Assembly (NCBI GenBank): GCA_973895155.1
Contig: OZ316895.1
Coordinates: 5,025,181-5,089,180, forward strand
Direction: 5' to 3'
DNA: 64,000 bases
From: Marsupella aquatica
Taxonomy: Eukaryota > Plantae > Marchantiophyta
Below the pieces are notes generated by a model that saw nothing but the letters and a program-made list of their open reading frames with translations, did no database searches and had not been told where the DNA came from. Made by a program: the position numbers and the translations under genes. Below, piece after piece: positions 1 to 64,000 of the stretch. Within the stretch, counting starts at the first letter, position 1, and each line of letters opens with the position of its first letter.

Positions 1-3000
1 GTGCCCTACTTTCGCTTCCCCTCCCCGGGTCCCCTTGCTTTGCTTGGCAGGCCTCCCGAGAGACTCCCTCTCCTCCTTTTAATGCAACATAGGGCCTCGG
101 GCCCTCCTGCCTTGGCCTGGGGCGAAAATCTACTCCCGAGTGAGGGAGTTCGAATTGGACTCCCCTCCCCTGCTTTAATGCTGCCAAGGATGCTGGCAAC
201 GGTAGGAAACAAATGAAGGAATGGGCGAGGGAGGAAGAAAAATGCCGAAGGGAGGGCGCGCGGCCCTATGCATGACCCAGGGGCAATGATGAGCCCCGCA
301 TGTGTATACACAGGCAGGACCAGGAGGCACCTCGCGACGGTAGTTGCGAGGGGAGGCGAAATCAAACAACGGCAGGTGAGGGAAAAGAAAGAACAGGACC
401 CCAAAGGATCGTGAAAATGTAAAGCGAAGGGAAGGTGGTCGCGCTGCGACTGGAAAACACCGAAAATGGCCCGAAAGGTCGTGGCAGTCAACAGCCGGCA
501 GCCATAGTTGTAAGCAGCAAAGGGTCCCCGGATGCAACCGGAAAGAAAAAATCAGGCTCCAACAGGAGCGTTATGTGTATACTTATGTTAAGTATACACT
601 TAACACCATATTGAACCCATAATTTCAACCCGTACCTCCATTGTTGCTCAAAGAAATTGCACCGGCTTTGACGGAAATTGTCTGGACCGACATAGCAGCT
701 GAGAAGCACAACGTCTTTGATCTTCTTCCCTTCACCGCTAACCCGGCGGCAGTTCTTCTTGAATGAAAGGCGTAAGAGAAACAATCATACTGAAATCGAA
801 TCGAAAACCGGCGGGATGCCAAGATCGGCCGGGAGCATCTAACGAATCACTGTGTGAATCCCGTGTACGGAACTGACGAGCACTGTCTGAGCTCTGTCAA
901 CAGCGATTCAAGAAGAACTAAAAACCGACAAAGAAAGACATGCCCTAAGTAGATCAAGTCAAGGCGTCACACTAACAAGCACATTTTGCTTCAAGAATGG
1001 CCCAGACTTGCTACAAGAACATGACACTAACTCAAGTAGTACACTAGCCCTAACTACATACCTAGCGGGCATGCGAGGGACATGCCAATGTGCACAAGCG
1101 GCACTGTCCCTCGGCATGACATCACAAGACTAAGAGCAATCCTTAACAAAGCTTTCTAGCTAGTAGCTAAATTCTATCTAGAAGATTTGTCGCCCAATTT
1201 GTCAATTTATTTTCAAATAATTGAAAATTCTGGACATTTCACTGAAGTCTGACTTTGGCAAGTTTTGAATTAGAAGTTAATAGCCTCATGACCTTGACGC
1301 AACTATTCACCGAATGGAGAAGGGCAAAGCTTAAGCTTTGAGAAGAGAGAAGTATGATTGGGAAGCGAAACTGTTAGTCATGTTGTGTTGGACAAGTATG
1401 ATATATTCTACACTTTGCATTGTTTAAATTATATTTTCTCACGGAAGCATTGTGGACCCATTGAGCAATGGCCGCTTGAGAATTTTGGCATTCCTTCAAC
1501 TGCCACATGAATACTTTGCTTTGCAGGCCAAAGTTGACGACATGGTTATCACAAGCAATTGTCAAATTCAGACCTTTTCGCTACATATATGTTGCAACCA
1601 AATTCTCAAGCTAATTAAGAGGTCAAAATACAATCCATGGCAAGTCCATTACTTTGAAACCAAAACAATGTCTGATCAAATGAATTATATCAGTTCATTG
1701 AATTCAAGTTCCGACTATAGCTAGCAGTTTGCCTAAAAGGTAAAAGGCCAAAAATCTTACTCCAGGTGCTAATTACCCTTTAACAAAAAAGTTATCAAGT
1801 CAGTTATTAGTCATTGTTTGTTATACAAAAGAAATACTTTTTGAATCTTTGAATTTAAGTTTTAAAATTAGAAATGTAACTAAAACGGTTACATAGTGAT
1901 AATTTTACTCGTCTTGCTCTTTGTATTTCTAAATTTTACATTTTCTTTTTACTGCATGGCGTCCCAAACTTTACGTCCAAATTGAGGCAAACACGAATGA
2001 AAACTGTAAGTTTGATTCACAAAACTGACTAGTATTGTTTGTTGCGATTGTTGTTGATCAATGTGGCACTCTCCCGGGCTGGGAATTATTAAATCAAAAA
2101 TTTAAAAATTGGCACTCAGAGCAGGAAAGTGACATTCCAAAAACATTGGGCTGGAGAAATATGCTCACCTGGGCAATTTGGAAAAGGGAAGGAAATTAAA
2201 TTCCAGACATGAGAGACTGGAAAACATTATAGGCTAAACACTCTGGACAACGTGTTAGGTAACAAACACATGTTTTGGCCAGGTGAAAATTACACTCTTG
2301 AAAACTTTGTGGATGGGGAAAAAATAGAATGACCACTCGCCCCAGTCCTAAAGTAAGCTACAATAACCTTTCACTACCTTTAAGATCGCCAACCAGGTTG
2401 CTACTGCTGTATATGAGTACTTTTGTCGGTCGTTCACGTCGCCACCCAGGTTACTAGTACTGCTAGATGCAAGTCAGGACCATGAATGTCGACACGATGC
2501 AGGCAACACGGCACCTAGAGGTGCCAAGCATGTCCAGACCAGGAATGTCGACACTACGAACGCGACATTCAAGAGGTGTGAGGCTTGAACGAACCTGGGA
2601 GTACAGTAGATGGGCGGCAGGAAAGCTCTCTACCACTAGCTAGAGCCACCCACGTACTACTGCTGCCAGAGCCGGGCTCTTTGCACTGTTGATCAGGTAT
2701 GACGGTTATCCCCATTCGCACAGGGGCTCCTTTATTCTTGGTCTCGAAATGGAGCTACTGTAGTTGTAGAGCGGCTCCTGGGATGAGGAGCTTGCGGTGG
2801 CTGTGATCTAGAAGCGCAGCAAGCTCACCTTCTCACGTTTCCCAGAATGGACGGTTATTGGTAAGACTCTTGGATCCATCGAGCTCCGGCGGATGACAGA
2901 CCAGTATTTTAAATAGAAAACTGACGTGCTGTTCTTGCGGCAAGTCCTCATATTCACAAAATATCCTCTTCTTCTAAGTCTGATTGTCACAAAGCGAGAA

Positions 3001-3553
3001 GTAAAGCAATGCAAGGCAAAGACTGGATGAGATCTAGCTTATTTAAGCTGGTCAATTTGGAGCAAGATATTTGTATCTTCCATTTCATTGCTGCGGAGTG
3101 TTCCGGAGTCTGACAATCGGGTTGCTAAGACATCTGAATTCATGTGAATTGTGTTTTCTTCAAGTGAACAAAGAGGCTGGCGCAAATAGTAGGAGACAGT
3201 TCTCTCACAGTTTGCTGGAAAGTTGTCTAGAGCCAGCACAATAATTTTGCCGAAAGTCTGACAGCCTCATCGGCATGACCTGCATGTTGCTTTTCAGCAC
3301 AATTTCATGGACAGATTGACAGGGCCCATCTTACTTTACACGTAAAATAGCACTTTCTTATCTGACTGAGTATATAACGATCCACCCAGTTTGATGCTCC
3401 CAAACTAATTTCTGAAGTACTCGATATGTCAGTGTTGTCGACAAATTAATGGCCAGATGTTTCCAGACGTGTGCCCAACCCAGAATCTTCAGGTCAGGAA
3501 ATGTTTTAGAACATCTTTGTGAGACTGTAAGCCTAGAGTACGGTGAGACTGGT

Positions 3554-3655
3554 ACCTTTTCAAGGGGACTTTGAAACATAATGAAATTGTGATGGTGCCC
3601 ATCAACCTTTTCAAGGGGACTTTGAAACATAATGAAATTGTGATGGTGCCCATCA
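3554..3655. repeat. Perfect 51-bp tandem duplication
   Basis: accttttcaaggggactttgaaacataatgaaattgtgatggtgcccatca occurs at 3554-3604 and 3605-3655. Confidence 0.95.
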
Positions 3656-3871
3656 ATCTACCTTGAAACAGTCCTTTAGTGTGAGGTAAACAAAGCCATC
3701 CATGGAGGATCTTTCATTTGGTGACTCCTTAACAAGGAGTGCTTTACCATGCTTTGACTCTTGTTAGGAAGGTTTAAAATCAGCTAAAATTAAATACAGA
3801 ATGCACTTCCAGGTTGCAATGCTCTTGATAAAGGTCATCTAATTTACAAAGAAAATTCAAAAGTGGGCTTA

Positions 3872-4182
3872 AAATAACTAACTGGCTTTGCTCAGTTGGC
3901 CGGACGATGTGCCTAGAACCAAGAGGTCCCAGGTTCAATCCTCCCTCCATTCGCAAGGGGTGTGTGGGGGGTGGGGGGCATAGTGGTGGGGGTATTGATT
4001 ATCTCCTCTGCCCTTGCTAGTCTGCTTTGGGACTCTGGGTTTAATTCTGTCTCCTTCCTGGTCTGGGTCCCTGTGGGATCCCGGGGTATTGTCCAGTTGT
4101 GGCTACCCTACATAGAATTGCATGTTCCATAGCAGGATGTCTATCCTCTGTTGGATGAGCTTGCTTTTGATTTTCAAGGCAA
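3872..4182 (+). mobile_element. tRNA-derived SINE with probable target-site duplication
   Basis: Pol III A-box-like ttgctcagttgg (3888-3899) and B-box ggttcaatcc (3932-3941) at tRNA-like spacing, then a tRNA-unrelated body. Flanked by aaaagtgggctta (3859-3871) and aaaagtggactta (4183-4195), one mismatch. Confidence 0.7.
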
Positions 4183-6983
4183 AAAAGTGGACTTACCTTG
4201 TTAGAGGCATGTCAAAATATCAATTTCCAGAGCATTTTGGTGGGGCTCTCTTAGAACTCCTGTGCTGTCGAGACATTTAGCACCAGAAAATGCCTAGAAA
4301 GGCATATAGCACCAGGGTTGGGGGACCCGTTTTAGATCAAACTAAATATATGAGGTCCTTCTGAATAGGATAATGTCCTGGTTAGAAGGCTTTGTGAGAT
4401 ATAATGCCGCCTAAAACCAGGGGCAGTCCAAGTTTTGAGGGGCTTCACAATTCCCATAAATACGACATTAACAAACTTACAGTGATTGTTTGAAAATAGA
4501 CAAGAAAAATTAAGCTTAATATGAATGGATGGAAAAAAATTAAAGGCCTTGCAGCAATTTTTTTGGCATTAATTGGTTGAAAACATGAAAGAAGTTTAAA
4601 ATAGAACAATATTGAGTCTTACAATATATTAGATTTTGGATACAATCTGTTTATTATGTTTTATATAGTAAACTATTTTCTCTTTAAATAGTTTCCTAGA
4701 TTTGTGGTACTTTCCATAATCCCCTCCTCAAAGGAAGGGGGGCACTCTGGGAAATTAATGCCCTGCAAAATAGAAAGAGAAATATCACGAGAATCAATCA
4801 AAAAAGACATGCCATGAAAGCACAACAAGTCACTTCTTCCAACAGGCTTTCTTTGCCATAGCACAAGGCTATTGGCTTGGCTTCGACGTTCAAATAGACG
4901 TTGTGTAAAGTAAAATCAACAGGTGTCGATGTTTTGGCACATTGGCCATACCCGAAGCCATGCGTGTTGGGAATCAACTTGCTTCGTGTTTACTTGGGCC
5001 ACACTGATTTGGTTTTTGAACTTTAGCAAGTTCTCTCCTCTTTGTGTGTGGGGACCCGAGGGGGGTGCATGCAGGGCGGGGGGAAAAGATAAGTCTCTAC
5101 AGACTTTTAATTTTCTCCTTGCCTTATGCCACAGTACCATGGGAATGTTGCGAGTGGTATTCTCACTACAATAAGTGTCTATAAGGAAGTAAAATCAAGG
5201 AAAAAGAAATCCAGATGGACCAGGATGTTTGACAAACAAGTCAGATGGACCATAACCTAACATTGCTTTGAGCTCAAATGACAGATATCTTTACTTTGTA
5301 TAAATGGTCACACTTCTGTTAGGTCAATCCAGCTGCATGGTCAAACAATGTGGTCCAGCGAGAATCAGCTTCCACTGCAAGACATAAGAAACTAGACAAA
5401 GTGATCATGATCACGCCCATTAATATTTGGGGCCACCTAGAGTTGACCACTGACCTCCATACCAGAGTGGTAAGGAATGCTTAGAGGTAAAAGAATCTCA
5501 CCACCAATTTTCCGTGGTGCATTTTTCACCAAAATGTGCCTCCCCAAAAACATACATTTCCCGGTTCCGTAGCGACTTTCCCCAGGGCCTATTAGCCAAA
5601 ATCTGAATGCGCTCCTTAATTAAAACTAGGGAGATCTGACAATCAATTTAAATTAGAAATACAGTATAGAGAAAGAATATAGAGTAAGAATGTTGGAGTA
5701 AGAATGTTCTTAAATGTTCTCCGTGTCACAGTCATGCCATCTGGCGAATAAATAAAGCTTAATTTACGCTCGATCTCACACAAATTTGTTTCCCAAGTTT
5801 AGTAGAGGAACTTATCTCCACATAACCTCTCCACATAACTGGTGAAGGATACTCTCACACGTATTATTATCGTACGGGTGAAGTTTGCGATATCTTCGCC
5901 TGTACTAGTGCGGATCATATCGTACCATACCATATCACACTTTTACCAGTTTGTATAATTATCATCGGAAGGACTTAGAACCAGTACCATCACTGGCACC
6001 TGGTGCTGATTGTCTCGCCCACCGCTCTGGGCATGGTGGGCCTTGCCATCTTGCCCTTTGTCCATGAGCCCTCGTTTGATTCTCATGCCAGATGGGGAAA
6101 TTGCACTGGTCAGCTCCTGAAGATGCCCATGCTCTTGCGGCCGGTGATTCAAGAGTCCCGATAAAGGGAAACTATTTCTAGGAGTTTCTCTTGGCATCAA
6201 ATTCACAAAAGGAGTTGTTCATATATAACATACATAGGATTAATTCGGTTTACGCCATCTCATAACCACACAGAAAAATATTGTTTTATTCGTCTGTGTA
6301 CATAAATGAGGTAGAAGACTACTGTAGATATGGAGGACTAATTTCATGTGGACAAAATACTAAGGGTTGTCTAAATTATCGAGAAAATGAGATATCAAAT
6401 GTGCACATAATCAGGGAAGCAAATACGTGTGTTGCTAATAAGATAGTTTGTTGGTCCTATCTTTTAGGGCCAGAAACTTTCCAGCCCTTGCCCTTGAGAC
6501 TCCTCAAATATATATTGCCGTCACGACTGGCTCTGGAAGGGAAATGGCACATGTTTATGTGGGCTTTTCTTACCTAAATATTTCCCAGGAAATGAAACTA
6601 TTGCTCTGATGGACCAATGTCATGAGCCTTTACCTGGATTAACCAGCCCCACTGCTGACCAGTGCAGTATGGATTTTTCTACAAAATTGCTATTTGAGGG
6701 CAAACAAGGGTTTTTACATTCCCTGTGGGTTGTGCTAGTCTCTCTACACATTTTTTTCAAACATTTTAGGTCCACTAGGACTTTAGTTTCCCAGAATGTA
6801 CTCTGGCAAATCATACCAAAAAAATTAATGGCATATCAAGGCCTTAGTTTAGCAATTTGCCAGTGTAGATTATGGGTATACTCAGGAGAAAAGAAAGACC
6901 TGATATTGTTTGACAACTAAATTCAATGAATCTTCACAACCCACTTAGAACATTTGAAACATTGTTTTGAAATAGTGTCAAGG

Positions 6984-7420
6984 TGTTGGGAAAATTGTGA
7001 CAAAACAACCACGAAAACAATCAACAATTGTGCACACACCAACACCAAGAGATACGTGATTAACCATTGTCAAGGCTACGTCCACGGGAGCACAATAGTT
7101 TTACTAAGCTTTGGCTGCCATGGTCACACAAAGTCTCCTTGCACAAGCTTTCCTCCTAGCACTTAGCTAGCTCCTTCAACAACGAGCATGAGTCCCCAAG
7201 AGGAACTCTCCCTAACCCCTCTATATGCTAGATGCAAGATTTGTGGCTAATCACCATTAACACCTTAATGACAGTTTAGCCAAAGTAACATGTGCTTAAC
7301 CCAAGACTAGAGTTAACCCTAACACAAGGGAGTATATGTTAAGTTTGGAGTGTGTCTATCAAGGTTTAGTGGCTAGTCCACCGGACCACCCTTTTATAAT
7401 AGTTGTGTCTATCTGGGCTT
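6984..7420. mobile_element. Possible degenerate solo-LTR fragment
   Basis: Starts TGTTGG and contains accaagagatacgtg...ggctacgtccacgg, a segment reminiscent of plant Copia LTRs. No matching right terminus found. Confidence 0.3.
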
Positions 7421-8148
7421 TCCTCTGCTTGATTGTGATTGCCTATGTTATTAGATTTTATTTGGCAAGAAAGAAAATTCTCTCGCCAAAAAACAAAACA
7501 AAACTTGGAGAATCTCTTCATCAAATCTTGCTCCTTTGTTCTTGACCTCCTTCTTCTTCAGAAAGACCGAAGGACAGATGGTAAAGTCGGGTGGCGGGCC
7601 ACTCCACTCACGTCTTCCTTTGGAATTTGGAGAGATATTTTATTTGGCAATGGAAATGATGCTCTCATTGATTTGAGCTCAGTGAACCTTACAACTCTTT
7701 TTCAATTCACTCATTGGCAGGATTCTGGCGTCCGAAAAGTTTTTAAAAGCAAAGTCTCACTTTCAATATCTTGCCTGATATCTAATGGAATCTGTTTCCC
7801 TTGGGACTCGTTAGACTTGGAAAGATCTTTCCAGCCAGTCATATGTACATAATTTTCATGGGAAATTGGGAAATTTATGAATTTTTGAAGAGATATTAGT
7901 CCACCACTCAAGTGTCCACACTTTGCACTTTCAAGAGCTTTGGAAAGTCAACTTTCTCATTGACTATCTCCCTCTCTATCCCATGAAACCTAATGTTTTT
8001 GGACAGATGATTAGAAATAGTTTGGAAAGAACTTTGCCATGAGCCTGATATTGTCAAAGTTCATCGAAATGGAGACACAAATTTTAAAGATGACTGTGCC
8101 ATTCTCTTGCCACAATTTTCTCATATGTAATATGTACTACGCTAGCGA

Positions 8149-8168
8149 ATATATATATATATATATAT
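8149..8168. repeat. (AT)10 microsatellite
   Basis: Direct reading of the sequence. Confidence 0.95.
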
Positions 8169-8629
8169 TTCCTCTGCAATCCATCACTATTGCAATCTAG
8201 TGGAGCATTTTAACAAATATGGAGACCCATTCACGGCCTCAATTTCAATTAAATCCTTTTGAGCAATAAAAAACATGTCCCCCAAACTATCTAGATTCAC
8301 TAAAGTGTTCCCTAAACAAATTCATTTACTAACCCGACCCAGCCTCCTGCAGGGGTAAGTATTCTGAAGGGGTTAGTATTGCTTCAGGAGACATAACTCA
8401 ACCTCTGTTCTCGCTGGTAATGGGACAAGTTAATAGAAAACATTTCAGACTACCAAAAAACAAAGGGAGAAATATCCCTCCAGCAAAAAGACCCCATCAA
8501 GGGAACAATAATAAAAAGCTGAATAAAAGAAATTCGGTGGACAGTGGACAAATCTTCCTCTTCTTGTCCGTTTTCTTTCTTGAGAGTCTTCTTGGGAAGG
8601 ACCGAAGGACAGGGAGACGGACCGTAAAG

Positions 8630-8730
8630 TGTGGCGGTGGGCCCGACTTTGGGGTGCGGTCCTTTACAACTCACCGCACGCTCCGGCGACTACTGTACCA
8701 CACTGCTACTGTGGTTATATACCGTATTCT
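8630..8730 (+). promoter_or_regulatory. Probable NBR1 core promoter
   Basis: tgggccc (site II/TCP-like, ~8638) and TATA-like ttatata (~8716) lie just upstream of a CT-rich leader (8750-8900) typical of plant 5' UTRs. Confidence 0.45.
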
Positions 8731-9073
8731 AGTCTTGCTTCGGCACCACGCCGTTCAGTTTCTTCGCCGGCTCGGTGGCTCGCTCGATCCATCCAGAGGC
8801 CTCCTCCTCTCCTCTCCTCTCCTCTCCCTCTCCTCTTGCGTGCGGGCGCGGATCACTGGAACGCGCTTTGCCTCCACTATTTCTTCCTCTCGCGCACTGC
8901 TGCTGCTGCTGTTCTGCCTCGCCACGAGCTGCAGATCGATATCTTTTGTAGATACTCGCACAGCAATCAACTCCGTGGAGGACATCGTTTGTCGATAGAT
9001 CGATCGGGGATTGATTGTGGATTGAGAGATTGAGAACTGAGAGATTGAGGGATTGAGGGATTGACGGTTTCTG

Positions 9074-9623
9074 GTGGGTTGGTGGGTTGAAGAAAAACTG
9101 GAAGTGGTGAAGCCTAGCGTGCTCCCACTCCTCCTGGTGGTGGTGCTCTTCTTTCGGTCTGTTTGATTGGTCGCTCGTTCGAAGCTAGTAGCCGAGTGCG
9201 GTTTTGTGTCGTCGTTTTGTCGGAGGACGGGGTGGTCGGCTGATTTGGGCGCTTTGGATTTGCGAGTTTTTGGTTGGGGCTCTGTGGGAGAGACTGCTTT
9301 GGTCGCCGGTGGCTTATCGGAACGCTTGGTGTCCAAGTTGTTAGGTTCTGTCCTGGCGGAGAACTCCAGTAGCGGCTTATCGGAACGCTTTGGGTCTTGT
9401 TGCGCGATCTCTCGTCGTGTGGGAGGGTGAGGGTTGTGGAGTTTGCGGAACTTGTGTTGGTCGGTTCGTGATTAACTGTTGTTGGGATAGGGTTGTGTGT
9501 GGAGTTTTAGTCTGTTTGTTACCGGGTTAGGGCTGTTTCGTTCGTTTTTGTGCTCATCGTTAGTTGGTGGAGCGTTTGTGCTCGTTTCTGTTGTAGTTGT
9601 TCGTTGATTCTTAAATTTTCCAG
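9074..9623 (+). other. Probable 5'-UTR intron of NBR1
   Basis: GT/T-rich stretch ending in ttttccag (9616-9623), 19 nt before the ATG. Candidate donor g/gtgggt at 9074, position uncertain. Confidence 0.55.
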
Positions 9624-9642
9624 GGATCTGCTGTCTAGCGCC

Positions 9643-11799
9643 ATGGTGTATGTTATCAAAGTGAAGTATGGGGATATCCTTCGCCGGTTCACGTTCGAGA
9701 GCAAGCCTCGCGGGGAGGATCTATCTTACTCCGTGCTGGAGAGCAGAATTCGGAGATTATTTGATCTCCCGGCTGAAAAACAGATTCGTGTGACCTACAA
9801 TGATCGAGATAGTGACGTGATTACTATGGCTGATGACCAGGATTTGGTGGATGCCTTGATCATGCAATCCTTGAATCCTCTGCGATTGTATGTGACTCCG
9901 ATCGAACCTAAGAGCGTGGCTCTTGACGTTATTCCGGCTACTCCTGTTGCTGACTCTCAGCAGCGTGAAGTAGGAACGGAAGCTATTGAGTCCCCCTTGA
10001 AGCAGGTCTTGAAGGGACAGATCCTGAAGGGATTGACTGTCTTCCAGGAAGGAGGTGCTTCAACTCCCCAAGATTTGGTGGAGCAAATTATGAAAGTTGT
10101 CACTACGCAGGTGACTGCTGCTGTGAAAGGTGCGGAGGCCAAGACCCGGTCGGTTGGCGAAGTCTTGTCTGGATTCACAGAGGCGACGAAGGCTGGGGTC
10201 GTACCGATCGCCGCGTTTCCTCTTCCTCGCCCCTCTGAAGCTTCGCCGTCTCCCACGAAGAGCGAGAGCAACGAAGCTGCAGAAACCAGGATTGCAACCC
10301 GCCTCGTTCACAACGGAGTAACGTGCGATGTTTGCGGAATGTTCCCCATCGAGGGGACTAGATTCAAGTCCAAGAAGAAACATGACTACGACTTGTGCTC
10401 TAACTGCTTCAACAAGGCAGACGACCAGGTCGAGTACGTCCGCATCGAGCGACCTTTATTTCGTCCTCGCCATCTTCATTCTGGAAGAATGCGATGCCCA
10501 GCTCTGTATGCTAATCACTATCCAGGCAGGCATATGTCTATGCCTGGACCTTACACCAGCAGGCCTGCAGATCGGTGGCACCCGGGTCCATCGCAGCATA
10601 TGGGGGCTGCCATGTATTCAGGGAAATTGGACTCGCGTTTTGTTGAGGATGTCACCATAATGGATGGTACTGAGATGGCCCCCGGAACTCGTTTCACCAA
10701 AATCTGGCGCTTGCGCAATAGTGGTAAGATACCTTGGGCTCCCCAAACCAAGCTTGTCCACGTCGGTGGCGATGAATTGGGCAGCGTTGATATCGTCCCG
10801 TTAGAGTTACCAGAGCACGGTCTCCTTCCTGAACAAGAGGTCGAAGCTGCCGTCGACCTTATTGCCCCCGTAAAACCGGGCCGTTATGTTTCCCATTGGC
10901 GCCTTGCGTCACCGTCAGGTCCGAAATTCGGGCATAGGGTGTGGGTCGTAATCCAGGTGGTGTCGAAGGAGAATGTGACTCCAGTAGTAGCAAATGAGTC
11001 TGCCGACAGTGATGCTGATAAATCACAGGAAGACGAAGTGACCGAAAAAACTTCGGTTCTCTCTGCTGCAACTTCATCTGGGTCACGAGAGGAGTTTGTG
11101 AAAGCCTCCCATGCAGCGGCTGGGCAGCCTGAGCGAGAGATCACATACCCCGAAGTGGACATGACAAGTAGTTTTGTTGATATTTTAGAACCATTTTCTG
11201 GCCTTAAGATTTCTGAGATGGAAAGGGACATCGAAGTGAGAGAGGAAGGCCTTGTCGCTATCCCTGAATTAAAGGTGGAGTTACCAACTGAGAATGTTGT
11301 ACAGGCCGAGGTAGCTGCAGTTGAGAACAGTGAGTTAGGAGGAGGATTTTCAATGGTGGAGATGCCACCGAATGGAATTCATGTGGTCAATTCTGTTCCT
11401 ACCACACCAAGAGAAGAGGGCGAGGCATCTCTTGTCAGTAACCAGGTGGAGAAGGTAGAAGTTAAGAAGGAAGAAGAAAGCGTCGATGAAGAGTTGACGA
11501 CTCCAGAACGTTTGTCGGTGAAGTTAGAGGCAATGGGCTTCAGCGATAGGAAATTGAATGTGGAGCTGTTGGTCAGAAATAAGCTCGATCTACGTCGGAC
11601 ATTAGATGATTTGTTCGCTGCGGCAGAGTGGGATCCGATTCTCGAGGAGCTTGAGGAGATGGGATTTTATGATACTGAGATGAACCGTCGCCTCATGTTC
11701 AAGAACAACGGGTCTGTGAAGCGTGTGGTGAAAGAGCTGGTGCAAATGTATAAGGAACCTGCCGATCAAGGGAAAGCGAAGGGTGTGGTCATTGAGTAA
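9643..11799 (+). CDS. NBR1: NBR1/JOKA2-like selective autophagy cargo receptor, 718 aa, single coding exon
   Basis: ATG in gccATGg context. PB1 (VIKVKYGDILRR...YNDRDSDVITMADDQDL), ZZ finger (HNGVTCDVCGMFPIEGTRFKS...DYDLCSNCF), FW/NBR1 domain (DSRFVEDVTIMDGT...FTKIWRLRNSG...WRLASPSGPKFGHRVWV), two UBA domains flanking the ATG8-interacting motif WDPI (11629-11640). Confidence 0.96.
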   Translation: MVYVIKVKYGDILRRFTFESKPRGEDLSYSVLESRIRRLFDLPAEKQIRVTYNDRDSDVITMADDQDLVDALIMQSLNPLRLYVTPIEPKSVALDVIPATPVADSQQREVGTEAIESPLKQVLKGQILKGLTVFQEGGASTPQDLVEQIMKVVTTQVTAAVKGAEAKTRSVGEVLSGFTEATKAGVVPIAAFPLPRPSEASPSPTKSESNEAAETRIATRLVHNGVTCDVCGMFPIEGTRFKSKKKHDYDLCSNCFNKADDQVEYVRIERPLFRPRHLHSGRMRCPALYANHYPGRHMSMPGPYTSRPADRWHPGPSQHMGAAMYSGKLDSRFVEDVTIMDGTEMAPGTRFTKIWRLRNSGKIPWAPQTKLVHVGGDELGSVDIVPLELPEHGLLPEQEVEAAVDLIAPVKPGRYVSHWRLASPSGPKFGHRVWVVIQVVSKENVTPVVANESADSDADKSQEDEVTEKTSVLSAATSSGSREEFVKASHAAAGQPEREITYPEVDMTSSFVDILEPFSGLKISEMERDIEVREEGLVAIPELKVELPTENVVQAEVAAVENSELGGGFSMVEMPPNGIHVVNSVPTTPREEGEASLVSNQVEKVEVKKEEESVDEELTTPERLSVKLEAMGFSDRKLNVELLVRNKLDLRRTLDDLFAAAEWDPILEELEEMGFYDTEMNRRLMFKNNGSVKRVVKELVQMYKEPADQGKAKGVVIE

Positions 11800-12299
11800 A
11801 TTTCGTTCTCAAATGTCCTAGAGTTCGTCTCTCAGACGTTCTTGCTATCAGTAAGTTGTTCTGTAGGTAGCAGCAGATCTATGGGTGGACTCTGTATATA
11901 TCCTCGGGGACACTCCATACATAGATTTAACTTCGAAGTATGAAAAGTTAACATCAATAAAAAGTTTTTCCAGGATTATTTCTCAAAGGGTCTTTGAGGG
12001 GATGTTCACTGAAACACTCAATTTTGGAAGTTTCTTTCCTATCATGTCATAGTTATCGAGATATTTCTATCAGTAGTAGATATCCTTTTTCTGTTTAGCT
12101 TTCTTTATTGTGATGGAGATATGCAAAGTAGTCCTTTCCATGTGGGTGAAGTGCAGATACATAACGGATTGTGATTATTACGTAAGGTAGACTAGCACAT
12201 CCGGAAGCTGAAATATCACTCTCTTATGGAGGTTACCGGTGGTATAGTTGTGATGCATATCTCTACTCAGGTAGAGGAATTGACCAGGATCTTCAACTT

Positions 12300-12600
12300 A
12301 TGCGATCCGCTGTGTGTGCCTGTGAACTGGATGCGAAGTAAACCAACCACTGCTTAATACGGGGAAGTCGGGATAGCTGGGCAATGACTCCACACCTCTA
12401 CTAAACTGTTGCATCTCTGGTGGATGACTCGTTACGTGTGCCTCTAACCTGGATGGGAAGTAAACCAATCAAAGCTTACTACGTTCTAGCCGGGGTAGCT
12501 CAACAATGACTCCAAAATTCTAGAATGCTGTTGCTACTTTGGTGTATGCCTGACCAATGAGTACCCGAAAGCGTACCATCCTGGCCGTTAGTGGGAGGGA
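12300..12600 (+). pseudogene. Degenerate PPR-like repeats on the + strand
   Basis: Two diverged ~120-bp units translating with stops as TA*YGEVGIAGQ*LHTSTKLLHLW and IKAYYVLAGVAQQ*LQNSRMLLLLWCMPDQ. Confidence 0.45.
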
Positions 12601-13079
12601 TGCGTTAAGTGTCGATGTAGAGTTGACTACTAAGAATGCATGACTCCATATGACAGATGTCTGGCCTGCACGTGATAACATTGATTGTACTTACTACTAG
12701 AGTTTTGTCTTATCGATCACTAGCGGTTCACTTCGTACGAGAGCTTTGGCAATATTTTATTAGAATTTTCCACAGATCCTGCGCTTGCTGCTGTTATGCA
12801 TGACAGTTCCCGAGGAAATGTCTTGGCGAGCCTCCACTAACTGTAAATCCATTGGCAATAATGCTAGCAAGAAAATTTTGATTTTATGGAGGAATGTTAT
12901 GTGGTACTCGTTTATTGGAGTGGCTTACATCGAGTGGCCAGCATAGGATTAGTCTTACCTATACCGAAAAGATTCTTATTCCTGTGTCAGTTCAATCATT
13001 TATTTTCGTGTTGAGAAATTTCCGTCCCTAAGCTCAGTCAAGATTTCCAACTCTGATGCACAACGGGTAGTCCAAATTC

Positions 13080-13820
13080 TCTTCCATGACTCGAATTTAA
13101 CACTGCTCTCTATGTATGAAGTTCGCCAGAACTGATAGCTGCTCCGATCGGTACACCAATCAGCTGTTTGTTTATGTCAACAATGCAAGATAGTTGAATC
13201 GATTCTGTTACAGCTAGTAGGTCTTGTAACTGGTAATGCCGGGCTCGATTTCTTGCAGAGCCCCTTCAACATGGCCATTATTACACGCCGTTATCACGCA
13301 GGGCATCAATCAGAATGTTATAGGTCACTGACTTTGGTTTATGCAAGAAGTGTAGACGATTCTTTCCTTCCTTATATAAATGAGTAAGCAGATAATGTTT
13401 CCCTCCTTTCACCAGCGATTGGACCAAAGCATTACAAGTGACAGTAGTTGAGTTACTATTTGCATCCCGGGCAGGTTGCATGTAACTGAAAACCGCTGAA
13501 GCTTCATCATACCGTTTTGCTTTTTCGTAGGCAATGACCATCGCAGCGAATCTGTACTGGTCAGGCTTACAATTGTCGAGCGACATTGCCTGTAAGTGGG
13601 TATCCGCACGTCACGTCCCATACCTAGAAGCACAGAAGATGACGGTTGATCTTCAACATACATCAACAGAGAGCGCTTAGCACTGACCATTGCAGTAAAA
13701 TGTGTACTGGTCAGGCTTGCAATTTTCGTGCAACATTTCCTGGAAGTGGGTGGGCACACGCACGTCACGTCCTACACCTAGAAGCACAGAAGATGATGGT
13801 TGATCTTCAATACACATCGA
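13080..13820 (-). pseudogene. P-type pentatricopeptide repeat (PPR) gene fragment
   Basis: ORF 13281-13586: CKPDQYRFAAMVIAYEKAKRYDEASAVFSYM, VTCNALVQSLVKGGK, KPKSVTYNILIDAL, continuing past a stop as NGHVEGALQEI. Internal ~160-bp duplication (13540-13670 vs 13690-13820). Confidence 0.85.
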
Positions 13821-15849
13821 CACAAGAGTGCTGAGATTTGACATACTGGGACGATTGAATCATTGTACCGACCTCGCCTCAAGTCACTCAGAAAAAAAAT
13901 TGAGTATTCACTGCACCGACCATGACGTGAGGCTTGAGAAAGAAGAGTTTATAATCACTGCACTGACCTTGCCGTCAGGCTTTGAGAAGGAGGAGTTTCG
14001 TTCCTACACGTTCTGTGGTCCTTTAATTCGTCACTGAGTTCACCGTCAGAACTTTTAACAACAAGCGTTCAGTTATGTGTATGCCGTGGAAAACGATGGA
14101 TCCCAAACGACGAAAATCAGCAGAATGAGCAGAGCTTTGTAACGATGGAAGAAATTATTTATTTTCCATGTGGTGCAAATTGAAGTACAGTAATAAAAAC
14201 CTGATCGAAAACTCAGCCAGAAACACCAACCCCAGACAATTGCAGGATGTACAAGTTTTCCATCTCGCTGGGCAAGTACCTTGTGTATGATTTGCCAAAT
14301 AGAGCTCCGAGTGCCAGCATCGTAGTAGATTACCAACTTGTAATTACCGGTCAGTCATCTGCCAACAACGTCACAATGATAGTGCTCAAACATATCTAGC
14401 TCGGATTGATGCTCACAGCTAGAAAGCGAGGTGAGAAACAATGACAAATCCTGTCACACTTTAGAAAACAGTAATACAGAGTACACAAAATACTTTACCG
14501 TAAGCAAATGGAGGCAATGGCGAGAGCATTGGGGACGTTTTGGCAACATGCTCATTTTGTAATCAAAACATTTTACTGTAAGCATGAAATGAGTCAGTTT
14601 CAAATTGGGCAAATGTCATAGGCGAGTTGCATCCTGTTCTAGTCATGGGGATGATAATTATGAAAGCATCAGTCTTTTGATTTCAACTAAAAATTATTAT
14701 ACCATACACACAATATGCGCGCTGTTGTTTGGCTAAATATCTGAGGTATGTGCTTGATTGACCCCCAAACCAAGCTTTTCTTCCCAACCAACCTCATGAT
14801 ATTTTGGGTATGTTTATTTAAGATCTATCAAGGTCTATGAACAGTCCGGATCACTCACACGTCCCATCACATTGGGGTGCATTGAGCACATACCTCCAAA
14901 CTATCCCATAGTGAAGTGGGGCTGGACGAATTGGCTCCACTCCCATCCCCCTATTTGCTGCCAATCCCTCCTGGTGACAGATTACCACCATGATGTAGAC
15001 ATTTGACCACAGTGGAACAACGGCGTCTAGTTACCCTTTGGCACCATTGGCTGACATCCTCCAAGTCCCAGAGACTGTATCTGCAGAGAAGCACGCAAGA
15101 CTTGATCTGCCACACTTCAGTCGTCACATGTAGAGCATGCATGCCAACATTCTTTTAGTGACCAAAAATTGCCAAACTAAATTCCACCTCACTGAAAAGT
15201 ATTGGCCAGACCTTTTGTCGTAATAAGCCAATTTCTCACCTAGCCACAGACCCCTTTAGCATGGATCTGACCGTTTTACTATTCAAGCGATCCACAACAA
15301 GAGAAGTAAGCAACCATCAGTTGGATAGACTCAAATTGCATAGACTCAAATTCAATAATTTGATAGTGATTACATAACAAACAAACTGCATGACTCAAAT
15401 TCTTTGAATAATTTAAAAGCTAGTTCTAACTAATGAGCCTCTAACAGCCACAACAAAGGGGTCGTGCTCTTCAAAAGACTGCTCAATTATTTTGCCTATG
15501 GGAACATTAGAATTCTCCTGCAGGGTCCCCCATTCACTTCCCATCATAGGATCCTAGTACTCATATTTTTTTAATTTTTCATTGCGATTTCTTAACAAAT
15601 ATGACCTTGTTTTAGAAGCACTTTTATCTGGAACATAGATCTTGGCTCAGATCTTGGTAAGATTTACATTTTGAGCCATTGATAGACTGCTCCCTTTGTT
15701 GCATACCATCGCTATACCCCCTAATTTCCAAGAAGGTATATATATTCAGGAAGGGGATCATGATTGAGAGGTTGCTAGTTGCACCATCATTAGCTCCCGG
15801 TTGGCTTGATTGATTGCAATGCTATCAAGAAATCTATGTGTCACATCTT

Positions 15850-16230
15850 CAACGGAGGCACAAGCCAAAGCTTATGGTCCCAATTAGAAACACATTGCCC
15901 GCCAAGATGTCTTGTTCAATGCCTTGGTGGAGCAAGGTACTCCTCTAAGTTGGACCTTGGGACATGATACTAGCTACCCAGATTGGCTGAAGGCCATATG
16001 AGTATCTGATGGCCATCAGGACCTGGTTTGGGTCGACCTATGAGTTCTTAGTGACACCTTTTGGCTTATCTAATGCTCCAACCATATCATGATCATGCTC
16101 AATCATGAATAGTGTCTTCCACAATGTGCTTCATCCAGGGGTGGTTGTATTTTTGGATGATATCTTGCTTTATGGGAAGACTCTCAATGAGCATACTTAC
16201 CTGGTACTGTAGGAGATGTTCAAGAGGCAT
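15850..16230 (+). mobile_element. Ty3/gypsy reverse transcriptase remnant
   Basis: Translated pieces in correct order: SKLDL (~15945), TYEFLVTPFGLSNAPT (~16036-16083), VVVFLDDILLYG (16141-16176), broken by frameshifts. Confidence 0.85.
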
Positions 16231-16424
16231 GTTGAGGGCGGGGTTGAAGGACGGCCTTGCCTTCACCTCACCACTGTCTATCACAAAGGTCTTAGCCTGG
16301 GTCTCACTATATGGAGGTGTCCCCATCACCTGCAACATTTTGAGGCGTACAAAATGCGTACCCATCACAAGGCCCTATTGTCAAATACCTCGGTCGCGTA
16401 CCCACCGCGTACACATTTTTCTCC

Positions 16425-16655
16425 CTATAAGAATGAAATGTTCTTGGAACCCTGCTTGGAATATTCCAACATTTAATTTAAAATCTCTAATGTTCTTATG
16501 AGTCCCAAAATTGGATCTAGAAGACCCTAACATTAAAGTTCTTTCCAGAAAATTCTAAAATATTCCCTTAATTAATCAGAACCAATATTTAAATGACCCT
16601 AATTTGTTTAGTTGCAATGATGTGCCAGTTTGTGGAAGTGAAACCCCTAAGACAA
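16425..16655 (+). repeat. Dispersed non-coding repeat, copy 1
   Basis: ttggaatattccaa...tgatgtgcca(g/t)tt(t)tgtggaagtgaaacccc is shared with 44730-44920 and, reverse-complemented, with 57890-58088. Confidence 0.7.
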
Positions 16656-19600
16656 AGGTTTTGCATTGACCATAGCTATGGACCTTGAGCTCCAAAGTTT
16701 TGAACAAGCTGGAAGTAAGTTGCTGTAAAAAACTGTAGTCCAACTTTTGGCCAGCAGCTCTGTTGTGCACTAACTGGATGGTATGAACCCCTTGTCAGTT
16801 ATGCCGCATATATGCTCATGTGCAAACTTGACATAACAACCCTTACCTTTCCAGGCAAACTAAATTTTGAGGGCTGAGTGAATGTTCTTATAAGCGGGCA
16901 ATAATAAAATGGACCCTAATGTTCATCCCAAATCTTTGGAAGTCTTCCCTTGTTTGTGACCCTTTAAATGACCTAGGCTCTCTAGGCTTATTAATACTTT
17001 ATCCCATATAATGCATCCCTTTGTCAAATACGAGACCCCTGGAGAGGGAATTGACCGACGCTAAAGAATGAGCAGACAAGGAGAATTCAATATGATTGAA
17101 TATGCAAGGAGAATCCTCCTTCCATCTTGCCTTCCATTGGGCCAACTAAGGTTGTATTGGCTCCATACTGGACAAAGAGTTCAGTTATGTCATGTGCACC
17201 ATCTCCTTAAACATGGATTTCCCTTTCCTCTCTTGAAATGTTGTAGTTTGAGTTCAAGCAACTCATACATGATAGCTTGTGCTTTATCATAGGAAGCTAG
17301 ACCAAACTGCAGTGTCCATATGGGTGGTAATGTCAATGTGACAAGGGATTTTGCACTTAATGCTTGCCAACGGATCATTTAAGTGTCCTAATGTTCAAAT
17401 GACAAATTTCTTTTGTTCAAACTTATTGATTAATTTTATTTCTCACGCTAAAGAAAGTTTCTGCTTGAATGAACCAGTGAGAGCATTTTCACATGTGAAA
17501 TTCTAACGGATCGATCAGGCAGTCAGGTTTTTTTTTTACTATTTAACGGGCTATTTAAAGAAAAGCATTATCATGAATCTTATTCCAAAGTGAATGATGT
17601 AAGTTTCAAGACGGCCCACAGGTGCATGTATTTGTATAGTCCATCCATTCAAAGCATGTTGTCAAAACGTTGTAGTCCACTGGAACACTTCTAGAAGGTA
17701 ATAAATGGCCATGCACTACTCAGATTGATAGGGTCATTGGTAACAAATAGAAGACAGTACGTAATTCTCCTCTCATACACCATGGCTTTAACTGAGTTTC
17801 TTCCAACTTTAATCAGCGCATAACTTGACTTTTATTTCATCCTTTTTCTGTCCCATACTGGACAAGGAGAATTCTAGTAGCAAATGAGCTCAGCGATCTA
17901 TATCCCTGTTTTCACCACTTTAAGTACACACTCCTCTCCTTAAGATTTGACCTGTTTGCACCACTGTTTAATTACCAAAGTTTTATATTATGTGCACTTG
18001 AAATTCCATGTGCACCAAAGTTGTACATAACGTGCTAAATTAATTGTTTCTTGTGTAACAATTTTCAAGATCTTAAACTAAGGTGGACGGCACATACTCA
18101 ACATAGCTATGTCAATATTTTTTCTTATAGCACTTTGAGCTTACACTCAGCCCATTGAGGCAGAAGTCCTGGACTACATATATACCTGCATATATACTCA
18201 CTGCACCTGGCCAATCGGTGACTCCATGCCTAGGCTGCTGTGTATACAGTCTACCGTGCATAAGTGCACCATGTATAAGTGCACTCTGTGGGTAATTGCA
18301 GGTTGGTTGTGTTATCCCCTAATATTAGAGCATTTTTCTTTGTAAATGCACCAAAAATTTCTCCCTGTGTAAGTGCTTGAGTGCTCCAGGTTGAAATCAC
18401 GAAAAGACAAATACACAAGCACATTGTGGAGTATAATTAACAGTGCACATGCATTAGTCAATTAGTGCAACACATATGTTAGAAGCATTTATTGATAAGT
18501 GCAGGGAACTACACAGGGTAGTTTCATGCACTTATCCATTCAAATCATGCACTATGAGGATTCAGGGTATGAGGAGTCCATTGCATATGACCAAGATATT
18601 TGCAGAAGTGCATAAGTGATCTCACATGCACTTTTGGAAAGTGCAACATGCACATATAGAGGAGTGCATAAATGATTTCCATGCACTTATACCGTATTGC
18701 ACAAAGTGGATAAATGCAGGTTTTGGGTTTTCTTCCCGAGAGCCTGGACCTAGACAAGGGAGACTGTATCGTGCACTTGGGTCTAGACTGGTGTGCGATG
18801 CACTTGCATATGCAACACAAACCATGCTTGGACTGGCTGCAGTTGTCTGAACTCTGGTCAGAGCCACAGTCAAGGCACCCTTGGACCATGATCGTAGCTT
18901 TTGCTGGAATAACTTCTGCCCGACATTGTAAGCAAGAAAGTCCAGATTGCATGGGCTGGGTCATTTTTTTTGAAAGCTTTCGGAAGATTCACTGCTCCTT
19001 ACAAACTTCGGTTGTCAGCAACTCACTCTTGCTTCTAGACTGAATGTTGATTATACACATTCTAGCTCACGTCTACCAACTCATCTCGTTGAAGCCAGTA
19101 CTAGCCATGCTTAGATCATAAGCTGGGACATCCCTTTTTACAGTAGAAACACAGCATGCATATGATTGACTATAAATTCGGACATGTGAGGTTGCTAACA
19201 GTCCATTGCGAAGGACAGGCAGGAAATTCGGTAACAATTTTCTCAGAAAACAAGGTATATTAGTCGCAATCGACACAAAAGGGTCTTTCCTAAAAGTGAA
19301 GATCATAGACATGATTTTAGGGTTAGGTTTCTATGAAGTTATCCAACGTGTGATAATTGCCGCCAAGTCGTCTCCTACAAATGGTCTTCATAATTACCTA
19401 ACTTTTCCTGATATGCTGACAGTTCCATTGTACAACCAATGGAACTGGCATGCGGATTGCAGATCGTCCTACTTTGATACAACATGATGGCTCTGCACTA
19501 TTTCGATACTGTTGACACTGCACTTTCTGTTGAAGTCTACTTTTTAACTGCTCCAAAGCCGAGTGGAAGCGTTCTTTGGAATTGGAGCACATGGTCTGTT

Positions 19601-21984
19601 GTTGCCTAAACAGCCAACGGAAAGTTCTGTGCAGACATATCCAATGTTCTCTGCTTGAACGGCGCCGCCCAGTTTGCTATGAAGGCCAGAATGTTCCATG
19701 CTCGTGATAGATTGGGGATCACATAGATAGGGCTCCGCGCAGGTCGGACCACAGGGCTTTGCAAACCAGTGTCCACCATGAAAGTAGCTACACCTTTCCA
19801 GACTGTAAATCCCCTCCGAGGAGAAGTCAACAGGAGAGGATAGCTAATGACCCTGCTAGTGCAATGTTAATGAGTGATCGAATGTTTTAATGCTGTGTCA
19901 ACTTTTGATAGTAACAACAGCAGACCAACGTTGAGAGAACTAAACAGTTATAGATGTCAAATCAGCCGAGTGCCATGGAGTACATGACAGACTACCATCC
20001 GAATTCACTATGTAATGAGTAGATCTTAAACTAAGACCCCTCAGTCTTTGGATGGGGTTGGCAAGTGTTCGTGTGTAAGGCCCACAGGTTTCAACTTAAA
20101 AACAAACACCGAAAGCTAATCAGATATGCATTCTGGCTTTGCCTACAACTAGATGATACATTGATAGCCTATCAAACGCCATTGACGAGAACAGGTCGAT
20201 CTATATCCATGGAAATTGTGTAAGCTTGTTCTCCTTAAATGGAGATCTATATCCCTGGAATTGTGTAAGCTGAAGGAGCGGTTGGACGTCATTAAGAGAA
20301 CATGTGTGACTCGGTCAAGTCTCTAGTTAATTCCACACATTTATTTGATTCTACTGCGGACTCTTCTGTTTATGTTCAAACGCTGGCTCATACCAAGAGA
20401 GCCAATTGGTAGCCCGATGGAAGTCGTTCAAGAATCTTTGCCACGAACAGGTCAGTTTCGATCCGAGCTTAGTCGAAAGTTTCATAATTTGTATTCCATC
20501 GATTACAATTGGCAAGCTCCACCCAACATCTAGACGCTGACGCTGACAGCATATTGTTCTTCGTGACCGCCATGTCTCAAAAGGAGCAACAAGAAGTAGA
20601 CGATGAGATTGACAGCATCGTGTTCCTCTTGATCATGGTCCGGCCATTCTCTATATCTCGAATGACCTGCATGCTAACACTTCACATCAGCTGACGATGA
20701 AATGGTTGGTGTTCTGTCCAAAACCTTTCGAGGCCTTTTTCATTCCAGGATACGCTTGAACGGTCGACAAATCTTAATTCCCGACAGCCTTCTTCCCTGA
20801 AACTGTTGTCCTCCAGAACAGGCTTGAATTGGATAGTCGGCATTACCTCCCGGCCCGTTCACACTGGTGGACAGCTATCTTCTTCACTGTTACTATTGTC
20901 CTCTAAAACAGGCTGACAAATTGGATGGGTCGACATCACCTCCCGATCACACTGGTGGACAGCTTAGAAACGTTAACTTCATTTAAGTGTTCGTACCGTA
21001 CCTCGGAATAGGTTCTAAGAATACTAAGAAACTCAGGACGAAAGAATGAATGAGTATCACGACCCAAATGAGCCTTGGACCAATATTGGCCCGTGCCTTC
21101 CTACAAGTAAATGTCACACACTACCAATGGGGCTGCCAAGAGAAACTAATATCCACTTGCAAATAAAATAACCGTGTTGCTAAAAATAGACTATAACCCT
21201 TGTTGCAAAAGGCCTATATATTGATCGACCACCTGTACTATGATCACCGTGCGACCAAATGGGCCCACGGGGCAAAGAGAATCGAGAGAAGAAAGCCTAT
21301 AATTGATCCACCAAATAATTGTATCCCATCATCGTGCCATCTTCATGGAATTTCTCAAACCACAAATAATCCTGGATTGAATCGGAATCTTGCTTTGGAC
21401 GTACTGTTGACAGCTTTAACTCCTCTACGCGGGGCAACGGCCACTTATTAGAATTTGATATATAAGCAGAGAGGAAAAATACTGAGTAGAACATACATGT
21501 GAATGCTCTTCAAAATTTACCCTAATCGCACATTGGCCACACATTCAAGTTCTACCGCTTGGTTCAAATCTATTGGGATACACTTCCAAGCAATGAACTC
21601 GCCTAGACAGTCGGTTAGTTCACAAAAGTGCCACCACTGGGTCGAAGATGAATGTCGGGGTCTGCTTCAGCGGGTAGATTTACAACTCCAGAAGCTAGAT
21701 GGATCCACTTCCAGGACTTCACAGCATGACAATTGTCAAAAATCGAACCCAGGAATGACCACACAGTTGTGGATGGCCAGAAAGGAATTAGTGCAGGCCA
21801 TACAAATACTCGAAGCATTCTCGCACCATTGGCCACATTGAATTCCTGGAGATTTGAAGTTATAAGTCCAGAAGCCAGATGGATCCACGACCAGTAATTC
21901 ATTGGATGACAATTTTGAACAGCGATCCCATGCATGGCCAAAGAATAGAGTTCCAGGTGAATGGCCAAACAGGTGCCAAATAGT

Positions 21985-22885
21985 AAACCCTACTCGCATC
22001 ACAGATCATTTGCAGAACTTTCGAATCTATCCCCTCTCCCGGCATCATAGACCATTTGCATAACTTCCAAATCTATCCCCTCTACTCGCAGCAAAACATC
22101 AAGAGTGCAGACGGCCATAGATAATGATTTCAAGCTGTTAATTCTAGAGCTTTCGAATCTACCCCTTTTTGTCGCAGCAACAAATCTATAGTGCAGACTA
22201 CCAAAGAGTAGGATTTCACGCTGTCAAAGCAAAAATCAGTAGACCATGTGCATAACTTTCGAATCTATGTCCTGTACTGACTCGCAGCAAAATTTATATA
22301 ATGCAGACCATTTGCATAGCTTTCGAATTTTTCCTGGCTCTACTCGCAATACCGTCCATACATCAGGATTCTACGCAAAACCCAAAATCCAAAGCATTTG
22401 CAGACCATTTGCAGATCATGTTCGAATCTATCCCCTCTACTCGCCACAACGTACCCACAGTAGAGATCCAAGGAAACAGCCATTACAGCAAGTTAATAGG
22501 ATAGACCATATGAAAACCCTCCATCTTACCTACCAGCAGCAACGGCTACATATTTACATGTCTAAGCCTTGAAGAGCCAAAATGACTAGTACAGACAGAC
22601 CATACGCATGGCATTCGACTCTATGATCTCTCCCACTCGCAGCTCAACGTCCTCTCATTATCTAAGCTTATGAGAATAGGAATGACACATGAAATCCAAC
22701 ACCGATTGAACAACAACCTCCAAACTTCACCATAGCAACGGCACATTAGATTTTCAAGCGAAGAGCCAAAATCCCTACTGCTGGCAGACCATACCGAAGT
22801 GCCAAATTCACTACTGTGCAGAAGAGCCAAAATCCCTACTGCTGGCAGACCATACCGAAGTGCCAAATGCACTACTGTGCAGACC
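21985..22885. repeat. Degenerate repeat array
   Basis: About 6-7 variants of gcagaccatttgcataactttcgaatctatcccctctactcgca in 21985-22445, then two copies of gccaaaatccctactgctggcagaccataccgaagtgccaaat (~22764 and ~22826). Confidence 0.8.
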
Positions 22886-25800
22886 ATAGGCATCACTTCC
22901 GGTTTTCTCCCCAGCAACATTATTCCAAAGAAAGAAATTAAATTCCTAAACTAAGAACCGAAAGATTGATCACACTTCGAAACTGTATCTTCTGCTCCCT
23001 CCATACAGTCGTGACAGTGAGTAAATATTAGCCTCAACCACAACTACAGACTTCATGAATGGATTTGAATGCAGACGAACTAGCAAAATCGTTGAGGGAA
23101 GATAACGATCTCGGTCAGTGGGTGGGAGGTACAAGTACAGTAGCTGAGTGGTTGGAGGTCCTTCATACGGTATGGAAAATGCTGAAGGGCGATTGTAAAC
23201 CACATGCAAGGGCTTTGGTGTATTTGTTGTTGACCGGGATTCTCATTTGCTCTCTCCTTTGCTAATACAAGCTATGCCCTTCGAAAATCTAAAGTTTAAC
23301 TTGTTAAAGTTTAGCTTGTAGAAGCAAAGGAGATAGCAAATGAGGATCCATTTTCGACTCAATGAATTGGAGATGCAGCAAGTATCGCTTTCCACTTGTA
23401 AGCTCCGTACTCCTCGCGCTGGATAACATCAGTTCGACATGTTTGTCACAAAAATTCTCGACGATCTTGATATCGCGAGAAAACCCTGGCTGTCGAACCC
23501 TGCCAATTCCTGAACACCACAAAATCATCCCAGAAACAGAGACTGAGTCGGGAAATTTGTCAGCGGCGGCAAAGAAATCGATGGACGTACAGTGAGGAAC
23601 TTCGTGAGTTTGAAGATTAGTGTAAAAAGTAAGGACGTAGAAGTTCAGACTAACAAGCTAGTCGCAAACCTCATAAATTTTGCGTCGACGTCAAACGATG
23701 CAAGCCCTCAAAAGATGCACGAGAGACAGACGGACAACCGTGTGCCACTGCCAGAATGTGTGCGTCACTCACTTGTAACGATTCTGAAGCGGTAGGAGCT
23801 CAGGTGCCAGGGATTCGAGTCATTTCGTGTGCCAGGCCAGGAGCCCATTAGTGCCTGGAGGAATCATGGTGGAGGCAGGACGAAGCAGCGGGGGCTTGCT
23901 TCCCTTCATTCGACTATTGCACGTGGGAGTCACTGAAGAGAAATGAGCAAGTCTTCGGTTCAATTCTTCGAAAGAGCAAAACACTCTTCAAATAGTCGGG
24001 AGAGTTTGCGGGAAAAGGGTACGAAGCTCAAAAGTTGTTCACGGGCAAGCAACACGCACGGAGAAACGTCTGGCAGAAAAGCTAAAAAGCAGGGGCAGCA
24101 CGAACTAGGCGTTCTGAAAAACAACCAGGGAGTGGGACAACACCCAAGGTGCATAGACTTTCGCGGCGACAGCTACTGTCCTGTACTATTGGCAATGCTG
24201 GCTGATGCTGACTGTAGCAGCCAGGGCTCTCCCGGGGATGGCAGCCCACCCTCTCCTCTACGAGTTCCAACAGACTACTACAGTAAATTCCACAATCGTC
24301 AGATGCATGACGAAAGCTGGTGATCCTCTAACCTCGAATCTTTGAAGACCACCTTGGGTTGGTAGATACTCTGACAGCAAAAGGATGAAGGTGCCTCCAT
24401 TGCGGAATTTGGCTGGGAAAATAAGAGGGCTCGGGGCCTCGGGGAGTCTCCCCTGGGTGGCATTGGACAGATAAGATCTCACAAGTGTAGGTAATCGGGC
24501 CTGTCGTTTCAATCTTGGGGATCATAACAGGTAGGGCTCCAGCCATAGGTGAACAAATTTGGTGGTGGGTTGTGCCAGACCAAGCAGGCGAGCGGTCTCT
24601 GCTTCATGATCTTATCTGTCGTACCCTACCACGTGCATTGGGCTGGGCTTTTCAATGCCATCGAGCTCACTTTGTGCGCAGCTCTTCTTGGCGGGTTCCC
24701 AAGTCAGTACAAGCCTTCATAGTATTCTACGGTAGCTTGTCTTCTTCACCTCCTACTGGCTGGGCCCTTAGTAGAAGCCCTTGCAGTGACCTGCTAGTCA
24801 GCACTGGAATTGTTTTTGCAACCTTTCATCTTTCCTCCTCAGTAGCCCGGGCGCAGATTCCCGCTGTTGTGGTTCTTTGCCTAGCTTCTATGATGACAGA
24901 AGGAGCAGCAGCTGGCCTAGAGCCCTGGACCATCGAGTACTCCCTTGTTTGCACCCTATATTGTGATGTCCAACCAGTCACCAGGCCTCGAACGACCCAA
25001 GGCCCCATGGCGTCAGTGACTCGCCGATAAAGTTGTTTGGATTCTCTGCGGGCTGCTGGTCCTCCACGGCCCCGACACTGCTAAATATCGCTCTATATTA
25101 TGTCTTTAGCTGTGGCAATGATCATCCCTCTGAACCAAAAGATACCCACCTTCTCCAGGCCCGGCCTACTTGCCTATGCCTGTATATGTGATGACTACGG
25201 TAGTAAGTTTCTCCAAATTTATGTACGATTTGGTACCTTCGATCCCTCCCCAAGCCCGTGACTCGGATTCAACCCAAATTCTTCCCAGCTTCCGCCCCCA
25301 CTAATCCTCGAGAGTCACCTGACCCTCCTGGGGTTGCCAAAGGGCACTTGCAGGTACGCCCGTCGTCGTTTATTAAGTGAGCGGTCCTTGGGGGCCTTGC
25401 ATTGAAAGATTACACATCATTCCATAAGGAAAAACAGTGGTTTCTTTCAAGTAGCAGCTCTCAATCGGGGCCTTGCCCGTGAGTGCTTAATGATTCAGGA
25501 ACACTGCCATCTGCATTCCTCTCGCGGCCCATCCAACTGGATTAATTTCGCATTTGCTGTCAAGAGTATTATGGTCCCTCCTCCATCCAAATCATGACAC
25601 GGGAACATATGCCGTTGTGAGGGGTAGTGACTGAACTAACGATGAACATGTCTATAACTTTCACACATGTGAGGATAAGGGGAGAGAGCCTGCCCGGCCC
25701 GAATTCAATTCCAGCCAGCCCTGTGTTTACCGAAGTATTCGCACAGCTTTTTACAAGACGACTAATGTATAACCTGTTTGGTGGGGTTGACCCCAGGCTA

Positions 25801-26289
25801 ATGATTCCCTTGGTGGGCTCCGGGCAGATTGATGAACTACTCACGATGAACGGCACGAATGGAATACACTCCCAGTTTGCAAGGCACACCGTCCGGCCGC
25901 GCTCTGGGGCCGCCACAATGTATATTTTGCCTTGGCCTGTGGGAAGCCCGAGAACTGGATGAAAAGAATTGGAAAGGAAAAGTGTAGACTTGGTGGGAAA
26001 GATAGATACGCTGACGTGCTTCCTTATTACCGGTTACTGGTGATAAGGACATTGCTCCAAGCGTCCCGTTTCTGAGCACTCATGCTTGTCCCATCGTAAC
26101 CTTTCTGTCACCCAAGTACTTTTTCCAAACTAAAGTGACTGATTTTTATACTATTCTATCCTTCGCTGCGAAATAAAAAATGGTGCACCCTGTGAAAGCA
26201 AAGGACGGTGAGAGAAACCACCTGGTTCTGGAATGATTAGCGGATCAGATGTGAACACTGTTCGGTTAGCTGCATTTAAGTCGAAAATT

Positions 26290-26600
26290 TCCCTATTCCG
26301 TCAACTCACCGAGAACCCAGCTTGGGAAGCTCAGACTGTTCTGTTACCTGAATTTACCGGAATCTGCGCTTTGTCCAAAACATGAGCAGTTACGTTACCT
26401 GAATCAATATACGGTGCCCATTGTCCAGAACTTGAACTGTTTCGTCGACTGAGGGTGAACTAAAATGTTCCGTCAAGCGAATGGAAAAATGAAAGTTAGG
26501 GACTCCGTCAACTGAATTGTAACCGAGAATTAGAAACCAAAAGTTCCGTCAACTGAATCGTGATCGAGCATTGGAGACTGTTCCATCGACGAATCAAATA
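26290..26600. repeat. Array of a short motif, ttccgtcaactgaat
   Basis: About 8 variants at ~26297, 26340, 26393, 26440, 26468, 26504, 26544, 26581 with non-repetitive spacers. Confidence 0.65.
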
Positions 26601-27574
26601 GGAAAAAGTGCTCAAACGAGACCGCCAGTCCATTCAAATTACAGTTGAGCTGCTAGTTTCCACGAATTGAAGGGAATTAACGAGAATAACATATCGTAAT
26701 TTGTCAGCTACTACTGGACGACACGTACGCAATTGGCCTCCGGCCACTCTTCAGAAATGCGGTCGTAAGGTACTCATGTATACCCGTATTGGGACTTCTG
26801 GGATATATCTTTTATTAGGCACTTAACGTAGGCCGGTGCGTGGTCCAGGAAGATGATGGGCAATCATCTCACTTGAGGCTGTAAGCTTTTTGTTTGCGAA
26901 GTACTCCCTTCTCTAGGAACTGTAGCTGTCCCGGCCCGTTAGCAGTACAAAACAAAAGACGCAAGTCGTGACAGACATCATCCTCGCTGGACAAACTCAA
27001 GTCATTTTCTCCTGACCGGCCATCAGTCTTTCCTTTCAGAATCACCTCTCAGTCTCTCGCTCACCAACTAGCAAATGATCAAGCAGCAGCAGCATAGCGA
27101 AGAATCTAGCGACAAAATACCCTATGCATCACCCTTGTCTTCAACAAACAAAATCTTTATCTGTCCCCACTTTCCTCTTTGGGAGCGCATTGATACCCAT
27201 CATTCCATCATCGTGTACTGCATATATAAATGGGCTGCCTGTGATTACTCTCTCGGCATCTCAGTACAGTATCTATCGTCCTTGCCTCGTGGAGGCAGAT
27301 CAGCACTCCACCGCAGATGCCGGTTGCACTCTCGATTGGGCTCCTCCACCCCCGGTCCTTCTCTCTTCCTTTTTCCTTTCCTTTACCCAATCCATATTCT
27401 GCTCAACGCAATCTCATTCTTCGTTTACTCAGAGTCCACTACGGTACTCTCAGTCAGTCCTTCGGTACTCTCAGTCAATCCTTCGGTAGTGAGTCCACTC
27501 CTGTCATTCCTTTTTCTCCCAAAATTCACTAGTTCTCGAGTCAACGGATAATTCTTCGATTCTTATCGTCTAGA

Positions 27575-28445
27575 TTCGTTTTTTTGTGTTTTTTTTCTTG
27601 TCCACTCAATTTAATATTAATTAAATATTATTTTTTTAATACACATTCTCTAAATAAATAGGATTCTTTTTTTTTTTAATCTACATTTCCTTAACTTTTA
27701 AAAAATTTTATTTTAGAATAAAATTTATATAATTTTTCTATTATAAATATTATTTAAAGTTATTAATATTCATCCTCTTTAAAATTAGAATATAATAAGT
27801 TTATTTATATATTAATAATATTTTAAATATAAAATAAAATATGAGGATGAATTTTAATAACTTCTAAAATAATATATATAATAATATTTTAATAATATTT
27901 TAATAATATTGTAATAATATTTTATTATTAATATTATAAAATAATTTTTTATTTTGATAAATTTAATATTAAATAAAAATGTTTTATTAAATATTAAATA
28001 TTAAATATATATTTAAATTTATAATTATTTAAATATTTTTTATTAATTTAATAATATTCACAAATTGATAATATAAGAAATAAAATTATATATAAACCAA
28101 AAAAATATAAAAAATACTAATATTAAATTTAAAAATTATAATTTTTGAATTAATTCCAAAATATTCATTAGAAGAATCATAAATTTAGAAATAAAATTTT
28201 AAAATAAATTTTGAAAATAAATTAAAATATAAAATAATAATTAAAATATAAAAATATGATAGAAAGAAATTTTTTTATGAAATAATAATTATGAGTATGA
28301 AATTATAATAAAAAAAAAAATTTTGAAAAAATATTTATAAATATAAAATTATGATAAAATTTTTCTATGAAATAATAATTAAAAATAAAAAATTATGATA
28401 ATTTTTTATTTTCTTATTTATATTATTTAATTATGTTTTAATCAC
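27575..28445. other. Extreme AT-rich island
   Basis: ~870 bp almost devoid of G/C with sharp boundaries. Internal inverted pair 27757-27777 / 27843-27863. Confidence 0.9.
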
Positions 28446-30749
28446 TAGAAAACTATTCATTTGTGTTTCAATCACTACAAACAGATTTTCTATATTCTTG
28501 CTTTTGTATTCTTGGAACTCTGCCATGATCAATTTAATTTGAATTTTGAGTGCACCACCACCCTCACTAGAAAGGTTCACTCCCAGTCTCATTAGTATTG
28601 ATTCACTCACGAAGTACTTCTGGCTCAGGAGACATTTCCAAGAAATTTAGTCTTTGAGGCTGTTTACCTGGTTGTTTGCGAACTTCATCGTCCACTATTC
28701 CACATTCAGTGGGAGTACTTCTGACACACTACGGGATTGATACCGAATTCATTAACGGATACGAATTCGCGTTGTACAGTCAGGAGCTCGAGATGGGGAG
28801 TTCGGAATTGTTGCTCCTGTTATCACAGTTGTCAGTTTATTTGATGTTTGTGGGTTCGTGCAGTTAGTTTCTTCTTTTATGGTACTTGTTGATGAACAAG
28901 TTGCTCCTCAGGATCGGAATTTGGAAAATAGAAGATGGTTTTGAAAGACGTGCAGAGCAGGAGGATAATGAACACCTTCGCAGAATCTGACAACAACAGA
29001 GGCCTTCTGTTTCCTCCAGTTTTGTAAGCGCCAGGTACGCTCAGCCGCTCAGTACAAGTGGATTCCAAAGTCAGCAATTCAAACAGACGCTGCACTATTT
29101 CCTGAGAGCTAACTATGCAGCTGGCCCCATGAGCGATTTATGCTCGGCACCGTTCGTAGTCTACGAGACAGCTCCCCTCAATCTTCAGAGGCACACAGCT
29201 TTCATTCACACCAGAAGCTCCAATAAATTTGTCGTGTATACTATGGAACGTTTGCTGGACATACCAATACCCCCGACATTTTTGCTAACGAGCAAACTCC
29301 GTGTGAATGGATGCATGAAGCAAATTTCGTTCATTAGAAAGTAGAAACCCTTTGTTGGAAGATTACCGACGGTCTTTCAGATGTCTCTTTAGGATCGATG
29401 CATGCACTATCACTGGTTGATCCCTACCCCTAGACTTTGGTCTTTGAATGGTCAGGTTTATTTCTTCTGGCCCCCTATGATTCTAGTCATTGAATGATGA
29501 GTTTTACTCCGCCTGACCCCTATAATTTCGGACTTCGAAACGGTCAGCTTATTTTCAGCCTGGCTCCTATGGCCCTACGCTCACAGCATGATAAGTTGAG
29601 CTCAGACCCGGTCACCAGGGTTGCTATTACCGTAACCCATATCACAAATGACAAATTCTTCAACAGTTATAGATCAGGTAAATAAATGCTGTTCTTTAAT
29701 GGCAATACTTGCAAATCAAAGCTTTGTCCCTCACCTGAGAACACAACTATATCTTGTACCCCTGGCAAATCCACCATCTATGATAGAGTGCATCATGCTC
29801 GCTTCGGGTAAGCGAGCTCCACGTAAGCGTACATATCACATTGGCGCCAACACTGTGGCCACAATGTCTCAAATAGTATCTGATCTAACGGTGAGGGTGG
29901 TGCATCCACTTCGAGGTGAAGATCGCGAGTTGGGACAAGAGAAGCTTTCTGCACAAACTGCCCTGGTGACGCACAGATGGTCAGAATTGTACATAGTATA
30001 GCACCGTGCTTTGCAAACCTTAGTGTACCGGAACTCCGTATTGGCAATTTGTTTTGAAGCGGTGGAGGTTTATTAGAGATTTAGACCCGGTGTGACTCGC
30101 TTCCCCATGCCAATGGTTTCACAGTTCCCACCATAATTATCATTCTGCTTGGGTGGAAGCAGTACGGAGCATTTTTCTCGAGAAGCGGGTATTGAATTAA
30201 CTCAAGGCGACAAAGGTGGCCTGATCAAGTGCGAAAACCGAGGGGATTTTTGAGTACGCAATTATTGGAAAGGGTACAAGACTACAAGTACGACTTACCA
30301 CGTCGGCACGTACTGTCGGTCTTGCCTTCATGCATGCTGCATTGCTACTGCTCAGCTGCTAATAAAACACTCCTTGTTATACGGAAGGTCAGAACTCTGA
30401 CTCAGAATGATAAAACAAATCCCGAGAACATACAATCATCCATCCTCAACTCCAATGCTTCTAGTGCATCATTCTGCGTCGATTTCGACCAATGTAGTAC
30501 TACTCTGCTGCTTGGAGAAACTGCATCAATATGGTTGGCAGGGCAAGAAAGAGTCCCTATTTATCAGATCTCGTGAAGGTCGCAAACTGTCCACAAACTG
30601 ACTCTCTCTTGCCCTGCAACCATAGTTTGCAAACGGTTGGCAAGAAAGGTTGGCAAGAAAGGTCCGTTGCTTGGCCTATGCCAAGAGTTGTGTAGCTAAG
30701 CGCACTTGGTCGGGGACAAGCTTCAAAGACTCTAAGCTTGTCATGATAT

Positions 30750-33700
30750 CTATGTTCCTCCGTCGAGGCCAAAGAACACTTTCATTTTGTTGACCTCCGG
30801 CCACTTTGATGGTCGGACCTGGTACACTTTGATATTGTCGATGCTATGGCGTTCAGAGGCAGAAAGCTTCAGCAGGCCACATTCATTTGACGATCGATTC
30901 AGAGGCTTACCATTCATAATGATGAGTATGTGACTATACGTTGTTTTCTACCAATTTGAAAAGTTTGATAAAAGAGTCACATTCAGGTCCCATGGAATCC
31001 CATAACCTCTCATTGTCAACAGTCAAGAATGAATTGAAGGCTTTCCCATACTATATTCTGCACTCTTGGGAGCCCTTGGGAGAGCACTTTTTCTAGAGTT
31101 TAATTTAGACACAGTTGTAGTACAAAATAGTTAAATTGCACTGCATCTTGCCTTCCTAGGTAGGAAAGTTATGGACATTTGAGCAGAATAGGTTCTCGAA
31201 GTGCCACATGATGGATTTTGTAACAAGAACTAGAATCTCATACCACTGAATTTGGCAACGACTTGCCCGTTAGTAGATAGTCACTAAGAGTTTAATTATT
31301 TAATTGATTAACATGGATAAGGGTGCTAGAAATTAGATACTTTTCTCAATTCAACTAGGTGCGGAAACGAATAAGTGCCTGAAGTTGGTGAAACTGCGTA
31401 AACACTTACAATGAGAGGTTCTTCAAGACTGAAATGGGTAAAGAGGAAAATAATAGGTAAAAGTAAACCTACAGTGTGCAACCAAGTGAAAGGAGGCTCC
31501 AAACCATTTTACAACTATGAGTACTAGCAGAGAGATAGATTTGATTCAAAGCATTCTTTAAGTTTCTGTCAAAAGCAGGTTGCATGAGTAAAAACTATTC
31601 AAACTTTTGCATAAAACACTTTCCAGTCCTTCCCAGAAACCTGTTTGAGAGAATTACATGTCCACAATATGTACGTCAGCAAGATTGTGCAAGTAAGGTA
31701 AACATAAGGAAACAAGGTTGTTCCTGACAAAACTATTTTGTATAGCATATGTGACACTTGTCTATCGTTCCAACTCTTTAGCAAGTGTTAGTTCTCATTG
31801 CCCCCTTCTTTCAAAATTCCAACAATCTTTAAGTGTTGCCCATCTAGGGAACACTCAAAAGCCTGTAGCTTCGCAGTCCACAACTCCTCCCAACAAGAAT
31901 GCTTCTTATTCCTGAATGAGGTCTAGGTATCCCAAGAATCCAGGAATTGATCCATCATGGAAAGCTTCAACCAATACATGAGACTGCAATACCAGTCTTT
32001 CAAATGAAGAGCGAGCTTTTAATGCCTTCCAAGAAGCCAATCCTAGCTAAAACAATTCCCTGACAGATGAACCAAACCCTAAACTTGTAACCCAGGCAAG
32101 CTAGAGAAGAGACGGAAAGAGACACTTCACTATGACAATCAATCAGTAAAAGTCTCCGGAAGGGAGAAGAAGCTAAGGTTCTTCCAATGCAATGCATAAT
32201 CAGAGTGACAATCATTTAGACAATCTTATTCCTTTCGGCGTCAAGCATTGAGTCCTTCGGTAGGCAATTTGAGCTCGCTTGCTGGTGATATGACAATCTC
32301 AGGAATATTGGACACTTGATCTGACTCAAAACCTACCAACCCAATATGTCCGGCAAAATTGGGCAAGCTACATACCAAATATTCATAATTGCTAAAGCTC
32401 TGTCAGTGAAGTGTAGCTATATGTAGGGTTATATGCGTTACAGTTCAATAAATTAGTTTGGAAAGATGAGCCTTGAAGTAATACCAATACCAGTATTGAC
32501 AGCAGTAAACCCTAAAATCTCTTCCTCTACTTTAATTAATGGACGGTAGGCTCAAGTTGGATATGTGTTAGTATTTCAAGTACTCACCAATTCAAGGGAC
32601 ATGTCCAGTGATGTTCCTAACCCGATGAGCTTCCGTGCGTCTTTCAGTGCCCATAGTTCTGACCAGCGTTTTGGTCATGCTCAGCTAGAATTAACCATCA
32701 AGTGTAGGGAGTCTGGAGTCAAGCCATCAGGGATGTGGATCGTATGTACAGGTGCAAAACACAGCTCAAGTAACTTCTCCCTCACATCATTTCTGCATGG
32801 TACTGGACACAACATAATTTATGGAAGAAGATAAAAAGGGGAAATCAACATATATTGGGTACTGTAAAGAAGGTTCGCTGGATTTATCTTGTCACTGATT
32901 CTAGATAATCCAAAAGAGTTTATCTCCAAGCAGATTAAGCCAGGGCGAGGAATTAGGTTGTTTACATGGTCTTTCTCTCTGAAGTGCACGTACAAAATTG
33001 GGACCGAAGATGTAGATGTCAGAATTTGAACTTGTCCAGAGCTAGTGTACCTAAGAAATCCACATCAAAGTTTTTTTTACTCACCTGTCGATCAGTTAAG
33101 TAGACGGACAGTACACCTACTGAGCTGAAGTCGTGTCGATCTAGCCTTCTCCGTCCACAGATCTCTGGGTTAAGGCAAATGTTCAAGTTCTAGTTAGAAT
33201 CAGACTTTAGCCGTCGGTCATGACACCAGTACAAGCCAGGAGTTTTCATCAAAAATCAAACTCGTTTATGCTTACTATAGGCAGTGTCTCGACAATATGC
33301 TAAGTCTAATCAGAAGGAAAATGGTGCGCTTAAGAGTTTAGATCAACCTGAAGTCCATGATTCAAGCTTTGGGCCACCATGTGGAAAAAAGTGCCCTTCA
33401 AAGGAACCTCACCACATTGATCACTCTTGCTCCCTTGCTGTATAGCAACAAAACTAGGCCTTCGAAGCCTAACCTCAATGCCAGCTTAGTTGCCATAGTT
33501 GGTGAGTTCACTTAGAATTCTGGCACTTTGCCCATTTATATATGATTTATTTTATGATATTTATAAAAAACCCAACTCACGATCCACATCATGGCTCTTG
33601 TCTACTCCAAATCCTGGCTCCAGAAAGCTAGCCTGGCGTTGATGCAGAGTGAACAAAATCATCTATTGATCAGCGACAGTCATGGTGAGTCCCATGAAAT

Positions 33701-33967
33701 GGACCCCACTGGTTCTAGATCGATACAACAATCCTTCTAAGGCAAGTGAACTATGGGAAATATATATTGGCAGCGGCAGCGTGCACTTCATGTGTAATCT
33801 TACAACAGTGTGAACTGCTAGGAAGGGAAACCAATGCTCCCGCATGCAAAGCCAGTCTTATGCGAGGACTTCAAGAAAGACTGCTGAGCTCAGCTGATGC
33901 ACGAAGTTGCCACACATCCACTTTCCTGGTACAATGCAAGCATGTTACATGACAATTTTAAATTCAT
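30750..33967 (-). pseudogene. NLR pseudogene copy 1 (alpha), most of NB-ARC deleted
   Basis: Reverse complement of copy 3 except for a ~1.5 kb deletion at ~32510-32520. LRR remnants LTYILWTCNSLKQVSG (ORF 31599-31784) and PFRRLLLIDCHSEVSLSVSSL (ORF 32000-32215). Confidence 0.8.
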
Positions 33968-34392
33968 GGACAGTACAAGAGAGACAAGATCCACCAAAGG
34001 GAGGCAAGCTACTGTACCCTATGAGGACACAAATCTGTGGGGAGCCCTTGGGCAGTTTTGGGCCCTCTCTAAGTTTGTTTTATTGTTAAACAAAATCAAA
34101 TAAAACCTATTGAGGTATGGTGGGAACAATATATCGATCCCACCAGTTACCACCGATCCCATTGGTATCCATCAACGACCCACAAGGTGACCAATGAAAT
34201 CAACCTAATTTGCATCAACTCACATGTTAAGGTTGGCTCAATTACACGGATGGTATTTACTCTCTCTCTCGCCCCCATCCCCCCAAGCCTTTTATATTTA
34301 GCCTCTTTAAATCATGATTTAAATTTTCTTTTTTTGGTTACACAGAAGTCAAACATGCAAAGAGAATGAGGTCTTTCAGGAAGCTCTCGCAT

Positions 34393-37300
34393 GTCGCCTC
34401 CACTTCGTCACCCACAGAGCTCGAATTTCACAGAAAGCATCTCCTACTCTGTAAAACCAGGTTACAGAAGCAAGACGTGAGTTAGCATCCTATCCAACTG
34501 ACTTCAGCAACGGCTTGCCCCGTTAGTAGATAGTCAGTACGAGTTAAGCAGTTTAATTGATTACAATAGACAATGGTGCTGGAAATTACAAACCTTATCG
34601 CAACGTAGACTGCAGGAAACGAATGACTGCCACATATAAATCATTAACTACGTAAAATCTAGAGTGCCATGTGTAAACAGACATGAAGAGCTTAAATAAA
34701 CTTTGAGAGTGTCCAGTACAACACAATTAGACAGTACACTCGCACATTTTACGGCGGTGAAATTGTACAAAAAAAAATCGAAAAGAAGTTTATATTTGAC
34801 AGAAAAAGTGTTATTTAGAACTTTCGCTTTTAACACTTACAGTCCTCGCCAGATATCTGTTCCAATTGAAGAATGTAGGGTCCACTGCATGTCTGCAAGG
34901 TCGTAAAAGGCAAACAGCAGAAAAACCTTCAGGATTACATTTCCTAGCTAGGACTGTTTCTCCTCCTGTTTGCCTTTTAATTACAGATTCCCCGTCGGTC
35001 CTAGACAACATTCTCACTTGAGTTGAGCACCATATTCTCGGAATATCTCATGATCACAATAACGCAACACCTCTTTAATTACCCGAGTTTTAATCGTTAG
35101 CATTACCCCTCAAGGGAACACTCAAAAGTAGCCTCGCAGTACGTCTGAAGCTCCTCCCAACATGAATTATTTTTTCCTGAGGTCTAGCCATCCCAAGAAT
35201 TAAAGAATGATGGAAGCCTCAAAAGATGAAAATATTATCCCAGTCTTTCAAGTGGTTGTCCATCTCTGATTTTCTTCAGAAACGCCAACCGACAAAAAAC
35301 TCCCTCACAGATGGAGTACAATCTGGAGTAAGACAAAAATTGTCCCAAAAATATATTGTACTATACCCGGAGAGATTGAAGAGAGGGAAACAGATTGAAC
35401 CTTTACTTTGACAATCAATCAGTAAGCTCTGCAAAGGAGAGGACAGGTGTTCTTCCAATGAAAAACAGGATCAGAGCGACGAACTTATTCACATAGAGCC
35501 CTTGAGTAGGCAATCTGAGCACGCTCAATAATGCTAGGCACACGACAAGCTCAGGTAATGTTGGTCACTTGATCTAACTCCAAAAAGTACCGACCCAGTT
35601 TCAAAACTGTGTCAGTAAAGTATAGATTTATACTTTGCAGTTTCAGTAAGTTGGCCTTCCAAGATGAGCCTGGAAGTGATGGCAAAACCTCCTTCGCATC
35701 AAATTAAAATTGAAAGCAGTTGTCAACACATAGACTGTCTGTCTGCCCCGATTAAACAAGTGAAGTCATTAAACAGCCTCACCAGCTCATTCGTGTATCG
35801 ATATATGCGGGAAGAGCATACAAACAGCCAACATGACTCCGGATACTGAAGAATTTCTTGGACCGGCTCTTAAATCTGTCATGTCTGCTGTAGGGATGTG
35901 CAAATTGGAAGCTCTTAATAGCAGGCTGCTCGGTCTGGAACTAATCCCTAGAATTCTTCAATACAAGACTTTGGAGCAAAGGCTTCAGTAAAACAGGTAT
36001 GATCACTCCAAATGACCTAGACGAGGATAATAACAAACCACCGCCGTTTTTCGTTACCCCTCACCGCCCCTCAGTGGTAAACTGTCCAACTTCTAGAGGC
36101 GTACGCAATTTGTCCGTGCTCGGGAAAGCTCGATAGTGTTAGAGGAGCTGCCTTTTCACAACTGGGTATCGAGTGTTATATTGTTGTTTGTGGTGTCTGA
36201 ATTCAATACGTTGCGCATCAAACATGATCTGGACCTAACCCAGCAAAATAACAGACGCGGGCTACCAACTTCTTAATAAGTAGCATACAGACTAATGTAG
36301 ATGGCTAGAATGGCGCTGGCAAACAGCCTGCCCCGATTTTGAACGTAACCCAAACCAACCTCAGTTGTGTGAACGAATACTCCCCAGTACCCACATGATC
36401 AAGGTGGATACTAACCCGTAAAATGCGTGGATGTCGAATCAGCTACAACTCTCTATACATGAAAGAGTAATCACAGTGAGCTTACATAAAGATGGCAATT
36501 GGAAGACGCACAACGAAAATTGCTGTACTCACTATTTTCTTCGGTGTCTGTAGTCCAAGTTACACAATTCAAGCTTTCAAGATGAACTATCTGGACCGAG
36601 ATCTTTTGGCCTGGCCGGGACTCTGTGAGCAAGCTTCTAAGTCGACGGAGATAATTAACGTCCGGTCACATGAATTATCCCAAGGGTGATATGAAGAGAT
36701 CTAATGTCAGTGAGTTCTAGTTACAAAGACGATAACTTCACGTTGATTGAGCAAAGAGCTTGCATCTTGACTGTTCTTGCGTCAGAGAAAGCAGCTGCAG
36801 CTTCGTTCTGAGAGGTATCCTGCCACCCTGACTTATAATGCATACCGCCTAATTACATTGATTTCTTAGTCATCACATGTGTCTTATTTTGGAAGCTTTT
36901 ATTTGAGTACTTTAATGGACGGCAGGCCCAAGCTGGGTCTGGGTTAGTTTGAAGTCGTGATGCTGAGCAAGACCACCTTATCCGGGATACGCCTAGTGAT
37001 GTACTGTCGACCCCACAAGCTGCGATGTAGTTTTTGCATTGTAAATATTCCATCGTTTTAGTCAAAGCCTCAGTTAGAATGGACTATCAAAACCGAGAAG
37101 TCAAGCGAACGTTGTTCAGGATTTTTAGGTGCAGGTACAAAGACAGATTAAAGTAAGTTCTCCCTCATGATGATTTTGGAGTATTCTGAAAGGACCTCAG
37201 CTCTCTGGTAGTAGTTACAGCATCTATGGAAGCAAAATTGGGGGCGAAGTCAACATAGGGTACCTTCCTGGATTAACCTTGTGGACAAGCGGTGAGCTAA

Positions 37301-38413
37301 TTGTTTTGTCTGAGTGGAGACACTTCTGATTCTAGAAAATTCGAAACAGTTTCTCGCCAAGCAAAGGCTAGGGCGAGGAATTACTGTAGGTCCTTTACAT
37401 GATTCTTTCTCTCGTTATGGGTACGTATGAAATTGGGAAGTTGTAAACTACTGTTAGAATTCAAACATGCCCAGATTAAAGATGACGTATACACGAAATG
37501 CACATCAAAGTTTTCTTTCCTCACCTGTTGATCAGTTCACCGTGTGCCCTCAGGTGTGCCATGACAAAAACCTAAGTCGGCTTGATCAACGTAATCTACA
37601 ATCTCCGTTCACAGACCTATGGGTTGAGACATGCAAGTTAAAGTCAGACTCAGACTTTATAGTGGTCATGTCACACCAGTACAAGGTAGGACTTTTCATA
37701 AAAAATCAAACCCGTTGTTGCTCTACTATATAATCACAGTATCGACGAAATCAGAAGGAAATGGTGCTCACCCGAGTTTAGATGAATTGACTTGAAGACT
37801 ATGATTCAAGAGTCGGGCCACTAAGTGGAAGACGGTGACCTCCAAAGGAACTTCACCACATCGATCACTCTTCAAGCAAAGAAACTAATCCTTCGAAGCC
37901 GCAAAGCCACCTTGCCACAGTTGGTGAGTTTGTTGAGAATTCTGGCAGTCTGCTCATGTTTGTATGATCGTTTATGATCCATAAAATTCCAACTCGCGAT
38001 CCTTCCTCGATGCAATAGACAATCTACTCTTACCAGCAAAATGAACGGTCTTGCCTGCTCTAAATCCTGTTCCGGAAAACTCGCGCAGGAAAACATTTTC
38101 TATCAATCGGCAACCAACAAGGTGGCCAAGAAATCACACCGGTTCCATATCCATACAATCATCATCCTTCCAAGGCAAGTGAAGCACGGGGAGTATAGGT
38201 GACAGCAGCGTGCATCTGATGGGTAGATAACTACAGGAGTCTTGCACGACGATGTGAAGGGAAACCATGGCAAGATCGGAGCTAGTTTTCCAGCGCTACC
38301 TGAAACGCTGAGCTCAGCTGGTGGACAAAGTTGGCACACCATCACTTTCAACGGTGTCCGTGCAATGCAAACGTGTTACACAGCAACAGCGCTCTAAACA
38401 TAACAATGAACAT
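34393..38413 (-). pseudogene. NLR pseudogene copy 2 (beta)
   Basis: Reverse complement of copy 5 and colinear with, but more diverged from, the alpha copies (e.g. DLEQARPFILLVRVDCLLHRGRIASW vs DLEQARAMMWLVRADSLLRSRRIVSW). Confidence 0.75.
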
Positions 38414-39625
38414 TTTCAGGATTAAAAAAACGCGTGAACAGTACAACGGGGACAAGATCCACTTAACAATCCAATTAGAATCGACCAAGGGTAACCAGCA
38501 ACCTAGCATAATTATGATGAGACCAACTCTGTGGCAATCGTACCATTCTCACATGTTCTCAGGTTGAAGTAAATTGGTCAATTTATGTTTGATTTTCAAG
38601 GATAGTTGCAATGCTTGTTTTGTCTGTCAGGTGTCTTTAATTACATACACCAAGTCTACATACGTATTGGTGAATTTTTGTCCGAACTACATTTAAAATG
38701 AGTTGTTATGATGTAATTATTATGGATGGATGGATTTCCTTTCTCCCGGCAACCCTGGAATGAATCACAATTTTAGGGAAACTAAATTAATCCCCTTTGC
38801 AATCTCCAAAATCAATTTTTGAAATCCCCACCGCCGATCTCTTATTTGTCTCGAAGCTTATTGCTTCCATGTTTGCCTCTCCAAGGACTGAACTTGTCTT
38901 CATTAAACCCCAAATATTAATGATTGTTTTGAGATTCTATGTTCCAAGGATCAAATTCTCTTTGCATGTCATGTCTGGAGGTAACTGCACATCCAAATGT
39001 GACATATATTATGTACAACATCTCTACATACAGTGATAATCCTAGTTTGTTTTTTTCAATCAATCAATGTAGTCACATTTTGATGTGTGATTACCAGCAC
39101 GTCATGTGTGCCTCTCCAAGGACTGAACTTCTTTAAATCCCAATATTAATGATTGTTTTGTGATTCTATGATCAAATTCTCTTTGCATGTTTGACATGCG
39201 AGAACTTCCTGAAAGACCTCATTCTCTTTTGCATGTTTGACTTTTGTGTAACAAAACAAAGAAATTCTAAATTATGATTTGAAGAGGCTAAATATAAATA
39301 TAAAAGAGAGGAGGGGGGGGGGGGGGGGAAGAGACTAAATACCATCTCCCCTCATTGAGCCAACTATAACATGTGACTTGATGCAAATTAGGTTGATTTC
39401 ATTGGTCACCTTGGGGGTGGTTGATGGATACCAATGGGATTAGTTGTGACCGGTGGGATTGATCTATTGTTCCCACCATACCTCCATACTTTTTATTTGA
39501 TTTAGTTTAACTTACAATAAAACAAACTTAGAGAGGGCGCCCAAGGGGCTCCTTGCAGATTTATGTCCTCATACGGTAGAGTAGCTTGCCTCCCTTTGTT
39601 GTATCTTGTCTCTCTTGTACTGTCC
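38414..39625. promoter_or_regulatory. Divergent intergenic region between copies 2 and 3 (mirrored at 45734-46857)
   Basis: Lies between the inferred 5' ends of two oppositely oriented NLR remnants. Contains tataaatataaa (~39293), a TTGACT W-box core (~39237), a long G run (~39312-39328) and two ~100-bp internal repeats. Confidence 0.5.
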
Positions 39626-42600
39626 ATGAATTTTTTAATATTGGAAAATTGCTGTGTAACACGCTTGCATTGTACCAGGACCATTGAAAGTGGATGTGTG
39701 GCAACTTTGTGCATCAGCTGAGCTGTCTTTCTGGAAGTCCTCACATTAAACTGGCTTCTTGCACGCAAGCAATGGTTTCCCTTTGTAGCAGTACACACTG
39801 TGTAAGATTACACATCAAGTGCACGCTGCCACCTCCAATATCTCCCATAGTTCACTTGCCTTAGAAGGATTGTTGTATCGATGTGGAACCGGTGGGGTCA
39901 ATTTTATGGGACTCACCATGACGTTGCGATCTATAGATGATTTTGTTCACTCTGCATCAGCACCAGACTTTCCGGAGCCAGGATTTGGAGCAGGCAAGAG
40001 CCATGATGTGGCTGGTAAGAGCAGACAGCTTGTTGCGTTCAAGAAGGATCGTGAGTTGGGTTTTTATGGGTGATAAAATCAATCATACATAAATGGGCAA
40101 AGTGCCAGAATTCTAAGCGAACTCACCAACTATGGCAACTAAGCTGGCGTTGAGGCTTTGAAGGCTTAGTTTTGCTGCTATACAACCAGGGAGCAAGAGT
40201 GATCTGTGTGGTGAGGTTCCTTTGGAGGGCACTTTCTTCCACGTGGTGGCCCAAAGCTTGTATCATGGACTTCAGGTTCATCTAAACTCATAAGCACACC
40301 ATTTTCTTTCTGATTAATAGGCTTAGCATACTATCGATACATTGCCTATAGTACTTAAGCATAAAAGACTTTGATTTTTGATGAAAACTCCTGGCTTGTA
40401 CTGGTGTCATGACCAACTGCTAAAGTCTGATGCTAACTAGAACTTGTTTGCCTCAACCCAAAGATCTGTGGACGGAGAAGGCTAGATCATGCTGACCAAC
40501 AGTCACGACTTCAGCTCAGTAGTTACGATCCCTCTCTTAATTAACTGATCGCCAGGTGAGTAAAGAAAACTTTGATGGGGATTTCTTAGGTACACTAGCT
40601 CTGGACAAGTTCAAATTCTGACATCTACATCTTTGGTCCCAATTTTGTACGTGCACTTCAAAGAGAAAGACCATGTAAACAACCTAATTCCTCGCCCTAG
40701 CTTTTAATCAGCTTGGAGATAAACTATTTCTGATTAATTATCTATAATTAGTGACAAGATAAATCCAGCAAACCTTCTTTATGGTACCCAATATATGTTG
40801 ACTTCCCCCTTTTTATCTTCTTCCATAAATTATGTTGTGTCCGGTACCATGCAAAGAGGCCCTTTCAGAATATTCCAAAACTGATGTGAGGGAGAAGTTA
40901 CTTGAGTTGTGTTTTGCACCTATACATACAATACACATCACTAATGGCTTGACTCCAGACTCCCTACACTTGATGGTTAATGTCAGCTGAGCATGACCAA
41001 AACGCTGGTCAGAAATACGGACACTGAAAGACGCACTGAAGCTCATTGGGTTAGGTACATCACTGGACATGTCCCTTGAATTGATGAGTACTTAAACTAC
41101 TATCATAGATCCAACTTGAGCCTGCCGTCCATTAATTAAAGTAGAGGAAGGGAAGCTTCCAAAATAGGACACCTGTGATGACTAACACTATGAAGTGGTC
41201 ATGCATTTTAGAAGTCAGAATAACAGATTATCTCAGAGTGAAACAAAATCTGCGTTCACTAATCATGCGAGAACAGTCCAAATAGAAGTTGTTTGCTCAA
41301 TCACTATTTCATAAACTGTTGAACTTCCTGACTCTTTGTAACTTTGGCAATTGGCTAATTTAAAACTCTTGGTTTGCACACTTGAGAGAGTTTATTGTGA
41401 TTGGCAGTTATGCCCGTTGACATAGAAATCTGAAGCTCATTAAGATATAGTTTAAGGCCAATAGATCATGTACTAAAATGGTATATATCCTCCACATACT
41501 TCATCTCTAAAGCTTGAACTGTGCAAATGATTTTTCCCCTAGCCTTGTACCCCGCCTTAAACAACATTAAACAAATAGTGGACAGAAATATATTTGTGTC
41601 ATCTCATGTTTCATCATTTTGTACATAGGTTCTAAGACATTGATTACTTCTGAGGGCTCTTGCACATTTCCATTGTCGCAGTTGTTTATACATCGACGCA
41701 TGTTGCGGGCTACTTCCTGAACTTTTGGGCGTGTCGGGGCAACTGTTGAAGCCATGCACGTAAGGTTGGTAAGGGAATTTTCAAAATTGGAGCTGGCTCT
41801 TTGCCAACGCCATTCCAACTGTTTCCGTTTGTCTATTCCAGAGCTAAATGGCTTATTGAGAAGTTGATGGCCCACTATCTATTATTTGGCTAGGTACAGT
41901 TCACTATTTTGCATGTGCAACTGCTCTACAAGAATTCAGACACCCCAAAGAACAATAACACGCTACAGAACAAGTTGTGAAAATTAAAATTAGTTGTTGT
42001 ACATATTACTCTCAGGCCTTTCCAAGCACGGAGAAAGTGTCTAAGCCTAAAGAAGTTGGGAGTTTTTGCCACTGAAGAGTGCTGACAGGTCATGAAAGAC
42101 GTGTGGTGTCTTGCTATTAATTACCCTCATCTAGGTTAGTTTTAATTGATCATATGCTTTTGGTTGATCTAACCTATTTTAGTTTTTTTGAATGCGCAAT
42201 TGATGAACTAAGATGCACTTTGTCGGGCATTTTGTAGTTGACAGACTAAGGTATGCCTGACAACTCGCATATATGATCCTTCATAGAACAGATGGTCAAT
42301 TCATTAATTCAATACTGCAGACACGATTAGTACCTTGTCAATCAATTGATTGTATTGGTGTGGATGTCTAAGATAAGTTGTTGTTGCTCCAGAGGTGATG
42401 ATCTGGAATCTTGTTTGGTGTTTAGCATATATATGCATATATAGTATCGCTTGCATGGTTTCCAAACCAAGCAATGTGTTGGGATCCAATTTAAACTTCC
42501 ATTTTGAAAATCCTACTAACAATCATTACCAAATGCTTGAATGTCCTAAAGTCTTTGTCTGTCTTAGCAGTGTGCGCTTTTCGCATTGATAGCCAGATGA

Positions 42601-44400
42601 ATGATTTGGTGAGGTTGTCACTTGCAAAACAACTTACTTCTGTCAAAATTGGTATTGGTTACTTCGAGGCTCATCTTTCCAAACTAATTTACTGAACTGC
42701 AATTGCAACTGCAATGCATACATCCCCGCATATATCTACACTTCACTGGTCACATGTAGCTTTAGCAACATTTGAATATTTTGTACCCTGCCAGGTGTAC
42801 GTAGTTTGCACAATTTTGCCGGACGTATTGGGTTGGTAGTTTTCAAGACAGATCAAATGTCCAATATTCCTGAGCTTATCGTGTCACTAGCAAGCGAGCT
42901 CAAATTGCCTACTGAAGGACTCAACGCTTGACGCTGGAAGGAATAAGATTGTCTATTTAAATGATTGTCACTTTGATTCTGCATTGCATTGGAATTATAA
43001 CACCTCAGTTTCTTCTCCCTTTCAGAGACTTTTACCGATTGATTGTCTTAGTCAAATTAGTGGACATCTCTTTCAGTCTCTTCTCTAGCTTGCCCGAGTT
43101 ACAATTTTTGTTGAAGTCTAGATTTTGCTTCATCCGTTAGGGAACTGTTTTAGCTAGGATTGGCTTCTTGTAGAAATTGAAACTAGCTTTTCATTTGAAA
43201 GACCGGCAACTATTGCATTCTCATCTGACTATTGGTTGAAGCTTTCCATGATTGGATCAATTCCTGGCTTCTTGGGATACCTAGGTCTACCTCAGAATAA
43301 GAAGTTAGCATTCTTGTTGGGAGGAGCTATGAAGTGTGAAGCTACTTTTGAGTGTTCCCTAGATGGGCAAAGTCTCTTAAAGATTGTCAAAATTCTAAAA
43401 GAAGGGGGCAACTAGAACTAACACTTGCTAAAGAGTTGTAACGACAGACAAACGTTACATATTCATGATATATTGACAGAATAGTTTTGTCACAAACAAC
43501 AGACCTTGTTTCCTTCTTTACCTTACTTGCAGAATCTTGCTGACATTCATAGTGTGGATATGAAATTCGTCAAGTGAACTCAAACAGGTTTCTGGGAAGG
43601 ACTAGAAAGTGTTTGATGCAAAATTTTGAATAGTTTTCCTCATGCAACCTGCTTTTGACAGAGACGTAAAGCATGCTTATATGTACATCAAATTCATCTC
43701 TCTACTAGTCCTTGCAATTGTAAAATGGTTTGGATTCGCCTTTCACTTGTGCTGCGGTTGCACACTCTAGGTTTACTTTTACCTATTCTTATCCTCTTTA
43801 CCCATTTCAGTCTTGAAGAACCTCTCATTGTAAGTGTTTATGCGGTTAATTTCACCAACTTCAGGCGCTTATTCATTTTCTGCACCTTGATCAGTCATTG
43901 AATTTAGAGAAACTTGTATCTAATTTCTCGCACCCTTAATATCCATGTTAATCAATTACATAGCTAAACTCTTAGTGACTATCTACTAACAGGTAAGTCG
44001 TTGCCAAATTCAGTGGTATGAGATTCTAGCTCTTGTAACAAAATCCATCAATGTGGCGCTTCGATAACCTATTCTGCTAAAATGTCCATAACTTTACTAC
44101 CTACTAGGAAGGCAAGATGCAATGCAATTTAACTATTCTGTATTACAATTGTGTTTCAGAAAAAGTGCTCCCTCAAGGGCTCCCAAGATTGATCTGAAAT
44201 ACATCTATATACATACTTTTACCTTTGAAAAGCCACACATATCTTTCCAGTCGCTTCCATGGTTGACTGGAAACAGAAATTCCACTCACAGTCAAAAGTT
44301 TTTTACCAAAGGACCTGAACGTGACTCTTTTATCAAAGTTTTTGAATTGGCAGGAAAGAACGTATAGGACTCACATACTCATCATTATGAATGGTAAGCC
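39626..44400 (+). pseudogene. NLR pseudogene copy 3 (alpha), most complete: lipase-like domain, NB-ARC, LRR
   Basis: Motifs in canonical order across stops and frameshifts: degenerate P-loop KLIGL..ITG..P*I(G/D) (~41040-41095); RNBS-B-like NLKLLVCT (~41358); GLPL-like ELCK*F-PLAL (41516-41548); LLHISIVA and RNBS-D-like CLYIDACCGLLPE (~41655-41725); WLIEKLMAHYLLF...ILHVQLL, MHD region (~41848-41930); LRR-like SFIEQMVN, LNVLKSLSVL, FPSLPYLQNL, SLPISVLKNLSL. Confidence 0.85.
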
Positions 44401-44612
44401 TCAATGTGAATCGATCGTCAATGTGGCCTGCTGAAGCTTTCTACCCCCGAATGCCATCGCATCGACAATATCAAAGTGTATGTACCAAGTCCGACCGTCA
44501 AAGTGGCGTGAGGTCAACCAAAAAAAAGTGGCATCAACAAAGGAATGAGTTATCATGACAAGCTTAGATTCTTTGAAGCTTCTCCCCGATCAAGTGTGAG
44601 GAGCTAAGCAGC

Positions 44613-44920
44613 TCACGGCGTAGACCAAACCGTACTACCAAGCAGAGGTCTAGCTAGTGTACAACAAATTTGCCGAATGACAAAGTTTTGTTTGCCAATA
44701 TCAAATTTGTTGTACACTTGCCTAAACAATTCCCCTATAAAGTTGGAATATTCCAAAATTTTGGTTAGAAAGATCCTAATATTCTTATAAGTCTCAAAAT
44801 TGAATTTAAAAGACCCTATTGTTCTTCTGCAAAACTTCTTAAGTCTTCCCTTCAAACCAATAAAACAACCCTATCCTTCGTCGCACGTGATGTGCCATTT
44901 TTGTGGAAGTGAAACCCCCG
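44613..44920 (+). mobile_element. Dispersed repeat copy 2 (probable non-autonomous TE fragment) at the rearrangement junction
   Basis: 44730-44920 matches 16425-16655 and the reverse complement of 57890-58088. It separates the end of copy 3 from truncated copy 4. Confidence 0.65.
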
Positions 44921-45733
44921 AGACTTTAGCCGTTGGTCATGACAGTACCTTGTACAATCAAGAGCTTTCATCAAAAATCAGACTCGTTTATGCTTACCAT
45001 AGGCAGTGTATTGACAGTATGCTAAGCCTAATCAAAAGGAAAATGGTGTGCTTATGAGTTTAGATCAACCTGAAGTCCATGATACAAGCTTTGGGCCACC
45101 ACGTGGACAAAAGTGCCCTCCAAAGAAACCTCACCACACAGATCACTCTTGCTCCGGCCCTGGCTATATAGCAGCGAAACTAAGACTTCAAAGCCTCAAT
45201 GCCAGCTTAGTTGCCATAGTTGGTGAGTTCACTTAGAATTCTGGCACTTTGCCCATTTATGTATGATTGATTTTATTACCCATAAAAACCCAACTCACGA
45301 TCCTTCTTGAACGCAACAAGCTGTCTGCTCTTACCAGCAACATCATGGCTCTTGCCTGCTCCAAATCCTGGCTCCAGAAAGTCTGGCGCTAATGCAGAGT
45401 GAACAAAATTATCTATTGATCGCAACAGTCATGGTGAGTCCCGTGAAATTGACCCCACGTACTGGTTCCACACCGATACAGCAACCCTTCTAAGGCAAGT
45501 GAACTATGGGAGACATTGCGGCGGCAATGTGCACTTGATGTGTAATCTTACACAGCGTGAACTGCTATGAAGGGAAACCATTGCTTGCGTGCGAGAAGCC
45601 AGTCTTATGCGAGGACTTCCAGAATGACCATTGAGCTCAACTGATGCACAAAGTTGCCACACATCCACTTTCAACGGTTCTGGTACAATGCAAGCGTGTT
45701 ACACGGCAATTTTCCAGGATTAAAAAAATTCAT
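44921..45733 (-). pseudogene. NLR pseudogene copy 4 (alpha), N-terminal lipase-like part only
   Basis: 44921-46160 is a direct repeat of 33202-34392 and the reverse complement of 39190-40430. Confidence 0.75.
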
Positions 45734-46857
45734 GGACAGTACAAGAGAGACAAGATCCATCAAAGGGCAAGGGAGGCAAGCTACTGTACCGTATGAGGAC
45801 ACAAATATGTGGGGAGCCCTTGGTAGGTTTTGGGCCCTCTCTAAGTTTGTTTTATTGTTTTAATAAAATCAAATAAAAAATATTGAGGTATGGTGGTAAC
45901 AATCGATCCCACAGGTTACCACCAATCCCATTGGTATCCATCAATGGCCAGCATGGTGACCAATGAAATCAACCTAATTTAGATCAAGTCACATGTTATG
46001 GTTGGCTCAATTAGGGGAGATGGTATTTAGTCTCTCTCTGCCCCACCCACCTACCCACCTTTTATATTTAGCCTGGTCAAATCATGATTTAGAATTTCTT
46101 TTTCTTTTGTTACACAAAAGTCAAACATGCAAAGAGAATGAGGTATTTCAGGAGTCCTAGCATGTCAAACATGCAAAGAGAATTTGATCCTGGAAGATAG
46201 AATCACAAAACAATCCTTCATATTTGGGCTTTAGAGAAGTCAGATAAGCTCAGTCCTTGGAGAGGCAAACATGACATGCAAAGAGAATTTGATCCTGGAA
46301 GACAGAAATCAAAACAATCATTAATATTTGGGCTTGAAAGTAGATAGGTTCAGTCCTTGGAGAGGCAAAGTAACATGGAAGCAATAAGCTTCAAGACAAG
46401 TAAGAGATGCCGTTGGGGATTTCAAAAATTAATTTTGGAGATTGAAAAAGAGGATTAATTTAGTTTCCCTAAAATTGTGATTCATTCCAGGGTTGCTGGG
46501 AAACACGTGAATCCATCCATATTTACATAATCATTTTAAATCTAGTTCGGAAAAAAATTCCCAAATAAGTATGTAGACTTGGTGTATGTAATTAAGACAC
46601 CTGACAAGAACAAAACCAGCATTGCCACTATCCTTTAAGACACCTGACAAGAACAAAAACAGCATTGCCACTATCCTTGAAAATCAAACATAAATTGACC
46701 AATTTACTTCAACCTGACTGCACAATTAGAACTGAGAACATGTGAGAATGGTACGATTGCCACAGAGTTGGTCTCATCATAATTGTCGTAGGTTGCTGGT
46801 TACCATTGGTCGATCTTGTCTCCCTTGTACAGTTCACGAGTTTTTTTAATCCTGAAA

Positions 46858-49800
46858 ATGTTCATTGTTATGTTTAGAGCGCTGTTGCCGTGTAACACGT
46901 TTGCATTGCACGGAAACCGTTGAAAGTGATGGTGTGCCAACTTTGTCCACCAGCTGAGCTCAGCCTTTCAGGTAGCCCTGGAAAACTGGCTCCGATCTGG
47001 CAATGGTTTCGCTTCACATCGTCGTGCAAGACTCCTGTAGTCCTCTACCCATCAAATGCACGCTGCAGTCACCTATACTCCCCGTGGTTCACTTACCTTG
47101 GAAGGATGATCGTATGGATATGGAACCGGTGGGCGGTGGGATTCGTGGCCACATTGTTGGTTGCCGATTGATGGAAACTGTTTTACTGCTTTCGCGCCGA
47201 GTTTTGCGGAACAAGGATTTAGAGCAGGCAAGACCGTTCATGTTCCTGGTAAGAGTAGATTGCCTATTGCATCGAGGAAGGATCACGAGTTGGCATTTTC
47301 TGGATCCCAAACGATCATACAAACATGAGCAGACTGCCAGAATTCTCAGCCAACTCACCTATGGCAAGGTAGCTTTGCGGCTTCAAAGGATTAGTTTCTT
47401 TGCTTTGCAGCTAGGGATCTGGAGCAAGAGTGATCGACGTGGTGCGGTTCCTTCGGCGGTCACCTTCTTCCACTTGGTGGCTCGACTCTTTAATCGTAGA
47501 CTCCAAGTCAATTCATCTAAACTCGGGTGAGCACCATTTCCTTCTGATTAGACTTATCATACTGTCGATACTGTGATTATATGGTAGAGAAACAACGGGT
47601 TTGATTTTTTATGAAAAGTCTTACCTTCTACTGGTGCGACATGATCACCATAAAGTCTGAGTCTGACTTCACCTTGCATGTCTCAACCCACAGATCTGTG
47701 AACGGAGATGGGAGTTTACGGTGAACAAGACGACTTGGGTTCTCGTCATGGTACACCTGGGGGCACACGGTGAACTGATCAACAGGTGAGGAAAGAAAAC
47801 TTTCATGTGGATTTCGTGTATACATCGTCTTTAATCTGGGCATGTTTGAATTCTAACAGTATTTTACAACTTCCCAATTTCATACGTACCCATAACGAGA
47901 GAAAGAATCATGTAAAGGGCCTACAGTAATTCCTCGCCCTAGCCTTTGCTTGGCGAGAAACTGTACCGAATTTTCTAGAATCAGGAGTGTCTCCACTCAG
48001 ACAAAACAATTAGCTCACCGCTTGTCCACAAGATTAATCCAGGAAACCTTCTCTACGGTACCCTATGTTGACTTCGCCCCCAATTTTGCTTCCACAGATG
48101 CTGTAACTACTACCAGCGAGCTGAGGCCCTTTCAGAATACTCCAAAATCATCACAAGGGAGAACTTACTTTAATCTGTCTTTGTACCTGCACCTAAAAAA
48201 TCCAGAACAACGTTCGCTTGACTTCTCGGTTTTGATAGTCCATTCCAACTGAGGCTTGACTAAAACGATGGACTATTTACAATGCAAAAACTATATCGCA
48301 GCTTGTGGGGTCGACAGTACATCACTAGGCGTATCCCGGATAATTAAGGTAGTCTTGCTCAGCATCACGACTTCAAACTAACCCAGATCCAGCTTGAGCC
48401 TGCCGTCCATTAAAGTACTCAAATAAAAGCTTCCAAAATAAGACACATGTGATGACTAAGAAATCAATGTAATTAGGCGGTATGCATTATAAGTCAGGGT
48501 AGCAGGATACCTCTCAGAACGAAAGCTGCAGCTGCTTTCTCTAACGCAAGAACAGTCAAGATGCAAGTTCTTTGCTCAATCAACGTGAAGTTATCGTCTT
48601 TGTAACTAGAACTCACTGACATTAGATCTCTTCATATCACCCTTGGGATAATTCATGTGACCGGACGTTAATTATCTCCGTCGACTTAGAAGCTTGCTCA
48701 CAGAGTCCCGGCCAGGCCAAAAGATCTCGGTCCAGATAGTTCATCTTGAAAGCTTGAATTGTGTAACTTGGACTACAGACACCGAAGAAAATAGTGAGTA
48801 CAGCAATTTTCGTTGTGCGTCTTCCAATTGCCATCTTTATGTAAGCTCACTGTGATTACTCTTTCATGTATAGAGAGTTGTAGCTGATTCGACATCCACG
48901 CATTTTACGGGTTAGTATCCACCTTGATCATGTGGGTACTGGGGAGTATTCGTTCACACAACTGAGGTTGGTTTGGGTTACGTTCAAAATCGGGGCAGGC
49001 TGTTTGCCAGCGCCATTCTAGCCATCTACATTAGTCTGTATGCTACTTATTAAGAAGTTGGTAGCCCGCGTCTGTTATTTTGCTGGGTTAGGTCCAGATC
49101 ATGTTTGATGCGCAACGTATTGAATTCAGACACCACAAACAACAATATAACACTCGATACCCAGTTGTGAAAAGGCAGCTCCTCTAACACTATCGAGCTT
49201 TCCCGAGCACGGACAAATTGCGTACGCCTCTAGAAGTTGGACAGTTTACCACTGAGGGGCGGTGAGGGGTAACGAAAAACGGCGGTGGTTTGTTATTATC
49301 CTCGTCTAGGTCATTTGGAGTGATCATACCTGTTTTACTGAAGCCTTTGCTCCAAAGTCTTGTATTGAAGAATTCTAGGGATTAGTTCCAGACCGAGCAG
49401 CCTGCTATTAAGAGCTTCCAATTTGCACATCCCTACAGCAGACATGACAGATTTAAGAGCCGGTCCAAGAAATTCTTCAATATCCGGAGTCATGTTGGCT
49501 CTTTGTATGCTCTTCCCGCATATATCGATACACGAATGAGCTGGTGAGGCTGTTTAATGATAGCACTTGTTTAATCGAGGCAGACAAACAGACAGTCTAT
49601 GTGTTGACAACTGCTTTCAATTTTAATTTGATGCGAAGGAGGTTTTGCCATCACTTCCAGGCTCATCTTGGAAAGCCAACTTACTGAAACTGCAAAGTAT
49701 AAATCTATACTTCCCTGACACTGTTTTCAGACTGCGTCGATAGTTTTTTGAGTTAGATCAAGTGACCAACATTACCTGAGCTTGTCGTGTGCCTAGCATT

Positions 49801-51230
49801 ATTGAGCGTGGTCAGATTGCCTACTCAAGGGCTCTATGTGAATAAGTTCGTCGCTCTGATCCTGTTTTTCATTGGAAGAACACCTGTCCTCTCCCTTGCA
49901 GAGCTTACTGATTGATTGTCAAAGTAAAGGTTCAATCTGTTTCCCTCTCTTCAATCTCTGAGGGTACAATATATTTTTGGTACAATTTTTGTCTCACTCC
50001 AGATTGTACTCCATCTGTGAGGGAGTTTTTGTCGGTTGGCTTTTCTGAAGAAAATCAGAGATGGACAACCACTTGAAAGACTGGGATAATATTTTCATCT
50101 TTTGAGGCTTCCATCATTCTCTAACTCTTGGGATGGCTAAACCTCAGGAAAAAATAATTCATGTTGGGAGGAGCTTCAGACGTACTGCGAGGCTACTTTT
50201 GAGTGTTCCCTTGAGGGGTAATGCTAACGATTAAAACTCGGGTTATTAAAGAGGTGTTGCGTTATTGTGATGAGATATCTCGAGAATATGCTGCTAAACT
50301 CAAGTGAGAATGTTGTCTAGGACCGACGGGGAATCTGTGATTAAAAGGCAAACAGGAGGAGAAACAATCCTAGCTAGGAAATGTAATCATGTTTCTTCTG
50401 CTGTTTGCCTTTTACAACCTTGCAGACATGCAGTGGACCCTACATTCTTCAATTGGAACAGATTTCTGGCGAGGACTGTAAGTGTTAATCTAAATAACAC
50501 TCTTTTCTGTCAAATATAAACTTCTCTTCAATTTTTCTTTGTACAATTTCACAGCCGTAAAATGTTGTGAGTGTACTGTCTAATTGTGTTGTACTGGACA
50601 CTCTGAAAGTTTATTTAAGCTCTTCATGTCCTTTTACCCATGGCACTCTAGACAACTTATAATTTTACGTATTAATGATTTACATGTGGCAGTCATTCGT
50701 TTCCTCCAGTCTACGTTGCGAGAAGTTTGTAATTTCCAGCGGAATTGTCTATTGTAATCAAAAAATTACTTAACTCGTACTGACTATCTACTAACGGGCA
50801 AGCCGTTGCCGAATTCAGTTGGATAGGATGCTAACTCATGTCTTGCTTCTGTAACCTGGTTTTACAGAGTAGGAGATGCTTTCTGTCAAATTCAAGCTCT
50901 AATCTTCTCCTCTCACTTCCTCTCTTGCAAAGGTCAGAACCGTAAAATGTGAGTCTACTGTCGATTATTGTACTGGAATGGCACTGTCTAGGATTATTTT
51001 AGCTCTTCCTCAAGTTTCCTTTTCTACGCATTGCACTCTAGACGAACTCCTCATTTATGATTGCCTGTGGGTGACGAAGTGACGGCGATCATTCGCTTTC
51101 TGATAATCTCTATCATTCTGCCTAATTCAGTGGGATGAGATGCTAACACACGTTACAAAATCCGTTATTTACCATCAACTTATCAACTAACCATCCTACA
51201 AATGTTCATGAGTGTGCCGCCATGTGGGGC
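46858..51230 (+). pseudogene. NLR pseudogene copy 5 (beta)
   Basis: Colinear with copy 3: RLPIASR, CGSFGG..HLVARLF, *APF (lipase-like); QLVG..YIT..P...SLAQ (P-loop region, ~48300-48365); LLIKKLVAR (~49040); LRR-like QLEQISGEDCK (~50450). Multiple stops. Confidence 0.75.
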
Positions 51231-52295
51231 AAGTCGTAGTGCGAACCTATGGTCTGCTGCTGCAACTGTACTCGTTTTAACTCAAAAATGTTTCAAGATT
51301 TCCAAAGACTCATCTAACCTAAGTCTATGTAATTCTAGGCCTCAGAAACACAGGAATAGAATCTCCCATGGCATCTCCTATTGTAAAATTCTTAGATATC
51401 TACTTTTCCTCGACTTTTATTATTACTATAGTCTGTCATTCAATAGATCGAATTTGATTCGATCCAAGATGAGCTGGACATCCTTCGGTGCTACCAGAGT
51501 TTCCAGAAACACAACAAAACTTTTCTAAGCTACACCGATTGTCTTGAAGAAGTGCACTCTGGACTCTTTACTTTGTTATGTATTGGTAGTTTCCACTGAA
51601 ACACGATTTAGATACATTTCTACAAAGATTTGCACCGTTATTTCTCTTCTCCTGCGAATCCAAAGTTCACGTAAAATTCTTTCTCCCCCTAGCTTAGGTC
51701 ATAATATTATAATAAGCAACTCCACGTTCAAGGCATTCATGAGCGCATCCCTGAGTGGCGGCTCATTGGGCTCCTGCCATCCCAATCATTAGCCTACTTC
51801 TATCCCAATCCAGGTGCGAGATGCACGGGTTATTTTGTGCGTGTAGATAAGCATTATACTCATCACGCTTTTCAGGTGATTTTGTTTATGTGAATCTCCA
51901 TTGCACGCATTTACACTTGTGACTTCTGGTGTGTATTTTTTTTTTGTCTTGAAACGAAATGGGGAGGACATATATCTGGTGTGTTTACGTGCAGTTTCAT
52001 ACTAACGGTGTGTTTGAAAAGAAGAGGAGTCAGTCCTGTTTACACAATTAAGTCCATCTTAATATGTACAACTTCTACCTTTGCTTTAAAAGGAAGGGTT
52101 CAGTCCATCTTACTGGTAATTAGCATGAGAAACTTACTTTTATGGCCTAGGTTTATAGTGAAATCTCTGGCACAGAACTCTGTCTCTGTCACTTAACTTT
52201 GGGAGTGTAAGGAACGGGAACAAAGCACAAATCAATGTGGCTACTACTAAATCTTTATCTTGCAAGGTATTTTTGTATTTATCTACACTTACTGT

Positions 52296-52597
52296 TCACC
52301 TGCAAAAATTAATGTTAGTACAAAATTAGTGTTAGTAATATTAATTTTAGTAAAAATAATTTTTGAGTCCAAGTAACACTCATTTTTGTCTGCTTTTTCA
52401 AAAAAGTTTTTTTTCACTTTAGTTTAAATTGCTTGTAAAAAATGGATGCTCTTGAGTCCAAAGTAACACTAATTGTTTTGGATTTTTCAAAAAATAATTT
52501 CTTTCTCTCTATTTTCTAACTCTTAACACCACAATAACACTAATGCAGAAATAGTGTTAGCATAAAATTAGTGTGACCAACATTAATTTGCAAGTAG
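52296..52597. mobile_element. MITE-like element
   Basis: Imperfect terminal inverted repeats cacctgcaaaaattaatgttagtaca / tgtgaccaacattaatttgcaagtag around an AT-rich interior with repeated agtgttag/taacact. Confidence 0.55.
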
Positions 52598-53861
52598 ACC
52601 CTGAAAATGGGCACTCTCTAATTAGTGTTAGTTACATAATTATGAAGAACAGTGTAGATTTATGTTCAAAACATTGGGTAGTTAGGCTAGTACAATTCAG
52701 TCCATGTTTATGTGACAATTCAATCGCCTGTTGCTCTAGACGAGGAGTCCCGCGAGGAGTCTGCAAAGCTTTCAAAATGAGTATGGAAATTCATAGGATT
52801 TACAGTCTACTATTTCATTCAGATATATTGTAGTACAGAAAGAGTGCAAAAACTAAGATTTGCAATTATCGTCACAATGTTCTGGGCAAATTGTCCACCA
52901 AATGCTAAATGCCCTTGCAACGACTTGAGGAGCTATCGTGGTCCATAATGCTCTGGTAAAGTACGTTAATAGGCAAACAGTCCTAAGAAATACATGTGTG
53001 TTTGTGCCAATTTTAGTAAAAGCTGAGGAAAATTTCCATAAATAATGAGCAGCTGCAAATTTTAACTCTGCATGCTTCATAAATGCCATGCCATTACAGA
53101 GTGAAAGGGCATTGTGTATGCATTAATGTTTATAAGGAAGCTGATAATGTTTGAATATCTAGGTAAGCAATAGTTTATTTGTAAGAAATGGTAATAAATA
53201 ATATATGGGTGGGGTGCCCAAAACAATGGGTCCCCATAACTGATATCAAAATCTAGCATATATGGTGGATGGCATTCCTCCATACAAATCATGATAAAGT
53301 TTGTTATTTTCTTTAAATAATGAGTGCACACAGTAAATTATCACATTTTGATCTGTGTTTCTCAGCAGGGCAAAATAACAATAGGACTTTAGTTGACAAC
53401 TGAGGGAACAAAATGACAACCACTAGGGTAGCCCGCATTGGCTTGGGCTTGATCATAAAATTGGCCCTTTGTCAAAGAAATAGCATTACATGTCGGTAAA
53501 GCGTGCCCATTGGACTTGGGATGGTTGGAAAAGCAATCCAAAGCTAAGCTACAGTGTGTCAGTACCTCTTACTTGTCAATGGACAAATCTTGCCACAAAT
53601 CCAAATAGAATTGTTGCACAGAGACAAACTTACCTGAAATAGCCATCTCACTAGAGTACTTGATTTTGCAAATCTCCGTGTAACAAGGGCCTGAGTCTCC
53701 AAATATTAAAATTAGTCTATATAAGTAATTGTACATATGTATTCAGAAACCAAACTGGTTTTATTATTTTTGGGGGGTAAACCTTGTAAGTTATCTTCTT
53801 GAATAGGAGTGCAATGCCAGTGTAAGAGACCTAGAAGTAGCCAGGGCCCTTGGTGGAGCAT

Positions 53862-54148
53862 TGTTAGAAATTGTGAGCTCAGACAAGACAGCAAATGCAG
53901 AACATAAGAGACATTCAATCACACGCTACATCGACGAGACACCACAAGTGGAGAAACTTCAGAAGTATCCATAGCATATGAAAATGCTCTCCCTCCAACC
54001 TATACCCCTGAGGAGCTTAGATGTGTGGACCTAAACTAAATGAATCTTATCCTAATGTAATCAAGGGTTCACTAACCCTAGTAAGGCCAGGCCAAATTAA
54101 CTAAAGTTAGGAAATCTAGTCAATTTCTAACAATCTCCACCTTGACTC
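53862..54148 (-). mobile_element. 3' LTR (271 bp) plus polypurine tract of a Copia-like retrotransposon
   Basis: Perfect 12-bp terminal inverted repeat TGTTAGAAATTG (53862) / CAATTTCTAACA (54121-54132). The minus strand reads gagtcaaggtggagat immediately before TGTTAG, a typical PPT-LTR junction. Confidence 0.8.
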
Positions 54149-54627
54149 CAGTTTAACACAATGAGTTATGTGAAACTCAAAATGTAACAAACTTTGTGGC
54201 ATATTTACATAAACATACTGACCAACCAAATGAGAAGTATGACCTGCTAACGAGAAGTGTATTTTTGATTTTGCAAAAAATGGTGGAAATTGCACTTTAT
54301 TTTGCAAAAACTCAGTTTGACACAAAATCCAATTTCTGATCCATTATGTGATTCCAAATATGGATCATTTTTTTCCAAAAATGTCGTACTAGGGAAATAT
54401 CCAAATTCGTTACACTTACCCATTTTTGCTAGGAATATCTTTGGTTTGCTAAAACCAAGGCTAAAACAACTCTTATCCCTTAGTTACTATTTTTTTGCAT
54501 CTCAATGCCATCAAACCAAAACGTCAGAAAACTCAAGAATTGGCCTCTTTTGCTTCAAAAGGATTCTTAAAAGTAGATACACCGTATCCACTTTCTGATT
54601 CAAACTGGTCATTCCTGCCCAATCAAG

Positions 54628-55292
54628 TTTGACTCCAAAAATACAATAGAATACCAAACTCCATTGGTGGATCCATTTTTTCCAACTAACTCCAAAAATG
54701 TAATATGAATACCAAACTGGATCAGTGGATCCATTTTTCCGACCAACTCCAAAAATGCAATATGAATACCAAACTGGATCGCTCGATCCACTTTAATTTT
54801 CCCATTGACTACAAAAATGCAATATGAATACCAAACTCCATTGGTGGATCCATTTTTTCCAACTGACTCCAAAAATGTAATATGAATACCAAACTGGACC
54901 GGTGGATCCATTCTTTTCGACCAACTCCAAAAATGTAATATGAATACCAAATTGGATCGCTCAATCCACTTTTTCCCATCAACTCCAAAAATGCAATATG
55001 AATACCAAACTGGATTGCTGGATCCATTTTCGAATTGACTCCAAAAATGAAATATGAATTATACCAAACTGGATTGATAAATTCATTTTTTACGATCGAC
55101 TTCAAAAATACAATATGAATACCAAACTCCATTGGGGGATCCATTTTTCCAACCCACTCCAAAAATGCAATATAAAACCAAAAATGCAATATAAAACCAA
55201 AAAGGCATTTTTGGATCGACTCCAAAAATACAACATGAATACCAAATTGGATCGATGGATCCATTTCTCCAACCAACTCCAAAAATGCAATA
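54628..55292. repeat. Minisatellite, ~58-60 bp unit, ~11 copies
   Basis: Consensus approximately actccaaaaatgcaatatgaataccaaactggatcggtggatccattttttccaacca. Confidence 0.95.
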
Positions 55293-57889
55293 TTAATACA
55301 ACAATTCGGACTACAATAATGGATTGGTGGACCTATTTTTTCCGTCCACCTTAAAAAATGCTTTCAACTGAATTGCACCTTGCCTTCTAGAGTTGATTGT
55401 AGTTGGCTAATGATAACCACAGTCAAGCAATATATTGGAATGATCAAACAAGTGATGTAAATTTTGGACACTTACATGGGTTAGGGCTTTTTGAGCGCCC
55501 AAAACGCTTGTTTGATCAGACAATGGATACATGGATCCACTTTTGTATTCAATTGTTATTTTCTTTGAATTTTTTCTATCAAAGGGCTTTTTCCTCACAA
55601 ATACCACATCTGTATCGGACCATTTTTTGCCTTAGAATGTTTTTGAGCGCTAGGAAAATGAAAAGTGTGTTCTCGTGTGGTCGGTCAGTGTGTTTTAGAC
55701 TAGCATTGGGAGCTAATTGGGTCATGAGAAGGGGCAAGCTTAGGGTGGACTGTCTGGACCCTCAAACAAACTCTAAGTTATGAGGGCTTGAGTGAGAGCT
55801 CCTCTTGAATGGGCCCAAAGCTAAGGAAGTTTAGTTCATGCATGATCTTCCATTTGTCCTCCATTCTTTTATGTTTGTGATGTTGGATTGTGACTATGCT
55901 TGGATATGTGTGACAAGCGATGTGCATTGTGTACCAAGTGTATGCACACAACACATTGTAGGTAAAGTTCACAAACAAGAAAAAGATGCATGAGGGTCAG
56001 AAATGTGAGGAGAGCAACATTTGGAAACAGTGTTTTTATTTCAGGAAATTGAAAGACAAAATTGATAGTGATGCTTTAAGTATAGTAGCACTTTGCTGAA
56101 GCTGTTGTTTAAAATGTTAAAACACTGATGCATCAGTATGAACAAACAATTTCAAGTGATTCATTGATAGTTGATTTTATTTTTCCTGAAGTTGAAGAGT
56201 AACTATGACGGTTAAATTTTGTTTTTTTGCCCACGGCTCTGTGTTGGTTGGAATGTTGTTGGTTTTTTTTTCAAAAAATTTATGTTCCCAATTTGCATAA
56301 CCATTTTTGGGGGCATTGAACCAAACACAAACGGGTGTCTGTGAAAATTCCAAACATGCACTTTCGGCTTAGGGTGGAAATTGGCGACATGGTGTAATGA
56401 CATGCCAAGAATTCTGCAAAGAACATGTCATGGGGTTTTGTAAGCATGTAACTACGTTTATTATTGCATGTAACTAGGATACAAGTGGTCCCAAACAGAT
56501 GGAAACATGGTGACAAACCACTCAAGAAATGGACCAGAAACTGACGGAGAAACTGACAAAACATTGACTGGATACAAAACTGTATACAATCCGTATATCC
56601 TACTTTGCATTCACCTCACTAGCTTAATTTTCAACCTGTCTACTGAAAAGAAGCAAAGGTGGGTAAAAGTGCCCTGATTACTGGACCTGCCAGAATATTC
56701 AAATTTATACTCTGCAATTGCTAAATTTAGATAATGTGGTTTAAAAAAATATTTGTTTAAATATCATAGTAGTTAGTTATGGTTAACCACAACTAACATT
56801 AAAATATGTAAATAGAAAAGAAGATTGTACTCTCATTTTTTTGGCCCAAGTTTATTCATGATCATCTTCAGGAATTGCAGACCCGATTGCAGATCTGAAT
56901 GCAGATCAGTATTCAGGAAAACAACAACAAATGCAAGGTCAGAATTTAACCAGTTTTTTTTGCATCCATTTCAGTTTTCTTGGACTTATAAGTTTAGGTG
57001 CGATTGCGCAGATGCCAATTCGTCCAAGTTTTAGGCTCTTGATAAGAAACAACACTCACACTAGTGCTTGGCAGTTAGTAATTCAAGATGCGGTCCTCCC
57101 ATTCCATATTTGAAGTCAAAGTGTTGGGGTTCTCAAAAGGAACATGTGGATTAGCCCTTAGCTGTGCAAACTAAGTTCCAGGGAGAGAAAACAATTATCC
57201 GGATTGGCCTTAGGAATCTTAGGAATCCAAAGTTAGTGAGATCTGCAAAAATCCCATTTCATATTCAGAGTCAATTTTTCAGAGTCCCAAGAGGAATGAG
57301 GCAAAATCACGTGACTAAAGAATTCAATGTGGGATATGTAGATCCCATTAAGTTTCCTTCTTGACCTCAGAGTTTGAGGGTCCTAATAGGAAAGAGTCAG
57401 ATTTGCGCTGCAATTTGCGCCTAGGAATTTGAAGTCAGATCTCATTTCATATTTAATTGAGCTCAAAAGTTCCAGGCCCCTGATAAGGAGCATGGGGGTT
57501 TGCACTTAAGAATCTAAGGTTGGAGTCACAGTCAGATCCCATTTTGTGTTCCTCCAAGAGTTTTGGGGTCTTTCTAGAGGAAGGAAATGGATTACCCCTT
57601 ACAAACTCGTTTTGATCCACAATGAAGTAAGTTGATGAGTTTATTATAGGTCATCTTGTTTTAATGGGAGTTGTTTTAAAATGCAATCCAATCAATAGTT
57701 GTTGATGAAAGACTCACAATTGGTCCAATAATTGTACACATGTTAGAGGTTGTTCCCAGAGCTAAGAAGTTACCCAATTTTGTAACCTCCAGCTGAGACA
57801 ATTGATACAAGAGGCCACCAACATTGCATATTGTGAAATGTGGATGTGGCAGATGTTTTTAATTTAAAAAATCTGGCAAAGAGTCTCCA

Positions 57890-58088
57890 AAGTTTCCCCA
57901 AGGGTTTCACTTTCACAAAAATGGCACATCACATGCGACTAAAGATAGGTTCATTTTATTAGTTTGAAGGAAAGACTTAAAAATTATTGCAAAAGAATAA
58001 TATGGTCTTTTAAATTCAGTTTCAAGACTTATAAGAACATTAGGCTTTTTCTAACCAAATTTCAAGAATATTCCAACTTTATAGGGGT
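57890..58088 (-). repeat. Dispersed repeat copy 3
   Basis: gggtttcactttcacaaaaatggcacatcacatgcgac...gaatattccaactttataggg is the reverse complement of 44730-44920. Confidence 0.8.
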
Positions 58089-61000
58089 TGAAAAATAATA
58101 ATTTTTTCTTACATTTTAGGGGGTTCGAGGCCTAAAAATGTCGCAAGGGATAAGGAGGCATCCATATAGTGAGACCCCCGAGGAGTTTCCCAGTGCTAGT
58201 GTTTTAATTCAAGGATTTTACCATGCGTTCCAAGTGGGTTGTGGAGGAAGTTCAAATTTTGTATGTTGTTGGTCATTCTCAACAGATTGCAATAGGTGTT
58301 GTCATATTTCCTTTTGATTCAGGTGCTAGGGATGTTAAAATTCTTGGGCCGGATAATGTTGGGATACTTGCTTGAAATATCAATGATCCTACATTGTGTT
58401 CCAAATATCTGCCCTGGTGTTTCCCTATGCTGACTTTGACTCAACATTTCCTTGAGATATTGTTGAAGAATTTTATGAGAAGTAAATGTCCTTGGGTTGA
58501 GATGATATTGACCGGGATTAGGGAGGTGACAACCGGCCACCAAGAGTTTAACTGCATCAAATAACAAAAGTGGACTGTAAAGGAAGAGTGCCACATCTTG
58601 AGTCAAGGGAAACAAATTTTGAAAACAAAGATTCCACCAATTCCAAGCATTAAGGCTATCCAAATTGAAGTATTGTCTAAACAGGCCTAGGGAGAACTTT
58701 GGGGGCTATAAGAATAGTACCACCATGTCAAGTGACAACAAAATCACTCACATATGCGGTCTGTTAGGTTATAGAGAGGAGAAAGTTAGGAGAAAATAAT
58801 GTTTTGTACTAAAAGATCACTATTTGTGAGGGTACCTTATGAAAATGCACTCTTGAGTTAGGCAAGTACAAAAGTAGAACAGTCCTTTAATCTACTTAAT
58901 TTTGGTTGCACACTTCACAGGCGTGAGGAAAACTATAGTTGATTGACCTCTAAATTCAAAAGTGTGACTTGATGGAACCCATGGGACCCCATGAGATTTT
59001 GGATATGTTGTTTTGAGGTTTATAAGAGTCTGGATCACTCATGGGGTCCATCACATATTAACAATTTTCATTTTTGGGGGTCCACCAAAAATATCTCTTA
59101 TCCACTTGATTGCAAGTTGTTCAGATGTACCGAGCCTTAGCTCAATGTGGACATAATAAACTACAGTATTGTCCTACACTATGACTCTTGAGATCTTTTT
59201 AATTTCTAAAATCTACTTTTGGTAATAAGAGCTTTGACAGGTCAAATACACCGTATACTATGAAAGACACGAAGTTATCCTAAAATAATAATTGATTTTA
59301 TCATGACACGTAGTGATATTGTCATATTTTAACATGCTGGAACTTTTCCAATAAGTGGTGGTGTTTTTCCTTTGGACATAGTATACCCCAATCACTAACT
59401 TTTGGGAAATGGAAAGACTTGGGCTCCCATCCAAACACATAATCCAAATTTTATTTCAATAGATACTTTTGTAACAATGAGATTCAACAATGGACTCGGT
59501 TGGGAGGGATTTGCTTGGTGGGATCCCAAAACAAATTGCGCTACTTGATAGGACCCCTGAAGTTTTAGGTACATTGATTCAAGGTCAATAAAGTGTATGG
59601 ATCACTCAGGGGTCATATCAAGTAACACATTTCATTTTGGAGTCGATTAAGCATCCCTTACTTAGTTGGTAGACTCTAACTCAGAGAAACAATCCTACCA
59701 AGTAACACATATCATTTTGGAGTCTGATAAAGCAAATCCCTCATTGGGATGCTACACTCTAACCACGAAAGACATAGATACTGAATTCGCAATAATTCCA
59801 TTCCCAGCCAAACAAATTATCCTAACTCTTTTCACTTTCATAAATGCTTCAATGTCAACTTGGAGAATGGACAATACAATTTCTTACGGTGCTGGACTCC
59901 TGCATTGTCACAAACCGCTTTCGTTCTCGAAATTTGGCCGCAGGTCTGCAGTACTGCTTGACAGGGTTGACAGGAGCTTGGTGAACATTATTCACAGTGA
60001 GTTCCACATAAATGCGGCTTACATTCTACCCTTGCGCAGTGTGCACCGGAAGATAGGATGGAGTACGACCAAATTCGCGTGACTTTACTCGAATCGATTA
60101 AGAGGGACTCATTTCTTGTCATCACGAAGCTAGGAACAATCATTGCTCGAGAACACAAGATGACATTGCGTTGGAATCGGGTTAGAACTTAGAAGGCTCG
60201 AGAATGAGTGAATGAATGCACACGAAGTGAGGTAGTTAATCGCGTAATACAGTACAACTATCATGCAGAGTACTGTCATTAGTGCACTCTGATCAGCCTC
60301 ACTTGAAAGGACCGAAGTACCAAAGGAAACCACTGTTTGTCTGTACGTGAAGCTGCAGATCCGAAGGACGCACATTGATTATCGACCGTAACAGCCATCA
60401 ACCATTCCCCAAGGTGAAATTGCGGCCGATAATGAGCCTATCTGTCTCGTCGTGCTGGTGGCAGTCATGCAGCAACCGGTTCCTACCAGATAACCAGAGC
60501 CTGTACTGTGTCTGCTAAACTCCTTCACTCATTCACTCAGGCAAAACCTACTAACGTTGAATTTCAAGCCAAAACAAAAAACCTGTACAATGTGTACTGT
60601 GTACTTATATATTGCAATTATTCAGTTCATTGTCATGCGAGCATCCTTTGAAAATATTTGACTCCAGAATTTTGAACTAGGTGTTCCTTGATTTGACAAA
60701 ATTCTACAAGAGAGGTATTGATGGCTTCGATTGAATTTAATTGGAGCATGAAATCAATTCTTCAAATGAACCCAGATCTACGGCAACATTGACAAACAAC
60801 TCAACCCACAATTGCAACCTGCATGGATAGTTGATGTGTTTTGGAATAGAAGTAGTAATTTCTAATGAATAAATGGTCACACTTTTAGGTCTAGAAAGCT
60901 ACAACACTGTTCACCATAAAATTGGCTTTAGCCTGGGTCCATAAGTAATGTTGGTAACCATGATTTAAGCGTGGGGCCTGCTTGAATTAAAACGAAGACT

Positions 61001-61123
61001 AATTGTTATTAAGTGTTGGGATAAGACTCGTTCAATTTAGAATTCCATGAATGAGATCAATTGGCATTGGTCAAGTCCTGCCAGTGAACTCTACTGGCAT
61101 TGTTTGGCAAGCAGTGTAGCCAC

Positions 61124-61296
61124 GTTGAGTCTAGCCCTATTGTGGCTATGATGCTATGTTCCGTAGCTAGAACTTCTCTTTTCCTTGTTGAGTCTAGCCC
61201 TGTCGAGGCTATGTTCCGTAGCTAGAACTTCTCTTTTCCTTGTTGAGTCTAGCCCTGTTGAGGCTATGTTCCCTAGCCAGAACTTCTCTTTTCCTA
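61124..61296. repeat. ~55-bp tandem repeat, 3 copies
   Basis: gttgagtctagccct...gctatgttccgtagctagaacttctcttttcct starting at 61124, 61187 and 61242. Confidence 0.92.
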
Positions 61297-62371
61297 GTGA
61301 TCCAGGGTGCATGAAACAGGCTCTCTTCCCTAGCTGTCAGAGGTCAAGCACAATGCCTTTGTATCTGTGTATTGGAAAACTCCATTATTTGAATGAAGCA
61401 TTGGCCCTGAACATTTGGCTTCTTTCAATGGATTTTGCTTGAGTATTACGTGACTCTCCAAATAGAATTATGCCCGAACTGAATCAGTGTTGCACTAATG
61501 TTATTTGTTCCATGGAATATTAGTGTGTACCTATTGAAAAGTAAACCCAAAAATTGCCTACTCCTGTTAGCTGAAGCTGCTGTATAAACGCATCACTAAG
61601 TGTCCGTGGTTCCTAAAATTCATTTTTTGGCATTTGTGATTTGTGCGGTGTTGGACGTCGTAGCAAGCATCGATAGCAGCAGAGCTCTCACTACGATGTG
61701 AAACGAACCTGCAGCTGGGTGGGAGTGATGAATGTCCAGCATCATCGAAGCAAGCATCGAGATCGACAAGATGCAAGTCGTCAGCAGCAGCACCCAGAAA
61801 AATGAATGAAAAATGATGCCCATCATCGCTACGTTAGCACAGAGACCTATGAGCCAGCCGAAACGACCGCCAATAGCGCAAATGAACACAACTTCATGCA
61901 CACATATGAGTGTTAGTAATAGTAAATGAGGTGAACAGTGTAATCCCTGTCGCTCTTGCAATGAAATTATTGTAAAGAAATGAAGTGATGGTATAGTGAG
62001 TGTCTGAGAAGAAATTAGCCGCAAGGGGCCCACCTAGCAAATTCCTCAGTCCAAGCGATTCGCATCCAAACTGAAAATGGAGAACTCCCCAAGGTAATGA
62101 TTCACTAACGGTAGCAGCGAATTGAATGCCATTTGGCCTGCTTCTGTACATCAGCAAGCCACAATCTCTCCTGATGGTGGGCTCGCATTAATCCACACTT
62201 CCAAAGCGGTAAGAAAAGCGAGCTGATGAATGCTCAATGAGTCCAAACTTAATTATTCGCTTATTATGGCGGGCTCCTATTACTCCAAACGATTCAGTTG
62301 TGGTGGGCTTCGATGGCAATGTCATCACATCTGCCATAATTATGCTAATTGCCAACAACTTTCCTGCATTG

Positions 62372-62522
62372 ATTCATGCTCAAAATTCTCCCCCCGGGAC
62401 TTGTGGAGCCATCTGGCCTGGCGGCCTGACTCTAGTCAGATTGCTACAGCATTAATTCATGCTCAAAATTCCCGCCCCGGCGCTTGTGGAGCCATCTGGC
62501 CTGGCGGCCTCATTCTAGTCAG
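62372..62522. repeat. 83-bp period tandem duplication
   Basis: attcatgctcaaaatt...cttgtggagccatctggcctggcggcct..tctagtcag at 62372 and 62455. Confidence 0.9.
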
Positions 62523-62897
62523 CTCGCTGCAGGCTATGAAGTTCTATGGGCCACATAGGTGCTGTAACGCCACGACTGCATTTCCGCTGGCGGAATCAAA
62601 ATCCTGGACAAGCTTCAATGGAGTCAGTTGCTGCATTTCAATTTTAATGCTGGCTTTAATGAATACGGTCGTTCCTCCGCCCATAACAACCTGACTGTAT
62701 ACTAATAAGACGAGAGATTGGGCTCCCCAAAGCTGCAACACACCTGAAATCATCGAGATCACCAAACCGGTTAGGTAGCAACTTACCGTGAATCCGTGAT
62801 GCTGGAACACGGCGCCATGTAACTGTGTGGCTTATATCACATAACATATTTCACGAATGCACAATCTTGTTCCACTACCACTATCATATATCTCTTG

Positions 62898-63345
62898 ATG
62901 GTAATATAAGGTGTGCACTCATTGATTTAACTAGAGATTTAACTAGAGTGTGAAAATTAGACACCATTTGTTTAATTAATTAAAATATGGTAATATAAAG
63001 TATGCACTCATTGATTTAACTAGAGTGTGAAAATCAAGCACCATTTGTTTATAATTAATCAAAATATGATAATATAAGGTGTGCACTCATTGATCTAACT
63101 AGAGTGTGAAAATCAGATACCATTTTTTTAGAATTAAACCTCCACTAGAGAAGACAAAAACCTGGTATATGCAGATTTATAAGTTTGGTGCATTCTCAGC
63201 CAAGTTCACACATCAAGGTAATATATGGTGTGCACTCATTGATTTAACTAGAGTGTGAAAACCAGGTCCCATTTGTCTAGAATTTAGTTGCCACTAGCAA
63301 AGACAAAAACCTGGTATATGCAGATTTCTAAGTTTGGTGCATTCT
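62898..63345. repeat. Tandem array, ~80-90 bp unit, 4 copies with a second nested unit
   Basis: ggtaatataaggtgtgcactcattgatttaactagagtgtgaaaa at ~62898, 62988, 63068, 63218; aagacaaaaacctggtatatgcagattt.taagtttggtgcattct at ~63151 and ~63300. Confidence 0.92.
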
Positions 63346-64000
63346 TTACACTTTTTGGAAGAAATATACTTATCTGACCCTAAGTGTAATCTTTAATGGG
63401 GCCTGTGAATGGGGCCTGCAAATGGGATAGTAGAAATACTAGCAATTTTTTCCAAAAATGGTGAAGACTTTTGGGGAGGTGGAATCTAAGCATTTGCAAT
63501 TAAAAAAACCCTGGTGGACCTCCAAAGAAATTAAACCTTCTATCTTAAGCAACCAAAAGATGGATATTTTGTCCCAATGGACCTATCTGTCCCTAGATTT
63601 GTGCCAGTGGACCTCCGGGCCCATCTGAGATACCATTTCATGCCAAAAGTCTTTGTAGCACAATTTGCAGTCCTTGTAATGCAAGAAAGTCACTATAAAA
63701 CGCAGGATGGTTGACTCTCCATGTTGTCAAGCGCGTTTGACTACAACCACAACGTCAATTGAACCATTTGGTGTGCACCGCAACACTATACTGAGCATTG
63801 CAATTTGGACTTGTATACATTGACAACAACTTATACACAGTTAGAGAAATGGGTTATGGCAACCGTAGCATAGGTGCGTAAAATCAAAATGAATACATGC
63901 ATATCTTGAACAGAATAATATATATTATGCACAATGTGTTCAGTCTAAGTCCCACCAAATTGCAAACATAAACTTGGATTAGTTCAATGATAATTTCTGG

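Follow-up and report, generated by a model that had tools for sequence, protein, structure and literature searches.

A unit of about 4.5 kb occurs as five decayed copies within 20 kb of liverwort DNA, and the copies fall into two subfamilies, alpha and beta, with 61-67% identity between them. They lie in a window of 64,000 nucleotides from Marsupella aquatica (contig OZ316895.1, positions 5,025,181 to 5,089,180), the whole stretch of DNA that was analysed. The repeat cluster is real and broken. Our preferred explanation, which we put forward tentatively, is that a single old sequence gave rise to all five broken copies; it was likely an immune-receptor gene of the NB-ARC-LRR (NLR) type, now dead, whose N-terminal 2 kb has decayed beyond recognition. 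The initial annotation of this DNA had proposed a class-3-lipase-like domain in that N-terminal part; this lipase-like front end scores no better than shuffled DNA, and a class-3-lipase domain is not supported and appears quite unlikely. As the proposed front end behaves like shuffled DNA, the finding is probably an ordinary one.

Liverworts are described as possessing NLRs (PMC3352924, PMC11218826), and these include a hydrolase-NBS-LRR class, described as HNL by Xue et al. 2012 (PMC3352924) and as Hyd-NLR by Chia et al. 2024 (PMC11218826). For HNL genes, three conserved phase-0 introns are reported, along with an NB domain that belongs to an HNL clade (PMC3352924). Hydrolase-NLRs are a dominant class in liverworts, are presented as the major class in Marchantia and have been likened to lipase-like proteins (PMC3352924, PMC11218826, PMC10952240, PMC5039405). 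One review likens the bryophyte hydrolase domain to lipase-like proteins, names EDS1 as a possible analogue and gives the biochemistry of bryophyte hydrolase-NLRs as unknown (PMC10952240). EDS1 itself has been described as absent from seed-free plants (PMC11218826), and a preprint reports divergent EDS1 copies in ferns (bioRxiv 10.1101/2025.03.18.643875).

Results

Five decayed copies in two subfamilies

Self-BLASTN and alignments bear out the five copies and two subfamilies of the initial annotation. The copies, and a short element lying between two of them, are arranged as follows.

31061..34395, minus strand: copy a2 (alpha), from self-BLASTN; it lacks the segment matching a1 41154-42633 (internal deletion)
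34416..38977, minus strand: copy b1 (beta), from self-BLASTN; head to head with a1
39193..44191, plus strand: copy a1 (alpha), the subject of the initial annotation, from self-BLASTN, alignments and six-frame translation
44732..44922, no strand assigned: short high-copy element, apparently MITE-like, from self-BLASTN; between a1 and a3
44921..46279, minus strand: copy a3 (alpha), 5' part only, from self-BLASTN, alignment and contig mapping; it terminates at the high-copy short element
46266..50900, plus strand: copy b2 (beta), from self-BLASTN; head to head with a3

Six-frame translation shows copy a1 to be disrupted by numerous stops and frameshifts. Copy a2 matches it in two blocks, with BLAST identities of 83.6% and 80.6%, and b1 and b2 are 91% identical over 4707 columns in self-BLASTN. 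Over aligned columns, identity is 87-91% between alpha copies, 94-96% between beta copies and 60-69% between alpha and beta. Indels of non-triplet length make up 46 of 56 for a1/a2, 22 of 29 for b1/b2 and 85 of 117 for a1/b2. The a3/b2 pair is an inverted copy of the b1/a1 pair, and a2 stands in tandem after b1.

Four sequencing runs from two organisms contain the stretch, and contigs that differ from it in about 10% of their letters map onto it, so related copies exist. One run has a deep alpha-like contig at 43255-43678, where depth is not a copy number, and no RNA run is among those listed as matching the stretch. Self-comparison and inspection of the copies revealed no terminal repeats common to them, and Rfam, plasmid and phage searches gave no matches. 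The apparently MITE-like element at the a3 end has two more copies in the window, at 16456-16653 and 57902-58087, and summed contig depth in its bin exceeds 60,000 in three of the four runs. A 105-bp unit is repeated at the alpha/beta head-to-head junctions (38868-38969, 39103-39190 and 46169-46369), and a 24-base inverted repeat stands on both sides of 38980-39095, a bin with raised contig depth.

NB-ARC and LRR signals

NB-ARC and LRR profiles were built from RNL-like loci and from the 120 long NLRs listed among 254 matches. With these and the motifs of the initial annotation, copy a1 can be divided into three segments.

39600..41700, plus strand: N-terminal 2.1 kb of alpha/beta homology, containing the lipase-like motifs (39702-40300)
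41712..42797, plus strand: candidate decayed NB-ARC domain, tentatively placed (ADR1-type profile score 66.8)
42800..44060, plus strand: probable decayed LRR region (LRR profile score 94.9)

The LRR profile, made from 8 bryophyte and lycophyte NLRs, attains its 94.9 on the plus strand with alpha and beta read together, a level reached by none of 120 nulls; on the minus strand, 13 of 40 nulls reach the observed score. Single copies give less: the two alpha values are reached by 4 and 1 of 100 nulls, the beta copies are at null level, and the noise of the profile is such that 2 of 70 background tiles reach the a1 score. An LRR score of 74 on the strand opposite to that of b1, taken as a candidate opposite-strand gene, was rejected, being absent in b2, in a1 and in the two-lineage test.

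The ADR1-type NB profile scores 66.8 over 41712-42797, as does only one of 250 nulls. This profile consists of 6 closely related sequences, and its signal is only a hint because about ten profile-setting pairs were tried. The P-loop position of about 41700 in the initial annotation agrees with the start of this single NB-ARC signal. An alternative placement made by eye, which put the P-loop near 42080 and the later NB motifs within 42650-43450, was dropped when the profiles did not bear it out. The ADR1-type and LRR profiles peak in adjoining segments of the plus strand, in NB-then-LRR order, and each peak is the best of eight segment-strand cells (for the ADR1-type profile at 41700-42800, none of 40 nulls scored as high there). 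On 42800-44060 the ADR1-type score is equalled by 2 of 120 nulls. Furthermore, the candidate NB-ARC domain of about 360 codons and the LRR region of about 420 codons have lengths that fit those domains.

The general NB-ARC profile (128 sequences) found nothing on single copies or as a motif chain, and in the two-lineage reading 28 of 60 nulls scored as high. A 9-sequence bryophyte NB profile and a 12-sequence mix gave no signal, and for a broader RNL profile of 9 sequences, which takes in RPW8 together with the P-loop and first half of the NB domain, 23 of 60 nulls matched the score. Held-out domains carrying 20% substitutions and 2% indels were all found by the general profile (16/16) with scores of 57-163, against 37-44 on the copies. 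These negatives are not decisive because the controls fade into noise at 25-30% decay. Stop avoidance was significant on neither strand, and no plus-strand frame piece matched Pfam NB-ARC (PF00931) or LRR. The fossil NB-ARC-LRR of the initial annotation gains modest support from the LRR profile (0/120) and one ADR1-type profile (1/250), with three other NB-ARC or RNL profiles at null level.

Lipase-like motifs: frames, stops and codons

The motif letters on which the lipase proposal was founded can be read in a1 close to where they had been placed, but they do not share one frame and are not identical in both subfamilies. In a1, three motifs lie in frame +3: the first one at about 39702, the strand-like one at 40029 and the elbow-like one at about 40215-40232. 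Frame +1 contains a stretch with a Trp (40051) as well as the helix that follows the elbow, and frame +2 the strand preceding the elbow. In a1 as in the alpha consensus, the three main motifs stand in one frame and in Lipase_3 order, and the distance between strand motif and elbow, about 64 codons, agrees with the Lipase_3 profile. The elbow-like motif is one residue short of Gly-x-Ser-x-Gly, no Asp or His of a catalytic triad was identified, and frame +3 carries stop triplets common to alpha and beta at 40167 and 40200 (all five copies) and at 40212 (four of five). Both beta copies have Ser in place of the conserved Phe in the 40029 motif, and two residues of the first motif differ from alpha.

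Around the elbow, strand, elbow and helix are spread over three frames within about 45 bases in each of the five copies, so that reading them as one frame requires two or three frameshifts in that interval, common to all copies. Such shared frameshifts are possible only if the gene was dead before the alpha/beta split, and this conflicts with the claim that alpha/beta differences record selection. That claim, drawn from third-position codon differences at the elbow-like site, also fails on the codons themselves: of the four, the first three are of alpha type in b1, and two of the three third-position differences are therefore private to b2. No codon-phase signal was detected over all ungapped blocks (p 0.64 and 0.996); with 12-15% neutral decay imposed on real coding pairs the test loses its power, so its outcome speaks neither for nor against a coding past.

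A candidate remnant of the old reading frame lies in b2.

46976..47530, plus strand: 184-codon open frame in b2, matching a1 at about 39740-40290

This length is reached by 7 of 500 local shuffles, and the open stretch has no Gly-x-Ser-x-Gly. Its frame has the fewest stops in all five copies and differs from that of the elbow motif. No homolog was found in the PDB, in the ESM Atlas (best score 0.78) or with phmmer, which returned no match at E 0.001 among 1.84 billion representatives.

Tests for a Lipase_3 domain

The Lipase_3 family (PF01764) includes the lipase-like domain of EDS1, PAD4 and SAG101. Our own Lipase_3 profile comprises 75 bacterial proteins, chosen among 111 candidates by their motifs, and each of the 10 that were checked belonged to PF01764; because the profile is bacterial, a divergent plant, EDS1-like or HNL-type domain could be missed. 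The segment 39600-41700 gave no signal with the Lipase_3, RPW8, NB or LRR profiles. Read frameshift-aware, the Lipase_3 profile gave null-level scores on all five copies, both locally and over the whole profile, and the frameshift-aware comparison with PF01764 that the initial annotation had suggested came out at null level in the joint alpha/beta reading, whose score was reached in 62 of 100 gap-preserving nulls. A three-motif chain at the motif site scored 25.0, against a mean of 34.5 on 58 background tiles and 116-176 on 20 intact lipases. As controls served 15 simulated held-out lipases, to some of which 20% shared decay had been added; their scores of 51-318 all exceeded the highest null value, 49.7.

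None of 12 plus-strand frame pieces matched Pfam Lipase_3; together with 18 further pieces they gave only three unrelated Pfam matches, at E 0.1-0.2, and DUF676 and related families matched in no single frame. Bacterial proteins gave few matches of the DUF676 type, and those were weak. The PDB set that was searched would be expected to include EDS1-family chains, and the motif-region frames found no match in it at E up to 10. A designed-PPR match in the PDB, made up of 3-4 bit pieces, was rejected, as was a PDB match at E 1.1. The structure model of alignment A3 has a mean pLDDT of 39.2. A class-3-lipase N-terminus is thus without support from Pfam, the Lipase_3 profile, the PDB or two large protein searches.

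Search for relatives

No intact relative of the unit was found with phmmer among 1.84 billion representatives or in size-limited protein searches. A search with alignment A5 among proteins of 609-2000 residues retained none of 7891 candidates at E 10, which is weak evidence, and the NB region of a moss-like NLR, compared with proteins of 1139-3250 residues, brought up no PF01764 among the 120 listed of 254. We found no paper on a Lipase_3-NB-ARC-LRR class in the open literature, most subscription journals falling outside that coverage, and the word lipase has no occurrence in the main text of PMC11218826, whose supplement may list such architectures. Two metagenome contigs, L001:608-3805 (+) and L028:1475-4672 (+), carry an intronless 1066-codon RPW8/Rx_N-like NB-ARC-LRR open frame whose NB region shares 69% identity with a protein from Sphagnum.

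Rest of the window

The sole intact gene of the window, at 9643-11799 on the plus strand, is a homologue of the NBR1 autophagy receptor with PB1, ZZ, N_BRCA1_IG and UBA domains in Pfam. It forms one uninterrupted 718-codon frame with 78% identity to a protein of Calypogeia fissa; the next named matches, from Marchantia and Riccia, are at 44-45%, which points to a leafy liverwort as the likely host. The intronless gene may be a retrocopy or may reflect a lineage-wide intron loss. A PPR-repeat fragment at 13284-13610 on the minus strand (Pfam PPR_2, E 2.9e-8), lying in a 154-bp tandem duplication (13531-13822), looks like a broken PPR gene. A tandem array at 54632-55299 consists of 11.4 copies of a unit of about 58 bp with 75% matches, and 27609-28401 is very AT-rich (GC 0.25-0.31), with short tandem and inverted repeats.

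Discussion

Taking the three NLR readings together, an NLR origin of the unit is probable. The unit might instead be what is left of a different dead gene or of a transposon, or be old non-coding DNA, the motifs then being chance readings aided by free frame changes; we regard this as somewhat unlikely. It would account for the lack of any Pfam, PDB or large-database match, for the absent codon-phase signal and for the failure of most NB-ARC profiles where controls decayed by 20% were all found; however, those controls fade at 25-30% decay, NB and LRR signals come in the right order on one strand, and the copies show no common terminal repeats.

Among the readings that accept an NLR, one makes the unit a dead member of the liverwort HNL/Hyd-NLR class, whose alpha/beta-hydrolase would, on activation, act on a lipid-like molecule by cleaving or binding it; we consider this unlikely. 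In the HNL hydrolase domain, the distance between an elbow motif and the strand upstream of it is roughly that seen in a1; the host is a liverwort, and the proposed hydrolase-NB-LRR order is the same. The prior for this class is high because it is the major one in Marchantia polymorpha, reported as 36 of 43 (PMC3352924). Unlike HNL proteins, however, the unit shows no hydrolase domain (its single frames lack a DUF676 or related match), stops interrupt the elbow-like frame in common, and about 1.4 kb is unexplained between the motifs and the likely P-loop. Moreover, the HNL NB domain is reported to group with those of TNL and PNL proteins (PMC3352924), whereas the NB signal here came from an ADR1-type profile. 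That single signal is the likeness to RNL proteins (ADR1/NRG1), from which the unit differs in that the profile joining RPW8 to the first half of the NB domain was negative and in an N-terminal part of about 2 kb, far above the size of RPW8.

The initial annotation's own idea, a class-3-lipase or EDS1/PAD4-like domain ahead of NB-ARC-LRR, we judge to be quite unlikely. Three short motif-like stretches in one frame of a1 and the alpha consensus follow the order and, roughly, the spacing of Lipase_3, and the first motif of the unit presumably resembles the N-terminal helix of PAD4. The unit is unlike Lipase_3 in lacking a profile signal by copy, by motif chain or by two-lineage reading, an intact Gly-x-Ser-x-Gly and an identified triad Asp/His; the incomplete elbow needs frameshifts common to all copies, all 15 simulated lipases rose above the null maximum, the PDB offered no match, and no PF01764 occurred among the 120 NLRs listed. 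Even if a hydrolase N-terminus were present, it would most simply be that of the described HNL class.

Under our preferred explanation, the decayed NB-ARC-LRR gene, the living gene would have encoded a receptor working as a nucleotide switch, with LRRs at its C-terminus and a signalling domain of some kind at its N-terminus. Its inactivation likely predates the alpha/beta split or falls close to it; duplication of the head-to-head pair in inverted orientation, with a tandem copy, would then have spread the unit locally, and the unit likely produces no protein now.

As it stands, the cluster adds another case of decayed gene copies, probably derived from an NLR, and it teaches little. That leafy liverworts possessed in the past, and perhaps still possess, an EDS1/PAD4-like class-3-lipase fused ahead of an ADR1-like NB-ARC-LRR seems very unlikely; such a fusion, if true, would be a one-gene form of the EDS1-helper-NLR module, whose parts are separate proteins in seed plants. 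An intact lipase-NB-ARC-LRR relative, if one exists, would provide a handle on how lipase-like proteins joined helper NLRs.
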